From: a virus
Taxonomy: Duplodnaviria; Heunggongvirae; Uroviricota; Caudoviricetes
Length of the DNA stretch: 64,000 nucleotides
Direction: 5' to 3' (one strand)
Virus record (IMG/VR): IMGVR_UViG_2609459800_000001
Shown here: in pieces, positions 1-64,000 of the stretch
How the letters are laid out: each line of letters opens with the position of its first letter
How positions within the stretch are numbered: position 1 is the first letter of the stretch
Made by a program: the position numbers and the translations under genes
Notes under the pieces: generated by a model
Told to the model about the DNA's origin: nothing
Seen by the model: the letters and a program-made list of their open reading frames with translations, nothing else
Databases searched by the model: none

Positions 1-1591
1 TCCATGGCAGGAGTTCGTCAACTCGGTTGGAAGGCCATTCCGGCAGTACGCTCAGGATATGGCGCAGATACGCTTCCGGATCGATACCGTTCAGACGGCA
101 GGTGCCGATCAGCCCGTACAACAGTGCTCCACGCTCGCCGCCGTGATCGCTGCCAAAGAACATAAAGTTTTTCTTTCCGAGACAGACTGCACGAAGCGCT
201 CTTTCCGCAGCATTATTATCCGCCTCCGCCAGACCGTCATCACTGTAATAACAGAGGGCATCCCACTGATTCAGTACATAGCTGAACGCTTCGCCCAGTC
301 TGGATTTTTTCGACAGCGTACCATTCTTCTCCACCATCCATTCATGCAGCGACGTCAGTAACACTTTGCTTCGCTGCTGCCTGACGGCAAGACGCTCTGA
401 CTCCGGTAATCCCCGTATTTCATCCTCGATGGCGTACAGTTCACTGATTCGCTTCAGGGCTTCTTCTGCCGTCGCACTTTTGCTGCTGATGTATACATCG
501 TGGATTTTTCGCCGGGCATGGGCCCAGCACGCAACTTCTGTCAGTGCACCACCTTCACGTTCTGCACTGAACAACCTGTCGTAACCTGTGAACGCATCCG
601 CCTGCAGGATACCCCGGAAGGGGCGGAGGTGTTGCTCCGGGTGTTTCCCCTGCCGGTTCGGCGAGTACGCGAACCAGACCGCTGGAGGAGATGACGAACC
701 CACATTGCGATCATCCCGGACATACGTCCAGATACGCCCTGTTTTCGCCTTTTTCTGACCCGGTGCCAGTACCTTTACCGGTGTGTCATCAGTGTGAACC
801 TTGCGGGTGTTCATTACATAACGGTACAGGGCATCATTCACCGGTGTCATTAACTGGCAGCACGCGTCAACCCAGTTGGAGAGTAAGGCCCGGCTCAGTT
901 CGACACCCTGGCGGGCAAAGATTTCACTCTGACGATACAGTGGCAGATGTTCGCAGTATTTTCCCGTTAACACGCGGGCAAGTAATCCGGGGCCCGCGAT
1001 ACCACGCTCTATCGGGCGGGACGGCGCCGGTGCTTCAACAATACAGTCACATTTTGTACAGGCTTTTTTTACCCGTTCTGTGCGGATCACTTTCAGGGCA
1101 CTGCTCACCAGTTCCAGCTGTTCAGCGCTGACTTCCCCCAGATAATCCAGCTCACCGCCACACTCCGGGCAACAGCTTTCTTCTGGCTCCAGGCGGTGTA
1201 TTTCACGGGGAAGGTGTGCCGGTAACGGACGACGATGGCGCGACTGTCGCAACTGGCGGGGAACCTGAGGATCGTCTTCCCGCCCACTGTAACGATCGCT
1301 GTCCTGTTCACGTTGTTTCAGCAGAGCCTCAGCCAGTTCAACTTCACGACGCAGTTTTTCAGAACGGGTACCGAACAGCATCCGGCGCAGTTTTTCTATC
1401 TGAGCCCGCAGATGTTCTATTTCCCGTTCATCTTCTTCGATCTTTTCTTCGGCACGTGTCAGTGCAGAGCGCAGGAAGGCTTCCGTCTCTTCAACCAGAC
1501 TCAGTTGCTGGTCTTTCTGACGGAGGGCTTCAGCCTGCTCAGAGAGCAACCTTTCCAGCTCTGCGATGCGAATGAGGTATTTCTGACTCAT
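1..1591 (-). CDS. tnpC: IS66-family transposase TnpC, 3' end cut by window edge
   Basis: Minus-strand frame open from ATG at 1589-1591 to position 1; translation MSQKYLIRIAELERLLSEQAEALRQ... recognised as IS66 transposase; absent from ORF track because no stop in window. Confidence 0.85.
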   Translation of the reverse strand, partial: MSQKYLIRIAELERLLSEQAEALRQKDQQLSLVEETEAFLRSALTRAEEKIEEDEREIEHLRAQIEKLRRMLFGTRSEKLRREVELAEALLKQREQDSDRYSGREDDPQVPRQLRQSRHRRPLPAHLPREIHRLEPEESCCPECGGELDYLGEVSAEQLELVSSALKVIRTERVKKACTKCDCIVEAPAPSRPIERGIAGPGLLARVLTGKYCEHLPLYRQSEIFARQGVELSRALLSNWVDACCQLMTPVNDALYRYVMNTRKVHTDDTPVKVLAPGQKKAKTGRIWTYVRDDRNVGSSSPPAVWFAYSPNRQGKHPEQHLRPFRGILQADAFTGYDRLFSAEREGGALTEVACWAHARRKIHDVYISSKSATAEEALKRISELYAIEDEIRGLPESERLAVRQQRSKVLLTSLHEWMVEKNGTLSKKSRLGEAFSYVLNQWDALCYYSDDGLAEADNNAAERALRAVCLGKKNFMFFGSDHGGERGALLYGLIGTCRLNGIDPEAYLRHILSVLPEWPSNRVDELLPW

Positions 1592-1621
1592 GACCGTTTT
1601 TATAATGCGGTCAGGAGTTTT

Positions 1622-1972
1622 TTACAACATTGTCAGTGAGTTACGGCTGGATGTTTTTGGCTGACGCCAGTCCAGCTTATCGAGGAGCATTGCCAGTTGC
1701 GAGCGGGTAATGGATACCTTGCCGTCACGTACCGCAGGCCAGATAAACTGGCCTTCCTCCAGGCGTTTGGTGAACAGGCACAGACCATCAGCATCAGCCC
1801 AAAGAATTTTGACGGTGTCACCCCGTCGGCCACGGAAGATAAACAGGTGACCGGAGAAGGGATTATCATTCAGCACATGTTGTACCTGTTCTCCCAGTCC
1901 GTTGAAGGATTTACGCATATCGGTAACGCCGGCAACGAGCCAGATACGGGTACCTGATGGGAGTGAGATCAT
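1622..1972 (-). CDS. tnpB: IS66 accessory protein TnpB
   Basis: ORF track 116 aa MISLPSGTRIWLVAGVTDMRKSFNGL...; 4-bp overlap with tnpA. Confidence 0.85.
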   Translation of the reverse strand: MISLPSGTRIWLVAGVTDMRKSFNGLGEQVQHVLNDNPFSGHLFIFRGRRGDTVKILWADADGLCLFTKRLEEGQFIWPAVRDGKVSITRSQLAMLLDKLDWRQPKTSSRNSLTML

Positions 1973-2394
1973 CTTCCCCTCCCGGTCAGTTCACGGATCA
2001 ACACTGTGAGCAGCTCTGGCGATGGATTTTCCAGCGTCATGTTACCGTGACGGAATTCCACCTTGCAGGAACTGGCACTGACTCTGGTCTGAGTGGAAGT
2101 GGATAAAGACGGCGCAATGGCCGCCACAGGTTCTTTCTGCTCATCCGGCGTTATTTCTACAGGTAATAATTCAACGCCAGTGTCAGAAGAGGTCGTTACC
2201 GGAAGACGCCGCGAAACACGCCCTTCGTTCTGCCAGAGCCTGAGCCATTTGAAAATAACATTATCATTGACGCCATTTTCACGTGCAATCTGTGCAACAC
2301 AAGCTCCAGGTTGTGATGCCAGTTCCACCATACGAAGTTTGAATTCATTCGAATAGTTTTTACGAGGTTCTTTTCGCCAGTCCTGTAATTCCAT
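1969..2394 (-). CDS. tnpA: IS66 Orf1/TnpA
   Basis: ORF track 141 aa with HTH-like N-terminus, first gene of IS66 trio. Confidence 0.8.
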   Translation of the reverse strand: MELQDWRKEPRKNYSNEFKLRMVELASQPGACVAQIARENGVNDNVIFKWLRLWQNEGRVSRRLPVTTSSDTGVELLPVEITPDEQKEPVAAIAPSLSTSTQTRVSASSCKVEFRHGNMTLENPSPELLTVLIRELTGRGR

Positions 2395-2553
2395 ACTTAG
2401 ATGTCCGTCTATATCAGATGGGCGTCTAAGTTACCAATTCTCGTCTGATGGCTACATACGGCGGTCAGTTTACGCTTACGACAAAGCTGTTTTTAACGTA
2501 GAAAAGAATGACATGTCTTCCTCCTGAAGAAAAATTATCAATGAAGTCCTTTG

Positions 2554-3342
2554 TTACTGTGCCGCTTTGTTTAATTCATCAAGAACAGAATCAGGAACCA
2601 AAGCGGCAACTGCGCTGGCTGTGCTGGCCTTATTTGCTGATGCTTCCGCAAGCGCGGTACCGATAGCATGGTTATAAGCAGTTATGGCTACGCTGGCGCT
2701 TTCCTTCGCTCGTTCATACTGCTGTTGCAATGCTGCTACCGGTACTGTTGTCTGGTCGAAAAAAGCACCAAATTGTTCAGTAGCTTCCTTCAGTGCTTCA
2801 ACTTGTTGTTCTGTCAGTGCTGGTGGGGGAGTGACTGCGCCGCCACCTGAATCAGAGCCTGACGAGCTTCCTGAGCCTGTGTTAAGGGTCTGGTTAATGT
2901 CCTCCATAGCAGCGACTAAACTCGACGTATTAAGCGCATTTACAGCGTCCTCAAGCGGTTTCGTTGTAGTCGCGTCACCAATGGCAATAGAGATCGGCAG
3001 TTCTGAAACTTCTCGCTCATTAGCACGACAGTAAACATCCCAACCAATATCGAGTTGAAGGAGCATTGACAGATCAGCATAACCAGCCAACAGGTCCGCG
3101 TGCTGAGTTGCCAGCCCTCCAATATTCGTTAAACCGGTTGCGGTTGTTCTGATCGTTGAAACATAGCTGGTAATAGTGTCGGGATAGACAATTGTATCCA
3201 GAATTAATCCGGTCAATTCTTCTGCAAGCAGTTTTGCTGTGTTAGCACTGTTTCGTGCCGATGTTATGGCACCAGGTGTTTTCATCCCACCGGCGGCGGC
3301 CAATTTTTTATATGCGGATAACTGGTAGTCTTTTTCCAGCAT
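2554..3342 (-). CDS. hypothetical protein with Gly/Ser-rich linker
   Basis: ORF track 281 aa; likely start at internal Met (MLEKDYQ) preceded by AGGAG; GSGSSSGSDSGGG linker; no family assigned. Confidence 0.4.
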   Translation of the reverse strand: MLEKDYQLSAYKKLAAAGGMKTPGAITSARNSANTAKLLAEELTGLILDTIVYPDTITSYVSTIRTTATGLTNIGGLATQHADLLAGYADLSMLLQLDIGWDVYCRANEREVSELPISIAIGDATTTKPLEDAVNALNTSSLVAAMEDINQTLNTGSGSSSGSDSGGGAVTPPPALTEQQVEALKEATEQFGAFFDQTTVPVAALQQQYERAKESASVAITAYNHAIGTALAEASANKASTASAVAALVPDSVLDELNKAAQ

Positions 3343-3350
3343 GATATCTC

Positions 3351-3635
3351 CTAACTTACCTGAACCAGGCCGTCTCCGGCTGCAACGGTAGAGCCGCATG
3401 AAACAGGATCACCAACGCATACGATCCCTTTCCCGTTGACGGTAAACCATGCCCTGGTTGATATAGCTTGCCCGCCGTGCGTGCTGTTCCCATCGGTATG
3501 CTGTGCATATTGCTTACCATCAACTAACACTTTGACTCCGTTGACTTTAAGTAGTGGTTCGCTCTCTACGGGAGGCCTGGATGGGAATCCTCCGTGCCCC
3601 GAACAAATGCTGTCTTTTGTTGCAATACTTGCCAC
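3351..3635 (-). CDS. PAAR-like small Gly/His/Cys-rich protein
   Basis: ORF track 94 aa; motifs CSGHGG, HTDGNSTHGG, CVGDPVSCGS resemble PAAR-like spike-tip domains; by eye only. Confidence 0.4.
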   Translation of the reverse strand: MASIATKDSICSGHGGFPSRPPVESEPLLKVNGVKVLVDGKQYAQHTDGNSTHGGQAISTRAWFTVNGKGIVCVGDPVSCGSTVAAGDGLVQVS

Positions 3636-3716
3636 GTCATCACCAATGATTTGCTCTGATTTTCGTTATTTTAACTTAGGTTATTTGTGGTCTGTATGGC
3701 GTTTACTTATTGCAAA

Positions 3717-3733
3717 ATTGCTCTAATAAATAT
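3717..3733 (+). promoter_or_regulatory. C1 repressor operator-like site
   Basis: ATTGCTCTAATAAATAT, 16/17 match to ATTGCTCTAATAAATTT; upstream of uhr-like/hrdC. Confidence 0.5.
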
Positions 3734-3804
3734 TGTTTTTTATGTCGTGTTTTCGGTACCATTCAGCCATCGCCCTTCAATGGGCATTTGTTTGGAGTCG
3801 TCAG

Positions 3805-4089
3805 ATGCAGATGGAGCTAATAAGCCGCAAGGAGTTCGATAGCCGTGTAACCAGCGGTGAACTCGACAACTTGCAGGCTATCAAGGTGAAAGAAGGCTTT
3901 TGCCTCATTGGGAATCAGAGCGGAACAAATCGCGTTTTTATGCTTCGCCGTACGGATTTGAAGCCATTTGTCTGGAAGAACGAAATTGGTCCCAGCTCAT
4001 ACGCTCAAACGAGGGGGTGCCACAACCTGGCCTTTTTCTACAAAGACGAGCTTTCTGTGGTTGATATTCAAGGGTTACAACATGTTTAA
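3805..4089 (+). CDS. hypothetical protein upstream of hrdC (uhr-like position)
   Basis: ORF track 3733..4089; start moved to Met 25 ([11 protein letters not shown]) which has GGAG 7 nt upstream. Confidence 0.45.
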
Positions 4090-4987
4090 GCACTGGAAAA
4101 ACATTACTATTTATAAACTTTCTCGTGAGGCGGATCTGACCGACTTAGAAGATAAAAAGAAAATGATCCTTTTCACGCCATGCGGTAGTCAGGATATGGC
4201 CAAGTTCGGTTTTGTATCTCCATTTGGTGATAATTCCGAAGTTATCGCTATGCATGGAAATGGTTTTATCCTTGTTGAAGCAAAGCGCGAAACAAAAATT
4301 CTTCCCCCGCCGGTTATCCAGCGAGCTATTCAAGAAAAAATTGAAAAACTTGAGCAAGAACAAGCGCGTAAACTGAAGAAAACAGAGAAGGACTCCCTGA
4401 AAGACGAAGTTCTGCATTCTCTTCTGCCACGGGCTTTTTCAAAGTTTTCTGTTATCCAGGCGATCTACGACGGTTCAACTAAACGTATCTATATCAATGC
4501 CAGCGCGCGGCAGGCAGAGGATATGCTCGCGCTTATGCGTAAGTCTCTGGGTTCTCTTCCTGTTGTTCCCCTGAGTGTTGAAAATCCCATTGAATTAACG
4601 CTGACCGACTGGGTACGTGATGGTAGTGCTCCACAGGGATTTCAAATGGGGGATGCGGCAGAACTTAAGGCAGTGCTTGAGGATGGCGGTATTGCCCGAG
4701 TGAAAAAGCAGGATTTGGGAAGCGATGAAATTTCCACACACCTGGAAGCTGGCAAGCTCGTTACTAAGTTGGCACTCGACTGGCAGAACCGCATTAAATT
4801 TACACTGGACCATAACTTCAGCCTTACCAGCGTCAAATTTGCGGATGAATTGCTTGAGCAGAACTCTGATATTGATAGTAAAGATGTTGCGCAGCGACTG
4901 GACGCAGATTTCTTCCTGTTGACCAGTGAAATTTCGTGCCTGGTTGATGCTCTGGTAAATGCCCTTGGTGGAGAGGCTAAGCAGTGA
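4082..4987 (+). CDS. hrdC: RdgC-like recombination-associated protein
   Basis: Translation from [16 protein letters not shown]... collinear with RdgC ([61 protein letters not shown]); ~302 aa. Confidence 0.8.
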
Positions 4988-7248
4988 AAGAGCTGTGCTA
5001 TGGATCTGTTTGCAGTGGAATTGAAGCCGCGAGTATTGCCTGGGAACCGTTGGGTATGCGTCCGGCGTGGTTTGCTGAAATCGAGCCTTTTCCATCTGCC
5101 GTTCTTGCGCACCGCTGGCCCCATGTCGCCAACCTTGGCGACATGACAAAACTTGCCAAAAAAGTCCTGGCTGGGGAAATCGAATCCCCTGATGTGCTCG
5201 TCGGGGGTACGCCTTGTCAGGCATTCAGTATCGCGGGCTTACGTGGTGGGCTTGATGATGAACGCGGCGCGCTAACTTTGAAGTATGTGGAGCTTGCAAA
5301 TGCAATTGACGACAAACGGTCTGAGTCCTTCCTCAAACCGACAGTTATCGTCTGGGAAAATGTCCCAGGAGTCCTGTCATCGGCAGATAACGCCTTCGGA
5401 TGTTTCCTTGCCGGATTGGCTGGAGAAGATGCGCCATTTGAACCAGGTGATCGACCTGAATCAGGAAAAAGTAACGCGTTCTGGCGGTGGGATGGCAAAA
5501 CCGGTTGCCATGCTCCAAAGTGGCCGCAGTGTGGTTGTATTTATGGACCGCAGCGAAAGGTGGCCTGGAGAATCCTTGATGCCCAATACTTCGGAGTGGC
5601 ACAACGACGCCGACGCGTGTTTGTTGTCGCAAGTGCTCGAACAGACCTCGATCCCGCAACGGTACTTTTTGAGTTCGAAGGCGTGCGTCGGAATATTGCG
5701 CCGAGCCGAAAAAAGAAGGAAATCGCTTCCGCCATTATTGCAAATGGCGCTGCAATCAGTGGCGAAAGCCTAAATCCATGCCTACACGCTGACATGCCAC
5801 CCGGTATGAAATCGACGAAAGCCGTAAACGCTTTCAGGATGGCAGCATTTGGGGAATATATTGACGATGAAACCGCATCGACAGTAAAGGCAAGAGATTT
5901 TAAAGATGCCACTGACCTTGCCGTTTTTAGCAGCACAGGAGCAGGTTTTTGGTCAGAAGGGCATGGTACATTGCGGGCACGTGAGCAAGAAAGCCATGAG
6001 CATCTTGTTACATTGGCTTTTCCTGAGCGTATGAGCGGTACACAACATGCTGCAACTAAGAATACTTCACCATCTCTAATGGCTAAAAATCCAACAGCTG
6101 TTTGCTATGAAGTAAGAAACGCAGAAGTAGCTGTCCGCCGTCTTACCCCTGTTGAATGTGAAAGGCTGCAAGGTTTTCCTGATGGGCATACGTTGATCCC
6201 GACGGAAAAGCGTAAAAAAGTTAATTCAGATGAACTGGCATATCTTCGCAATCACTATCCAGATTTAAGCGAAGAAGAGGCCGCGATGCTTGCAGCTGAC
6301 GGACCGCGTTACAAAGCGATCGGCAATAGTATGGCAATACCAGTAATGCGCTGGATTGGCGATCGGATTACTAAGGCCGTATGTCGGCAGAAAGAAGGAA
6401 GTGAAACAAAAGAGCGAAAAGTTAAACCAGCGGCAGAATTCGAACGGTCCATATTCAAATGGGCTGGTGGAAAATTTGGTGTTCTGGAACAAATCTTTCG
6501 CTATTTGCCAGAAGGGAAGCGCCTGATCGAACCTTTTGTCGGTGGCGGAGCTGTCTTCACGAATGCCGGATACCAGGAAAATCTACTAAATGATGTGAAT
6601 GCTGACCTGATTAACTTTTACAAGACTCTGCAACGCGAGGCGCATTCACTTATCACACTGGCGCATCGTTTCTTCCAGGACTACAACACACAGGAAGGAT
6701 ACCTGGCAGTACGGAATGCGTTTAACAAACAAGTCTATGATGATTTACATCGCGCAGCGGCGTTTTTGTTCCTGAACCGACATTGTTTTAACGGATTGAC
6801 GCGTTACAACCAGGCCGGTGAGTTCAATGTCGGTTACGGGAAGTATAAAACTCCGTATTTCCCATTACAGGAGATGGAAGCCTTCCTCGGTGCGGAAGGG
6901 CGGTCTGAGTTTGTATGCGGTGATTTTGCAGCGGTGATTGAAGCTGCCGGAGAAGGAGATGTCATCTTTTGCGATCCGCCGTATGAACCGCTTCCAAATA
7001 CAGAGGGATTCACGAACTATTCCGGTCATGACTTTAAGTTTGAAGAGCAAAAACGCCTGGTGTCTCTGTTGACGGATGCTCATCGTCGAGGTGCAAAGGT
7101 TCTCATTACTAACAGTGGCGCGCCAAACATCAGAGAGCTTTATCATGACAGTGGCTTCAGAGTGGAACCTCTTTTTGCCAGACGTTCTGTGTCTTGTAAG
7201 GGGGACACTCGAGGTGTAGCTCATGACGTTTTGGGTGTATTGCTCTAA
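4984..7248 (+). CDS. dmt: bifunctional DNA methyltransferase (N-terminal C5-cytosine MTase-like, C-terminal Dam-like N6-adenine MTase)
   Basis: ORF track 754 aa; GTPCQAFS and ENV motifs N-terminally, DPPY motif C-terminally; size and position match P1 Dmt. Confidence 0.8.
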
Positions 7249-7255
7249 TAAATTT
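7239..7255 (+). promoter_or_regulatory. C1 repressor operator (perfect consensus), likely operator of the tRNA-tci-ban operon
   Basis: ATTGCTCTAATAAATTT overlapping dmt stop; next rightward genes are tRNAs, tciA, ban. Confidence 0.6.
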
Positions 7256-7920
7256 ATTAGTGTAATATCGCCTCAATGAATCGTGATTTATAGAGCGATT
7301 TAGCTGTTAGCCGCGACAGGCGCGGCGGTAAGCATGGCTGGGCCTAGTCCTCCCAGACAAACCACCGAGTTGCCAGGTTGACCATGCGCCTAAGTGGCAA
7401 CGCCGAAGTGCGTTACGAGCTTCCAGTTTGCCCATCTTCGGGTGGGCGTTTTTTTCAGGGTTTTCGTCATGGTTAGCGACTTTGCGGCGGTTTAGAAACT
7501 GACCATTAAAGTAAATGCAAACGATGATCTGATGATGGTAGCGGCCTAAGAAGCCAGATGCCACGGGGTATGAGTCGTCCCCCGTCAAAAAATCGACCGC
7601 AGAGTGTCCCCGTCTGTGTATTAGGGAACGGGGAGGCACAACAGGTAAGGGCGCTGGTGTGATTAACCAGATGAACGAGAAGGGGCCATCTGTTGGTCAG
7701 CGTCCTTTCCTGTTGCGTTTTCTTTTCAGCGTAACAGCGGTGCTTAACAGCACTTTGGGTACAGTTCCACGAATTTACGGGTATATCCCGTCATGCTGAA
7801 GGCGCTAATCACGCTGGAAGCCAGGGTTGTGCATCCCCTGTTACCGAATTGCAGCCAGGGCGCGGTGCGCCGAAAAGCATACGGAGGTGGAAGCCCTCGC
7901 CGGAGACGTACCCGGCAAGT

Positions 7921-7996
7921 GATGGTGTAGCTCAGCGGTTAGAGCGGTTGACTGTTAATCAACGGGTCGATGGTTCAAATCCATCCACCATCGCCA
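7921..7996 (+). tRNA. tRNA-Asn (anticodon GTT)
   Basis: Cloverleaf by hand: acceptor GATGGTG/CACCATC, anticodon loop CTGTTAA, T-loop GGTTCAAATCC, encoded CCA. Confidence 0.8.
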
Positions 7997-7998
7997 AT

Positions 7999-8074
7999 GC
8001 CGGTTTAGCTCAGTTGGTAGAGCGCCTGCCTTGTAAGCAGGATGTCAGCGGTTCGAGTCCGTTAATCGGCACCA
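7999..8074 (+). tRNA. tRNA-Thr (anticodon TGT)
   Basis: Cloverleaf by hand: acceptor GCCGGTT/AATCGGC, anticodon loop CTTGTAA, T-loop GGTTCGAGTCC, encoded CCA. Confidence 0.8.
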
Positions 8075-8660
8075 GCACAACAGGTAAGGGTATTTTGCGA
8101 CGTCGGAGATCGCCGAGCTTGGCAGAGGGTTCGAATCCCTACGAAGTACCCTTACCGTTGTGATGAAGTGCAGCTCTTTGAAGCAACCAGAAGATAAGCA
8201 TCTGGCTTCACAACATAAACCGCAGGAACGACCAATAAACGGTAGTCCGTATGGAGAACACCCCGTTGAGGAAGAGGCCTGGCCGGAACCGTAACCGGCA
8301 CTACAACGTTGAGAACACTGGCGTAACGGGGTCATATCCCAATCTACGAATAAATGTTGCGTTGCAGCGTGACAACCAGTGTTCTCAACATTGTGGTGAA
8401 TGCACAGGCTGATGTGCCGCAACTACAGTAGTGCGCGCTTTGCGGGGCTTGCTACAACCCTGTGTCGGAGTTCAGCACCGACCATCACAGTTTGATTCTC
8501 TGGCATGAGCATAACGCTGAAATAAGTCCAGTCTGGTGCGGCCCGATCACCCGCCGTTAGCTCCACGAAACGGAGCACGTAACAGGTAAGAGCATTCTCC
8601 TGTAACGGGTTCATATCCCAATCTACAGGTCCACCAGGAATGCTCTTTCCGTTGCGGTGA
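8075..8660 (+). repeat. noncoding region with diverged direct repeats, a 19-bp long-range inverted repeat and a tRNA-like remnant
   Basis: GTAACGGG(G/T)TCATATCCCAATCTAC at ~8323 and ~8601; AACAGGTAAG(G/A)G at ~8078 and ~8583; CAACGTTGAGAACACTGG (8304) pairs with CCAGTGTTCTCAACATTG (8377); acceptor-like GGTAAGG/CCTTACC around 8085-8160. Confidence 0.5.
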
Positions 8661-8805
8661 ATGCGGCTAAGCGCACGCGGGGAAATGGTTATATCTGTCC
8701 ATTATTTCTCCTTATTTCCCCGTCCACGGTGGATAACCAGCTAAAGGACACCGGGAAGCACCCGGCACCGCAACCTTATTTCCCAACCAGTAATGAGGTT
8801 AATAA

Positions 8806-9231
8806 ATGCTCGGCATTCTCAAAAAGAAATTCCGCAAAGCGGCTGGCGGAGTCAAGAAGATGGAAAACCGTGATGCGGTGGAAGCGACTGTCTGGGGCGC
8901 ATATTCCATTGCATACTCTGACGGCACCTGCGATGCGAAAGAAATTGCAGTATTGGAAAAAACCATTGCAGCACTTCCTGCCTTTGCGCCGTTCTCCGGT
9001 GAAATTGCCCAGATGAGCGCCAATATTCGCGCTCAATATGAAGCCTCGCCGCGCCGAGCGAATGCCCAGGCTTTACGTGAACTGGCTGACGTGTCTGGAA
9101 CTAATGATGCGGTAGATGTTCTGTGCCTATGCATTGATATTGCTGACCAGGATGGCATTGGGGCAGAAGAGCAGGAGCAATTGAAGAAAATTGCCCAGGC
9201 TCTTCAATTGCCACTGGAACAGTATATCTGA
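8806..9231 (+). CDS. TerB-like protein (P1 tciA position)
   Basis: ORF track 141 aa; acidic TerB-like sequence; located between tRNA cluster and ban. Confidence 0.5.
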   Translation: MLGILKKKFRKAAGGVKKMENRDAVEATVWGAYSIAYSDGTCDAKEIAVLEKTIAALPAFAPFSGEIAQMSANIRAQYEASPRRANAQALRELADVSGTNDAVDVLCLCIDIADQDGIGAEEQEQLKKIAQALQLPLEQYI

Positions 9232-9395
9232 TGGTTATAAAAGCACGTCTAATTCTGGCTTTGGTTTTTCTCGTGCTATCTGTGCTGGTGGATTTCACCA
9301 GCACAATCCTGTCGGTTTTATCCGACGGGGCGTTGGTAGCAGTAGCTGTAACATTGGTATGGCCGATATTAAAAACAGCTTCTAAGGATCAGTGA
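9231..9395 (+). CDS. small hydrophobic membrane protein (54 aa)
   Basis: ATG overlaps tciA stop; MVIKARLILALVFLVLSVLVDFTSTILSVLSDGALVAVAVTLVWPILKTASKDQ; below ORF-track cutoff. Confidence 0.35.
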   Translation: MVIKARLILALVFLVLSVLVDFTSTILSVLSDGALVAVAVTLVWPILKTASKDQ

Positions 9396-9502
9396 TGGGC
9401 TTCTGGGATTTTGCTGACAAGCATCCAATTGTTCTCGTTGTCATTGCTGGCATAGTTGTGGGCGGTATTGCTGGCGTCATAGAAGCACTCAGGAAACAGT
9501 AA
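9395..9502 (+). CDS. small hydrophobic membrane protein (35 aa)
   Basis: ATG overlaps previous stop; MGFWDFADKHPIVLVVIAGIVVGGIAGVIEALRKQ. Confidence 0.3.
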   Translation: MGFWDFADKHPIVLVVIAGIVVGGIAGVIEALRKQ

Positions 9503-9505
9503 TCC

Positions 9506-9581
9506 GGCCCTTTAGCTCAGTGGTTAGAGCTGGCGACTCATAATCGCACGGTCACCGGTTCAAGTCCGGTAGGGGCCACCA
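9506..9581 (+). tRNA. tRNA with CAT anticodon (Met or lysidine-modified Ile)
   Basis: Cloverleaf by hand: acceptor GGCCCTT/AGGGGCC, anticodon loop CTCATAA, T-loop GGTTCAAGTCC, encoded CCA. Confidence 0.75.
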
Positions 9582-9867
9582 TATTTGGTTGTAACACGGC
9601 GTCTGGCACATGCGTCGTTAGCGGTCTGGTGACGTTAAAAGGGGGGAACCTTGCCCCTAGCTCAGGCAACGAACCAGGTAGCCGGAATGTGCAAGCCACC
9701 GTTTGTTGTTTCTCGGGTAAAGGGATTCACCATCCTGGCGATTCGGTGTGACAGCCGGGAAGAGTCCGGCGCATTAATCCTGATTTTCTGGTGATGACTC
9801 ATATCGTTAGGAGTGATTTGAGTATGCCGATTATATCTGACATTCAGCACGCCTGGGTGGAGTGCTA

Positions 9868-23060: not shown

Positions 23061-23639
23061 ATGAAAGGCGAAGTGAAAGAGCGCGGCATGATTTTCAACG
23101 ATGAGATGGTCCGGGCAATTCTTGGCGGGAATAAAACACAGACTCGCAGGATTGTTGAAGAAAAATTCTATGGACAGGCAGTGGCCGCAGAGTTGCTTGC
23201 TAAGCATTGTCCATATGGTCAACCGGGCGATCGTATTTGGGTTCGCGAAACCTACCGGGTACATGGCAAAGCGACGGACGTCGCAACGCTGGTTTATCGC
23301 GCAAGCGTGCGTAACTCCTGGACAGAACAAACGCACCGGGTTCCGGTCGAGGTTTGTAATAAACCAGTATCAGAAAAGTGGACGCCATCAATTCACATGC
23401 CGCGCTGGGCATCGCGCATTCTTCTGGAAATTACCGACGTGCGTGTGGAACGGCTGCATGACATGAGCGAGTCAGATGCTAAAGCAGAAGGCGCAACTCC
23501 GGCGACGTACAAGATTACGCCATCTGAAGCTGTTTATCGCGTTGGTTTTGGTGATATCTGGCGCAGTATTTACGGGCAGGATAACTGGCTATCTAACCCG
23601 TTGGTATGGGTAATCGAGTTTAAGCGCATTCAGGAATAA
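23061..23639 (+). CDS. ASCH-domain-like protein
   Basis: ORF track 192 aa; N-terminal FNDEMVRAILGGNKTQTRR. Confidence 0.4.
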   Translation: MKGEVKERGMIFNDEMVRAILGGNKTQTRRIVEEKFYGQAVAAELLAKHCPYGQPGDRIWVRETYRVHGKATDVATLVYRASVRNSWTEQTHRVPVEVCNKPVSEKWTPSIHMPRWASRILLEITDVRVERLHDMSESDAKAEGATPATYKITPSEAVYRVGFGDIWRSIYGQDNWLSNPLVWVIEFKRIQE

Positions 23640-23642
23640 ACC

Positions 23643-24521
23643 GTGAGTATGCATCAAGTCGTCAGCTTTTCAGGTGGACGAACATCGGCTTATCTCGTTC
23701 ATCTGATGGAAGCACAGCGAAAAGCTGGCGCTAGCGTCCATTTCATTTTTATGGATACCGGCTGTGAACATCCTCTGACGTATCGCTTTATTCGTGAGGT
23801 TGTGAAGTTCTGGAACGTACCGCTAACGGTGTTGCAGGTCGATATAAATCCAGAACTTGGGCAGCCAAATGGTTATACGGAATGGGAACCAAAGGATATT
23901 CAGACGCGAATGCCGGTGCTTAAACCGTTTATGGACATGGTTAAAAAGTACGGTACGCCATACATCGGCGGCGCGTTCTGTACCGACAGGCTAAAACTCA
24001 CCCCTTTCACGAAATATTGCGATAACCATTTCGGGCGAGGTAATTACATCACATGGCTGGGTATTCGTGCAGACGAACCCCGTAGGCTGAAACCGAAATC
24101 GGGCGTCCGGTATCTTGCCGAGCTGTCAGATTTTGATAAGTCGGATGTTATCCGGTGGTGGCGAAAACAACCTTTTGATTTGCAAATCCCGGAGCATCTC
24201 GGGAACTGTGTTTTCTGCATCAAAAAGTCAACGCAAAAGCTGGGGCTTGCATGTAAAGACGAACCAGGTCTGATGCGAGTTTTTAATGAGCTGGTTACAG
24301 GCAAACACGTCAGGGATGGTCATCGCAGAACAGGTAAAGACGTTATGTACCGTGGTCACCTGACGCTTGACGGGATTGCCAGAATGTATGCCGACAGCGA
24401 CTACAGAAATTTGTATCAGGCGATGGTGCAGGCCAAGCGGTTTGATACTGGTTCGTGTTCCGAATCATGTGAAATCTGGGGTGACCAATTGGAGTTGAAA
24501 TTCGAAGAGGTAGTGGCATGA
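23643..24521 (+). CDS. PAPS reductase / PP-loop ATP-pyrophosphatase family protein
   Basis: ORF track 292 aa; PP-loop SFSGGRTS near N-terminus. Confidence 0.55.
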   Translation: MSMHQVVSFSGGRTSAYLVHLMEAQRKAGASVHFIFMDTGCEHPLTYRFIREVVKFWNVPLTVLQVDINPELGQPNGYTEWEPKDIQTRMPVLKPFMDMVKKYGTPYIGGAFCTDRLKLTPFTKYCDNHFGRGNYITWLGIRADEPRRLKPKSGVRYLAELSDFDKSDVIRWWRKQPFDLQIPEHLGNCVFCIKKSTQKLGLACKDEPGLMRVFNELVTGKHVRDGHRRTGKDVMYRGHLTLDGIARMYADSDYRNLYQAMVQAKRFDTGSCSESCEIWGDQLELKFEEVVA

Positions 24522-24721
24522 CAATCGTAAAAACCCATACCGGTACCGTGATCACCAAAGATGGCCCGCAGGTAAAAAAATTGCACCAAACAGAGCGGAT
24601 GTGGGTCGTTGGCAAAAACGAGTTTTACCACAAAGAAACTGGACGCCGCCATTTTGCAGAAAATACGCGCCGCCGACTGCTGTTAGACACCATCAAGCCT
24701 ATCGAGGTGAAGCATGTTTAA
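24518..24721 (+). CDS. hypothetical protein
   Basis: ORF track 67 aa; ATGA overlap with previous gene. Confidence 0.35.
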   Translation: MTIVKTHTGTVITKDGPQVKKLHQTERMWVVGKNEFYHKETGRRHFAENTRRRLLLDTIKPIEVKHV

Positions 24722-24953
24722 ACAGAACGAAAAAGCTATCGCTCAAATTGCTGATTATATCCCGCGTGCGTGCCGGGGTATGCAGTTGCAGGAAGCCAAA
24801 GCGCGCCTGGAGAAAAAAATTGCGCTCTATATTGATGACGGCTGTGATGCCGCCGTTCTTAACGAGGCGTTCGCACCAGCTCTTAACAGTCATACTCGGG
24901 AGTCTTTTTTTTCGTGCATCGCAGCGCAACTCCACCAAGGAGGCAACCAGTGA
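24714..24953 (+). CDS. hypothetical protein
   Basis: ORF track 79 aa; overlapping junctions. Confidence 0.35.
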   Translation: MFKQNEKAIAQIADYIPRACRGMQLQEAKARLEKKIALYIDDGCDAAVLNEAFAPALNSHTRESFFSCIAAQLHQGGNQ

Positions 24954-25699
24954 GCAAGATTGACTATCAGGTACTGCGTGAGGCGGCAGAACGTGCAATT
25001 CCGGCAATGGAACGCCTGTTAATGTTGCCAGTTGATGATGATTTGTTAACTGAACAGGAACTTAAGGATTACGGTGTGGATATTGATGCGCTCAACGCCT
25101 TCAAATTTCTGACCGGACCAGAAACCGTGCTGGCGCTGCTGGATGAACGGGAAAGAAACCAGCAATACATCAAAAGCCGTGATCAGGAGAACGAGGATAT
25201 TGCGCTAACGGTAGGGAAGCTGAGAGTTGAGCTTGAGGAAGTAAAACAACACGCTGAAGAATTATCCGAAACCAAGGCTGTTCGTAACCAATGGCGGCCA
25301 GATATTTGCCCAATAACCGGACGTGCATTTTTCATGTGGATTGAGCATCCAACATTGGGAAATGTGCCGACATATGGTGGCCCATTAGATAGTTACACCA
25401 TTCCAACAAAGGACGGTGACGGTGAGTTTTCATGTGAGCGTTACGATCATGATTTTGGCGGTTGGGTAGAAAGCGAATGTCTTGGGTTATATCTGATTGA
25501 TGATAGAGAACAATGCAGGGTCTACGAACTGGAGGAGCGCGTTAAGGAACTGGATGCTCGGGAAATATCGCTCCCGGAACGTAGCAGCATGCTTCATCGA
25601 ACAGATTTTCACGATGATTACCAAACGGTAATGGCATACAAAGTTTCTGAAGTCATCGATGCAATCCGCGCTACTGGCATTCGCATCAAAGGAGAGTGA
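24950..25699 (+). CDS. hypothetical protein
   Basis: ORF track 24914..25699; start set at GTG 24950 with AAGGAGG 7-9 nt upstream, overlapping previous stop. Confidence 0.4.
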   Translation: MSKIDYQVLREAAERAIPAMERLLMLPVDDDLLTEQELKDYGVDIDALNAFKFLTGPETVLALLDERERNQQYIKSRDQENEDIALTVGKLRVELEEVKQHAEELSETKAVRNQWRPDICPITGRAFFMWIEHPTLGNVPTYGGPLDSYTIPTKDGDGEFSCERYDHDFGGWVESECLGLYLIDDREQCRVYELEERVKELDAREISLPERSSMLHRTDFHDDYQTVMAYKVSEVIDAIRATGIRIKGE

Positions 25700-25700
25700 T

Positions 25701-26216
25701 ATGGCGTTAACACACCGCGAACTCTGTCAGATTGCGTACAAGTTCCTTAAGCGCAACGGGTTCAAGGTTTGTTTTCATGACCGCTTTATAGCTGTAACCA
25801 GTACCGGAGAACAGCCAGATGCTATGGGATTCAGAAATTCAGCATCATGCCTGATAGAGGCGAAGTGTTCTCGTGCTGACTTGTTAGCAGATAGAAAAAA
25901 GCGTTTCCGTAAAAATCCGTCTCTTGGAATGGGCGACTGGCGATTCTTTATTAGTGAGCCGGGAATTATTTCAATTGAGGATTTACCACCTGGCTGGGGA
26001 TTACTTCACGTTGTTAACGGAAGAGTACGGAAAGTACATGGATGGCCCAAGGGGAATTGCTGTTGGGGTAACCCTGAAGATAAACCTTTTATTGGGAATA
26101 AGCAGGTTGAATGCGATTACATGTTATCTGCATTAAGGCGCATGGAGTTGAGAGGGCACCTTAATGAAATATATGACGGTGTAATTGTTAATAAGAAAGA
26201 AGGAAACGCGGCATGA
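25701..26216 (+). CDS. hypothetical protein, possible PD-(D/E)xK nuclease-like
   Basis: ORF track 25659..26216; start at ATG 25701 after AAAGGAGAG; PDAMGF...IEAKCS. Confidence 0.35.
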   Translation: MALTHRELCQIAYKFLKRNGFKVCFHDRFIAVTSTGEQPDAMGFRNSASCLIEAKCSRADLLADRKKRFRKNPSLGMGDWRFFISEPGIISIEDLPPGWGLLHVVNGRVRKVHGWPKGNCCWGNPEDKPFIGNKQVECDYMLSALRRMELRGHLNEIYDGVIVNKKEGNAA

Positions 26217-26599
26217 TCACTATTACCAAAGAGCGACTGCTGACAATCAAGCAGTGGCGCGAAACATACGGACCTGGTAGCAACGTTGTACTGCCAGCAG
26301 AAGAAGCGGAAGAACTGGCACGAATTGCTCTGGCATCACTGGAAGCAAAACCAATAGGTGCATTCCACATTGCAGAACAGCAAGTTGACGGCACAAGTGA
26401 CCACCTCAAGGATGGAGAATGGCCTATTGATAATGGAATTATTGAGGTCTACGCCACTCCCCCCGTTCCAGTAGTACCGGAAGAAAAACCAATGCCTAAT
26501 CCTCTTAGCATGTACGCGGTCGATGCTGTTGCCGCTATTGCAGAGGTGAGAGGCTGGAACGCCTGCCGTGCCGCTATGCTTCAGGGGAAAGGAGAGTGA
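26213..26599 (+). CDS. hypothetical protein, paralogous to N-terminal part of 26809 gene
   Basis: ORF track 128 aa; shares IALASLEA and GWNACRAAMLQ with next large ORF. Confidence 0.4.
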   Translation: MITITKERLLTIKQWRETYGPGSNVVLPAEEAEELARIALASLEAKPIGAFHIAEQQVDGTSDHLKDGEWPIDNGIIEVYATPPVPVVPEEKPMPNPLSMYAVDAVAAIAEVRGWNACRAAMLQGKGE

Positions 26600-26600
26600 T

Positions 26601-26798
26601 ATGGACAAAAACACACCTGCTTACTGGAGTTTATCACTTGATACTGAATGCCCAAAATGCGGCCACAATTTCGATCTGCTTTGTGATGCTGATTTCTGGG
26701 AATTTTCTGGAGCAAAACAGGCATGTGAAGAAATAAAAGGTTACGAAACATGCTGCCCAGAATGTAACCATGAATTTAAAACAGATTTTGTGTATTGA
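26601..26798 (+). CDS. small Cys-rich zinc-ribbon-like protein
   Basis: ORF track 26568..26798; start at ATG 26601 after AAAGGAGAG; CPKCGHNF...CCPECNHEF. Confidence 0.4.
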   Translation: MDKNTPAYWSLSLDTECPKCGHNFDLLCDADFWEFSGAKQACEEIKGYETCCPECNHEFKTDFVY

Positions 26799-26808
26799 GG
26801 CATAACGA

Positions 26809-28008
26809 ATGACCACTTTTACTAAAGAACAATTAATAGAGATAATTAAGCGCAATATAACGGTTATGGATCGTTATCCTGATTTAGTAACTGCACAAAT
26901 GGATCTGGAAGTATACAAAATCGCGCTGGCATCACTGGAAGCAGAACCAGTTGCTTATATTTTCAAACATCCGGCCGGGAAATTATTCTGGGCTTTAACG
27001 GATGAAAGCAATAAAGAGCAACCGGACGTTATTCCTGTTTATGCTGACTCACCTGCGCCGGTTGTGCCGGATGAAATAGACGTAAACGATGTACCAAGGG
27101 CGGTGACATATTTCAAGACACACAGAGATTGTTACGCAGATGGCTGGAACGCCTGCCGCGCCGCCATGCTTCAGTCCGGAAACTTTCGGGAAAACAAGAA
27201 TTCGTCAACCAATAATTTTCGGGAAATCGCGGAAACGTCAACCAACTATCCGGTAATTCCTAGTGAGGTGTTGTCCGCAATCCTGAAGGTTGCCAAGATT
27301 CGTGCCGATTTCGATGATTTTGACGGTGACAGGCGAGGTATCGGTGATTGTCTGGATGAGGCTGAGCAAGAGCTTATCGTTACCATTAACAAATATGCCA
27401 GTCAGTTGGCAGCAGAACCGATAGCGACTAATGACGTTCGAGAGCAAACAGCCGTTCCGCCAGTTCCTGTAATACAGGCTGATGTCGCGCAGGCAATTGA
27501 AAAACTCAAACGGAAATTAGTGGAATGCAATCGCTATAACTACTGTGCAGATGCAGTTAAAGGCGTAGAGGATGCCTGCCGTGCTGTTAGCTATAGCCAA
27601 GCCGACAATCAGCCAGCATCTGGCAACCAGGCTGCCGAATCCAATCGCGATAATGAGTGGACTGGCAATCCTGATATTGATAACGCCATCATCATGCTCG
27701 ACCGCATAGATACGCTGGAAAATTGCGATGATGACCGTATTGAGGCTGTTAAGGCTGTTTTGCGTAGACTGGCTGGCAACTATCCGGTAACTCCGGATGG
27801 TTGGATAAGCTGTAGTGAGCGAATGCCGGATACCAAAACAGCCGTTCTTGTTGCCGTGGAGTTTGACAGGAAAGGTGACTGGCGAATGAAATGGGCGACT
27901 TACATCCCGGGGCATCCTGACGCTAATGATGGGTGGATAATTCCTGGTGCGTCGTGGAAACCGTCACACTGGATGCCGCTACCAGAACCGCCGCAGGAGG
28001 CAAAATGA
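26809..28008 (+). CDS. DUF551-domain protein
   Basis: ORF track 399 aa; C-terminal DGWISCSERMPDTKTAVLVAV...DGWIIPGASWKPSHWMPLPEPP. Confidence 0.5.
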   Translation: MTTFTKEQLIEIIKRNITVMDRYPDLVTAQMDLEVYKIALASLEAEPVAYIFKHPAGKLFWALTDESNKEQPDVIPVYADSPAPVVPDEIDVNDVPRAVTYFKTHRDCYADGWNACRAAMLQSGNFRENKNSSTNNFREIAETSTNYPVIPSEVLSAILKVAKIRADFDDFDGDRRGIGDCLDEAEQELIVTINKYASQLAAEPIATNDVREQTAVPPVPVIQADVAQAIEKLKRKLVECNRYNYCADAVKGVEDACRAVSYSQADNQPASGNQAAESNRDNEWTGNPDIDNAIIMLDRIDTLENCDDDRIEAVKAVLRRLAGNYPVTPDGWISCSERMPDTKTAVLVAVEFDRKGDWRMKWATYIPGHPDANDGWIIPGASWKPSHWMPLPEPPQEAK

Positions 28009-28265
28009 TGGATGTCAAAGAGAAGATTTTGCAGGTGATGCGTTCCCGTGCAGCCCTGCAAGAGAAAGTTCTCGGCGGGGAATATCCATTCAGGATGGCA
28101 ACCTGGAGTCTGCGGTTGGCAATGGAGAAGGAATTTCCTGATGAAGAATGGCGTTCGGCAGATTTGCGCAAAATTCTTATGGAGATGGCTAAAGACGGAA
28201 CAGTATCCAAAGATACCTATGCCAGCCGGATTGGTCAGGCGGTATGGAGACTGGAGGTGAGGTAA
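28005..28265 (+). CDS. hypothetical protein
   Basis: ORF track 27933..28265; start at ATG 28005 after AGGAGG, overlapping previous stop. Confidence 0.4.
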   Translation: MMDVKEKILQVMRSRAALQEKVLGGEYPFRMATWSLRLAMEKEFPDEEWRSADLRKILMEMAKDGTVSKDTYASRIGQAVWRLEVR

Positions 28266-28350
28266 TGAGCTGGCCTGAAGCATTCACCACGGTAGGAATC
28301 GCAATGGCGGTAGCACTGGTTTTGTATTCAATTTGTCGCTGGGGATAACG

Positions 28351-28584
28351 ATGGGAAAAATAACTTTTGTAGTCGAATTTGAGGATGGCAAAGAGCCACC
28401 TGTTAGCGCCAATCTTGATGTTGCTGGTGGCAGGCTTGTTTCGGTTCTATTTGGTGACTACCGAGATGATTTCTTCCAACCAGAAGAAGTTGATGTGGTG
28501 CGAGAGGCATTAAACGAGTTAAGTGTTGATAACGATGATGCTCATGCGGAAATCATCCAAAAAATGGAACTGCTAACTCACTAA
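28351..28584 (+). CDS. hypothetical acidic protein
   Basis: ORF track 28333..28584; second in-frame ATG chosen. Confidence 0.35.
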   Translation: MGKITFVVEFEDGKEPPVSANLDVAGGRLVSVLFGDYRDDFFQPEEVDVVREALNELSVDNDDAHAEIIQKMELLTH

Positions 28585-28762
28585 ATTATCAATTATGGTG
28601 CTATCACCTACGACACCGAGAGAAAATTTATAATGTCAAAAGTAAATGTTTTGATTTTTTCAGCAATTGTTGGCTTTGGTTTTACTGCCGGAGTGCAGAT
28701 TTATATTACGTGGGGAAAAATCATCAACTACGCATGGAGTTGTTTTATTAAGTGAGGTAAGT

Positions 28763-29056
28763 ATGTGGAGAGGTAATAATCATGGCAAAAGCCAGATGAT
28801 ACTTACCGAATATAAGCTAGACCACAAAACCAATAAATCACGCTCAGTATATTTGCTCCGGCACAATAGCCGTGTAAGAAATACCGTGTTGGAACAAAAT
28901 CTGACAGTTGAAATGGATAATTACGGGGGATTCAAGCCAACAATTTCGCTTGATGATTTTCCTCGTGGTTTAAGCGAAAGAGAAGCAATGCTGAAATTAG
29001 CAGAATGGCTACAAAGATTAAGCATTGCTATTGAAGATAACTGGTCTGAACCTTAA
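28763..29056 (+). CDS. hypothetical protein
   Basis: ORF track 28667..29056; start at ATG 28763 after GTGAGGTAAG. Confidence 0.35.
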   Translation: MWRGNNHGKSQMILTEYKLDHKTNKSRSVYLLRHNSRVRNTVLEQNLTVEMDNYGGFKPTISLDDFPRGLSEREAMLKLAEWLQRLSIAIEDNWSEP

Positions 29057-29062
29057 ATTAAT

Positions 29063-29437
29063 ATGATGACACTAAAACATTTTCTTGACCGCCCATTATG
29101 GGCGGCAGCCGCAGGCTATGACTTTAATTATATGGATTGCATGTCTTATGCTGCCAATGCATACGACCATTCGTTCAGCCTGCTGTTTAATTCTTTAAGA
29201 ATATTGCCGGAAACGGAAGTTGGAGAGCTTCATTTATGGATATTGGGCTTTATCGCGGCTGTCGTTGGTATTGCTGTATGGCCTTTTATTTTCTGGCTGG
29301 TGGCTGTTGTAGTGTGGTTTAAGTGCAAGACATACCGGAGAAAGTATTTCTTAGGTGATGGAATGACTGATATTGCCAAAATGAACATTGAAAAATGGAC
29401 TAAGGAATGTGAAAAGAAATGGCGCAAAAAGAAATGA
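29063..29437 (+). CDS. membrane protein
   Basis: ORF track 124 aa; hydrophobic stretch ELHLWILGFIAAVVGIAVWPFIFWLVAVVVWF. Confidence 0.4.
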   Translation: MMTLKHFLDRPLWAAAAGYDFNYMDCMSYAANAYDHSFSLLFNSLRILPETEVGELHLWILGFIAAVVGIAVWPFIFWLVAVVVWFKCKTYRRKYFLGDGMTDIAKMNIEKWTKECEKKWRKKK

Positions 29438-30099
29438 CTACTCTAACGACAGCATACTTACAGCAATTGGTATTTTTTGCAGGGGAGGCTACTTGTCATC
29501 CTGACGCAAACTATTTATTGGAATTTGAGAGGTTAGCGTCACCCGGTATCGTTCTGGAACTGGCCCAACAGGTGCTGACATTGAGACAAAAAGAGCAACT
29601 TGGAAGTGATGCTTACAAGTTAGATTTTGAGCAATGGCTTGAACAGCAACGCGGGAAAATAGATGTGGACTGTGGTTGTGTGTCCACTGAAACATTCATG
29701 CACTGGCTGCGGGTAGCTTACGAGGCTGGCAACTATCCGGATATTCCGGATAGTTCGGTGCCAGCGCCAGGAAAGGGAGTCACCGGTGAACGTATCCGCA
29801 TTAAGCCGCATGTTTATCGCGAACTGGTTAACCGCCTCCACGATACAGCGATCAAGTGTGCTGGCACCCAGCAATTACGAGAAAGAATTAGCCGTGTTTT
29901 GGGCGACGTTATTACGCCAGATCATCATAAACAAGCCGAGAAAAGTGACCTGGAAAGGTGTCACCTTGAGGCGGCATTAAACATTAAGCCGGGGCATACG
30001 CTTGGCATTATCGATGCTCTGTTGGTTCATAAGATGGCCAGGGCTTTATTGCCGCTGGTGGCTGATAAGCATGAGGCGGGCCATGCCAACGAAAGCTGA
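29419..30099 (+). CDS. hypothetical protein
   Basis: ORF track 226 aa. Confidence 0.4.
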   Translation: MAQKEMTTLTTAYLQQLVFFAGEATCHPDANYLLEFERLASPGIVLELAQQVLTLRQKEQLGSDAYKLDFEQWLEQQRGKIDVDCGCVSTETFMHWLRVAYEAGNYPDIPDSSVPAPGKGVTGERIRIKPHVYRELVNRLHDTAIKCAGTQQLRERISRVLGDVITPDHHKQAEKSDLERCHLEAALNIKPGHTLGIIDALLVHKMARALLPLVADKHEAGHANES

Positions 30100-30364
30100 G
30101 TTACAGGCGCGCATAGAGATTCTTGAAAAAGAGAATGCGAGTCTAAAAGGAATGCTGGCGCGGGCGGAAAGGGAATTATCAGGCAAATTATTGCCAGAAG
30201 AACTGCCACCAGCAGATATACCAGATCGAGTGTCCCGGTGGATGAAGTCTTTTGGTTTGCCGTGGGAGGCTTTTTGGTGCTACGAGCATCGCAGATGGTG
30301 TGATGAACTTGATAGCAGTTTTCCCTACTTTGCGGAAGGGAATACTTGCCCTGAGTTGTATTAG
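30083..30364 (+). CDS. coiled-coil hypothetical protein
   Basis: ORF track 30002..30364; start moved to internal ATG (MPTKAELQARIEILEKENASLKG); N-terminus uncertain. Confidence 0.3.
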   Translation: MPTKAELQARIEILEKENASLKGMLARAERELSGKLLPEELPPADIPDRVSRWMKSFGLPWEAFWCYEHRRWCDELDSSFPYFAEGNTCPELY

Positions 30365-30969
30365 CTCAGATTTAACCTGACACAGCTACGGCACAGTTCT
30401 AAACCTAATCTGACAGGCCGCTTTGTGCCAAAAGCGGGCATTGGGCGTTGTGGTAAATGCCTGATAATTTCTTCTTTTACTAGCACAAGCCGCTGGATAA
30501 TTGCCATGTTTCCAGCTTAAGTAAATCAAGAACAACTCGCGTACTGGCTGTATAAAGTTTGCCGGACGCAAATTTATTGATTTCAGAAAAACCTGTTGAA
30601 ATAGAGGTATATCAGCGTTAGTTTGATGTGAGTAAAGATCAGGAAAGAAGGTAGAAAAATGTTCCACTTGCGGGCAAAAAATCCTTCTATTAAATTGTTA
30701 AGGCTTTATGAAGATCGTACATTACGAATCGAATTCACCATGGGTAGGGAACATGAAATGTCCAAACCCTAAGTGCAGGAGGAATGACTCCTGCTTGATT
30801 CGGGATAGGTTGTACTCGCATGAAGTATGTATTGGCTCTAAACCCAAATACTGGTGGCGTTTGGTCACAAATACCTTAACAAGTTTAGGTATGGGACGCT
30901 CCTAACGTCGCGCCCCTGCTAAAAGCGTTAGCTGTTCTCTAGCCTTCAACCAGATAAGGAAATAATCGT

Positions 30970-32400
30970 ATGAGTTCAGAATTGATTGCAAAACCTGGAA
31001 CAGGGGTACTTTCCACAGATACAACAAAATTTGAAGGATATTTATCCTATCTTGGTTTGCCGACCGAAAATATAATTGCCTCTCTCCCTGAGCGCCAAAT
31101 TATTGAAAAAAACCTCCCCACATTCATAGATTCTTTACCTGTTGAGGTAAAAAGAGATGCTCGATATTTATCAAAGTTCGTTGCTGGTGCGGCTATAGGA
31201 CTATTTGATGCATCGTTAAATTATGTTTGGAATGAAGTTGTACTGAATTTAAGGGAAAAAGTAGTAGTTTATGGCCTCGATATGTTCTTTGATGCTGCAG
31301 TTGGAGGAGGACGTAGAGAGCTTTATTCTACCGAAGAAGATCTTTCTGGTTTAAAAGACAACACCCTTATTAATACTTGCCGAAAACTTGAATTAATATC
31401 TGACGTTGTTTACACCAAGCTCAATCATATATTGACTATGAGGAATGACATTGGTGCTTCGCACCCAAATTCATACTCCATAAATGCTTTTGAACTTCTT
31501 GGCTGGCTCCAAACATGCGTTCAAGATATTTTGAACGACAAACCGTCCGCGTCTGCCATACAAATAAAATCATTCCTTGAGAATCTAAAAAGATCCACTG
31601 ATGTTCTTGATGAAGCCACAATTCATAGCATGGAAAGACCTTTGAATGATCTGTCGCTTCAGAATACAGACAATCTACTCAATAGTATTTTCGGCATATA
31701 TACAGCTGACTCAACAGGAAATGTTGTCAGAAAAAATATCGCTCTTTTTGCTCCGCATATCTGGAATAAAAGCAGTGATAACGTAAAATACAAGCTCGGT
31801 GTGACGCTAGACGGATACAAGAACAATCTTCACAACGAGAAACATGCTTTAGGTATTGAGTTTTTTACGTTTTGTGATGGTAATCGTTATCAATCATTAG
31901 ACTCTAGAATTATATCACTGGACGGCCATGCCGACGATCTCTTAGAGGCTAGGTATGCTTGGGATAACTTTTATAATGAACCCCCTCATATGCGGAAGAT
32001 TCTTTCGTATTTAAAGACTGAAAATGACATACCTTTAGAGAGGGTTCATAAGCTTATAAAAACAGTTTTGATTTGCCGTGTTGGTAAAGGAATACCATAT
32101 AATACTGGTGTTTCTCCGGCGGGACGACCTTTGTATGATCAGTTTTTTGGCATGCTTGGCGATCAAAACATTATCAATACAGTTATAGCAATGCACTCTA
32201 ATGAAGTGCGAGTGAATTTAGACAACAAATACTGCCAGCAACATATGGTAAGCGTTTTGACTTTGTTAAGAGCCAATGCTCGTAGCGAAAGAATTCAAGA
32301 AATTATAGATTTTTTGATCGCCAACCAAACGATTCTCCATAAAGTACACAACGATAAGAGATATAGAGATCTAACTAAAAATCACATCAGTTTTGGCTAA
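30970..32400 (+). CDS. AT-rich accessory protein with Rx6H (HEPN-like) motif; candidate abortive-infection/defence protein
   Basis: ORF track 476 aa; visibly AT-rich, N/K/I-rich codon usage in a ~50% GC backbone; TMRNDIGASHP fits Rx4-6H; AT-rich promoter-like upstream region. Confidence 0.45.
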   Translation: MSSELIAKPGTGVLSTDTTKFEGYLSYLGLPTENIIASLPERQIIEKNLPTFIDSLPVEVKRDARYLSKFVAGAAIGLFDASLNYVWNEVVLNLREKVVVYGLDMFFDAAVGGGRRELYSTEEDLSGLKDNTLINTCRKLELISDVVYTKLNHILTMRNDIGASHPNSYSINAFELLGWLQTCVQDILNDKPSASAIQIKSFLENLKRSTDVLDEATIHSMERPLNDLSLQNTDNLLNSIFGIYTADSTGNVVRKNIALFAPHIWNKSSDNVKYKLGVTLDGYKNNLHNEKHALGIEFFTFCDGNRYQSLDSRIISLDGHADDLLEARYAWDNFYNEPPHMRKILSYLKTENDIPLERVHKLIKTVLICRVGKGIPYNTGVSPAGRPLYDQFFGMLGDQNIINTVIAMHSNEVRVNLDNKYCQQHMVSVLTLLRANARSERIQEIIDFLIANQTILHKVHNDKRYRDLTKNHISFG

Positions 32401-32582
32401 CAAAGCGCTGCACACGGACTAAATTAAGCTTCGCTCACTGGGGCGGGCGACAGCCCGTCCCTTAACCAAACGTTAATGTCCGCTTCTCGCTCAAAGCAGA
32501 CTGTCAGATTTGATTGTGTGCTGCCAGTGAAAACTGTCAGATCAAGTCTGAGCTAATACACCTGAGTGTAGGAGGTAGCGCG

Positions 32583-32843
32583 ATGTTTCGTCCTCGTCCA
32601 ATACCGCCGAAACTAACTAATGGCTATCAGCCGAATACTCCAGAAATACAAGGGAGCGAGGGGCTTAAACCACCACCAGCACCACGTATTCCGCCTGTAG
32701 CAAGGAACGTATCATTACGACGAGAGTTAATATTAGCCTTGTCGCCCATTCTGGCTGCCCGCCAGGATTGGGTAAGTAATGATGAACTGGCAGAAAAAAT
32801 CACATCGCTGGTGGATAAAATTATGGATAAAGCTGATATCTGA
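32583..32843 (+). CDS. hypothetical Pro-rich protein
   Basis: ORF track 32514..32843; start at ATG 32583 after AGGAGG. Confidence 0.35.
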   Translation: MFRPRPIPPKLTNGYQPNTPEIQGSEGLKPPPAPRIPPVARNVSLRRELILALSPILAARQDWVSNDELAEKITSLVDKIMDKADI

Positions 32844-32888
32844 TCACCATGCTAAAATCCCCTCAATTCACAGAGGGGATTTTTGTAT

Positions 32889-33155
32889 ATGTTGCATAGA
32901 GTTTTATGGAAATGCGGTATTGTCGGCGCGATGCTGGCTATATCTGGGTGTGCGATGGTGCAATACAATGACGGCGAAAAGGTAAGCATCCAGTCAGATG
33001 GCTGGTATGGACTGGATAGTCTGCAAAAAACCGCAGATAAAGCCTGTCAGCAATATGGGAAGTCTAAAGCTGTATATCAGCATAGCGCGAACGCTAACCC
33101 TCATCTTGCGCCCGGTTCGGGTGTTCAGAATACCATCTGGAAATGTGAGCCTTAA
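32889..33155 (+). CDS. putative lipoprotein
   Basis: ORF track 32883..33155; signal peptide with lipobox LAISGC. Confidence 0.5.
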
Positions 33156-33157
33156 AC

Positions 33158-33409
33158 ATGAGCGACTGGAATATTGCAGCTAAAAGTCAGGAAGAACGGG
33201 ATAAGGTTAACGTTGATCTGGCTGCCAGCGGTGTGGCGTACAAAGAGCGATTGAACATACCTGTCATAGCGGAACAGGTGGTCCGCGAGCAACCGGAGAA
33301 CCTGCGCACCTATTTCATGGAACGGCTACGGCACTACCGACAGTTAAGCCTCCAGTTGCCAAAAGGGAGCGATCCGGTGTATCAGAAAGAGGATGCGTCA
33401 AAAAAATAA
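33158..33409 (+). CDS. hot: homologue of DNA polymerase III theta subunit (HolE)
   Basis: ORF track 83 aa; [36 protein letters not shown] parallels HolE. Confidence 0.7.
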
Positions 33410-33785
33410 CGGCAAGATGGGTAAGGTTTTAAACATGCTTAACTATCATGACAATACGCGTTCTATGCAGGCAATCCGCACCAATACAGCAGTGGTCGAT
33501 AGCTTTCCTGTGCATACTCAAGGCCGTGAAGATACCGTGGAAGTGCGACGCATGTTGTGTCGCCGGTCACCAGGCCACCAGCACTTCATCGTAACGTTTA
33601 AAAGCGATGTAGAGCGCGCCGAGAAAATCTCTAACTCCACATCTTTGGTTAAGCCGTTGGCGGAGGTTATTGTGCGCAACAATAAGGCGCGCTTTGTCCT
33701 TGAGGAGCATCATTCTGATTTTAATGAAAAAATTGAGTCAAGCATTTTGCAATATATGAATGGCAAGTTCACGCCACCAATGTGA
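33393..33785 (+). CDS. hypothetical protein
   Basis: ORF track 130 aa; start uncertain. Confidence 0.35.
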
Positions 33786-33846
33786 TTAGCCCCCAGCGTT
33801 GCGCGCCTACAAATCCCGCTTTCACAAACTATGCCTTTTCAATGTA

Positions 33847-33866
33847 TACTGTATGAATAAACAGTA
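33847..33866 (+). promoter_or_regulatory. LexA (SOS) box
   Basis: TACTGTATGAATAAACAGTA = CTGT-N8-ACAG, ~20 bp upstream of humD. Confidence 0.75.
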
Positions 33867-33884
33867 TCATTGAGGTAAAACGCT

Positions 33885-34274
33885 ATGGGCTTCCCTTCTC
33901 CTGCGGCGGATTATGTTGAAAGCCGAATTTCTCTTGATCAGCAACTAATCAGGCATCCATCAGCAACCTACTTCATGCGGGCAGCTGATAGCCATCACCG
34001 TGAGGGAATATTGCAGGGTGCTTTGCTGGTGGTTGATTCCTCGCTTACTCCGGTTGATGATTCTCTGCTTGTGTGCGCTATGGAGGGTGAATATCGCATA
34101 AAGAGATACCGAAAGTATCCGCGCCAGCACTTGGAGGATTTAAGCACCGGGAAGAAAGAGGCGTTACCAGTAGATGACGATGGTTACACGGGTAGTAATG
34201 CTGTTTTTGGTGTGATCACTCATGTCATCAATGATGCCAGAAGTGGGGAGTTTGATGATTGTCCGGTTATTTAA
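33885..34274 (+). CDS. humD: UmuD'-like protein (pre-processed UmuD homologue)
   Basis: ORF track 129 aa; begins MGFPSPAADYVESRI, i.e. at the UmuD Cys24-Gly25 cleavage point; Ser/Lys dyad region retained. Confidence 0.8.
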   Translation: MGFPSPAADYVESRISLDQQLIRHPSATYFMRAADSHHREGILQGALLVVDSSLTPVDDSLLVCAMEGEYRIKRYRKYPRQHLEDLSTGKKEALPVDDDGYTGSNAVFGVITHVINDARSGEFDDCPVI

Positions 34275-34346
34275 GCTGCAAAGGGCTGGTGCTTTATGCC
34301 TGTGAAGTTTATAATTGTGTACACATAACGAGTACACGAGGTGTTT

Positions 34347-34568
34347 ATGCAATCCATTAACTTCCGTACCGCGCGTGGCAACCTTTCTGAAGTGCTCAAC
34401 AATGTTGAAGCCGGGGAAGAGGTTGAAATCACCCGCAGAGGCCGTGAGCCAGCAGTAATTGTCAGCAAGGCTACTTTCGAAGCCTACAAAAAAGCGGCGC
34501 TGGATGCTGAATTTGCATCCCTGTTTGACACCCTGGACTCCACCAACAAGGAACTGGTTAACCGATAA
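34347..34568 (+). CDS. phd: Phd antitoxin
   Basis: ORF track 34341..34568; 73-aa [42 protein letters not shown]... recognised as P1 Phd. Confidence 0.9.
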
Positions 34569-34948
34569 TGAGGCATATATCACCGGAAGAACTTATTGCG
34601 CTTCATGATGCGAATATAAACCGCTACGGCGGCCTGCCGGGAATGTCAGATCCGGGTAGGGCAGAGGCCATTATCGGGAGAGTTCAGGCCAGAGTTGCCT
34701 ACGAAGAGATCACCGACCTTTTCGAAGTCTCCGCAACCTACCTGGTGGCTACTGCGAGAGGGCATATATTCAATGATGCCAATAAGCGTACCGCGCTAAA
34801 CAGTGCGCTGTTATTTCTACGCCGTAACGGGGTGCAGGTATTTGATTCACCTGAACTGGCAGACCTTACCGTAGGGGCTGCGACCGGAGAGATATCTGTA
34901 TCTTCTGTCGCCGACACGTTACGTAGATTGTATGGTTCCGCGGAGTAG
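34568..34948 (+). CDS. doc: Doc toxin (Fic-fold kinase)
   Basis: ORF track 126 aa; [17 protein letters not shown]...[12 protein letters not shown] recognised as P1 Doc; start overlaps phd stop. Confidence 0.9.
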
Positions 34949-35132
34949 ATTAATGGCACGTAAATACAACAAATTGTCCCGTGAAGCGTTAAAGATGCTT
35001 CTTGATGGCGTGAGTCGCCGCGAGGTAAAGCAATACCTGGTTGGTAAGCAAATTGGTGCCAGGACAGCTATTGCTGTGTTATGCCGTCAGGAAATGGTTG
35101 TGCTTAAACAGAGAATGCCGGGCAGCAGATAA
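34932..35132 (+). CDS. small basic protein downstream of doc (pdcA-like position)
   Basis: ORF track 66 aa. Confidence 0.4.
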
Positions 35133-35159
35133 AGCCCAATCAGTGATTAAAGGTGTGAT

Positions 35160-36203
35160 GTGAAAGCCGTAATTACTCCCTTTGTACAGAAAGAGCTTGG
35201 CCTCGCCACGTTCAAAGTGGATCAGGAGGTCAGAAAGCTGGTGGAGGCTGGCCGTAAATTTATTATGGAGCCGGTGCCGCGTGAGTTAATCGAGCACATG
35301 GAAGACGGCCTCGTTGTTACCGAGCAAACCATGGCAACAAATGAGGCGTTGCAGCCGTTTTTTAACAGCGATGAACTGTTTCGCCGTATTGGTGGAATTG
35401 ACGCGCTGGTGGCGTGGTTGCGTAGGAAAGAGGGTCAATGCCAGGCCGCAGATCGTAGTTGGTGTGACAACCATATTGTCCACGCTGAACGAGACAATAG
35501 CGCGGTGTTGTTGTGCTGGCATCACGATAACCATTACCGGATGCGTGGTTTTAATGAGCTGAAAGAAACGCTGCACAATAATCGCGTTAACTGGATACTG
35601 GATGTCGCCCGTCAGGAAATGGGCCTTTCAAATAGCCATGATTTAAGTATTCAGGAGCTGTGCTGGTGGGCTTTCATGCGCAACATGATGCACCTGATGC
35701 CGGAAGAAGTCTGCCGCATATCAATAAATAAGATGAAGGCTACTCCGCAGGATAGCGGACCTCTGAAAGAGGCGGATATTCGCCCGTATGACGATCGCGC
35801 TACAGCATATGTTCAGATGATGGAAGAACGCGCCGCGCCGATGCGTGCAAAAGTATGCCCTGTGGATGTTGACTCCGACCCAGGTATGGCGCATTTCAAG
35901 ATACCAAAACTTCAATCGCTAAAATTGCCCGAGTACATGGACTTTGTGGCTTCCCGTCCATGCTGTGGCTGTGGAGCTGCGGGAGCTGGCGCTCACATTA
36001 CGCCTTATATCGTTCGTCATAGTCGATTATGCGCGCATGACATTTATGCTATTCCTCTGTGCCAGTCATGCCAGCGTGATATTGAGCGTGACCGCGATAA
36101 TTGGGAGAAGACGCACGGTAGGCTGGCGATGCATCAACGATTGTTCTTTGATTACGCGCTTGGAGTCGGCGCTATCACAAGTCATTCGTCGAGTGTTAGA
36201 TAA
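35160..36203 (+). CDS. hypothetical Cys-rich protein (pdcB-like position)
   Basis: ORF track 347 aa; C-terminal CCGCG...CQSCQRD. Confidence 0.45.
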
Positions 36204-36204
36204 A

Positions 36205-36221
36205 ATTGCTCTAATGTATTG
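36205..36221 (+). promoter_or_regulatory. C1 operator-like site upstream of lpa
   Basis: ATTGCTCTAATGTATTG, 14/17 to consensus. Confidence 0.5.
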
Positions 36222-36291
36222 CTATTTCTTTAATCGAAGGTATTATATTCGACGTTGATTAGTTGACATGGGCTAATCAGTAGGTGACAGG

Positions 36292-36744
36292 ATGTTACTT
36301 AACTGGCAGGGACGCCACTTCATGGAAATAAATCACTCACGAATAACATCGTACGAGATTGCGGATTACATGATCCGCACTAAATCTCTTCTATCAGCGA
36401 AAGAACTCGCAGCAATTCTTGAAAAGGAATACCCGCATCTGGATGTCGATAAGCGCGATGTTTATCTGCGCTTAAAGGCTATCGCTGTGTCTAAGTATTC
36501 GTCTGTTTTGATTGATGACAGTACACGCCCACGTAGATTTCAGATCCACTCTCTGAATCCTGAATTCTTTCGCCGCAGTCGCGCTCCGCGCCGGTTTGAT
36601 GAAAAACTCCAGAACGAACTCTATATGACGCAGGACGAAAAGGAACGCCGGGAGCACCAGCCTTGGGTAATGGCGCGTCAACTTTTCAATAAGGTGGCCC
36701 GTCAGCACCGTCATTACGGTAATGCCACATCCGCACGTATCTGA
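36292..36744 (+). CDS. lpa: late promoter activator
   Basis: ORF track 150 aa directly upstream of pacA, preceded by C1 operator; by size, position and recall. Confidence 0.6.
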   Translation: MLLNWQGRHFMEINHSRITSYEIADYMIRTKSLLSAKELAAILEKEYPHLDVDKRDVYLRLKAIAVSKYSSVLIDDSTRPRRFQIHSLNPEFFRRSRAPRRFDEKLQNELYMTQDEKERREHQPWVMARQLFNKVARQHRHYGNATSARI

Positions 36745-36829
36745 TTGATTGCTTGCCCGTTCCGGGCCTTTTGACATGTGACTTTCGTTACCCTCGCGTC
36801 AAAAAGAGTTTTTACGAAAGGAAGCATAA

Positions 36830-38023
36830 GTGACCTGGGACGATCACAAGAAGAATTTTGCTCGCCTGGCGCGAGATGGTGGTTACACCATCGCACAGTA
36901 TGCCGCCGAGTTTAATCTTAACCCTAATACCGCACGTCGTTATCTCCGTGCCTTCAAAGAAGACACCAGGACAGCGGACAGCCGCAAGCCAAATAAGCCT
37001 GTCAGGAAACCACTAAAAAGCATGATCATTGATCACGCTAATGATCAACGTGCAGGTGATCACATTGTGGCTGAAATGGCTGAAAAACAAAGAGTTAATG
37101 CTGTTGTCAGTGCCGCACTCGAGAACGCGAAGCGCCAAAATAAGCGCATAAATGATCGTTCTGATGATCATGACGTGATCACCCGCGCCCACCGGACCTT
37201 ACGTGATCGCCTGGAACGCGACACCCTGGATGATGATGGTGAACGCTTTGAATTCGAAGTTGGCGATTACCTGATAGATAACGTTGAAGCGCGGAAGGCC
37301 GCGCGCGCTATGTTGCGTCGGTCCGGGGCCGATGTTCTGGAAACCACTCTTCTGGAAAAGTCTCTTTCTCATCTCATTATGCTGGAGAACGCCAGGGATA
37401 CGTGTATTCGCCTGGTGCAGGAAATGCGCGATCAGCAAAAAGACGATGATGAAGGTACTCCGCCTGAATACCGTATCGCGAGCATGCTAAACAGCTGTTC
37501 CGCGCAGATAAGCAGTCTGATCAACACCATTTACAGCATCCGGAATAACTATCGAAAAGAAAGCCGGGAGGCGGAAAAGCACGCTTTATCTATGGGGCAA
37601 GCTGGCATTGTTAAGCTGGCATACGAACGAAAGCGTGAAAATAACTGGTCAGTGCTGGAAGCGGCTGAATTCATCGAGGCGCATGGAGGAAAAGTGCCTC
37701 CCCTGATGCTGGAGCAAATCAAAGCCGATCTGCGTGCTCCTAAGACCAATACCGATGATGAGGAAAACCAAACAGCATCTGGCGCTCCATCACTTGAAGA
37801 TCTGGATAAAATCGCGCGAGAACGGGCCGCCAGCCGCCGCGCTGATGCCGCATTGTGGATTGAGCATCGTAGAGAAGAAATTGCCGATATCGTCGATACA
37901 GGTGGTTATGGTGATGTCGATGCGGAAGGCATATCAAACGAAGCATGGCTTGAACAGGATCTGGACGAAGACGAGGAGGAAGACGAAGAAGTTACCCGCA
38001 AACTGTACGGGGATGATGATTAA
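36830..38023 (+). CDS. pacA: terminase (pacase) subunit PacA
   Basis: ORF track 397 aa with GTG start; contains the TGATCA hexamer cluster typical of the P1 pac site. Confidence 0.8.
37023..37181 (+). other. pac packaging site (two clusters of Dam-site hexamers)
   Basis: TGATCA(N) at 37023, 37030, 37042, 37057 and at 37153, 37165, 37176; 4+3 arrangement over ~159 bp inside pacA. Confidence 0.8.
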
Positions 38024-39507
38024 TGGCCAGAAGTTGCGTAACGGACCCACGTTGGCGCGAGCTGGTGGCGCTATATCGTTATGACTGGATTGCGGCCGCT
38101 GATGTGTTGTTTGGGAAGACACCAACCTGGCAGCAGGATGAGATCATTGAGTCCACGCAGCAGGACGGCAGTTGGACAAGTGTGACCTCCGGCCATGGTA
38201 CTGGTAAATCGGATATGACGAGTATCATTGCAATACTCTTCATCATGTTTTTCCCCGGCGCTCGCGTCATTCTGGTCGCTAACAAAAGACAGCAAGTCCT
38301 TGATGGTATTTTCAAATACATAAAGAGCAATTGGGCTACTGCTGTTAGCAGATTCCCGTGGTTGTCGAAGTATTTCATTCTTACAGAAACGTCTTTTTTT
38401 GAGGTGACTGGCAAGGGTGTTTGGACAATATTGATAAAGTCCTGTCGCCCCGGGAATGAGGAGGCGTTGGCTGGTGAACACGCCGATCATCTCTTGTATA
38501 TCATCGACGAAGCGTCGGGTGTGAGTGATAAAGCATTCAGTGTGATAACAGGTGCGCTGACCGGTAAGGATAACCGTATTCTGCTTCTTTCCCAGCCTAC
38601 GCGACCTTCAGGCTATTTCTACGATTCACACCACAGACTAGCTATTCGCCCGGGAAATCCTGATGGATTGTTTACTGCGATAATACTGAATAGTGAAGAA
38701 TCTCCGCTTGTAGATGCAAAATTTATACGAGCAAAACTTGCGGAGTATGGCGGTCGTGATAACCCCATGTACATGATCAAAGTACGTGGTGAATTTCCCA
38801 AATCTCAAGATGGCTTTCTTCTTGGTCGTGATGAGGTTGAGCGGGCGACGCGGCGAAAGGTCAAGATTGCCAAAGGATGGGGCTGGGTTGCATGTGTTGA
38901 CGTTGCTGGTGGCACAGGACGAGATAAGTCCGTTATTAATATCATGATGGTGTCCGGCCAGCGAAATAAACGCCGTGTAATCAACTATCGTATGCTGGAA
39001 TACACAGACGTTACAGAAACGCAGTTAGCCGCCAAGATTTTCGCAGAATGTAACCCAGAACGGTTCCCGAACATAACCATAGCTATTGATGGCGATGGCT
39101 TGGGGAAATCGACGGCTGATCTAATGTACGAACGCTATGGCATTACCGTCCAGCGTATCCGCTGGGGTAAAAAGATGCACAGCCGTGAAGATAAAAGCCT
39201 TTATTTCGATATGCGCGCTTTCGCGAATATTCAGGCGGCAGAAGCTGTAAAATCAGGGCGTATGAGGCTTGATAAGGGGGCTGCGACTATAGAGGAAGCA
39301 TCAAAGATACCGGTAGGGATAAATTCCGCAGGTCAATGGAAGGTGATGTCAAAGGAAGATATGAAGAAAAAACTCAACCTGCACTCACCGGACCATTGGG
39401 ATACATATTGTTTCGCTATGTTGGCGAACTATGTTCCCCAGGATGAAGTGCTTAGCGTCGAAGACGAAGCGCAGGTTGATGAAGCTCTGTCATGGCTTAA
39501 TGAATGA
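38023..39507 (+). CDS. pacB: terminase (pacase) large subunit PacB
   Basis: ORF track 494 aa; Walker A-like GHGTGKSD; ATG overlaps pacA stop. Confidence 0.8.
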
Positions 39508-39510
39508 ACA

Positions 39511-39527
39511 TTTGCTCTAATGAATTG
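39511..39527 (+). promoter_or_regulatory. C1 operator-like site
   Basis: TTTGCTCTAATGAATTG, 14/17 to consensus, just after pacB stop. Confidence 0.4.
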
Positions 39528-39653
39528 TGTTTTTTAACTACCGATGTTACATTGAACCTGACCTCTTGCGCCTTGAGGCATTTTCGGTTTATGCTTATCA
39601 GGCACCTCATTAAAACGGGTGCCGGGATTGAGACCCCGGATAATGCAAAAGGC

Positions 39654-39686
39654 GACACAGACGCCAAAAGCGTCTTTTTTTGTGTC
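39654..39686 (+). terminator. rho-independent terminator (nested stems plus T7 run)
   Basis: GACACA-GACGC-CAAAA-GCGTC-TTTTTTT-TGTGTC. Confidence 0.6.
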
Positions 39687-39689
39687 ATG

Positions 39690-39860
39690 CCATCGCACAG
39701 CCATACGTAGCGTTTAGCTCAGAGATCAATGGTAGTGCTGGCTGGGCTGCCGAAAGGCAGGCCGGTTCCCTTTTGCGCCGGTAGTCTCAACCCAGTCAGT
39801 GCTACCGCCATTGAGATTGAGACCTCACGCGGTAGCTCCTTAAATTAGCAAAAGGAGGCT
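39690..39860 (+). ncRNA. candidate structured regulatory RNA / leader (C4-like?)
   Basis: ~170-nt noncoding stretch with multiple stems (GGTAGTGCTG vs CAGTGCTACC; CTGCC-GAAA-GGCAG); contains CCCTTTTGC complementary to the GCAAAAGG(A)GG RBS of the next ORF. Confidence 0.3.
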
Positions 39861-39866
39861 GCCATT

Positions 39867-40088
39867 GTGGCTACTATCCCTACCCCAACTCATCCTGAAT
39901 TTATCTGGCGCTTTTACTCCTGCCAGAAACGTCACTATCACTTCGTTATTGCACCGACAGAAGATGAGGCTCGCTCTCAGCTTCCGGATGCACCCTGTAT
40001 TTTCTCTGCCCGCTTTTCTACCGATTCGCGCAATTCTCTCAGTTACTGGAGCCTCCCTGTTAACGCTTCTGCTCAGGAGGGACTATGA
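39867..40088 (+). CDS. small protein overlapping antirepressor start (icd-like arrangement)
   Basis: ORF track 73 aa, GTG start after AAGGAGG; ATGA overlap with next gene. Confidence 0.4.
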   Translation: MATIPTPTHPEFIWRFYSCQKRHYHFVIAPTEDEARSQLPDAPCIFSARFSTDSRNSLSYWSLPVNASAQEGL

Positions 40089-41197
40089 GAACGTCATTAG
40101 TCACCCGTGAAGAGATGATCGAGGCAATTGAACAGCACACTGCCTGTATCAGTACCAGGGATATACCGGGCGTTATTGCCAACTACTTCATGATCACCAA
40201 ACAACTTTACCGGAGAAAGGACAAGAACTCGGTTCACCGCATTCTGCTAACCGATATCCGTGAATACCTGCTCGAACAGGGTCATCTGAATTACGCAACC
40301 GTCGCAGCCGAAGCACGCAAGGAGGCACACAGAATGAAAGCAACTAACGTTAAATCAGAAAAAATTTATGCACCTTCAGTTCAGGAATCGGAACTGGTGG
40401 TTGTTCAGAATCAGCCGGATGAAATTCCCGTTCTGGAATGGCAGGGAGTACGTGTCGTGACAACCGAAACTCTTGCTAGAGGGTATGGGGTCGATGAAGC
40501 CAATATTCGCAACAATTTGTCTCGCAACCTTGACCGCTTTGAAGAAGGTAAGCATTACTTTCTTCTAACTGGTTTAAAATTAAGAGAATTTAAGAACAGA
40601 GTAACCGGAAGTTACTCTGTTGGTAAGAACGCCAGAAGCCTTACACTCTGGACAGAGCGCGGCGCTGCACGCATGTCTAAGATCGTGGACACAAATGAAG
40701 CATGGGCATTCTTTGAAAAACTGGAAGACAGCTACTTCCGGCAAAAAGAACAGCAACCGGTTGCAATCCCCCAAACATTACCAGAAGCCCTACGCCTGGC
40801 TGCCGAACTGGCTGAACAAAAGCAGCTTCTGGAACAGAAAGCCCACCAGCTAAATCAGCAGCTGGTGGCCGCCGCTCCTAAGGTCGATTTTGCCGACCGG
40901 GTATCAGTAGCTAAAGGGATCCTGATTGGGAATTTTGCAAAGGTTGTTGGACTTAAGCAAAATGCGCTGTTTGCCTGGTTACGGGAGAACGGCATCCTGA
41001 TAGCGTCCGGTGGACGTAAAAATGTGCCGTTCCAGCAGTACATTAACGCCGGGTATTTCACGGTGAAAGAAGTGGTGCTGGATGATGAAGATGGCTACCA
41101 GATACGGTTGACGCCTCAATTAACGGGTAAAGGCCAGCAGTGGTTGACGCGTAAACTGCTCGATGCTGGCTTGTTAAAACCGGTGGCAGCTGAATAA
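40085..41197 (+). CDS. phage antirepressor (ORF6N-like N-domain plus KilA-C/Ant-like C-domain)
   Basis: ORF track 370 aa; N-terminal TETLARGYGVDEANIRNNLSRNLDRFEEGKHYF; C-terminal VDFADRVSVAKGILIGNFAKVVGLKQNALFAWLRENGIL. Confidence 0.6.
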   Translation: MRTSLVTREEMIEAIEQHTACISTRDIPGVIANYFMITKQLYRRKDKNSVHRILLTDIREYLLEQGHLNYATVAAEARKEAHRMKATNVKSEKIYAPSVQESELVVVQNQPDEIPVLEWQGVRVVTTETLARGYGVDEANIRNNLSRNLDRFEEGKHYFLLTGLKLREFKNRVTGSYSVGKNARSLTLWTERGAARMSKIVDTNEAWAFFEKLEDSYFRQKEQQPVAIPQTLPEALRLAAELAEQKQLLEQKAHQLNQQLVAAAPKVDFADRVSVAKGILIGNFAKVVGLKQNALFAWLRENGILIASGGRKNVPFQQYINAGYFTVKEVVLDDEDGYQIRLTPQLTGKGQQWLTRKLLDAGLLKPVAAE

Positions 41198-41202
41198 TGG
41201 AA

Positions 41203-41226
41203 GAATGCCCGGTTGATGCCGGGCAT
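41203..41226. terminator. bidirectional hairpin between convergent ant-like gene and c1
   Basis: ATGCCCGG-TTGATG-CCGGGCAT. Confidence 0.5.
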
Positions 41227-41229
41227 AAT

Positions 41230-42081
41230 TTATTGCGCGCTTTCGGGGTTGTCGTTTACTGGCTGCCCCTTCTTGGTTTTACGGCTGCGCGTAACTGATG
41301 CGGCTGACTTAACCTTTTTCTCTTCGCGAGTGATGGCAATTTGTTTTTTTACATTTTCAATATCTGCCAGGCGATATATTTTTGCTTGCGGCCAGCGGTC
41401 GCAGATGATCGGTTCTATGGAGTCATAAAGGCTAAATTTTGCTTTTTCGAATTCACCGTTGATGATAATTCCATCACGGAGAGTTTCATCGCAGATAAAC
41501 ACGCCACACAGTGGCACATGGTAACTAACTGATTTACCATCATTGTAGTTAGGGCTACTGGAAATGTAGTGGACGCGCAGCATTGTTTCGCTAAAGCCGT
41601 GTACGCGCATACGGAATTTTTCATCCTCCGGGTACTGCCTCATTAGCTCTTTTGTTGCTTCCAGGTTCTCTATGTATTTCGCACTGTGCTCATTGATCCC
41701 CGCGCTTTTTTGGATGCGAATGTCCTTATCAATCAGATGAATAATGCGGCCAGCGGTCATGTTGACGCTGTTCACAGCTTCTGTCTGATAAGTTGTAACC
41801 TTGCGCACACCGCGAAGGATGTTAGGCACTGGATATAAAATAGTCTTTGGGATATTGAGGTCTGGGTACTGTTCCAGTTCCCGCGCCATTAAAGTCCATT
41901 TATCAATTTCAGCCTGAATGCTGTCAGTTTCTTTGAACGGTAGAACGACAACCGGGCGTACAGGACGACCGTCGCTGGCTGTATCAACGTGTTGGGCGCG
42001 TGCAACAGCTTTTTTTAGAAAGAGATCCCTGAAGCTGACGAACTCCTGGTACAGTTGTTCGCCGTAGACATAATTTATCAT
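41230..42081 (-). CDS. c1: C1 repressor of lysis
   Basis: ORF track 283 aa MINYVYGEQLYQEFVSFRDLFLKK...; size and sequence recognised as P1 C1. Confidence 0.85.
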   Translation of the reverse strand: MINYVYGEQLYQEFVSFRDLFLKKAVARAQHVDTASDGRPVRPVVVLPFKETDSIQAEIDKWTLMARELEQYPDLNIPKTILYPVPNILRGVRKVTTYQTEAVNSVNMTAGRIIHLIDKDIRIQKSAGINEHSAKYIENLEATKELMRQYPEDEKFRMRVHGFSETMLRVHYISSSPNYNDGKSVSYHVPLCGVFICDETLRDGIIINGEFEKAKFSLYDSIEPIICDRWPQAKIYRLADIENVKKQIAITREEKKVKSAASVTRSRKTKKGQPVNDNPESAQ

Positions 42082-42173
42082 TGATCCTCCTCCAGAATTG
42101 ACATGGTCAATAACGCCCGGCTGAGAAAACCGGTCATTACTGACCTATATTATAGAGGGATCAAACAAAAATA

Positions 42174-42190
42174 ATAGATTTATTAGTGCA
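42174..42190 (-). promoter_or_regulatory. C1 operator (variant AATGCACTAATAAATCT)
   Basis: Minus-strand AATGCACTAATAAATCT between coi stop and c1 start. Confidence 0.6.
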
Positions 42191-42191
42191 T

Positions 42192-42401
42192 TTATTGTGA
42201 GTCTAACTGGTTAGTTGCCATGAGATATTCGATTGTGTCAGTGAGGTCATCCAGGTCGTCTTGGGTGATGCGGTACTCCTGATTGGATATCTTTGAGTAG
42301 TGTTCAGCAATGGCGCGGGCAGCGTCGGTTTCGGCAGGGTCTACAGATAAAGCGTTAGAGCAATGTCTAACGTCGTCGATGGTTGGTTGAATGAAAGCCA
42401 T
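42192..42401 (-). CDS. coi: C1 inactivator Coi
   Basis: ORF track 69 aa MAFIQPTIDDVRHCSNALSVDP... directly upstream of c1. Confidence 0.75.
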   Translation of the reverse strand: MAFIQPTIDDVRHCSNALSVDPAETDAARAIAEHYSKISNQEYRITQDDLDDLTDTIEYLMATNQLDSQ

Positions 42402-42639
42402 AATTATGCCTCACTGTATTGACAACACAGAGCCTGAAGCTCTGACCTACTGTTTCACCCATGATCCATGCTGGGGTAATCTAACAACATTGCGCTGTGT
42501 GTAAGATGAGCAATGCATAGCTGTAATGCCGTTGTATAAGGTTTCCCTGTTTGCCCATTTCCTTCTGAGCCGCTCTACAACGCTGAAGACACATTAAATA
42601 GTGAATCCAAAGTCGTATTACGTAACGGCGGCAAAACTA

Positions 42640-42656
42640 TAATTTATTAGAGCAAT
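42640..42656 (-). promoter_or_regulatory. C1 operator-like site (minus orientation)
   Basis: Plus strand AATTTATTAGAGCAAT = reverse complement of ATTGCTCTAATAAATT. Confidence 0.55.
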
Positions 42657-42722
42657 TGTCAAACAACTATGAAAAACAATCCAGTTTTTGGCTGGTGGAG
42701 TGGGATTTTTCTCTCAAAATTT

Positions 42723-42739
42723 ATTGCTCTAATATTTCT
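42723..42739 (+). promoter_or_regulatory. C1 operator-like site
   Basis: ATTGCTCTAATATTTCT, 14/17 to consensus, ~45 bp left of loxP. Confidence 0.5.
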
Positions 42740-42782
42740 TGATTTTTATGCGCAGCTGGACGTAAACTCCTCTTCGGACCTA

Positions 42783-42816
42783 ATAACTTCGTATAGCATA
42801 CATTATACGAAGTTAT
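42783..42816 (+). other. loxP recombination site
   Basis: Exact 34 bp ATAACTTCGTATA-GCATACAT-TATACGAAGTTAT. Confidence 0.95.
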
Positions 42817-43005
42817 CTTAAGGGTTATTGAATATGATCAATTTACCTGTAAATCCATACAGTTCAATACCTTATCAGGTCAAATAGTGATCACTTGATC
42901 ATTTGATCAAGGTTGCGCTACGTAAAATCTGCGAAATGTTGGCAGTGTTAGTGCTCCAGATTTCGCGTAGCGCACTTAGCACCACCAATCAATCAGAGGT
43001 GAAAA

Positions 43006-43227
43006 ATGGGATATTCAGCTGCTAAAGTGTCCACTCATCTTGAGTTTGAGAAAAACCGTGGTTACTGGCGGGCAAAAGGGTTTGATCGTGATAGTTGCCA
43101 ACTGTCATTATCGCGCGGTGAAGAGAAAATAGAACGCACGCGCGGTCGCTGGCGTTTCTATGACGAGAACCATAAACAGGTAAAGGCAGAGCCGATCCTG
43201 TACACTTTACTTAAAACCATTATCTGA
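43006..43227 (+). CDS. hypothetical small protein upstream of cre
   Basis: ORF track 73 aa. Confidence 0.3.
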   Translation: MGYSAAKVSTHLEFEKNRGYWRAKGFDRDSCQLSLSRGEEKIERTRGRWRFYDENHKQVKAEPILYTLLKTII

Positions 43228-43234
43228 GTGTTAA

Positions 43235-44266
43235 ATGTCTAATTTACTGACCGTACACCAAAATTTGCCTGCATTACCGGTCGATGCAACGAGTGATGAG
43301 GTTCGCAAGAACCTGATGGACATGTTCAGGGATCGCCAGGCGTTTTCTGAGCATACCTGGAAAATGCTTCTGTCCGTTTGCCGGTCGTGGGCGGCATGGT
43401 GCAAGTTGAATAACCGGAAGTGGTTTCCCGCAGAACCTGAAGATGTTCGCGATTATCTTCTATATCTTCAGGCGCGCGGTCTGGCAGTGAAAACTATCCA
43501 GCAACATTTGGGCCAGCTAAATATGCTTCATCGTCGGTCCGGGCTGCCACGACCAAGTGACAGCAATGCTGTTTCACTGGTCATGCGACGGATCCGAAAA
43601 GAAAACGTTGATGCCGGTGAGCGTGCAAAACAGGCGCTGGCGTTCGAACGCACTGATTTCGACCAGGTTCGTTCACTCATGGAAAATAGCGATCGCTGCC
43701 AGGATATACGTAATCTGGCATTTCTGGGGATTGCTTATAACACCCTGTTACGTATAGCCGAAATTTCTAGGATCAGAGTTAAAGATATCTCACGTACTGA
43801 CGGTGGGAGAATGTTAATCCATATTGGCAGAACGAAAACGCTGGTTAGCACCGCTGGTGTAGAGAAGGCACTTAGTCTGGGGGTAACTAAACTGGTTGAG
43901 CGATGGATTTCTGTCTCTGGTGTGGCTGATGATCCGAATAACTTCTTGTTTTGCCGTGTCAGAAAAAATGGTGTTGCCGCGCCATCTGCCACCAGCCAGC
44001 TATCAACTCGCGCCCTGGAAGGGATTTTTGAAGCAACTCACCGATTGATTTACGGGGCTAAGGATGACTCTGGCCAGAGGTACCTGGCCTGGTCTGGACA
44101 CAGTGCCCGTGTCGGAGCCGCGCGAGATATGGCCCGTGCCGGAGTTTCAATACCGGAGATCATGCAAGCTGGTGGCTGGACCAACGTAAATATTGTCATG
44201 AACTATATCCGTAACCTGGATAGTGAAACAGGGGCAATGGTGCGCCTGCTGGAAGATGGCGATTAG
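43235..44266 (+). CDS. cre: Cre tyrosine recombinase
   Basis: ORF track 343 aa MSNLLTVHQNLPALPVDATSDEVRKNLMDMFRDRQAFSEHTWKMLLSVCRSWAAWCKLNNRKWFPAEPEDVRDYLLYLQARGLAVKTIQQHLGQLNMLHRRSGLPRPSDSNAV...; recognised as Cre. Confidence 0.95.
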   Translation: MSNLLTVHQNLPALPVDATSDEVRKNLMDMFRDRQAFSEHTWKMLLSVCRSWAAWCKLNNRKWFPAEPEDVRDYLLYLQARGLAVKTIQQHLGQLNMLHRRSGLPRPSDSNAVSLVMRRIRKENVDAGERAKQALAFERTDFDQVRSLMENSDRCQDIRNLAFLGIAYNTLLRIAEISRIRVKDISRTDGGRMLIHIGRTKTLVSTAGVEKALSLGVTKLVERWISVSGVADDPNNFLFCRVRKNGVAAPSATSQLSTRALEGIFEATHRLIYGAKDDSGQRYLAWSGHSARVGAARDMARAGVSIPEIMQAGGWTNVNIVMNYIRNLDSETGAMVRLLEDGD

Positions 44267-44283
44267 CCATTAACGCGTAAATG

Positions 44284-44300
44284 ATTGCTCTAATTCTTTG
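44284..44300 (+). promoter_or_regulatory. C1 operator-like site
   Basis: ATTGCTCTAATTCTTTG, 13/17 to consensus, upstream of 44317 gene. Confidence 0.45.
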
Positions 44301-44316
44301 ATATTTATGGTGACAT

Positions 44317-44628
44317 ATGAGAAAGGATTTCAACATCGACGGAAAATATGTAGTGCTGTCTGTGAGCACTAATATTCAGTCGCCAGCCGTCATTGTCACT
44401 GTAAAGCTGAGCGATAGAATGCCTGATATTGACTCAATATCCGTTGCGTTCCCTGTCAGAAGTATGCGTAGTGCTGAACATTTCGTGATGAATGCCACCG
44501 AGGAAGAAGCACGGCGCGGTTTTGCTAAAGTAGTGTCTGACTTTGGCGAACTCTTGGATAAGGTTAACAATGTCCTTTCAATCAGTTCAGCAAGGTCCAA
44601 AGCGTTAACAGCTTCCATGATGAAATAA
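44317..44628 (+). CDS. hypothetical protein downstream of cre (cra-like position)
   Basis: ORF track 103 aa. Confidence 0.4.
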   Translation: MRKDFNIDGKYVVLSVSTNIQSPAVIVTVKLSDRMPDIDSISVAFPVRSMRSAEHFVMNATEEEARRGFAKVVSDFGELLDKVNNVLSISSARSKALTASMMK

Positions 44629-44633
44629 AAAAA

Positions 44634-44652
44634 GCCTGGCAAGGAGCCAGGC
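44634..44652 (-). terminator. hairpin with adjacent A/T run (terminator for leftward transcription)
   Basis: GCCTGGC-AAGGA-GCCAGGC preceded on plus strand by AAAAAAA. Confidence 0.45.
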
Positions 44653-44755
44653 TGCACTAAAGACCGGGTTTGTGTTCCGCATCCAATCAATCAGAAAGGA
44701 GTATAGCACATAGATACTAAAGTGAAAAAATGTGACTGAAGATAAACAATATAAC

Positions 44756-44772
44756 ATTGCTCTAATTGATTG
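44756..44772 (+). promoter_or_regulatory. C1 operator-like site followed by TATAAT
   Basis: ATTGCTCTAATTGATTG then TGTTATAATTGAG. Confidence 0.45.
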
Positions 44773-44976
44773 TTATAATTGAGCCGTGGCGTTAGTCAAC
44801 TACGAAGACGTGGCCATTACCTACTTAACCAGTTCCGCCAGGGCAGCAGAGTAGGTTTCATCTCGGATGTACCATGCCTGCATGTTTTCCAGAGAAGCCC
44901 GCGAGGTTCCCGGACAGGACTCTGCCATTGCGATAGATTAAATGCAATAACCTAAAAGCGATAACGTGGTGGAAAA

Positions 44977-45614
44977 ATGTTCATCAGAGCTTATTTAAGG
45001 GCATCAACGGAAGATCAGTTTGCCGATCGGGCAAAAGAGATGCTGGGGCAGTTTGTTCAGGAGCGGGGACATAAAATAGCCAGTTACTACCGGGAGAACA
45101 TAAGCGGTACAAAACTCGACCGCCCGGAACTGGGACGCTTACTGATGGACAGCCACCGCAATGATATTTTACTGGTCGAGCAAATTGACCGCCTGACCCG
45201 TCTGAGTAACAGTGACTGGATTACGCTGAAAAAGCAGATAGAACAACACGAACTGCGGATTGTCGCCTGGATGTATCCACCTCATGGCAGGCGCTGTCAG
45301 ATAAAGACCCTTCGCAGGCTGACCCAATCACCCGCGCCGTGATAACCGCCATCAATAACATGCTTATCGACCTGATGGCCGCGATGTCGCATAAGGACTG
45401 GCTGAGCCGTCGCCAACGGCAACAACAGGGAATTGAACGGGCTCATACGCTGGGTAAATACCGGGGATAACAGGCCGATCAGGAACGGCATCAGAAAGTC
45501 CTGTACTACCGGCAGGTCAAGAAACTAAGTATCCATGAAACGGTAGATGCGACAGGGTACAGTCCTTCACAGATATGCCGCATTCAAGAGAGCCTGAATC
45601 GGAATAAAAAGTAG
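44977..45614 (+). pseudogene. serine recombinase (resolvase) pseudogene, frameshifted and interrupted by a stop
   Basis: N-terminal catalytic domain MFIRAYLRASTEDQ (track ORF 44977..45342); continuation in another frame ...DPITRAVITAINNMLIDLMA...GKYRG, TAA stop, then HTH-like LSIHETVDATGYSPSQICRI. Confidence 0.6.
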
Positions 45615-45713
45615 CCCTGGCGTTAATGGATTACCTTTCCAGGCTAAGCTCATTGCTCCTGTCAGATACGCAGCCCTGCCTGTAATAATACAGACTGGGC
45701 AATGTGTTGCCAC

Positions 45714-46115
45714 TCAGGCTGACAACTGTCGGAGGATATCCGCTGTATTATAATGAGCCCGTTTTTCTATATATTTCCCGTCCTTCAGAGTGATCATAAA
45801 TATCAGAGAAAAGCGCACTTTCCTGCCGCTGGCAGGATGCCCAAGGAATTCACGGGTCTGCACGCCTTCAAAGATAAGATAGCAGGCGACTTTATCGTCT
45901 CTGGCAAAGATTTCGTGGATACGCATTGTAAATCCCGGAAAAGCATCCATATGGCCTTTTTCCTGTACGATAAACTGCTCACTGTTCAGCGGTGTATCCA
46001 CCTGAGAATAGAATTTAAAATCCGGATGGCAGAGGTTTTTCACCTCATCATATTTATTTTCTTCAATCAGACGATAAAACTTTTTAACCGTTTTGATATT
46101 TTCTTCAACAGACAT
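45714..46115 (-). CDS. SnoaL-like / NTF2-fold protein
   Basis: ORF track 45714..46127; start set at MSVEENIKTVKKFY with GAGGTG upstream. Confidence 0.5.
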   Translation of the reverse strand: MSVEENIKTVKKFYRLIEENKYDEVKNLCHPDFKFYSQVDTPLNSEQFIVQEKGHMDAFPGFTMRIHEIFARDDKVACYLIFEGVQTREFLGHPASGRKVRFSLIFMITLKDGKYIEKRAHYNTADILRQLSA

Positions 46116-46123
46116 ATTGCACC

Positions 46124-47113
46124 TCATTTTTCAGTTTCTTTACCTGCCGGAATATTGCCTGCCGGCGTTCCGTTAAATGTTTTTCGCCATTCACTGGGAC
46201 TGACTCCCATCCGCTGCCGGAATATCTGCCGGAAAGTAATGGTGGACTGAAAGCCTGCCAGTTCGGCAACCCGCTCCACTGCAATATCTGTACTTTCCAG
46301 CAGTTCCTGACTCCGCCGGAGACGCTCTGTGGTGATCCACTCCCAGACCGTCATTCCTGTGGCCGAATGAAAATGGCGTGTAAGCGTTCTTCGGCTCATG
46401 GAGGCTAAATGGGCCAGAGTGTCAATATCATGTGGTAATCCCAGATTTGCGGACAGGTATTCCAGCAGCTGGTTTATGCGGTTATCGGACGTACTTTTGG
46501 GAATAAGCAGTTGCCGGTACTGTGCCTGTCCGCCTTCCCGGTAAGGAGGAGCAACCATCCGGCGGGCTATTTGATTAGCCGTATATCTGCCCAGGCGTTG
46601 CCGGATCACATGGAGACAACAGTCCAGTGCTGCGGCTGTACCGGCTGAGGTGATAATCCGCTCGTCCTCAACATAAAGCACGTTCACGTCCAGATGAACC
46701 GCCGGGAAAAGCATCTGGAAATCCCGTTCAGCCTCCCAGTGCGTGGCCGCCCGTTTACCATCCAGCAGACCGGTGTAAGCCAGAACAAAACTCCCCAGGC
46801 ACAGGCCCACCACCTGAGCTCCATTTTTCCAGGCTGCAACCAGGGCACTGAGCAGAGTTTCAGAAGGCCTTTCATGGATGTGTTTCCAGAAAGGAATAAT
46901 AACGATATCGGCCTCTGCCAGTGCATCAAGCCCGTATTCTGCCCTCATCGCCGTACCTTCAGCAGACCAGATAAGCCCGGGCTCTTCCGCACATACCCGG
47001 CGGCTGAAGAGAGCCTTCCCTTCCAGTATCTCCCCGAACAGGATTAGTGGAACGGAGACATGAAATGTACTGAACCCTTCGGTGATCACTATAGCGACAG
47101 TGATGGTGGACAT
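46124..47113 (-). CDS. GlxA-family transcriptional regulator (DJ-1/PfpI domain plus AraC-type HTH)
   Basis: ORF track 329 aa; C-terminal AraC HTH (RRTLTRHFHSATGMTVWEWITTERLRRSQELLESTD). Confidence 0.65.
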   Translation of the reverse strand: MSTITVAIVITEGFSTFHVSVPLILFGEILEGKALFSRRVCAEEPGLIWSAEGTAMRAEYGLDALAEADIVIIPFWKHIHERPSETLLSALVAAWKNGAQVVGLCLGSFVLAYTGLLDGKRAATHWEAERDFQMLFPAVHLDVNVLYVEDERIITSAGTAAALDCCLHVIRQRLGRYTANQIARRMVAPPYREGGQAQYRQLLIPKSTSDNRINQLLEYLSANLGLPHDIDTLAHLASMSRRTLTRHFHSATGMTVWEWITTERLRRSQELLESTDIAVERVAELAGFQSTITFRQIFRQRMGVSPSEWRKTFNGTPAGNIPAGKETEK

Positions 47114-47128
47114 GCCATGGCCTCCGGG

Positions 47129-47905
47129 TTAAATCGTAACTGATTCACCATCAGCAGGAACGGCAACTGACGCCTGGATCTGGTTATCGCGGGCATATTC
47201 CAGCAGTTCCTGACGGGTCAGCAGACAGTGGTTTACGGCCTCCATGTGCGTTGCCACAATCAGTGCCTCTGGTACGATACGATGGGCTTTCAGGACATCT
47301 TCCCTGCCGAAAATAATGGGGCCGAATCCGAGAACATGCGCCCAGCCCGTATTCATAATAACGACGCCAGGATTGAACCGACGTAAATTATCCTCTACAG
47401 CCTTGATCCAGATGGTATCCCCGACCAGATAGAGCGTTTTTTCGGACGGATGCTGGAAGACCACCCCACAGGCATCCCCAAGGATTGCTGCGAGTTGCGG
47501 GTTAGCATAGGCTTCGTCCGAACCATGCTGACAAACGGTTTTAATAAGTGAAATTTCGCCAAATGTGCTTTTGTCAGACAGAATAACAAGGTTGCTGAAG
47601 CCCTGGGAACGCAGGATCTTTTCATCATGTTCATTCTGAACATAAATCAGTTTATCTTTCGGGATGTGCGCAACAGCCGCTTCATCCCAGTGGTCAGGGT
47701 GTGTGTGGGTGACAATAATGGCATCCACATCCAGCAGTACATCAAGGTCAAAAGGCAGCTCAGTCATCGGGATGCGGATATCTGACCGGGCCGTTCCTTC
47801 GAATCCCGGATAGGCTTCTTTTTTCGCAAGCATCGGATCGACAAGAAATTTTTTACCAGCGTAAGAAATGAGTTGTGTGGCGTTACGTACCTGGATGATC
47901 TTCAT
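47129..47905 (-). CDS. MBL-fold metallo-hydrolase
   Basis: ORF track 258 aa; THTHPDHW metal-binding motif. Confidence 0.65.
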   Translation of the reverse strand: MKIIQVRNATQLISYAGKKFLVDPMLAKKEAYPGFEGTARSDIRIPMTELPFDLDVLLDVDAIIVTHTHPDHWDEAAVAHIPKDKLIYVQNEHDEKILRSQGFSNLVILSDKSTFGEISLIKTVCQHGSDEAYANPQLAAILGDACGVVFQHPSEKTLYLVGDTIWIKAVEDNLRRFNPGVVIMNTGWAHVLGFGPIIFGREDVLKAHRIVPEALIVATHMEAVNHCLLTRQELLEYARDNQIQASVAVPADGESVTI

Positions 47906-48120
47906 TTTAGCAAGTCCTGTATTGGTTAATAACCATCAGAGCCATATCATGATGGCCTAATGTGATAATTATGATTAAATCAGGCCTGCCTGCCACTGAA
48001 ATAATGCCATATTTGGATGATATCAGGCCATTCTTCTGGCTCTCAGGTTTCAGGAATATGTCTGCTGAAAGCGGGTACAGATCTGACGCATTGAAGGGAA
48101 GTATCGTCCTTTAAGGCTTA

Positions 48121-48510
48121 TTGATGTCAGCCAGTACAAAAAATCATCTTAACGTACAATATCTTCCGTTTCCCAAACGGAGCCCACCAACGACGGAGGA
48201 ACGGCGCGTCGCCAATGCTCTTGGCGCTCTCCCCTGCATTGCCTGCTATATGCATGGAGTAATATCTAATGAGGTGTCTCTGCACCATATCGCCGGTCGT
48301 ACCGCGCCGGGTTGTCATAAAAAGCAATTGCCACTTTGTAGATGGCACCACCAGCATGCAGCTCCGGCGGAAGTAAGAGAAAAATACCCATGGCTGGTCC
48401 CTGTTCATGCCGATGGTGTGGTTGGAGGCAAGAAAGAATTCACCTTGCTGAACAAGTCAGAGATGGAGTTACTGGCTGACGCCTATGAGATGGCAAATAT
48501 CATGCACTAA
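48121..48510 (+). CDS. HNH-motif protein (possibly Ref-like)
   Basis: ORF track 129 aa; CIACYMHG...HHIAG...CRWHH. Confidence 0.4.
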   Translation: MMSASTKNHLNVQYLPFPKRSPPTTEERRVANALGALPCIACYMHGVISNEVSLHHIAGRTAPGCHKKQLPLCRWHHQHAAPAEVREKYPWLVPVHADGVVGGKKEFTLLNKSEMELLADAYEMANIMH

Positions 48511-48698
48511 TAAATATATTATTTTTAATGATAAATGATTGACAACTGACAAGTGACTTCAGTCAGAATCATCACACGCCCGGTACGGATGGATCCCTTT
48601 TCAAATATTCCATGGACGGCACAGTCTGAGTACCGGGCGCTACCTTCAGTTGTATTGCTAAGCCGCCGCTGGTGGCTTTTCTTTTTTGTAGGGGCGCT

Positions 48699-49340
48699 AT
48701 GGATAAGAAAATATGCGTTGTTTCAATGAGCGTCGGCAAACCGGCGTCAATGACTGCTGCATGGATCAACAATGAGCTGATAATGGCTGAGCGGACCAGC
48801 TACCCTGAACGCCGCCGCGATATGGAACTCCAGCTGCTGCGCGAATTGCGAGAAAAAGAGGAAAAGGGTTTTATCGTGCTGGTGGAAGAGGAAAACAGCT
48901 TTATTACCGGTCAAGTTGGCCAGCGTGTAAGGTTGCGTGATCCCTTCATGAACGGCAGACCGGTACTGATTGAAGCAATGCAGATTTACAAGGAATTGGA
49001 ACGCCAGAAAGCGATCAAGTTACCGCGCAAGGAATCCGGCAAATACATCCTTCACCAAAGCATCTTCGATTCCGAACACGATAAAAAAGGCGATGAATTT
49101 TTCAACATCAACTGGAGCGAAATAACGACAGAGCATGTTCTGACGTTACTATGTTGCTTTGCGACGGAATACAACAACGTTGCCAGCGCCGACTACATCA
49201 GGGCAATGGCTGGAGAAGTTGAAGCCCGCCAGGAACCATCGTTACTAAGTCCACTTATTAACATAATTCTGGGTACCCAGACACTGGAACAAAAAAAAGT
49301 GCCGAAAGGGGTATTAACAGGCAAGCATAATTATTTCTAA
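48699..49340 (+). CDS. hypothetical protein
   Basis: ORF track 48672..49340; start set at Met 10 (MDKKICVVSMSVGK). Confidence 0.4.
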   Translation: MDKKICVVSMSVGKPASMTAAWINNELIMAERTSYPERRRDMELQLLRELREKEEKGFIVLVEEENSFITGQVGQRVRLRDPFMNGRPVLIEAMQIYKELERQKAIKLPRKESGKYILHQSIFDSEHDKKGDEFFNINWSEITTEHVLTLLCCFATEYNNVASADYIRAMAGEVEARQEPSLLSPLINIILGTQTLEQKKVPKGVLTGKHNYF

Positions 49341-49506
49341 TAATTTATAGTGGGGACTTTTGATGGTGTAAAACCCCATGAATTATTATTTTTTAGTTTT
49401 TTGATTCTATTTTTTTTGCATTACCCGTCATAAAAATGAGCTTGCTTACATAATAGAAAATTATTTTATCAACACTATTACAACAAACGATTATCACTGA
49501 TAACAT

Positions 49507-49530
49507 GAGTCCTTTGAAAACAAAGGACTC
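49507..49530 (+). promoter_or_regulatory. perfect 10-bp-arm hairpin 8 nt upstream of GNAT start codon
   Basis: GAGTCCTTTG-AAAA-CAAAGGACTC then ACCATACT-ATG; no obvious SD between. Confidence 0.4.
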
Positions 49531-49538
49531 ACCATACT

Positions 49539-50147
49539 ATGTCTAATACCTCGGCAAATGAAATTGTACCGCACTTACCGCTAATTTTCGAAAATGAAGC
49601 TAATGGGATTCTTCAGGATCTGGCCTATACTCCATCGCTTATGGGGTTGATGATGTTCCCGACAGAAGAGGAGCTGAAAGCAGCGAGAAGCTACATAATT
49701 AACGTTTTTGAAGAGTGTTACCGAGCCGGTCATTTGCGCATTATGGGCTTTACTAATGAAGAAAACTTGTTCGGATACGCCTTAATCTTCGGACATCCAT
49801 CGGGAAATTTTCCGTTGTACTGTCATAAAATATATGTATATGAGCAATATCGTGGTAATGGACTTGGAAGTAATATACTGGCAGAAATACTTGCATTTCC
49901 AAATGAGGTCGCTTTGATTTGCCAGTCTGATTTGGTTCCTTTTTATGAATCAGCCGGAATGCACTTTAAAGGAAATTACACCACTCCATCAGTCGCCAAT
50001 TTCAAAAAAACTCGCGGCATGTATGAGGGGCTTTGTTTGATGAGCACTGAAAAAAATGCAAACTCTAATGGTGTACCTATATTCATGCTGAACGATAACG
50101 ATATTGATAACATCATACAGGCTATCGCATCATCGGCACCACGATAA
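49539..50147 (+). CDS. GNAT-family N-acetyltransferase (AT-rich accessory gene)
   Basis: ORF track 202 aa; acetyl-CoA motif YVYEQYRGNGLGSNIL; AT-rich gene and 200-bp AT-rich upstream region. Confidence 0.55.
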   Translation: MSNTSANEIVPHLPLIFENEANGILQDLAYTPSLMGLMMFPTEEELKAARSYIINVFEECYRAGHLRIMGFTNEENLFGYALIFGHPSGNFPLYCHKIYVYEQYRGNGLGSNILAEILAFPNEVALICQSDLVPFYESAGMHFKGNYTTPSVANFKKTRGMYEGLCLMSTEKNANSNGVPIFMLNDNDIDNIIQAIASSAPR

Positions 50148-50229
50148 TATTAATAATTCATCTCGCCGCAGGAACTACAAACCAGTTGATTGTTTGTGAA
50201 ACGCCCGGTGCAAACCGGGCCAACAAAAC

Positions 50230-50478
50230 TCAATCAGCATTTAGTAGCAGAGCATTATCTATGATGATCTGCTCCCATTCTTCGAATGCCCGGTCGCGGA
50301 CGCCCTGGGGAACGCTGTTTGTTTTGAAATCGACGACCGTCCGCCATTTTCCGTCAGGACGGTACATGCGCAGAGCTTTACTTCCCCCTTCCCTGCGCAC
50401 CTCAACGTTATGCTTGTCAGCAAACTCTTGTAATGCTCGTAGCGTCCCATGCTTTACTGTGTAGTATCGCTTTTTCAA
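50230..50478 (-). CDS. small basic protein (possible lxc/bof-like position)
   Basis: ORF track 82 aa. Confidence 0.35.
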   Translation of the reverse strand: MKKRYYTVKHGTLRALQEFADKHNVEVRREGGSKALRMYRPDGKWRTVVDFKTNSVPQGVRDRAFEEWEQIIIDNALLLNAD

Positions 50479-50915
50479 GTTTTATCTCCAGCCTGTGCTA
50501 AGGCTTCAACTTCCAAATCGTAAGACTCAAACTCATAGTCCTGGTCGTCAACTTCTTCAGGCACTGGCAGTAAATGCCAGGCTGAGTATATCTGACCATT
50601 ATCAAAACGCTCCTGGCTGTAGAGCGTCGCGGCTATGAGTGTTAGCGCCGGGCGGTCATAACGGTAAATTTTGCGAACGTCACGGTCAACGAGACGACCG
50701 AAATTACCATAACCGCGCTCCAGTAATAATTTTTTAATTTCCGGCCAGTATGGACCATAGCTGCGGTACAGGCGGGGATTTTTCAGTAATCGCCCGCGTA
50801 GCCCTGACAGGAAGAAATCAACGTATTCGTCTTCTGTTTTTCCTAACAACGCTGTACGGAGTACCGCCTCAAGATATGTTTTATTCGGTTTTATTGTATC
50901 AGATAGTGTGACCAT
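50475..50915 (-). CDS. hypothetical protein
   Basis: ORF track 146 aa; stop overlaps next gene start. Confidence 0.4.
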   Translation of the reverse strand: MVTLSDTIKPNKTYLEAVLRTALLGKTEDEYVDFFLSGLRGRLLKNPRLYRSYGPYWPEIKKLLLERGYGNFGRLVDRDVRKIYRYDRPALTLIAATLYSQERFDNGQIYSAWHLLPVPEEVDDQDYEFESYDLEVEALAQAGDKT

Positions 50916-50948
50916 ATTATGCGACGCCCGGCGAACCGGGCGCTCCTG

Positions 50949-52316
50949 TTATGCGTATTGTTGGATGACGGCCAGAACGTCCGACACGTTGTGTTTTGTC
51001 TCGATAATCCACCAGTTGCCCGGGAAATCGCTGTTCTTCGCCTTCGCTGGCACCCAGCGAGCGCCGAATTTTTCCTTGATTGCGTCTTTAGCACGGAAAA
51101 GAACGCCTTTCATGCCGGACGCCTCCTGAAGCCCAAATACCTCGCCAGCGGCGAATTTTGGTGCGTACATCATCTTCAGGTCGGCGGTGGATACGCGATA
51201 ATTCAGACCAAGAGACTGAGCTATGCTGGTGGCATCACCCTGTATTGATGATAACTCTTCTTGTTTCTCGTTTCTGGCGGCAATTTCTTCCTCCGTGATG
51301 TTGCCAAGGGCCAGGTTTATCCGATCAGCGTCGGCCTGTTTCTCTTCATCGGTGCGCCCGGCAAGAACCGTGTTAATTCTCTGCAATATCTCCACATGAT
51401 TCTTGCGCATGCTGAGCAATTCCGGCGTAACATCGTTAAGATCCACCAGCCCAAGGATGGCAAGGTCGGAAAACATTGATACCAGGTTGTAGGTCATGCG
51501 ATAGCTGAGTTGGCTATAGGCTGATGGCAACTGCACCGCATCCATTTGATAGGCATCCATAAATTTAGAGCCGTCGTTTACGACATCCGCAATTGCCGGT
51601 GTGATTTTCCCTGTGGTGGCGGCCTCCCTGATTGCTGTTACCCACGATTGAGTCAGCGCGGCGACTGCATGATTCAGATTGGCTTTCCGTTCTGCTGCAA
51701 TGCGCGCGCTTGCTGCGTCCATTGCCTGCTTGATCTCGTCTTTATTGCTGTAAATGCCAATGGGACCAAACTGTGTTGTGGTGATCTCATAATCTGACGC
51801 CCGGAACTCATTGGTACCGAAAATGGCATTGGTGACCTCAAGTTCAGAATCCCCGTTACGAGTAGCCCCCTGACTTGTTTTCTCCGGCATTTTTGCGATC
51901 GCATCCGCTATTTTCTCCTGAATTGCTTCAGGGGATAGCGTATCTCCGTATGACGCGATTACATCGCTATAATTGGATCCAAACAGTTCAGTCAGGAATA
52001 CTTCTGCCAAACGGACCTGGCGGTTATTCCCTTCCGACATCATACCAAGCACCCATTTAGCAATTGACGACTTCAGCGCGCCGTCACGGCGATCCGGGTA
52101 AACCGCATGCTTCAGTGGGTCCGTATAGGTACCAACAAAATCAATGCTATAGCCTGACTCTGTAGTCTGAACGCCGTATGAGTCAGTGATTTTGATCATG
52201 CCGCGCTGCTGGAAACGGTAGAAATCGTCACAGGAAATGATGTCGTTAATCCCGGCGATGGAGACGCCACCACTGATTTTCTGCATAACAGCATCTTCAT
52301 CGGGAGTTACATCCAC
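50949..52316 (-). CDS. hypothetical protein, possible C-terminal portion of a disrupted DarB-like gene
   Basis: ORF track 455 aa; lies downstream (same strand) of the interrupted methyltransferase/helicase ORFs. Confidence 0.3.
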   Translation of the reverse strand: MDVTPDEDAVMQKISGGVSIAGINDIISCDDFYRFQQRGMIKITDSYGVQTTESGYSIDFVGTYTDPLKHAVYPDRRDGALKSSIAKWVLGMMSEGNNRQVRLAEVFLTELFGSNYSDVIASYGDTLSPEAIQEKIADAIAKMPEKTSQGATRNGDSELEVTNAIFGTNEFRASDYEITTTQFGPIGIYSNKDEIKQAMDAASARIAAERKANLNHAVAALTQSWVTAIREAATTGKITPAIADVVNDGSKFMDAYQMDAVQLPSAYSQLSYRMTYNLVSMFSDLAILGLVDLNDVTPELLSMRKNHVEILQRINTVLAGRTDEEKQADADRINLALGNITEEEIAARNEKQEELSSIQGDATSIAQSLGLNYRVSTADLKMMYAPKFAAGEVFGLQEASGMKGVLFRAKDAIKEKFGARWVPAKAKNSDFPGNWWIIETKHNVSDVLAVIQQYA

Positions 52317-53070
52317 CTGTTATCCAGCGTCTTCACATCCCAGTTACCCGATTTGGTGCCTTTGAAGGTAAAGATGATCTCCACGTCTGCGCGCTGGCTG
52401 TCGAAGTCCAGCGACTTAATGCGAACGATATCACCGGCACAATCGTAGTATTGGCCTACACGCCATGAGCGATCGCCGATAACAAGGAACTCACTCGCAT
52501 GGTTAACCAGGTCAGGATCAACATCCAGAATGCCTTTATTTATTGCATCCTCCACCAGTGGGCGCAGGCGTTTGATATCCGTCGCGGCCTTCTGAGTACG
52601 GTTCAATAATTTCTCATAGCGGGAGATGGCTTGAGAGATATTAGCCTTGCGCTGAATGGCGCTTTTCAACGACGCGCGATACTGTGCTAACAACATACGG
52701 TCTGTGTGATGGACACTCCCCCAGCGGGCCTTCCAGTCTGCGTTATCAGCTGCTTTGGCCATTACCGCCTGTTTGAATTTAGCTACCTCGGCGGTGGTCT
52801 TTTCAAATTCCGCTTTGCTTCGCTCTAATTCAGCGGTAAGTACCTCCACATCCTCACCAGCTGCGTGCTGCGCCTTGATGTAGTTCTGAAGGTCGATAGT
52901 AGCCTGTTCTTTCTGGCGAGCGCGTTGCGCGGCTTTCGCCTTATCCATTTGAACCTGCATCATTGCCAGACGTTCACCGTCATCCTTCGCGGTATACATC
53001 TGCATTTCGATCATATCATTGGCGTCGGCGTTCTCCATTTCTGACTTATCTGAACGGAGGATATCGGAGA
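52307..53070 (-). pseudogene. ORF fragment truncated at left inverted repeat (part of disrupted DarB-like gene?)
   Basis: Track ORF 52307..53098 starts on TTG inside the repeat; frame is open right up to the repeat boundary. Confidence 0.35.
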
Positions 53071-53309
53071 TCCTGGGCTTCGTTTGGGAAACGTACAATA
53101 TTGTACGGTTGCGCTATTGCGGTAGGGTGTACTCCAACGCTATACGGTCTTTGGCAGACCTTTAGGGAAATGAGATAAGCTAAATGCGATAAGAGAAAAG
53201 CAATAACTTAAAGGCAATAGCTGATTACGATAAATCAATCAGTTACTTATCAGTATCGATTAAAAAATGCTCCTAACGTACAATAATTTCCGTTTCCCAA
53301 ACCGACCCC
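53071..53309. repeat. left copy of ~240-bp inverted repeat (MITE-like, short terminal inverted repeats)
   Basis: Near-perfect reverse complement of 56729-56968; each copy bounded by GTTTGGGAAACG...CGTTTCCCAAAC. Confidence 0.8.
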
Positions 53310-53320
53310 TAATAGCCGGA

Positions 53321-53500
53321 CTACGGACGCGCAATAATTCGCCCCTGACTTTCCAGCAGTTGGTAAGCATGTCCGACGGTCATGAAGCTCATGCCGCTGC
53401 TGGCGACCTGTTCGCGCAGTGACGGCAGACGATCGCCGGGTCGCCAGACGCCAGAGGCGATCTGTTCGCAAAGTTGTTCAGCCAGACGCTGGTATTTTTT
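53321..53500 (-). pseudogene. N-terminal fragment of a GntR/MocR-family regulator (winged HTH), no start codon, truncated after ~60 codons
   Basis: Minus-strand translation KKYQRLAEQLCEQIASGVWRPGDRLPSLREQVASSGMSFMTVGHAYQLLESQGRIIARP then stop next to the repeat. Confidence 0.5.
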
Positions 53501-53670
53501 ATTCTGGTTTCTCGTCGGTCAATGCAGGTGAGCCTCGCAGTGTATAACAGTGAATAAAATTCACAACGATTTGCAAACTGTTATGGTTAAATATGTCTGT
53601 TCTGTTTCTGCCCCTCATTGCCTCACACGCTTAGAATTGCGCTGAATCAATTTTTAATGCGGAGTCAGGC

Positions 53671-55071
53671 ATGTTTGGTCTTGATGCGTATCACCTGGCA
53701 AGGATCCAGTTCGCCTTTACAGTTTCATTTCACATTATCTTTCCGGCGATCACCATTGGGCTTGCCAGTTATCTGGCGGTGCTGGAAGGCCTTTGGCTAA
53801 AAAGCAAAAATCCGGTCTGGCGCTCGTTGTACCACTTCTGGTCAAAAATATTCGCCGTAAATTTCGGCATGGGCGTGGTTTCCGGTCTGGTGATGGCCTA
53901 TCAGTTCGGCACCAACTGGAGCGGTTTTTCGGAATTCGCAGGCAGTATTACCGGGCCGTTGCTTACCTATGAGGTGCTGACCGCTTTCTTCCTTGAAGCC
54001 GGATTCCTCGGGGTGATGCTGTTTGGCTGGAATAAAGTCGGTCCGGGTTTGCATTTCTTCTCAACCTGCATGGTGGCGCTTGGCACCCTCATTTCCACCT
54101 TCTGGATCCTGGCGTCTAACAGTTGGATGCAAACGCCGCAGGGGTTTGAGATCGTCAACGGCCAGGTTGTGCCCGTGGACTGGTTCGCCGTTATCTTCAA
54201 TCCTTCGTTCCCTTATCGGCTGCTGCATATGTCCGTCGCCGCATTTCTCAGTAGCGCGCTGTTTGTCGGCGCTTCGGCAGCCTGGCATCTGCTGCGCGGC
54301 AACGCAACGCCAGCCATTCGCACGATGTTTTCCATGGCGTTGTGGATGACGCTTATTGTCGCGCCGGTGCAGGCGTTAATCGGCGATATGCATGGGCTGA
54401 ACACCCTGAAACATCAGCCAGCCAAAATCGCCGCGATTGAAGGTCACTGGGAAAACCCGCCGGGTGAGCCCACGCCGCTGCTGCTGTTTGGCTGGCCGGA
54501 TATGGAACAGGAACGCACCCGCTATGGACTGGCGATCCCGGCGCTGGGAAGCCTGATCCTGACGCACAGTCTGGATAAACAGGTTCCGGCGCTAAAAGAA
54601 TTCGCCAAAGAGGATCGCCCTCACTCGACGATCGTGTTCTGGTCGTTTCGCATCATGGCCGGCCTGGGCATGTTAATGATCCTGCTAGGGCTCTGTGCGC
54701 TCTGGCTGCGCTACAGGCAGCGCCTCTACACCTCGCGCCCGTTCCTGCGCTTTGCGCTATGGATGGGACCCTCGGGGCTCATCGCCATTCTCGCGGGCTG
54801 GGTGACCACTGAGGTCGGACGCCAGCCGTGGGTGGTGTACGGTTTACAGCGTACTGCCGACGCGGTGTCGGCCCACGGCGATTTACATATGAGCATTTCG
54901 TTGCTCGCTTTCTTTGTTGTCTACAGCTCAGTCTTTGGCGTCGGCTACAGCTATATGATTCGCCTGATCCGCAAAGGCCCGCTGGAAGATGATTCCGCGC
55001 CGCCGCCGGGCACACCCGCCAGGCCGCTTTCCGCCGCCGTCCTCGATTCTCAACATAAGGCACATCGCTAA
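53671..55071 (+). CDS. cytochrome bd-type ubiquinol oxidase subunit I (short Q-loop, CioA-like)
   Basis: ORF track 466 aa; MFGLDAYHLARIQFAFTVSFHIIFPAITIGL..., GRQPW motif; lacks the long Q-loop insert. Confidence 0.8.
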   Translation: MFGLDAYHLARIQFAFTVSFHIIFPAITIGLASYLAVLEGLWLKSKNPVWRSLYHFWSKIFAVNFGMGVVSGLVMAYQFGTNWSGFSEFAGSITGPLLTYEVLTAFFLEAGFLGVMLFGWNKVGPGLHFFSTCMVALGTLISTFWILASNSWMQTPQGFEIVNGQVVPVDWFAVIFNPSFPYRLLHMSVAAFLSSALFVGASAAWHLLRGNATPAIRTMFSMALWMTLIVAPVQALIGDMHGLNTLKHQPAKIAAIEGHWENPPGEPTPLLLFGWPDMEQERTRYGLAIPALGSLILTHSLDKQVPALKEFAKEDRPHSTIVFWSFRIMAGLGMLMILLGLCALWLRYRQRLYTSRPFLRFALWMGPSGLIAILAGWVTTEVGRQPWVVYGLQRTADAVSAHGDLHMSISLLAFFVVYSSVFGVGYSYMIRLIRKGPLEDDSAPPPGTPARPLSAAVLDSQHKAHR

Positions 55072-56081
55072 TGGGTATTGATTTATCGGTTATCTGGTTT
55101 GTGATCATCGTTTTCGCCACGCTAATGTATATCGTGATGGATGGATTCGATTTGGGTATTGGCATTCTGTTTCCTGTCACACGAAACGCAGAGGATCGTG
55201 ATGTGATGGTCAATAGCGTCGCGCCGGTGTGGGACGGTAATGAAACCTGGCTGGTGCTGGGCGGCGCGGGGCTGTTTGGGGCTTTCCCGATGGCCTATGC
55301 GGTTATTATCGATGCGCTGACCATTCCGTTGACGCTGATGCTGATCGGACTGATTTTTCGCGGCGTGGCCTTCGAGTTTCGCTTCAAGGCCACGCCAGCC
55401 CACCGCCCATTTTGGGACCATGCTTTTCTCGGCGGGTCGATTCTGGCTACCTTCGCCCAAGGGATCGTGGTTGGCGCAGTGATCAACGGTTTCCCGGTGA
55501 CCGGTCGCAGCTACAGCGGCGGGCCGTTCGACTGGTTAACCCCCTTCACTCTGTTCTGTGGCGTCGGACTGGTCGTTGCCTATGCGCTCTTAGGCGCAAC
55601 CTGGCTGGTGATGAAAAGCGAAAATCCGCTTCAGGATAAAATGCGCAGCGTCGCGAAAAAACTGCTGCTGGCCCTGCTGTTGTCAATTGCGATAATCAGC
55701 CTCTGGACACCGTTAGCGCATCCGGCGATCGCCGACCGTTGGTTTACGCTTCCCAACCTGGGCTATCTGCTGCCGGTTCCGGTGCTGGTGATCGCGTTCA
55801 GCGTCTGGTTATGGCGCACACTGGGTCGTCCGGAAAACCACACGTTTCCGTTTGTGCTGACGCTCGGGCTAATCTTCCTTGGTTTCAGCGGCCTGGGCAT
55901 CAGTATCTGGCCGCACATTATTCCGCCTTCGGTTACCCTCTGGCAGGCAGCCGCCCCCGCCCAGAGTCAGGGGTTTATGCTGGTCGGTGCGCTGCTCATC
56001 ATTCCGGTGATTTTGGTGTACACCTTCTGGAGTTACTATGTGTTTCGCGGCAAAGTGCAACATGGCGAGGGGTATCACTGA
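55071..56081 (+). CDS. cytochrome bd-type ubiquinol oxidase subunit II
   Basis: ORF track 336 aa polytopic membrane protein; ATG overlaps subunit I stop. Confidence 0.8.
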   Translation: MGIDLSVIWFVIIVFATLMYIVMDGFDLGIGILFPVTRNAEDRDVMVNSVAPVWDGNETWLVLGGAGLFGAFPMAYAVIIDALTIPLTLMLIGLIFRGVAFEFRFKATPAHRPFWDHAFLGGSILATFAQGIVVGAVINGFPVTGRSYSGGPFDWLTPFTLFCGVGLVVAYALLGATWLVMKSENPLQDKMRSVAKKLLLALLLSIAIISLWTPLAHPAIADRWFTLPNLGYLLPVPVLVIAFSVWLWRTLGRPENHTFPFVLTLGLIFLGFSGLGISIWPHIIPPSVTLWQAAAPAQSQGFMLVGALLIIPVILVYTFWSYYVFRGKVQHGEGYH

Positions 56082-56209
56082 TGCAACATTCTCTCTGGAA
56101 ACGCCTGATGTGGCTGGTCATCCTTTGGGGCGGCAGCGTGTTGGCGCTGGCGGCGGTGGGCATGTTTTTTCGCCTGCTCATGACTGCGGCGGGGTTTAAA
56201 GCGCATTAA
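56081..56209 (+). CDS. CydX-like small membrane subunit (42 aa)
   Basis: ATG overlaps subunit II stop (TGATG); MQHSLWKRLMWLVILWGGSVLALAAVGMFFRLLMTAAGFKAH; below ORF-track cutoff as an independent ORF. Confidence 0.5.
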   Translation: MQHSLWKRLMWLVILWGGSVLALAAVGMFFRLLMTAAGFKAH

Positions 56210-56313
56210 GCGGACACCTCGCCGGATGTCGGCTTTGGGCCAGGCGTTAACCGGCGGAAATAAATACCAACACAAAGGCCCGGTAAACGCCACCGGGCTG
56301 ATGTCGCAAAGGA

Positions 56314-56728
56314 TTAAGGTTTACGCTTCGGCAGCGTTTTCATCAGATCTTCCGGACTGACGGAACCCACCACGCTGCCCGGCAGCGGCATTTTAAGAAT
56401 GTGATCTTCAATCTTGCCGATAACGTGCATTTCACACGGGCGACAGCCAAATTTCAGCGTCAGCACCTCATCACCGTTGACCAGTTGCATTGGCGTCGCT
56501 TTCCAGCTTTTGATGTTACCTTTCGCCTGTTTCGGGCAAAGATTAAAGGCAAAACGCAGGCAATGCTTGGTGATCATCACAGGCACATCGCCCTTTTCTT
56601 GATGCGCTTCATACGCCGCGTCGATCAACTGTACGCCATAACAATGGTAGAACTCACGCGCCTTCTGGTTATAGACGTTTGCCAGAAAACTCAGATGCGT
56701 CTGCGGGTAGACCGGCGCGGGATCGGAG
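56314..56728 (-). pseudogene. 3' fragment of a larger gene truncated at right inverted repeat (function unassigned)
   Basis: Track ORF 56314..56628; frame stays open upstream (…PDPAPVYPQTHLSFLANVYNQKAREFY…) to the repeat boundary with no start. Confidence 0.4.
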
Positions 56729-56968
56729 GGGTCGGTTTGGGAAACGGAAATTATTGTACGTTAGGAGCATTTTTTAATCGATACTGATAAGTAACTGATT
56801 GATTTATCGTAATCAGCTATTGCCTTTAAGTTATTGCTTTTCTCTTATCGCATTTAGCTTATCTCATTTCCCTAAAGGTCTGCCAAAGACCGTATAGCGT
56901 TGGAGTACACCCTACCGCAATAGCGCAACCGTACAATATTGTACGTTTCCCAAACGCAGCCCAGGTAC
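56729..56968. repeat. right copy of ~240-bp inverted repeat
   Basis: Reverse complement of 53071-53309. Confidence 0.8.
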
Positions 56969-57594
56969 GCGTTTTTAATTGCCATATCCCGCGCCGATTG
57001 CGCCACCGCGCTGGTGGGCAGATAGGCCAGTTGTGACGCTTCGCGACCATTTTTATAGCTATTGCGGTAGTTGTGACCTTCGTCGGCGATCACACTATCG
57101 AAGCCCATATCCTCAAAGTACGGATACTTCTCTGCTTTTTCGGTGCCGGTATCTGAATACTCCGACAATACCCGGCGACGCGCGGCCTCTTTGCGGTGGG
57201 AGTCGGAGTCCATTGCGCTGGCTACGCGCCCGGCAGCAACGAAGTCATAAAGCATATCCTGTGCATGCTCATCTACGGTGTCATCACGTAGCGGAATGCG
57301 GGCGTATTGTTCTTTGGTAAACACGACTGCACGGTAATTTGAGTGCGGGATTGCATTCATACGTGCCGTGATAGTGGCTTCATCTGCCAGTTTAAGGGCA
57401 TCGCGCATAACTGGAGTGCCATCAGTACCAAGAACAGGTTTACCGTTCTCATCGAGCACCGGCACCTGGCGAATCTGATCGCCATCCATCAGCACATCAA
57501 GACCGACAAACAGGTAGTTACTGAATGCCTCTTCACTCAGGAACTCTTTTGCTTCGTAATACCAGTTTTCCAGCACTGATTTATATTGTCTCAT
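56969..57594 (-). pseudogene. DExH helicase-motif ORF truncated by the inverted-repeat insertion (DarB-like)
   Basis: Track ORF 56872..57594; SVIADEGHNYRN (motif II-like); C-terminal 30 residues are encoded by the repeat. Confidence 0.45.
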
Positions 57595-57970
57595 TAAAAA
57601 CGCCGGTGCCCGCCGATGGTTCCAGAGTGTTACCTACGTCCGCGCCATAGAGGTTCATGATCTCCCAGACGCCTTCAGCGATAGGCTTTGGTGTGTAATA
57701 TTCGGAGACGGACCCGCCAATGCCGCCTTCGCCGGTGTACCCAGCCAGGATCTGGCGCTGTTCATCTGTCAGTGTCGCGCCATCCACCAGCGAATTAAGC
57801 AAATCTATCGCCTTCTGATTCGCCTCCCGGCGCAGCCGGTCATAGCTTTTGCCTTCCACCTTTTCCACGCCGTATCTAATCGGCGCTCGATGAGATGTTA
57901 TTGCCCTAATGTATTTCAATATTTCGCTGACACTTGAACAGCGAAACACCCCCATAGATAGCTTGTTCAT
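57581..57970 (-). CDS. N6-adenine methyltransferase-like N-terminal domain (DarB-like)
   Basis: ORF track 129 aa; SAM-binding-like LEPSAGTGVF; overlaps next ORF by 14 bp in another frame. Confidence 0.4.
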   Translation of the reverse strand: MNKLSMGVFRCSSVSEILKYIRAITSHRAPIRYGVEKVEGKSYDRLRREANQKAIDLLNSLVDGATLTDEQRQILAGYTGEGGIGGSVSEYYTPKPIAEGVWEIMNLYGADVGNTLEPSAGTGVFNETI

Positions 57971-58032
57971 TGGTAATCCTTAACAAGTGATTAGTGTTAA
58001 ATTCCGTTCAAACACGATGCGAATTATTCTAA

Positions 58033-60766
<2,734 letters not shown>

Positions 60767-60777
60767 CCACGAAAAAT

Positions 60778-60799
60778 AACCCCGGCGGATGCCGGGGTT
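60778..60799 (-). terminator. rho-independent terminator for leftward (lyz) transcription
   Basis: AACCCCGGC-GGAT-GCCGGGGTT with T run on minus strand. Confidence 0.55.
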
Positions 60800-60810
60800 C
60801 TCGTTAACTA

Positions 60811-61029
60811 TTATCGCCTTCGCCTGCGTGCCATATATTTGCGCACCGCGCGGCGTGGACAATCTGAAGCGGTTTCTTTCTGCTGCATCAATCTTGCAGC
60901 CATGCTCAAAAATGTCAGGCACAGCCGAAGCCCGGCATACAATAGCGGTTCCAGTGGCCACGTCTCATTGAGCACATATACCGCCATGAAAATCGAGTCG
61001 AAAACTATCGCCGCCAGCGATAACTTCAT
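60811..61029 (-). CDS. small membrane protein with highly basic C-terminus (holin-like?)
   Basis: Track ORF 60811..61065; MKLSLAAIVFDSIFMAVYVL... ending RRAVRKYMARRRRR; directly downstream of lyz. Confidence 0.35.
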   Translation of the reverse strand: MKLSLAAIVFDSIFMAVYVLNETWPLEPLLYAGLRLCLTFLSMAARLMQQKETASDCPRRAVRKYMARRRRR

Positions 61030-61057
61030 TGTCGAAAGTCGGCGGAGCTGCCGGAGT

Positions 61058-61615
61058 TTATTCATTGACCAGTCCCGTCAGGCAAAGCTGGCGTTCTTTT
61101 TCACGGCGAATCTTTAAACCTCGCAGGGGCACGCCGTTACTGTTCACGAAATCAGGGAGATGGTTACACATATTCACCCATTCCCCTTTCTGCGCCCACT
61201 TGTGGATGGACGTTTCTACTCGCATGCCTCGCGCTTTGCTGTAGTAGGTCCGTAAGCTATTACATCCCATATTGAATGCCGCGCTTGTCATTGCACTGAA
61301 GGCATTATCGGGCATGTCTTTGCCCCGGAAGTGCTGATTAATACAGCGTTCAGCGATCAGGATATTCTTTTCCCAATCAGCGGCGATTTGCTGGTCGGTT
61401 TTTCGCACACCCGGCGTTACCCCGTGTGTATTACCGATCCCGTCAGTCCATACCCCCGCCGGGCACATGTATGGATCACGTCGGCAACCTTCAGCGTTAC
61501 CAATCAGCTCAAGCCCTGCCTGGTTGGTTCGCACATTGCCATTACCCATCACGATGGTAATCATCACCGCGATAGCGCAAATTGCACCGCCTCCTGCGGC
61601 TGTTTTTCCCTTCAT
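61058..61615 (-). CDS. lyz: SAR endolysin (T4 e-type lysozyme with signal-anchor-release domain)
   Basis: Track ORF 61058..61657; 185-aa product from MKGKTAAGGGAICAIAVMITIVMGNGNVRTNQAGLELIGNAEGCRRDPY recognised as P1 Lyz. Confidence 0.85.
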   Translation of the reverse strand: MKGKTAAGGGAICAIAVMITIVMGNGNVRTNQAGLELIGNAEGCRRDPYMCPAGVWTDGIGNTHGVTPGVRKTDQQIAADWEKNILIAERCINQHFRGKDMPDNAFSAMTSAAFNMGCNSLRTYYSKARGMRVETSIHKWAQKGEWVNMCNHLPDFVNSNGVPLRGLKIRREKERQLCLTGLVNE

Positions 61616-61748
61616 AAAGACCTCATAAGCGAATTTTTTACGCTCCAGGACAAACACTCATTCACAGCCAATACCGACTGACTCGATCCCTTTAGAAGGC
61701 ACAGGATAATGCAAATCACTTGTTAGCTACGTTTCAAAGATATACATT

Positions 61749-61765
61749 ATTGCTCTAATTAATTT
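61749..61765 (+). promoter_or_regulatory. C1 operator-like site upstream of ssb
   Basis: ATTGCTCTAATTAATTT, 16/17 to consensus. Confidence 0.5.
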
Positions 61766-61784
61766 ATTTTATTAGGTAAGATAA

Positions 61785-62273
61785 GTGGCACAACGCGGTG
61801 TAAACAAAGTCATCCTGATTGGTACCCTGGGGCAAGACCCGGAGATCAGGTATATACCAAATGGCGGCGCGGTCGGAAGACTCAGCATCGCAACGAATGA
61901 ATCATGGCGCGACAAGCAAACGGGCCAACAGAAAGAGCAAACAGAATGGCATAAAGTCGTTTTGTTCGGAAAACTTGCTGAAATTGCGAGTGAGTATTTA
62001 CGAAAAGGTTCTCAGGTCTACATCGAAGGGAAACTTAAAACCCGTAAGTGGACAGATGACGCCGGTGTAGAACGTTACACGACGGAAATTATCGTCAGCC
62101 AGGGCGGCACCATGCAAATGATCGGCGCTCGCCGTGACGATTCACAGTCCTCAAATGGCTGGGGGCAATCAAACCAACCTCAAAACCACCAGCAATACAG
62201 TGGTGGCGGTAAACCTCAGAGCAACGCCAATAACGAACCTCCAATGGACTTTGACGACGATATTCCGTTTTGA
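61785..62273 (+). CDS. ssb: single-stranded DNA-binding protein
   Basis: ORF track 162 aa, GTG start; collinear with E. coli SSB including C-terminal [11 protein letters not shown]. Confidence 0.9.
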
Positions 62274-62470
62274 ATGTGTAAAAAACGACTGAAAGAAAAG
62301 CGGTGGTCCAGACGCCGACAAAAGCACGAACTCGCAAACAAACGCCAAAGTTGGCAATGGCACGCGCTTTTCACGAAAAGAACACCCCGAGATATTGCTT
62401 TCGCTGGTGGGAAAACATTCCTGACCCACCTGAAGGCGCAATACATCAGGTTTTAAGCAGAGGAAAGACT

Positions 62471-63148
62471 ATGAATAACATGACAACGAAAGAGCTTTTG
62501 ACGGCACTTCCAAAATACAAAAGCCATAAAACAGTTCGCGCCTCAAAAATCAAAGATATCGAAATTATCGCCCTAATGGATGTGGTCCTTTTTTGCAACA
62601 TCGAAGTCGTTGAGCCAGAAGGGGTAAAAGTCCATGTTGATAAAATGTTTTTGCAAAAACACCGACCAGAAATTGGCGGATATCTGGTCGCTTATGAGGA
62701 CGGATCTCTGTCCTATTCACCAGAAAAAACATTTGAAGAAGGCTTTAGTCGGACTAACGACTTCTTCGAAAATGGGGTATCGCTCAGTATTGAAGGTCAC
62801 AATGGGGTGACATTCATTACAGCCAGGGACGTAACTATTGCTGCCAGTGGCATCATTACCACACAAGAAGAAATCGACCTTGAAGCAGCCGACTTTTCTG
62901 ACGCGCTGATGTGGCTGAAGGATGGCAAGAAAGTTGCTCGACGCGGGTGGAACGGCGAAAACCAATTCTGCTGGCTGGTTCCTGAAGGACAGTACCCGGC
63001 ACGAATGGAAGCCATTAAGGGATATTTCCCCGGCGACCTCGTTCCGTATGGTGCTTATTTCGCCTTAAAAAATGCACAAGGTGTAGTTGTTCCGTGGGTG
63101 CCTTCTGTATGCGACTTACTGGCATGTGACTGGTTTGTAGTGGAGTGA
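62471..63148 (+). CDS. hypothetical protein with DUF2829-like segment
   Basis: Track ORF 62303..63148; start set at MNNMTTKELL after AGAGGAAAG; ALMWLKDGKKVARRGWNG. Confidence 0.4.
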   Translation: MNNMTTKELLTALPKYKSHKTVRASKIKDIEIIALMDVVLFCNIEVVEPEGVKVHVDKMFLQKHRPEIGGYLVAYEDGSLSYSPEKTFEEGFSRTNDFFENGVSLSIEGHNGVTFITARDVTIAASGIITTQEEIDLEAADFSDALMWLKDGKKVARRGWNGENQFCWLVPEGQYPARMEAIKGYFPGDLVPYGAYFALKNAQGVVVPWVPSVCDLLACDWFVVE

Positions 63149-63154
63149 TTTAAC

Positions 63155-63943
63155 GTGGAAAATACTAAAGCAATTCAATACCGCCTGCGTAATGGCCAGA
63201 GTGTCGAAGTGACCATCAATAATGATGGTGTACCTGGCGAAAAGGTTTCTATCTCTGATCTGGCTATCGAAAAAACCATCATGTGCCACCTTGGCTTTAC
63301 TGAAGAAGTGAGCAAAAAGCATGGTGTAGCTATCTGGCGCACAATGGATACTGGCATGCGCAGATTCATTACTGCTCGTACCCCTGGTATGACCATGATG
63401 GACCTCATGCAGATTGCGCCGCTGTTTGAGTGTGAACCTTTGGATGTATTCAGCAATCCAGCCATCTGCCAGCAGTTATATGGTGAGATGAAACTCGCGG
63501 TTACCCCCATTGTGCTGCATGAAGGATCGCTTGCTGGCGTATGGAAAGTAGAGCGAATTTCAAGCTACATGCCTTTCCACATCCATGTCAACGGCGTAAT
63601 CACAGGTGAAAATCAACCTGTTTCAGTTACAAAGTCAGACCTCAAGCGCGCAATTCTTGAAGCAAGTTGTCGAGTTATCGGCCTGGGCAAACAGTCTTAT
63701 GTTTCCTTCCCGGCTGGCCCTGAAGGCCCGGCAGAAATTCTGATTATGGATGCCGATCTGCTCTGGCAAATACAGTTTCTGATTGGCAAAAGCATCATCC
63801 GCGCTGAAGAACTCGATCAGTACATTACCTGCACGATGACGGATGAAGTCAAAAGTGTGGCTATAGCCAATGCCCGGAACCTATGTCGTGCTGCATTAAC
63901 AGAACTGCAAGAAAACACCACGGAAGAAGTGGAAAGCGATTAA
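63155..63943 (+). CDS. hypothetical protein
   Basis: ORF track 262 aa. Confidence 0.45.
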   Translation: MENTKAIQYRLRNGQSVEVTINNDGVPGEKVSISDLAIEKTIMCHLGFTEEVSKKHGVAIWRTMDTGMRRFITARTPGMTMMDLMQIAPLFECEPLDVFSNPAICQQLYGEMKLAVTPIVLHEGSLAGVWKVERISSYMPFHIHVNGVITGENQPVSVTKSDLKRAILEASCRVIGLGKQSYVSFPAGPEGPAEILIMDADLLWQIQFLIGKSIIRAEELDQYITCTMTDEVKSVAIANARNLCRAALTELQENTTEEVESD

Positions 63944-63948
63944 AAAAA

Positions 63949-63974
63949 ATCCCGCCGATTGGCGGGATTTCTTC
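63949..63974 (+). terminator. rho-independent terminator
   Basis: ATCCCGCC-GATT-GGCGGGAT followed by TTCTTC, preceded by A8. Confidence 0.6.
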
Positions 63975-64000
63975 AATATACGATCTGGTCTACATGATCC

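Follow-up and report, generated by a model that had tools for sequence, protein, structure and literature searches.

Examination of the 64,000-nucleotide stretch of DNA analysed here (the window) reveals a variable cargo cassette between the convergent backbone genes mat and lxc of a P1-like phage-plasmid, holding one gene, for a GNAT-family N-acetyltransferase (henceforth GNAT; Table 1). In BLAST comparisons, homology to P1, SJ46, RCS47, JL22 and MH422554 stops at 49338-49345 and restarts at 50227-50232, and these edges are the stop codons of mat (49340) and lxc (50230-50232). The cassette therefore sits exactly where P1 has res/mod, as an earlier note on this DNA had claimed, and the GNAT gene is, as that note presupposed, absent from P1 itself; a tblastn search of a phage collection found it in no record. 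Identical copies of the cassette occur in 19 PLSDB plasmids and in 12 complete E. coli genomes, plasmid-borne every time.

The flanks are P1 backbone: mat is 93-97% identical to that of P1, SJ46 and RCS47, and lxc 97-98% identical to that of P1 and SJ46. The order in P1 is cra-cre-c8-ref-mat-res-mod-lxc-ulx-darB, so that the order given in the earlier note (cra-ref-mat-res-mod after cre) needs correcting, c8 being the gene that follows cre. What had been read there as an HNH-motif gene is in fact a 5'-truncated ref, and the supposedly unknown 213-aa gene is mat. Homology to P1 begins at P1 position 2306, that is 229 nt inside ref (start at 2077), and p12579_1, which shares the insertion, has no ref CDS annotated at this place. 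On the other side, darB is truncated in the window.

Table 1. Features in and around the mat-lxc slot (positions in the window unless marked as residues)
Feature	Position	Strand	Description and basis
ref (RecA-dependent nuclease)	48121..48510	+	5'-truncated remnant; PF16786, E=1.3e-50
mat (maturation control)	48699..49340	+	left backbone flank of the slot; phrog_1837 match
Variable cargo cassette	49341..50229	.	889 bp, 38.1% GC; between convergent mat and lxc
AT-rich upstream spacer	49341..49538	+	198 bp, 28.3% GC; presumed own promoter and leader
CTGATAACATGAG	49497..49509	+	counterpart in the window of the palindrome CTGATAACATCAG; upstream regions of unrelated mobile elements aligned
Perfect hairpin	49506..49531	+	11-bp stem, 4-nt loop; inverted repeat, 100% complementary
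GNAT-family N-acetyltransferase	49539..50147	+	202 aa, pI 4.95; ATG-initiated ORF
N-terminal three-helix region	residues 4-62 of GNAT		
GNAT core	residues 66-169		
C-terminal P-x-F-x-L-N-D-x-D segment and helix	residues 180-199 of GNAT		conserved
GC-rich hairpin GCCCGG-TGCAAA-CCGGGC	50203..50220	.	between convergent GNAT and lxc; read from the sequence; probable terminator
lxc (modulator of C1 repressor)	50230..50478	-	right backbone flank; P1 annotation
ulx	50475..50915	-	after lxc; phrog_1629, 'Ulx-like anti-restriction'

The AT-rich region of about 200 bp that the earlier note had pointed out upstream of the gene is indeed there. A consensus scan of it yielded a single sigma-70-like site (49360-49389), which at 9/12 matches is weak, and we claim no promoter on this basis. 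The CTGATAACATGAG site may represent a -10 region or an operator. The perfect hairpin that follows ends 7 nt before the GNAT start codon, and the RNA fold of 49480-49570 has an energy of -20 kcal/mol (z = -3.8). Because this hairpin encloses the only Shine-Dalgarno-like sequence (AAGGA), it may dampen GNAT translation; it is specific to this allele and missing from the leaders of the homologues. RCS47, SJ46 and CP157096 have a hairpin comparable to the probable terminator downstream of lxc. The upstream spacer contains no ORF of at least 40 aa and none conserved elsewhere; a small antitoxin ORF, for which the earlier note had proposed a search, is likewise not conserved in the 50148-50229 interval.

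The acetyltransferase and its family

In a Pfam search, the 202-aa protein passed the gathering cutoffs of Acetyltransf_10 (PF13673; 27.3 bits against 23.6) and Acetyltransf_1 (PF00583; 25.6 bits against 20.7), with PF13508 just under its cutoff (25.3 bits against 27), and it displays the alpha/beta fold of the GNATs. With a GC content of 40.4% for the CDS and 48.6% for the whole window, the earlier description of a stand-alone, AT-rich GNAT gene holds. GNATs bind the pyrophosphate of acetyl-CoA through motif A (R/Q-x-x-G-x-G/A), here R105-G-N-G-L-G110, in which R105, G108 and G110 are invariant or nearly so across 42 family members; a YCHK segment, E102 and F135-Y136 are conserved in the family as well. 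Comparison with seven homologues gave dN/dS values of 0.10-0.15, and the gene is thus under purifying selection. These values, an AF2 model with a pLDDT of 88 and a solved structure of identical sequence establish that the ORF is a real gene; given the motif, the other conserved residues and the dN/dS values, the enzyme looks active. The protein has 12 K+R against 21 D+E, a net charge of about -9. Its two terminal extensions match no Pfam domain, the GNAT domains being the only ones detected, and the differences between two P1-type alleles cluster in the loop at 171-179 and at the C-terminus.

The structure in question, PDB 9S30 (9s30_A), is 100% identical to the protein, which is thus already under study and can evidently be expressed and purified. 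The release is probably recent, since 9S30 is missing from the Foldseek PDB set (releases to 2026-04-08) and present in the 2026 sequence set. A full-text literature search found no publication on the protein or on 9S30, and to this extent the earlier characterization of the gene as undescribed stands; it has to be qualified in that the protein is annotated in RefSeq, belongs to PHROG 10454 (unknown function) and has its PDB entry.

Homologues are few: a set of 1.84 billion representative proteins contains approximately 57 clusters of them, and of 100,044 species genomes only 5 carry one; a locus search with a closer family alignment gave 14 viral and 5 genome loci. The N- and C-terminal extensions are conserved in all members and count with the best-conserved stretches; pI values within the family range from about 4.5 to 5.5 (median about 5). 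The family is a rare, compact and architecturally distinct subfamily of GNATs.

Its members are always lone genes on mobile elements, often near restriction or NACHT genes. In a lambdoid prophage the homologue separates the replication module from the nin/Q module and is encoded on the opposite strand; the copy of a conjugative IncFII plasmid is about 5 kb from McrBC; in an ICE the gene adjoins a C5-methylase and DUF4928, with an Mrr-type nuclease nearby; in an Enterobacter island it adjoins two NACHT proteins, each of more than 1100 aa; and a Pseudomonas island carries HipBA besides the homologue. A Serratia phage-plasmid also codes for a member. Comparison of nine distinct contexts revealed no neighbouring ORF common to the homologues, which argues that GNAT works as one gene. 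The apparent 'ORF' upstream of the homologues lacks a start codon, is interrupted by stops in every frame and represents a conserved non-coding leader, and the 95-aa gene called over this leader in the Serratia phage-plasmid is therefore probably spurious. The palindrome CTGATAACATCAG occurs upstream of the enterobacterial homologues. Two candidate regulatory elements were rejected: a LexA box at this palindrome, the spacing of which is CTG-N7-CAG and not CTG-N10-CAG, and a sigma-54 promoter in the TGGCAGG leader of the homologues, in which the TTGC element is missing at the right spacing.

Other occupants of the slot and comparison with known acetyltransferases

Comparison across P1-like elements establishes that the gap between mat and lxc is a true variable cargo slot. 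In P1 it is occupied by the EcoP1I genes res/mod, of type III restriction-modification; in SJ46 and in many P1-like plasmids of E. coli it holds CapRel, which is the commonest occupant among the latter. Further occupants are a SIR2 protein matching the PADLOC model PDC-S25/ThsA, a DUF2971 protein matching PDC-S31, JL22 gp7, which matches PDC-S34, and an EAL+HTH pair with no defence signature; in RCS47 the site is empty. The alternative occupants are thus mostly known or candidate defence genes, in line with the variable defence locus surmised in the earlier note, and both the GNAT slot and the neighbourhoods of the homologues qualify as defence hotspots or islands. In contrast, the suggestion that GNAT cooperates with the preceding 213-aa gene falls, since that gene is mat, a backbone gene that accompanies all cassette types and the empty site too.

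CapRel(SJ46), a fused toxSAS toxin-antitoxin of Salmonella phage SJ46 and an experimentally proven anti-phage defence (PMC9712102), resembles GNAT in slot and strand, and also in that it is one ORF preceded by a spacer of its own. However, CapRel is a RelA/SpoT pyrophosphokinase unrelated to GNAT; it has an antitoxin/sensor domain, none being recognisable in GNAT, and it matches PADLOC PDC-S33, whereas GNAT has no match among the PADLOC-DB v2.0.0 HMMs at E <= 0.1. The CapRel-type architecture of an N-terminal toxSAS domain with a C-terminal sensor domain homologous to antitoxins is not that of GNAT, which has in common with it only the slot and the single-ORF layout. EcoP1I is likewise defence cargo of this slot, but it comprises two genes (6.3 kb) on the opposite strand, targets DNA and has no homology to GNAT. 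The closest functional precedent is Brc113/BrcP, GNAT-domain cassettes of mobile integrons conferring single-gene phage resistance (bioRxiv 10.1101/2024.07.02.601719). Unlike the window protein, these are short, ordinary GNATs in attC cassettes, and a tblastn search of GNAT against gcu113, in a machine-read text with frameshifts, gave no match at E <= 10.

Two other classes of GNATs invite comparison. The toxins TacT, AtaT, KacT and ItaT share with GNAT the fold and the carriage on mobile elements. Each of them has an RHH/DUF1778 antitoxin gene as partner and binds tRNA via basic surfaces; GNAT, in contrast, has no partner gene, is acidic, differs at both termini, shows no preferential similarity to them and matches no toxin model. 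AcrVA5 is a GNAT anti-CRISPR protein that acetylates Cas12a; with 92 residues as against 202, it acts in the anti-defence direction and has no specific sequence similarity to GNAT.

With regard to the acceptor, the best profile matches after 9S30 are AANAT (9e-8), NATA1/GNAT8 (1e-6) and SSAT2 (4e-6), with PaiA also recovered; AANAT, SSAT1/2, SpeG, PaiA and plant NATA1/GNAT8 are among the top structural matches too. The window protein shares with these small-amine N-acetyltransferases an LVPFY...G segment and a histidine in strand beta-4, which presumably aligns with AANAT His122. However, the amine acetyltransferase matches (E-values from 1e-7 to 1e-5) cover only core residues 76-146, and this similarity, limited to the cofactor-binding core, says little about the acceptor; in the structural search, which included these enzymes, the TM-score over the query was at most 0.52. 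The tabtoxin-resistance protein, the streptothricin, nourseothricin and glycylthricin acetyltransferases, AAC(2') and AAC(6')-Ii also appear as structural and profile neighbours, at generic scores. None of the curated NCBIfam/AMRFinder models, be it for an aminoglycoside, housekeeping or other acetyltransferase, was passed by GNAT (best match PRK10314, E=0.05, 13.4 bits against a cutoff of 171; then ArsN1a, E=0.099, 12.4 bits against 170). Hence GNAT matches no known enzyme of these kinds, in keeping with the earlier note, and the AMRFinder predictions in PLSDB do not flag the identical copy as a resistance gene.

Possible roles of GNAT

The explanation that we favour, tentatively, is that GNAT is a single-gene, prophage-borne anti-phage defence enzyme of the P1-like phage-plasmid. 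As to defence, the time of expression and the acceptor, we infer the following. The cassette would be a self-contained, one-gene 'moron' of the prophage-plasmid, and its product an acetyl-CoA-dependent N-acetyltransferase that defends the lysogen against superinfection. Made from its own AT-rich promoter region during plasmid maintenance, GNAT could alone acetylate an amine group of some positively charged molecule on which the incoming phage depends: candidates are a protein lysine, an N-terminus or a polyamine-like small molecule, with tRNA an unlikely target. Such a cationic acceptor would fit both the acidity of the family and the amine acetyltransferase profile matches. The part that binds the acceptor, or that regulates the enzyme, might consist of the conserved N-terminal helices together with the PxFxLNDxD segment and helix at the C-terminus. 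A more specific version of this proposal is that GNAT founds a family of single-polypeptide immunity proteins, in which these two extensions recognise a phage-derived or phage-required cationic target that is inactivated directly by N-acetylation, with no abortive infection; we consider this version doubtful.

In favour of defence is the fact that the slot is otherwise filled with defence genes and that the homologues lie on mobile elements beside defence genes; the one-gene organisation, the conserved, active-looking enzyme and the precedent of Brc113/BrcP also count for it. Against this, the hotspot argument is one of guilt by association. The EAL+HTH pair in the same slot lacks a defence signature, the AraC/MBL and cyd insertions in the window are non-defence cargo of P1-like elements, and the PADLOC models are without a match. 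Furthermore, the promoter match is weak and a strong hairpin lies over the ribosome-binding site. The region also hosts counter-defence functions, as ulx and darB are anti-restriction genes.

Other functions for a lone acetyltransferase in this position need to be weighed on the same observations. GNAT could be a detoxifying enzyme that acetylates and so inactivates a toxic cationic small molecule, for example an antibiotic resembling aminoglycosides or streptothricin, a microcin, a peptide-nucleotide or a toxic amino-acid analogue. It would then be ordinary lysogenic-conversion cargo that helps the host whether or not phages are present. A stand-alone, apparently non-toxic enzyme that needs no partner would suit such a role, as would the pairing of an acidic protein with cationic drugs, the presence of homologues on a conjugative IncFII plasmid and an ICE, and the resistance acetyltransferases among the neighbours, generic as their scores are; moreover, resistance genes are common on phage-plasmids (10.1101/2022.06.24.497495). 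Yet the failure to match any NCBIfam/AMR model, the missing AMRFinder flag and the extreme rarity of the family all speak against it, and the genes show no association with transposons or integrons, their sites being a moron slot of a phage and defence islands. We regard detoxification as unlikely. The proximity to ulx and darB could point to counter-defence or host takeover, with GNAT acetylating a host immune protein, in the manner of AcrVA5, or a regulator, and thereby aiding the establishment or lytic growth of the element. GNAT and mat point in the same direction, mat is served by a late promoter in P1, and a search of the mat-GNAT interval gave no terminator, so that late read-through into GNAT is possible; with darB truncated, other anti-defence cargo could also be advantageous. 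However, what this very slot holds in other elements is defence and not anti-defence genes, the homologues on chromosomal islands and on the IncFII plasmid have no phage to serve, and AcrVA5 is no more similar to GNAT than are about 50 other members of the superfamily; such a function thus seems quite improbable.

The toxin or addiction function raised in the earlier note fares worst against the data. GNAT might be a tRNA-acetylating toxin with an unannotated antitoxin, or a CapRel-style fusion, auto-inhibited by a terminal extension until a phage protein binds. The occupation of the same slot by CapRel, a fused single-ORF toxin-antitoxin, the conserved non-GNAT extensions at both ends, the clustering of allele differences at 171-179 and the C-terminus, and the low expression suggested by the hairpin over the ribosome-binding site could be read in this sense. 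But none of the family members has a conserved small ORF beside it, be it RHH/DUF1778 or another, and the charge of the protein, taken as a whole-protein proxy, is the opposite of that of a tRNA-binding surface; the missing antitoxin partner and the pI of 4.95 together argue against a tRNA-acetylating toxin, and GNAT is no closer to such toxins than to other GNATs. As for a fusion, the extensions match no antitoxin or other Pfam domain and, unlike the variable sensor domain of CapRel (PMC9712102), belong to what the family conserves best. We therefore hold a toxin to be very improbable.

The P1-like phage-plasmids that host this gene pass among E. coli, Salmonella and E. fergusonii, both in humans and in livestock. 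If GNAT detoxifies a small molecule, it would be a new resistance determinant on a transducing element. If it instead protects lysogens, the cassette would be a compact defence module of 0.9 kb with acetylation as an effector chemistry absent from current catalogues, and, should its target be inactivated directly, acetylation of proteins or metabolites would join the known effector chemistries of prophage defence hotspots. The precisely bounded mat-lxc slot could then be mined for new immunity genes, comparable to the hotspots of P2 and P4.

The mat-lxc slot and its occupants

The window derives from a P1-like phage-plasmid, in which an AT-rich cassette with a single ORF, coding for a 202-aa GNAT acetyltransferase, separates the convergent mat and lxc genes. 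BLAST comparisons with P1, SJ46, RCS47, JL22, MH422554 and two plasmids reveal that backbone homology stops at the mat stop codon and restarts at the lxc stop codon, while the GC content of the cassette is 38.1% (spacer 28.3%; CDS 40.4%) against 48.6% for the window. These boundaries therefore bear out the earlier note's observation of a stand-alone AT-rich GNAT gene exactly at the P1 res/mod position. Its neighbors need renaming: the gene following cre is c8 and not cra, the supposed HNH-motif gene is a truncated ref (PF16786, E=1e-50), and the "unknown 213-aa gene" is mat.

Features of the window around the GNAT cassette
Feature	Coordinates	Strand	Remark
cre	43235-44266	+	
c8	44317-44628	+	
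foreign insertion	about 44.9-48.1 kb		
resolvase fragment	44977-45342		c8-ref block
SnoaL-like "ester cyclase"	45714-46127	-	c8-ref block
AraC/GlxA-type regulator	46124-47113	-	c8-ref block
MBL-fold hydrolase	47129-47905	-	c8-ref block
ref	48121-48510	+	5'-truncated
mat	48699-49340	+	
cassette	49341-50229		single ORF
leader counterpart	49497-49509		
hairpin	49506-49531		
GNAT ORF	49539-50147	+	202 aa
lxc	50230-50478	-	
ulx	50475-50915	-	
darB remnant	from 50949	-	
cydA	53671-55071		darB insertion
cydB	55071-56081		darB insertion
DUF2474 gene			darB insertion; same operon

The foreign block separating c8 from ref (44900-48180) has cost ref its promoter/operator and first 229 nt. In 32 PLSDB records one place covers at least 80% of the query region 44300-53600. 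On the other side, darB (region 50949-56200) is a remnant broken into ORFs of 455 and 263 aa in different frames, and an insertion with a cytochrome bd-type oxidase operon truncates it near 53.1 kb. The darB/cyd junction recurs at 99.3% identity in the E. coli plasmid NZ_CP049847.1, and the cyd block by itself is present in many plasmids.

The mat-lxc gap serves as a site of cassette exchange. It holds EcoP1I res/mod in P1 (about 6.3 kb); a RelA/SpoT gene, CapRel, in SJ46, pEC974-2, pLH85-a-A and pTB202; a short SIR2 protein (274 aa) with a 137-aa partner ORF in p12579_1 (L049 5108-6411, locus coordinates here and below); a DUF2971 protein in pPK8277-98kb; an EAL-domain protein with a divergent HTH protein in pJIE250_3 (L051 5109-6755); a 316-aa protein in JL22; and an unannotated 346-aa ORF in MH422554 (L017 1755-2795, minus strand), while in RCS47 it is empty (about 40 bp). 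PADLOC matches the SIR2 protein to PDC-S25/ThsA/Dsr models, the DUF2971 protein to PDC-S31, JL22 gp7 to PDC-S34 and CapRel to PDC-S33; experiments have established CapRel(SJ46) as an anti-phage system (PMC9712102), and a survey preprint lists type III R-M, dGTPase, PrrC and CapRel as defenses of P1-like elements (10.1101/2025.09.12.675607). Neither protein of the EAL-HTH pair gives a PADLOC match, and the pair could be further uncatalogued cargo, for example a c-di-GMP phosphodiesterase. Other P1-like plasmids have a second variable slot in the ref-mat gap (L045 4495-5244; L019 1318-2040), absent from the window, which in several of them holds a DUF4145-domain protein with no PADLOC match.

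This slot commonly holds the GNAT cassette, which is found full length at 97% identity or more in 19 PLSDB plasmids (E. coli, E. fergusonii, Salmonella Pomona). Of 5,426 complete E. coli genomes, 12 carry it, in no case on the chromosome, and it is absent from every record of the phage collection searched. Another 7 complete genomes, and E. albertii, have a second allele, with a protein 84% identical and a different leader. In the P1-like pig-farm plasmid NZ_KX518745.1 the match to the query 49300-50230 stops after 525 nt (99.4% identity), and thus the gene there ends after about 95 codons, which suggests that the cassette is dispensable.

A rare GNAT subfamily

Two GNAT models match the ORF with scores above the thresholds that Pfam sets. 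Its homologues form a small, uniform group, with 23 clusters at 90% identity, and about 57 clusters at 50% identity reaching E <= 1e-10 among 1.84 billion representatives, mostly of 186-217 aa and matched end to end, with shorter ones covering part of the profile only. Among 100,044 species-representative genomes just 5 encode a close relative, as do 14 IMG/VR contigs. Conservation in the family alignment extends beyond the GNAT core, and comprises an N-terminal helix (I-F-E-x-E-A-x-G-I-L-x-D-L), G-Y-A, Y-(C/L)-H-K-I-x-V, motif A (Y-R-G-x-G-x-G-S), F-Y-E-x-x-G and a C-terminal P-x-F-x-L-N-D-x-D segment followed by a helix. In the AlphaFold model (pLDDT 88, pTM 0.84) three N-terminal helices (4-62) replace the usual strand β1; the GNAT core spans 66-169, and residues 186-199 form a C-terminal helix. 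Itself aside, the best profile matches among solved proteins are amine acetyltransferases (AANAT, 9e-8, then plant NATA1/GNAT8, SSAT and PaiA), confined to residues 76-146 of the cofactor-binding core. The protein is acidic (pI 4.95), like most family members, and dN/dS against seven homologues is 0.10-0.15. It matches no curated NCBIfam model; PADLOC returns no match for it, and it defines a PHROG (10454) whose annotation reads "unknown function". The GNAT is shown to be an intact, selected, stand-alone gene of a rare and distinctive subfamily.

The protein is no longer untouched, since a structure exists: in PDB 9S30, chain 9s30_A matches all 202 residues at 100% identity, carries an additional 30-residue tag, and is named "GNAT family N-acetyltransferase" and nothing more. 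The entry is probably a recent release, as the Foldseek PDB copy ending 2026-04-08 lacks it, and our literature search found no paper on the protein or 9S30.

Relatives and a shared leader

On the mobile elements that carry them, the relatives stand as lone genes. In a Raoultella lambdoid prophage the gene runs counter to its neighbors, with replication genes on one side and a ref/methylase/Q region on the other; a Klebsiella IncFII plasmid has it 3' of repA, with McrBC about 5 kb away; and in an ICE of Serratia aquatilis it adjoins a C5-methylase and DUF4928, with an Mrr-type nuclease upstream. The other carriers are a phage-plasmid of Serratia whose C1 repressor is of P7 type, an Enterobacter mori island (where the gene adjoins two NACHT proteins, each >1100 aa), an IS3-flanked S. 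marcescens islet and a Pseudomonas island that also encodes DUF4942 and HipBA. When all ORFs within 2.5 kb were compared with one another, no partner protein was common to distinct contexts. The contexts share only a non-coding leader, about 100 nt long, which contains the palindrome CTGATAACATCAG, reads ...TTCCTGGCAGGCTAAATATTTGTTCTTCACCCCATA...GCTGCTAACATCAGGCTTTAAAAAATAACGAAGG... and lies about 110 nt upstream of the homologues in loci L001, L009, L013, L039 and L041. Its conservation across unrelated elements (prophage, IncFII plasmid, phage-plasmid, ICE, chromosomal island) suggests that a putative promoter or operator moves together with the GNAT gene. The window allele retains part of the leader only, and has an added perfect 11-bp hairpin over a Shine-Dalgarno-like AAGGA. 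In the Serratia phage-plasmid a called 95-aa gene (L013 7721-8008) overlaps the GNAT start; as it sits on the non-coding leader and has no ORF counterpart elsewhere, the call is probably spurious.

Possible functions

The cassette is precisely bounded, in a slot otherwise filled mostly by defense genes, and its relatives adjoin defense genes on other mobile elements. We tentatively infer that the GNAT may itself be a defense factor, a candidate reading that falls a little short of probable. There is precedent for single-gene GNAT phage resistance in the integron cassettes Brc113 and BrcP (10.1101/2024.07.02.601719); Brc113 has no detectable sequence similarity to the window's protein. The role of tRNA-acetylating toxin or addiction factor raised in the earlier note is disfavored: the gene lacks an antitoxin, and the acidic protein shows no preferential similarity to that toxin clade. 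The earlier observation holds, and its interpretation survives in part only.

An auto-inhibited design akin to CapRel is possible; however, the terminal extensions of the GNAT are highly conserved and not variable, and so do not resemble a sensor domain. The defense reading has two live rivals, a resistance or detoxification enzyme and a counter-defense acetyltransferase. The cassette is a good defense candidate that is cheap to test, a candidate and not a demonstrated system.

Follow-up and report, generated by a model that had tools for sequence, protein, structure and literature searches.

The DarB protein of phage P1 is a 2255-aa methyltransferase-helicase that is packaged in the capsid. 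It inhibits type I restriction by EcoK and EcoB (PMC9024508; also the P1 record's own note), and its N-terminal 30 residues constitute a capsid-targeting signal (PMC9024508). In the TIME composites (TIME-COMPs; Szuplewska et al. 2014, PMC4133298; Gomi and Yano 2026, PMC13367494), two inverted transposase-less elements of less than 300 nt with 38-nt Tn3-type ends enclose foreign genes. These units have a reported size range of 1-11 kb, one described example lies in a phage-plasmid, and catalogues to date cover them only for antibiotic-resistance genes (PMC13367494). A described element of this kind is MITESen1, the 256-nt TIME of Salmonella (ISfinder). The CIO short-Q-loop oxidases, such as CioAB of Pseudomonas aeruginosa, form a further described system to which the locus reported here can be compared.

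The window, i.e. the whole 64,000-nt stretch of DNA that was analysed, is a P1-like IncY phage-plasmid of E. coli. A minus-strand locus in it is darB, the antirestriction gene, now a pseudogene in four pieces. We consider it highly probable that one joint explanation accounts for this locus, namely a darB pseudogene interrupted by a TIME-bounded composite with an oxidase cargo and further damaged by a 2267-nt deletion and a frameshift. Four minus-strand ORFs (57581-57970, 56872-57594, 52307-53098 and 50949-52316) match the 2255-aa DarB of a relative, L001, at aa 1-128, 886-1092, 1549-1798 and 1801-2255 respectively, with 97.6-99.6% identity (blastp). The intact homologue in L001 is a single CDS of 6768 nt, 98.1% identical in DNA to P1 darB. 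The remnants, the two lesions between them and the genes downstream are as follows:

57584..57970, minus strand: darB 5' remnant, codons 1-129 (blastp aa 1-128, 97.7%)
57583..57584, no strand: junction of a clean 2267-nt deletion; L001 5625-7891 missing, codons about 130-885
56963..57583, minus strand: darB middle remnant, aa 886-1092, with a DEGH (DExH) helicase motif (blastp 99.5%)
52322..53073, minus strand: darB remnant, aa 1549-1798 (blastp 99.6%; L001 homology stops at 53073)
52320..52321, no strand: 1-nt deletion, TTT to TT in a T run; frameshift at codon 1799, in the 3' part of darB
50949..52319, minus strand: darB 3' remnant, aa 1801-2255, reaching the native stop (blastp 97.6% across 455 aa)
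50475-50915, minus strand: ulx, intact, 146 aa, same size as P1 ulx; downstream of darB
50230-50478, minus strand: lxc, intact, 82 aa, same size as P1 lxc; downstream of darB

The order of the neighborhood, lxc-ulx-darB-prt-pro, is that of P1 as judged by ORF sizes and order against the P1 record, with darB between ulx and prt; the ulx and lxc proteins are also annotated in relatives. Upstream, at the place of PdarB in P1, the darB strand still shows promoter-like matches. A first-pass annotation of this DNA had already recognized a split and internally deleted DarB-like gene with about 3.1 kb of coding sequence against about 6.7 kb in DarB, and the alignments agree with it closely: 3131 of 6768 nt (46% of the gene) are still present, distributed over four pieces and two frames. 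It had also allowed that the ORFs might correspond to separate intact genes in relatives. Every one of them is indeed open, at 129-455 aa, but they are collinear with one 2255-aa protein that is encoded by a single continuous ORF in P1 and the relatives examined. Moreover, about 450 PLSDB plasmids, in which both sides of the 2267-nt deletion junction match separately, retain the DNA that is deleted here, two of the ORFs begin or end within a repeat, and PGAP calls the fragments incomplete or frameshifted. The alignment to intact DarB thus refutes the idea of four separate functional genes, to which we attach practically no probability. With 3131 of 6768 nt left, in four ORFs, the gene is a pseudogene of the DarB family and not a functional member; RefSeq already marks the fragments as pseudogenes.

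In intact DarB the Pfam N6_Mtase (and Eco57I) matches cover aa 145-289, the SNF2/ResIII match region begins at aa 833, and Helicase_C spans aa 1455-1517. The 5' remnant keeps the 30-residue capsid-targeting signal, as in P1, and stops short of the methyltransferase core, which falls inside the 2267-nt deletion and is therefore absent. The ORF at 57970-57581, previously read as an N6-adenine-methyltransferase-like domain, is accordingly the N-terminal leader of DarB, and a Pfam search with this 129-aa ORF gave no match. The DExH motif that had been assigned to the next ORF is genuine, as VIADEGHNY is found in the middle remnant, which PGAP labels in RefSeq as 'helicase; incomplete; missing N- and C-terminus'. 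The SNF2/ResIII region has nevertheless lost its beginning, which precedes the retained aa 886-1092, and Helicase_C is deleted as well; a complete SF2 helicase is therefore absent even though the DEGH motif stays. In contrast to P1 DarB, neither catalytic module survives, be it the methyltransferase core or the C-terminal domain of the helicase. Given these missing domains and the published P1 genetics (PMC9024508), virions of this phage-plasmid would be predicted no longer to deliver DarB, leaving incoming DNA unshielded from EcoK/EcoB-type restriction.

Three lesions are present in darB: a replacement by a foreign element, the 2267-nt deletion and the 1-nt deletion. The proposal that the gene was inactivated by insertion plus deletion is thus upheld in a more detailed form, as a 3888-nt element (53075-56962) stands in place of 1366 nt of darB (codons 1093-1548) alongside the other two events. 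The ORFs reach the repeat boundaries, as had been noted, and read on mechanically into the repeat; darB homology itself stops at 53073/53074 and restarts at 56963. Base 53074 is T here and A in the relative, which makes the left junction ambiguous by 1 nt. The overlap of the first two ORFs is likewise real. It results from the 2267-nt deletion, whose junction lies in the interval 57581-57594 where a small indel had been suspected. As the junction reads TTTATTTTG in L002 and in L008, a plasmid near-identical to the window, the deletion contains no filler; a T-to-A substitution at 57585 lies beside it. This junction is present in only 1 of 460 matching plasmids in PLSDB. A second suspected indel, at 52307-52316, proved to be the 1-nt deletion in the T run. 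It is shared by the window, L008 and L003 and absent from L002, indicating that the frameshift postdates the insertion. The comparisons thus establish the breakpoints and the order of some of the events.

The element in darB is bounded by an inverted repeat of 239 nt with one mismatch (53072-53310 and 56727-56965), the sole repeat of at least 60 nt within the 64-kb window. The arms of this repeat contain two copies of a small element:

53075..53309, plus strand: left TIME, 235 nt; terminal inverted repeats of Tn3 type, 38 nt each, and a res-like segment inside
56728..56962, minus strand: right TIME, 235 nt, inverted relative to the left copy, GGGC end outward

The copies are identical at 234 of 235 positions, and the two ends of the element match each other at 29 of 38. 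Its inner end, GGGGTCGG...ACGTTAGG, matches both the IRR of MITESen1 and the inverted repeat beside a full tnpA in L089 at 32/38, as against just 18/38 for Tn3 itself, and both outer ends start with GGGC rather than the canonical GGGG. The interior aligns to the tnpA-tnpR intergenic (res) region of full-length Tn3-family transposons whose inverted repeats match at 32/38; these occur on enterobacterial plasmids and are candidate partners. No tnpA-sized ORF and no transposase was found anywhere in the window. The 235-nt element is a TIME, derived from the Tn3 family but without a transposase of its own, and related to MITESen1. Against the MITESen1 reference sequence (PMC13367494, Table S2) the likeness runs from end to end, including the region of the res-like TGCGATA/GCAATA motifs. 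Nevertheless, only 176 positions in 262 aligned columns are identical (about 67%), the length is 235 instead of 256 nt and one end reads GGGC; the element is a relative of MITESen1, and identity with it is ruled out. Its family, matched by 2015 records, is widespread among enterobacterial plasmids.

Between the two TIMEs lies a segment with an intact oxidase operon and two truncated genes:

53324..53485, minus strand: divergent GntR/MocR-type regulator gene, 5' part only, truncated by the left TIME (mapped to the window from L008, where PGAP calls a pseudogene)
53671..55071, plus strand: cytochrome bd oxidase subunit I, 466 aa, intact, short-Q-loop (CIO-like) (Pfam PF01654, E 3e-169)
55071..56081, plus strand: cytochrome bd oxidase subunit II, 336 aa, intact (Pfam PF02322, E 1.5e-101)
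56081..56209, plus strand: DUF2474 small protein, 42 aa (Pfam PF10617, E 3e-15)
56314..56727, minus strand: collagenase-like protease gene, 3' part only, truncated by the right TIME (PGAP pseudogene in L008)

Both PF01654 and PF02322 are matched at full length, and subunit II scores above the cut-off of TIGR00203 (cydB); subunit I falls below the NCBIfam equivalog cut-offs for subunit I of E. coli bd-I and bd-II. The protease-fragment ORF gave no match in the Pfam search. When subunit I is aligned to E. coli AppC, AppC residues 318-380 have no counterpart, i.e. the Q-loop insert of about 63 residues is missing. H21, E101, H186 and M329 of subunit I align opposite H19, E99, H186 and M393 of AppC, which we take to be the known haem ligands, so that the counterpart positions are conserved. 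The closest solved structure is presumably that of E. coli bd-II (AppCB). The subunit I/II Pfam domains, the haem-ligand positions, the missing Q-loop insert and the downstream DUF2474 gene are all shared with the CIO oxidases, although the oxidase here is plasmid-borne and its cyanide insensitivity is putative. The host would, judging from these sequences, gain an extra terminal oxidase.

The cargo is foreign to the replicon that carries it. It was not found in P1, nor in other P1-like plasmids among the matches listed, and its GC content is 55.6% as against 48.6% for the window. The same segment, ending exactly at the inner ends of the TIMEs (53310-56728), occurs without TIMEs in IncF plasmids, and the full regulator gene (PLP-dependent aminotransferase family) is present in such a TIME-free context in L004. 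The cargo is also syntenic with Citrobacter chromosomes at about 80-83% nucleotide identity, with 96% amino acid identity in subunit I, and Citrobacter provides the closest chromosomal relatives of the cytochrome bd operon.

Among 5426 complete E. coli genomes, the whole structure turned up in just two. As assemblers can be misled by inverted repeats, the 239-nt repeat might in principle have generated it as an artefact; however, the structure and its junctions are identical in two complete plasmids that were sequenced independently, one from Mexico and one from the Galapagos, and the darB-TIME junctions recur in 28 further plasmids from three genera. These independent assemblies contradict an artefact, which we regard as extremely improbable. 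The 28 plasmids carry a rearranged derivative (L003-type; three checked). In these three the cargo faces the other way, one repeat has been lost, and the surviving TIME is a recombinant in which the SNP of the left copy adjoins the right inner flank. The occurrence of the cargo in both orientations in nature, along with the res-like stretch in the TIME, could suggest a programmed invertible switch for darB or the oxidase. This is very unlikely, since there is no recombinase gene in or beside the segment, the sole tnpR in the window is frameshifted, darB is broken whichever way the segment faces, and the opposite orientation is seen only in the derivative that has lost one repeat.

In its two inverted elements with 38-nt Tn3-type ends, its size of 3.9 kb, the two orientations of its interior (as in the TIME244 tet(A) unit) and its location in a phage-plasmid, the unit in darB resembles the TIME-COMPs. 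It differs in carrying a respiratory oxidase operon instead of a resistance gene, and its TIME is none of the listed TIME244, IS101, IMU and MITESen1. No 5-bp direct repeat surrounds it (left flank ATCCT, right flank AGGTA), which is likewise the case in published IMU units. This counts against transposition of the whole unit, and we infer the route of arrival; the composite was not found at any other site. The 3888-nt composite consists of two inverted 235-nt TIMEs around a 3.4-kb segment captured from an enterobacterial chromosome, and it probably entered darB by transposition, with the Tn3-family transposase provided in trans. The 1366 nt, together with one copy of the target duplication, may then have been taken out by an adjacent deletion, the usual result of intramolecular replicative transposition. 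The segment between the TIMEs could subsequently invert through recombination of TIME with TIME, and the loss of codons about 130-885 and the later frameshift at codon 1799 are further lesions.

Alternatively, the composite might never have moved as a unit: TIME copies or a TIME-mediated cointegrate could already have been in darB, and the oxidase segment could have entered by homologous recombination between TIMEs on two replicons, with 1366 nt lost in the exchange. The missing target-site duplication, the 1366 nt absent between the junctions and the abundance of the TIME family on enterobacterial plasmids are consistent with such a route, and TIMEs demonstrably recombine, as seen in the inverted cargo and recombinant TIME of the L003-type plasmids. 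However, the matches listed include no P1-like plasmid whose darB holds a single TIME, and more independent events are needed than for insertion with an adjacent deletion. We accordingly consider this route rather unlikely and favor insertion of the composite followed by adjacent deletion.

By itself, the broken darB is an ordinary case of an accessory phage gene decaying. It suggests a lineage that persists mostly as a plasmid, or whose hosts make type I restriction irrelevant. The more useful find is the agent, an unannotated Tn3-derived miniature element that belongs to a family in about 2000 plasmid records and here surrounds a respiratory oxidase operon. The composite adds energy metabolism to the cargo range of TIME composites, and it does so within a transducing phage-plasmid. 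A far-reaching interpretation, which we offer as a doubtful speculation, would be that the unit is an active trans-mobilisable TIME composite, the first with a metabolic cargo, spreading a cyanide-, sulfide- or NO-tolerant cytochrome bd among enterobacterial plasmids and, by infection, via P1-like particles, with antirestriction traded for host-beneficial respiration.

In Salmonella, Shigella and E. coli, the fossil darB junction has also been carried into another plasmid backbone, which makes it a handy lineage marker.

The interrupted gene lies in a locus with the gene order and sizes of phage P1, namely lxc (82 aa), ulx (146 aa), darB, prt (569 aa) and pro. More than 1000 plasmids of E. coli, Salmonella and Klebsiella match the 7.9-kb darB region, and the top matches listed are non-mobilisable replicons of ~81-150 kb with phage genes, typed IncY in those examined. 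In the intact relative NZ_CP116245.1 (L001) the ulx-prt interval is one 6768-nt CDS, annotated 'N-6 DNA methylase', with 98.1% identity to the darB of P1 (NC_005856); the P1 record gives the role of that gene as defence against restriction, and its product as a putative adenine methyltransferase and helicase. The first-pass annotation had read four minus-strand ORFs as a split and internally deleted darB-like gene. All four were found, and their blastp matches to the DarB of L001 (2255 aa) are collinear on that protein, at 97.6-99.6% amino acid identity:

Surviving pieces of darB
57581-57970, minus strand: DarB aa 1-128, 97.7% identity
56872-57594, minus strand: DarB aa 886-1092, 99.5% identity
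52307-53098, minus strand: DarB aa 1549-1798, 99.6% identity
50949-52316, minus strand: DarB aa 1801-2255, 97.6% identity

Together 2125 + 621 + 385 = 3131 of the 6768 nt of darB are still present. The first of these ORFs had been taken for an N6-adenine methyltransferase-like domain, which has to be abandoned: in intact DarB the Pfam match to the methyltransferase core spans aa 145-289, and the 129-aa ORF, which has no Pfam match, is therefore the N-terminal leader. The RefSeq labels on the darB pieces read 'helicase; frameshifted; incomplete', and the remnant diverges from its relatives by 1-2%, the background level among P1-like plasmids. A darB pseudogene is in itself ordinary.

The lesions were mapped by nucleotide alignment to L001, which gives three collinear blocks:

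Collinear blocks
Window 50400-53073: L001 962-3636
Window 56963-57583: L001 5003-5624
Window 57584-58300: L001 7892-8609

This map bears out the earlier interpretation of a gene broken by insertion plus deletion, as it contains a foreign insert, a 2267-nt deletion and a 1-nt frameshift. The insert, window 53075-56962, stands in place of 1366 nt of darB (codons 1093-1548), a stretch that includes Helicase_C (1455-1517); the left junction is uncertain by 1 nt because position 53074 is T in the window and A in L001. The second lesion is a clean 2267-nt deletion of codons ~130-885, with which the methyltransferase core and the first part of the helicase N-lobe were lost. The length 2267 is not divisible by three, which is why the two upstream ORFs lie in different frames and overlap; thus the frame change suspected at 57581-57594 is real, but its source is the deletion junction and not a small indel. 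An alternative parsing of 57583-57586, in which 2269 nt were deleted and a 2-nt 'TA' filler was gained, is ruled out by the sister plasmids pEcoUTI1e (L002) and pMB06172 (L008), in which the junction reads TTTATTTTG and is clean, the T-to-A change at 57585 of the window having come later. The third lesion, the loss of one T from a TTT run at 52320-52321 (codon 1799), explains the frame change that had been flagged at 52307-52316. This frameshift is shared by the window, pMB06172 and plasmids of the L003 type (which carry a rearranged derivative of the structure), and is missing from pEcoUTI1e, and therefore arose later than the insertion and the large deletion. The decay of darB is stepwise, in a gene that was dead beforehand.

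The insert is bounded by an inverted repeat that the first-pass annotation had noticed and that proved real (53072-53310 and 56727-56965, 239 nt long with a single mismatch); no other repeat in the window reaches 60 nt. Each arm is a 235-nt element, the two copies differing at one base, 53080, and the ends of the element are 38-nt imperfect inverted repeats of the Tn3-family type (29/38; inner end GGGGTCGGTTTGGGAAACGGAAATTATTGTACGTTAGG, outer end GGGCTTCGTTTGGGAAACGTACAATATTGTACGGTTGC). A search for a transposase across the window returned none, nor any ORF of transposase size. Since the 235-nt element likewise has no coding capacity, it qualifies as a Tn3-derived inverted-repeat miniature element (TIME), and two TIMEs around other DNA qualify as a composite, TIME-COMP (both as defined in PMC13367494). 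Besides the TIMEs, the only Tn3-family material in the window is a decayed remnant in ref. This transposon (44800-48185 in the P1 ref gene, common to ~50 P1-like plasmids) holds a 36-aa tnpA stub and a frameshifted tnpR, followed by genes for a SnoaL-like ester cyclase, a GlxA/AraC-DJ-1 regulator and an MBL-fold hydrolase, and ends in a solo 38-nt terminal repeat (48148-48185; 33/38 against the TIME inner repeat).

The 235-nt TIME differs from every TIME whose sequence is listed in PMC13367494, the nearest being the 256-nt MITESen1 (176 identical of 262 aligned columns, with terminal repeats matching at up to 32/38). Enterobacterial plasmids carry full-length Tn3-family transposons that match the inner repeat at 32/38; in L089, for instance, such a repeat lies next to a 995-aa tnpA. 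The middle of the TIME (positions ~95-145; window 53169-53219) contains repeated TGCGATA/GCAATA motifs and aligns to the tnpA-tnpR intergenic region of the cognate full-length transposons. This alignment makes it likely that the TIME keeps part of the res site, its interior being a probable res remnant. By eye, MITESen1 has a matching TGCGATA/GCAATA stretch, and a recent survey reports for it no similarity to the classical Tn3, Tn21 and Tn1721 res sites. Plasmid records that match the TIME number 2015, of which 918 cover at least 80% of the element; the family is widespread, and it is unannotated. Another copy, 95% identical, lies at 6001-6235 of L007, an IncK2/Z plasmid that matches at three places; TTATA stands on one side of this copy and TTACA on the other, an almost perfect 5-bp duplication, which suggests that single copies of the family do transpose.

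Between the TIMEs lies an oxidase operon with truncated neighbours:

Contents of the cargo
First ~160 nt of a GntR/MocR-type regulator gene
Cytochrome bd subunit I, 466 aa, intact
Cytochrome bd subunit II, 336 aa, intact
DUF2474 gene, 42 aa
3' end of a collagenase-like protease gene

Judged from its sequence, subunit I is of the short-Q-loop, CIO-like type. Aligned to E. coli AppC it has no counterpart of residues 318-380, and its H21, E101, H186 and M329 stand opposite AppC H19, E99, H186 and M393, conserved positions that we take to be those of the haem ligands. It scores below the NCBIfam equivalog cut-offs for the E. coli bd-I and bd-II subunit I. The GC content of the cargo is 55.6%, versus 48.6% for the window. 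IncF plasmids hold the cargo DNA without TIMEs and with a complete regulator gene, and their similarity stops exactly at the TIME inner ends (window 53310-56728). The larger IncF segment is syntenic with Citrobacter chromosomes at ~80-83% nucleotide identity, and the C. amalonaticus subunit I is 96% identical to that of the cargo. No exact chromosomal donor was found among species representatives, and as the best of them (Citrobacter) reach only ~80-83%, the donor species lies outside that collection. The cargo thus derives from an enterobacterial chromosome near, but outside, the sampled Citrobacter species. In the IncF plasmid pEC213_1-OXA-181 (L004 3786-9603) a 5.8-kb Citrobacter-syntenic segment with the regulator, oxidase operon and protease genes ends at a Tn3-family terminal repeat adjoining a TnAs1-family transposase; this arrangement was probably the first route of the chromosomal segment onto plasmids.

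At the outer ends of the composite no 5-bp target duplication was found (ATCCT versus AGGTA), and 1366 nt of target DNA are missing between the outer junctions. Three further complementary nucleotides outside the TIMEs (CCT/AGG) are mostly darB sequence and probably due to chance. Intramolecular replicative transposition in the Tn3 family classically yields an adjacent deletion, in which the DNA from the element up to a nearby target is lost together with one copy of the duplication. The composite might instead have been brought in by homologous recombination between TIME copies on two replicons, which we regard as unlikely. Insertion plus adjacent deletion is the simplest account: the composite would have inserted with a Tn3-family transposase supplied in trans, and the deletion would have followed.

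The composite is a new member of the TIME-COMP kind: the recent survey does not name this TIME, the genes carried serve respiration instead of antibiotic resistance, and the carrier is a P1-like phage-plasmid. The flanking direct repeats that are a hallmark of TIME-COMPs are missing here, as they are from published IMU composites. Since, in addition, no other insertion site of the composite was found, we class it as structurally TIME-COMP-like and regard mobility of the whole unit as unproven. A literature search returned nothing on darB or P1-like elements with a cytochrome, on cytochrome bd in a phage-plasmid or on a plasmid-encoded cyanide-insensitive oxidase, and no paper describing the insert.

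P1 packages DarB, a 250-kDa protein, in its head, for which an earlier bulk measurement gave ~40 copies; DarB inhibits EcoK and EcoB, and the 30 residues at its N-terminus suffice for capsid targeting (PMC9024508). The region matching P1 PdarB is retained upstream, with promoter-like matches on the minus strand, and a 129-aa peptide with the targeting signal is the most that the remnant could yield. Within the first 30 residues this leader differs from L001 by I6M (57953-57955) and F26S (57893-57895); DarB residues 6-10 have been reported as important for packaging. Neither enzymatic domain can be present in the remnant, and any virions that are still made are therefore predicted to be sensitive to type I restriction. 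The host would gain a third or fourth terminal oxidase, with putative expression and a truncated cognate regulator. A consensus promoter scan gave a weak site upstream of subunit I (53560-53587), which we do not count as evidence for expression.

Among 5426 complete E. coli genomes, the structure is present in full in two, on pEcoUTI1e from a uropathogenic strain (Mexico) and on pMB06172 from Galapagos seawater. The 2267-nt deletion junction is present in one of 460 matching plasmids in PLSDB; the others match its two sides separately and therefore retain the deleted DNA. A derivative structure was found in 28 further plasmids of E. coli, Shigella and Salmonella; the four inspected are all typed IncHI1B, and alignments to the window cover three of them. 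The derivative has its cargo reversed relative to the darB 3' remnant, and its remaining TIME has the left-copy SNP beside the right inner flank, which proves that the two copies recombined. The deletion that removed the second TIME, across the 9-nt microhomology TCGCCGGGT, also took 204 nt from darB and 122 nt from the cargo. In the two derivative plasmids whose flank on the far side of the insert was examined, it holds a RelE/Phd toxin-antitoxin pair and an autotransporter gene; these are not P1 genes, and thus the oxidase-bearing P1 fragment has moved to another backbone. In L003 (4741-11373, for example), L091 and L092, plasmids of Salmonella Infantis, Shigella and E. coli, this fossil P1 fragment comprises darB pieces, the oxidase cargo, one TIME, ulx and lxc.

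The mat-lxc interval (49219-50232) is variable: P1 has the EcoP1 res-mod genes there, the window a GNAT acetyltransferase ORF (49539-50147), and the two plasmids most closely related to the window, pEcoUTI1e and pMB06172, a DUF2971 gene.

Follow-up and report, generated by a model that had tools for sequence, protein, structure and literature searches.

The window, by which we mean the whole 64,000-nt stretch analysed here, carries a cytochrome bd-type oxidase operon between two inverted copies of a short element, and the entire structure sits within a phage gene (Table 1). By its gene content and similarity the replicon is a P1-like IncY phage-plasmid (Punavirus): the region containing lxc, ulx, darB, prt and pro was 97-98.5% identical to P1 and colinear with it, and the closest record, pEcoUTI1e, is typed IncY. 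The original prediction had placed the structure inside a phage gene of a phage-plasmid, and we identified that gene as darB, with insert flanks 97-98% identical to P1 darB. In P1, P7, SJ46 and RCS47 an ordinary, intact darB occupies this position, the two junction probes lying 1,370 bp apart, so the oxidase is not part of a conserved phage backbone.

Table 1. Features of the oxidase locus and of the transposon remnant near it, in window coordinates.
Feature	Position	Strand	Remarks
Decayed TnEc1-clade Tn3-family transposon (cognate copy)	44825..48185	.	about 5 kb from the cargo unit
tnpA fragment, 105 bp	44825-44929		within decayed cognate transposon
Distal res region and tnpR pseudogene	44929-45586		within decayed cognate transposon
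Three passenger genes (SnoaL, AraC/DJ-1, MBL-fold)	45714-47905		within decayed cognate transposon
Terminal repeat of decayed cognate transposon	48148-48185		
darB 3' part, pseudogene	50949..53073	-	P1 anti-restriction methyltransferase/helicase gene; ORF break near 52307-52316
Left TIME235 copy	53075..53309	+	235-bp Tn3-derived miniature element; putative res-like interior
Left TIME235 outer end	53075-53112		begins GGGCTTCGTTTGGGAAACG...
Left TIME235 inner end	53272-53309		reverse complement GGGGTCGGTTTGGGAAACGGAAATTATTGTACGTTAGG
MocR/GntR-type PLP-dependent regulator, 5' fragment	53310..53471	-	about 54 codons, HTH part; severed by left TIME
Native divergent intergenic region, kept	53472..53670	.	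promoter-like sites, consensus match only
Second promoter-like site	53522-53494	-	consensus match only
Promoter-like site upstream of cioA	53560-53587	+	consensus match only
cioA / cydA-type subunit I	53671..55071	+	466 aa, short Q-loop; PF01654, 563 bits
cioB / cydB-type subunit II	55071..56081	+	336 aa; PF02322, 340 bits
cydZ	56081..56209	+	42-aa DUF2474 small membrane peptide; PF10617
U32-family peptidase (DUF3656), 3' fragment	56314..56727	-	severed by right TIME
Right TIME235 copy	56728..56962	-	inverted; one base differs from left copy (outer repeat position 6, G not T)
darB 5' remnants	56963..57970	-	further 2.27-kb deletion vs P1 at 57584

The oxidase cargo

The cargo (53310-56727) is a single chromosomal block that ends in two truncated genes; the full-length 469-aa version of one of these, mocR, is present in IncF plasmids. 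The matches to the subunit profiles were complete (PF01654, 1-418/418; PF02322, 1-302/302). Subunit I is shorter, at 466 aa, than the E. coli enzymes (514 and 522 aa) and aligned to bd-I and bd-II in two stretches that were split at the Q-loop. DUF2474 (CydZ) peptides are typical of short-Q-loop, Cio-type operons (PMC4325964), and the combination of full subunits I and II with such a peptide is that of a short-Q-loop cydABZ operon. The complete short-Q-loop bd-type operon that had been read from the letters therefore holds, with all three genes intact, while the small peptide described as CydX-like is actually CydZ. The cioA-cioB-cydZ operon is apparently intact, with a predicted promoter region of its own. 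In the split of subunit I, the full-length subunit II and the DUF2474 gene downstream it resembles the cyanide-insensitive CioAB/CydABZ oxidases; unlike them it is encoded by a phage-plasmid and by IncF plasmids rather than by a chromosome, and its own cyanide insensitivity is putative.

At megablast sensitivity, the cargo occurred at 0 chromosomal places among 5,426 E. coli genomes, and on this count an E. coli chromosomal source was rejected. IncF plasmids carry a longer, repeat-free version that is 99.6% identical. Among the matches listed, with one genome per species, the best chromosomal relative was from Citrobacter amalonaticus (96% amino acid and 82.7% nucleotide identity). A chromosome in which these genes are contiguous had been proposed as a check, and the whole block was found to be colinear in the chromosomes of Scandinavium and Pseudescherichia. 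Among the places listed, look-ups of the exact proteins gave no context other than plasmids and phage-plasmids. By these comparisons the cargo was taken from another enterobacterium. We found no intermediate with TIME235 inside the IncF or chromosomal mocR or U32 genes, and a literature search for plasmid- or P1-borne cytochrome bd or Cio oxidases returned nothing relevant.

The bounding repeats and their Tn3-family relatives

A repeat search of the window returned two inverted arms of 239 nt each (53072-53310 and 56727-56965) around a 3,416-nt spacer, identical at 238/239 bases, with the sole mismatch in the outer terminal repeat. Intact darB and plasmid pEC213_1-OXA-181 served to set the arm edges: the three outermost bases (CCT/AGG) and the innermost one (T/A) proved to be flanking DNA; the element proper is therefore 235 bp, and we named it TIME235. 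The two inverted copies of about 240 bp in the original prediction are thus real, although the coordinates given for them were 1-3 bases off. Between the darB 3' part and the left copy lies an orphan T (53074). Each copy does have short terminal inverted repeats, as had been claimed; these are imperfect, 33 nt long and 82% identical, and they contain the quoted motif GTTTGGGAAACG / CGTTTCCCAAAC. This motif had five close matches in the window, namely the four TIME ends and 48167-48179, and a sixth match with 2 mismatches at 50191-50203. The total of 6 compares with 1.76 expected, and 0/100 shuffles reached 6. The same TIME-cargo-TIME arrangement was present in pEcoUTI1e (NZ_CP049847.1), JBTLMT010000032.1, JBTLMR010000013.1 and NZ_JBRNIL010000002.1, and its recurrence in independent records rules out an assembly artefact.

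The repeat is a Tn3-derived inverted-repeat miniature element (TIME) related to MITESen1. It consists of 38-bp Tn3-family terminal repeats around a core that appears res-like, and at 235 bp it falls within the 50-500 bp range of TIMEs. It has no transposase gene: ORFs overlapping TIME235 were of at most 73 aa, and none was complete inside the element. We found matches to the family in 2,015 plasmid records, 918 of them over at least 80% of its length, and in 359 of 5,426 complete E. coli genomes, where 671 places were on plasmids and 5 were chromosomal. The repeat is accordingly not unique to this locus, and belongs to a plasmid-borne family found at many unrelated sites and replicons.

Against the MITESen1 reference sequence (Table S2 of PMC13367494), TIME235 was 73.6% identical over 197 bp and 67.6% identical globally. 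We rejected the assignment to MITESen1 itself because near-identity to this 256-bp reference was lacking; TIME235 is a related, distinct element. It shares with MITESen1, a TIME catalogued in ISfinder, its architecture and homologous interior and ends, and the interiors of both match the res region of TnEc1-clade transposons. It differs in being 21 bp shorter and in having one end that begins GGGC. The ends of MITESen1 are nearer to the TnEc1-like end in the TnEc1-labelled transposon L100 (32-33/38 positions), whereas those of TIME235 are nearer to the type of transposon L096, described below (30-33/38). The outer ends of both window copies begin GGGC, not the usual GGGG; we considered that this was a decayed end but rejected the idea, as the autonomous transposon and all family copies begin likewise. 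Only 19-25 of the 38 positions of the TIME235 ends matched the ends of IS101, TIME244 and IMU. IS101 (209 bp, from pSC101) and TIME244 are also miniature Tn3-family elements of the form end-res-end, but they belong to other Tn3 subgroups and have 20-25/38 end positions in common with TIME235. The res of IS101 is proven to be functional and the element is moved by gamma-delta, while the res of TIME244 is putative and of Tn21 type (PMC13367494).

The search for a cognate transposase that had been suggested led to a candidate. Plasmid pWW19C-IncFIB (locus L096, 815-6048) contains an autonomous transposon that encodes a 995-aa TnpA (NF033527, 1,149 bits) and a TnpR, has terminal repeats beginning GGGCTCCGTTTGGGAAACGG, and is flanked by a 5-bp duplication, TTCAT. 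The interior of TIME235 was homologous to the tnpA-tnpR intergenic (res) region of L096 and of L100, with BLAST E-values of 8.5e-9 and 2.6e-9 and Smith-Waterman scores of 29 and 32, respectively (shuffle means 9.4-9.5, z-scores 12.5 and 15.2, 0/1,000 shuffles above 17). An autonomous TnEc1-clade transposon of the L096 type is, on this homology, the likely source of TIME235. As predicted, there is no transposase gene inside the structure. A decayed cognate transposon lies 5 kb away; its tnpR carries a frameshift and a stop codon and is thus a pseudogene. The window contains no ORF of Tn3 transposase size and no intact transposase or resolvase gene. A composite transposon bounded by IS elements was rejected on the lack of a transposase ORF in the 235-bp repeats and the absence of a Tn3-size ORF from the window.

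Neither window copy has a 5-bp (or 6-bp) target duplication of its own. No clean duplication was seen at solo relatives in the four contexts inspected (L098, L099, L110 and L111); L099 has a near-duplication with 4/5 bases in common (TTATA / TTACA), and L110 and L111 have a common left flank and differing right flanks.

Origin of the unit and its consequences

The idea of a composite-transposon-like structure built from MITE-like repeats was borne out, and we refine it to a TIME-COMP-like unit of Tn3-family TIMEs. Mobile structures of this kind are already known; the respiratory cargo is unusual. As in the TIME-COMPs described in 2014 (PMC4133298) and by Gomi and Yano in 2026 (PMC13367494), two short, inverted, transposase-less elements whose 38-bp ends are of Tn3 type enclose a few kb of cargo, and the outermost inverted ends are intact. 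The elements are mostly plasmid-borne in both cases, and variants with an inverted interior exist in both. A transposase acting in trans moves TIME-COMPs (PMC4133298), and those of Enterobacteriaceae include forms with an inverted interior, examples lacking direct repeats and examples on putative phage-plasmids (PMC13367494). The unit described here departs from them in carrying a respiratory oxidase operon rather than a resistance gene, in being bounded by an element outside the four named enterobacterial TIMEs, and in having no target duplication and a partly deleted target gene. A target-site duplication was looked for at the outer ends, and neither a 5-bp direct repeat nor the 5-6 bp duplication of TIME-COMPs was present there (left flank GGAGATCC(T), right flank AGGTACGCG); instead, the structure replaces 1,366 bp of darB. 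Transposition of the unit into darB is therefore not directly evidenced.

Most P1-like carriers have the cargo flipped and one repeat deleted, and both cargo orientations relative to the darB 3' flank occur in nature. All two-copy records (4/4) have the orientation of the window, and the flipped records all have one identical deletion junction. Only one insertion site is known for this unit, and copies at least 99% identical all lie in the cio-carrying P1-like lineage.

We think it very probable that two TIME235 copies came together around foreign cargo elsewhere, that the resulting TIME-COMP-like unit was moved into darB by a Tn3-family transposase supplied in trans, and that after a later deletion it is now stranded. 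The unit would probably have been assembled on an IncF-type plasmid or a donor chromosome carrying the longer mocR-cioABZ-U32 block. We infer that a TnEc1-clade Tn3-family transposase acting in trans would have recognised the two outermost ends, and that the whole unit would have transposed replicatively via a cointegrate, resolution of which would have taken place either at the res-like cores or through homologous recombination, and so have reached darB on a P1-like phage-plasmid. Both the loss from darB and the absent duplication would be explained most simply by an adjacent deletion that a transposase mediated afterwards. In most descendants, recombination between the inverted copies would then have flipped the cargo before one copy was lost. 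We also considered an intramolecular replicative inversion, whose signature is reverse complementarity of the left-outer to the right-inner flank and of the left-inner to the right-outer flank; both pairs failed (ATCCT vs TCCGA; TAATA vs TACCT), and this was rejected.

A less probable history, to which we give a small share of our confidence, is that two TIME235 copies inserted separately into darB, 1.37 kb apart and inverted, and that a double crossover with a TIME-cio-TIME donor, either homologous or at the res sites, swapped the segment between them. Such a swap accounts for the missing 1,366 bp and for the lack of a shared duplication, and needs no further deletion. TIME copies act as recombination breakpoints elsewhere, as the flanks of L110 and L111 illustrate, the cargo flip shows that recombination between copies happens, and recombination routes have been proposed for MITESen1 structures (PMC13367494). 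However, two independent insertions in one gene are required, and we found no solo TIME235 in the darB of any P1-like plasmid. The 30 PLSDB records with a copy at least 99% identical were all accounted for by cio-carrying records. The three IMG/VR contigs with the left junction also carry the cargo, each in the flipped form with one copy; none carries the right junction.

It is very unlikely that the structure is a programmed invertible segment, in which a site-specific recombinase, either a Cin-like invertase or TnpR working on the res-like cores, uses the repeats as crossover sites and switches the orientation of the oxidase operon and hence its expression. The two natural orientations and the res-like core of the repeats would fit such a switch, and TnpR-mediated inversion between inverted res sites has been discussed (PMC13367494), but a single historical flip explains all of the carrier data, and the only tnpR of the window is a pseudogene. 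Moreover, the predicted promoter region of the operon lies inside the segment, so that inversion is not an obvious switch for it. We give almost no credence to the notion that the P1-like lineage had the oxidase genes and repeats in its backbone ancestrally, or that they are an assembly artefact: the operon is indeed 100.0% identical across about 29 P1-like plasmids, but darB is uninterrupted at this point in P1 and its three relatives, the genes at the cargo ends are truncated here and full on IncF plasmids and Citrobacter-like chromosomes, the repeat family is on thousands of unrelated plasmids, and the arrangement recurs in independent assemblies.

With the cargo delivered as a TIME-COMP-like unit, an E. 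coli host would gain a kind of bd-type oxidase that is not found on E. coli chromosomes at megablast sensitivity. It is possible, though we hold this only tentatively and think it rather unlikely, that the operon is expressed and gives a cyanide-, sulfide- or NO-tolerant oxidase absent from E. coli, Salmonella and Shigella chromosomes, and that this benefit, at a cost in DarB anti-restriction, explains a lineage with a 100% identical operon in thousands of assemblies. If that were true, this would be a case of a respiratory auxiliary gene carried by a phage in enterobacteria, with a miniature Tn3-type composite as its vehicle.

Miniature Tn3-derived elements escape standard annotation, and their catalogue in Enterobacteriaceae has so far been built mainly around resistance genes. 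To this the present case adds the probable movement of core-metabolism genes, here those of a terminal oxidase, from chromosomes by way of IncF plasmids to a transducing phage-plasmid that occurs among the plasmids of E. coli, Salmonella and Shigella. It also suggests a cognate autonomous transposon clade for MITESen1-type elements, and supplies a res-like origin for their interiors that was undetected in a recent survey. Should the oxidase prove active, gut enterobacteria would be acquiring an additional respiratory branch through the spread of a temperate phage.

The repeat pair and its relatives

The DNA flanking the repeats and their cargo is 97-98.5% identical to phage P1, and the nearest record, which matches the entire 6-kb query at 99.5%, is the 90-kb IncY plasmid pEcoUTI1e of a uropathogenic E. 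coli. The gene interrupted is darB, a 6.8-kb anti-restriction methyltransferase/helicase gene (P1 10469-17236, minus strand). A repeat search of the window identified inverted arms at 53072-53310 and 56727-56965, each of 239 nt and separated by a spacer of 3,416 nt. When one arm was compared with the window by BLAST, the two were 99.6% identical, differing only at the sixth position of the outer terminal repeat, where the left copy has T and the right copy G. Each arm has imperfect terminal inverted repeats of its own (33 nt, 82%), and the original prediction of an inverted pair of ~240-bp repeats with such termini was borne out. The 13-mer motif it quoted is part of these 33-nt repeats. Allowing up to 2 mismatches, the window has 6 occurrences where 1.76 would be expected, a count reached in 0 of 100 shuffles. 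When the arms were set against pEC213_1-OXA-181, an IncF plasmid, and the intact darB genes of P1, P7, SJ46 and RCS47, their outer CCT/AGG and inner T/A bases proved to be flanking DNA, and the element proper is therefore 235 bp; we refer to it provisionally as TIME235. At its inner end it has the sequence GGGGTCGGTTTGGGAAACGGAAATTATTGTACGTTAGG, a 38-bp terminal repeat typical of the Tn3 family, and the outer ends of the inverted pair are intact. The two-copy arrangement is not an assembly artefact, since it was also found in independent records. At the inner end of each copy, directed into the cargo, are promoter-like hexamers (TTAAAA, 16-nt spacer, AATAAT; 53260-53287 on the plus strand and 56777-56750 on the minus strand), identified by consensus match only.

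For comparison with known miniature elements we used the IS101, IMU, TIME244 and MITESen1 sequences from the survey of Enterobacteriaceae by Gomi & Yano 2026 (PMC13367494). MITESen1 was a clear relative of TIME235 (73.6% identity over 197 bp, 67.6% globally), while IS101, IMU and TIME244 were unrelated in the same comparison. Because of its 38-bp Tn3-type ends and its kinship to MITESen1, the repeat is, judged by sequence, a Tn3-derived inverted-repeat miniature element (TIME). It is far from unique to this locus: the family was present in 2,015 PLSDB plasmid records, 918 of them covering at least 80% of its length, and in 359 of 5,426 complete E. coli genomes, at 671 plasmid and 5 chromosomal places. 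Copies at least 99% identical occurred in 30 plasmid records, the same number as carry the cio cargo. Two EHEC-type plasmids (loci L110 and L111, each at 12001-12234) share a 95%-identical copy with a common left flank and unrelated right flanks, which suggests that the element acts as a recombination breakpoint.

A cognate transposon and a res-like core

Through short matches to the TIME235 ends we found an entire transposon on plasmid pWW19C-IncFIB of Enterobacter asburiae (locus L096, 815-6048). A 995-aa TnpA (NF033527, 1,149 bits) is encoded alongside a divergently oriented tnpR and two passenger genes; the terminal repeats read GGGCTCCGTTTGGGAAACGG...ATTGTACGTTAAG, and the element has a 5-bp target duplication, TTCAT. 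Its TnpA is a candidate for the cognate transposase that the original prediction had proposed to look for; the L096-type TnpA has the accession WP_000124024.1 and the cognate TnpR WP_058671571.1. The examined copies of the TIME235 family all start GGGCTGCG. Decay as an explanation of the GGGC start of the outer ends was ruled out, because the L096 terminal repeats begin alike and the start is native to this transposon group. The TIME235 ends match those of the L096 transposon at 30-33 of 38 positions, compared with 19-25 of 38 for IS101, TIME244 and IMU. The ends of MITESen1 are nearest to an end of the TnEc1-annotated transposon at locus L100 (32-33 of 38), whose TnpA is 76% identical to that of L096. 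Insertion sequences of the IS110 family were seen within terminal repeats of an IncF TIME variant (L098, ~9195) and of the TnEc1-like transposon (L100 8063-9085, ISCfr26); they recall IS4321 and IS5075, which target Tn21-type ends.

Where a Tn3-family element has tnpA and tnpR in divergent orientation, res sits in the intergenic region between them. The interiors of both TIME235 and MITESen1 are homologous to this region of the L096 and L100 transposons. For TIME235, the L096 region gave a BLAST E of 8.5e-9 and a Smith-Waterman score of 29 (shuffle mean 9.4, z 12.5) and the L100 region an E of 2.6e-9 and a score of 32 (shuffle mean 9.5, z 15.2), with no score above 17 in 1,000 shuffles. Given this homology, TIME235 appears to have an end-res-end architecture with a putative res core, a layout that IS101 and TIME244 have as well. 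No res similarity was reported for MITESen1 in the published survey, where the comparison was only with the res sites of Tn3, Tn21 and Tn1721 (PMC13367494).

The window has no ORF of Tn3-transposase size across its 64 kb, and the original prediction was correct that no transposase gene is present. It does contain what is, by its sequence, a decayed Tn3-family transposon of the TnEc1 clade. The P1-like lineage has been host to the transposon family that could have provided the transposase.

Features of the repeat pair, its cargo and the decayed transposon (window coordinates)
Feature	Position	Strand	Remarks
Decayed transposon	44825-48185		in place of 281 bp of the pEcoUTI1e ref region
its tnpA			105-bp internal fragment
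its res region			tnpR-proximal 48 bp only
its tnpR			pseudogene; frameshift near codon 97, stop at codon 165
its passengers			three genes: SnoaL-like, AraC/DJ-1, MBL-fold
its terminal repeat	48148-48185		36/38 positions identical to L096 ends
TIME235, left copy	53075-53309		bounds from intact darB and pEC213_1-OXA-181
MocR/GntR-type regulator gene	53310-53471	-	first ~54 codons
Native divergent intergenic region	53472-53670		promoter-like site 53560-53587, consensus match only
cioA	53671-55071	+	466 aa
cioB	55071-56081	+	336 aa
DUF2474 peptide	56081-56209	+	42 aa
Hairpin	56278-56298
U32 peptidase gene	56314-56727	-	last ~137 codons
TIME235, right copy	56728-56962		inverted; bounds from intact darB and pEC213_1-OXA-181

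Origin and carriers of the oxidase cargo

Matches of all three oxidase genes cover their full Pfam profiles. CioA aligns with subunit I of E. coli bd-II and bd-I in two stretches and is ~50 residues shorter, consistent with a short Q-loop. The complete subunits I and II and the short-Q-loop reading of the original prediction therefore stand, but its CydX-like peptide does not: the peptide is DUF2474, or CydZ, which Allen et al. tied to short-Q-loop, Cio-type operons (PMC4325964).

IncF plasmids such as pEC213_1-OXA-181 carry a longer block, 99.6% identical and colinear and free of TIMEs, which takes in the complete MocR gene (469 aa) and a longer part of the U32 gene. The TIME-bounded cargo is accordingly a sub-fragment of this plasmid-borne block of chromosomal origin. 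At megablast sensitivity the block was found in 27 of 5,426 E. coli genomes, always on a plasmid and never on a chromosome. Among the matches listed, the best chromosomal relatives were in Citrobacter species (CioA 96% aa, 82.7% nt), and a match in Enterobacter sp. kpr-6 spanned cioA to the U32 end at 77.8%. Chromosomes on which these genes are contiguous, as had been sought, were found in Scandinavium and Pseudescherichia, with the whole block colinear at 74.5-76.5%. On these sequence comparisons, the cargo is evidently a genuine chromosomal segment of some enterobacterium. About 29 complete plasmids from E. coli, Salmonella and Shigella have the operon at 100.0% identity, and two IncF plasmids have it at 99.8%; the exact CioB and CioA proteins were indexed in 3,692 and 1,955 blocks, respectively, of an assembly collection. 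One 465.9-kb contig (WNTS01000004.1, locus L088) has an IncF-type mocR-cio block and an IncFII repA beside cobS, cobU and cobT, which could reflect either misassembly or integration of a plasmid into the chromosome.

Insertion into darB and later rearrangement

The left darB flank terminates ...GGAGATCC and the right flank begins AGGTACGCG. Junction probes placed these points 1,370 bp apart in the intact darB genes of P1, P7, SJ46 and RCS47, which means that 1,366-1,367 bp are absent from the window and that part of darB has been replaced. An origin of the oxidase genes and repeats in the phage backbone is unlikely. An orphan T lies at 53074, where all four intact genes have A. We looked for target-site duplications at the outer ends, as the original prediction had suggested, and found no 5-bp direct repeat there. 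Further damage to darB, unrelated to the repeats, consists of a 2.27-kb deletion relative to P1 at 57584, where 2 bp of filler are present, and an indel of 1 bp (52307-52316) that splits its 3' part into two ORFs. Elsewhere in the window, a 370-aa ORF with ORF6N and ANT/KilAC antirepressor domains (40085-41197) lies between a terminase-like gene (38023-39507) and c1 (41230-42081), which are adjacent in pEcoUTI1e, where this stretch has no match. The region 49219-50232, including a GNAT acetyltransferase ORF (49539-50147), resembles a further site of variable cargo, located between ref and lxc; pEcoUTI1e has a DUF2971 gene instead.

Most carriers (29 of the 30 best PLSDB matches, three IMG/VR contigs and the majority of the places found by exact-protein look-up) have a different, flipped arrangement. 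In it a single TIME has the darB 3' part (the window's left outer junction) on one side and the U32 end (the window's right inner junction) on the other, and the other cargo end is fused at 53433 to darB position 57170, reversed, with a 9-bp overlap. This is as expected from a later inversion of the cargo through recombination between the inverted TIMEs and then deletion of one TIME. A programmed invertible switch is unlikely. Inverted internal forms are known for TIME244 units too (PMC13367494). In flipped loci (L001 2248-7158; L084, L085, L101-L106), an autotransporter gene and a ParE/Phd toxin-antitoxin pair adjoin the oxidase segment, in the expected place of the portal side of darB.

By structure this is a TIME-COMP-like unit (PMC4133298, PMC13367494). 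It differs from a TIME-COMP in lacking flanking direct repeats, the sole criterion that proves transposition as a unit; published IMU-bounded and several MITESen1-bounded structures likewise lack them (PMC13367494). We infer that TIME235 copies inserted on both sides of cioABZ, on an IncF-type plasmid or the donor chromosome, and that a TnEc1-clade TnpA, acting in trans, would have brought the unit into darB by replicative transposition. Resolution of the cointegrate, by RecA or at the res-like cores, would have followed, and a later intramolecular event from one end would have taken out 1,366 bp of darB together with the duplication. The main rival, a less probable course, is a double crossover by which two solo TIMEs in darB gave up the interval between them in exchange for the cargo; it is less parsimonious and no intermediate supports it.

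In the literature outside subscription journals, we found no report of P1-like or IncY plasmids that carry a bd-type or Cio oxidase. New here are a MITESen1-related TIME tied to a specific autonomous transposon and its res region, a respiratory cargo, and a site within darB of a P1-like phage-plasmid that has spread widely. The oxidase, if functional and selected, would raise the interest of the finding.
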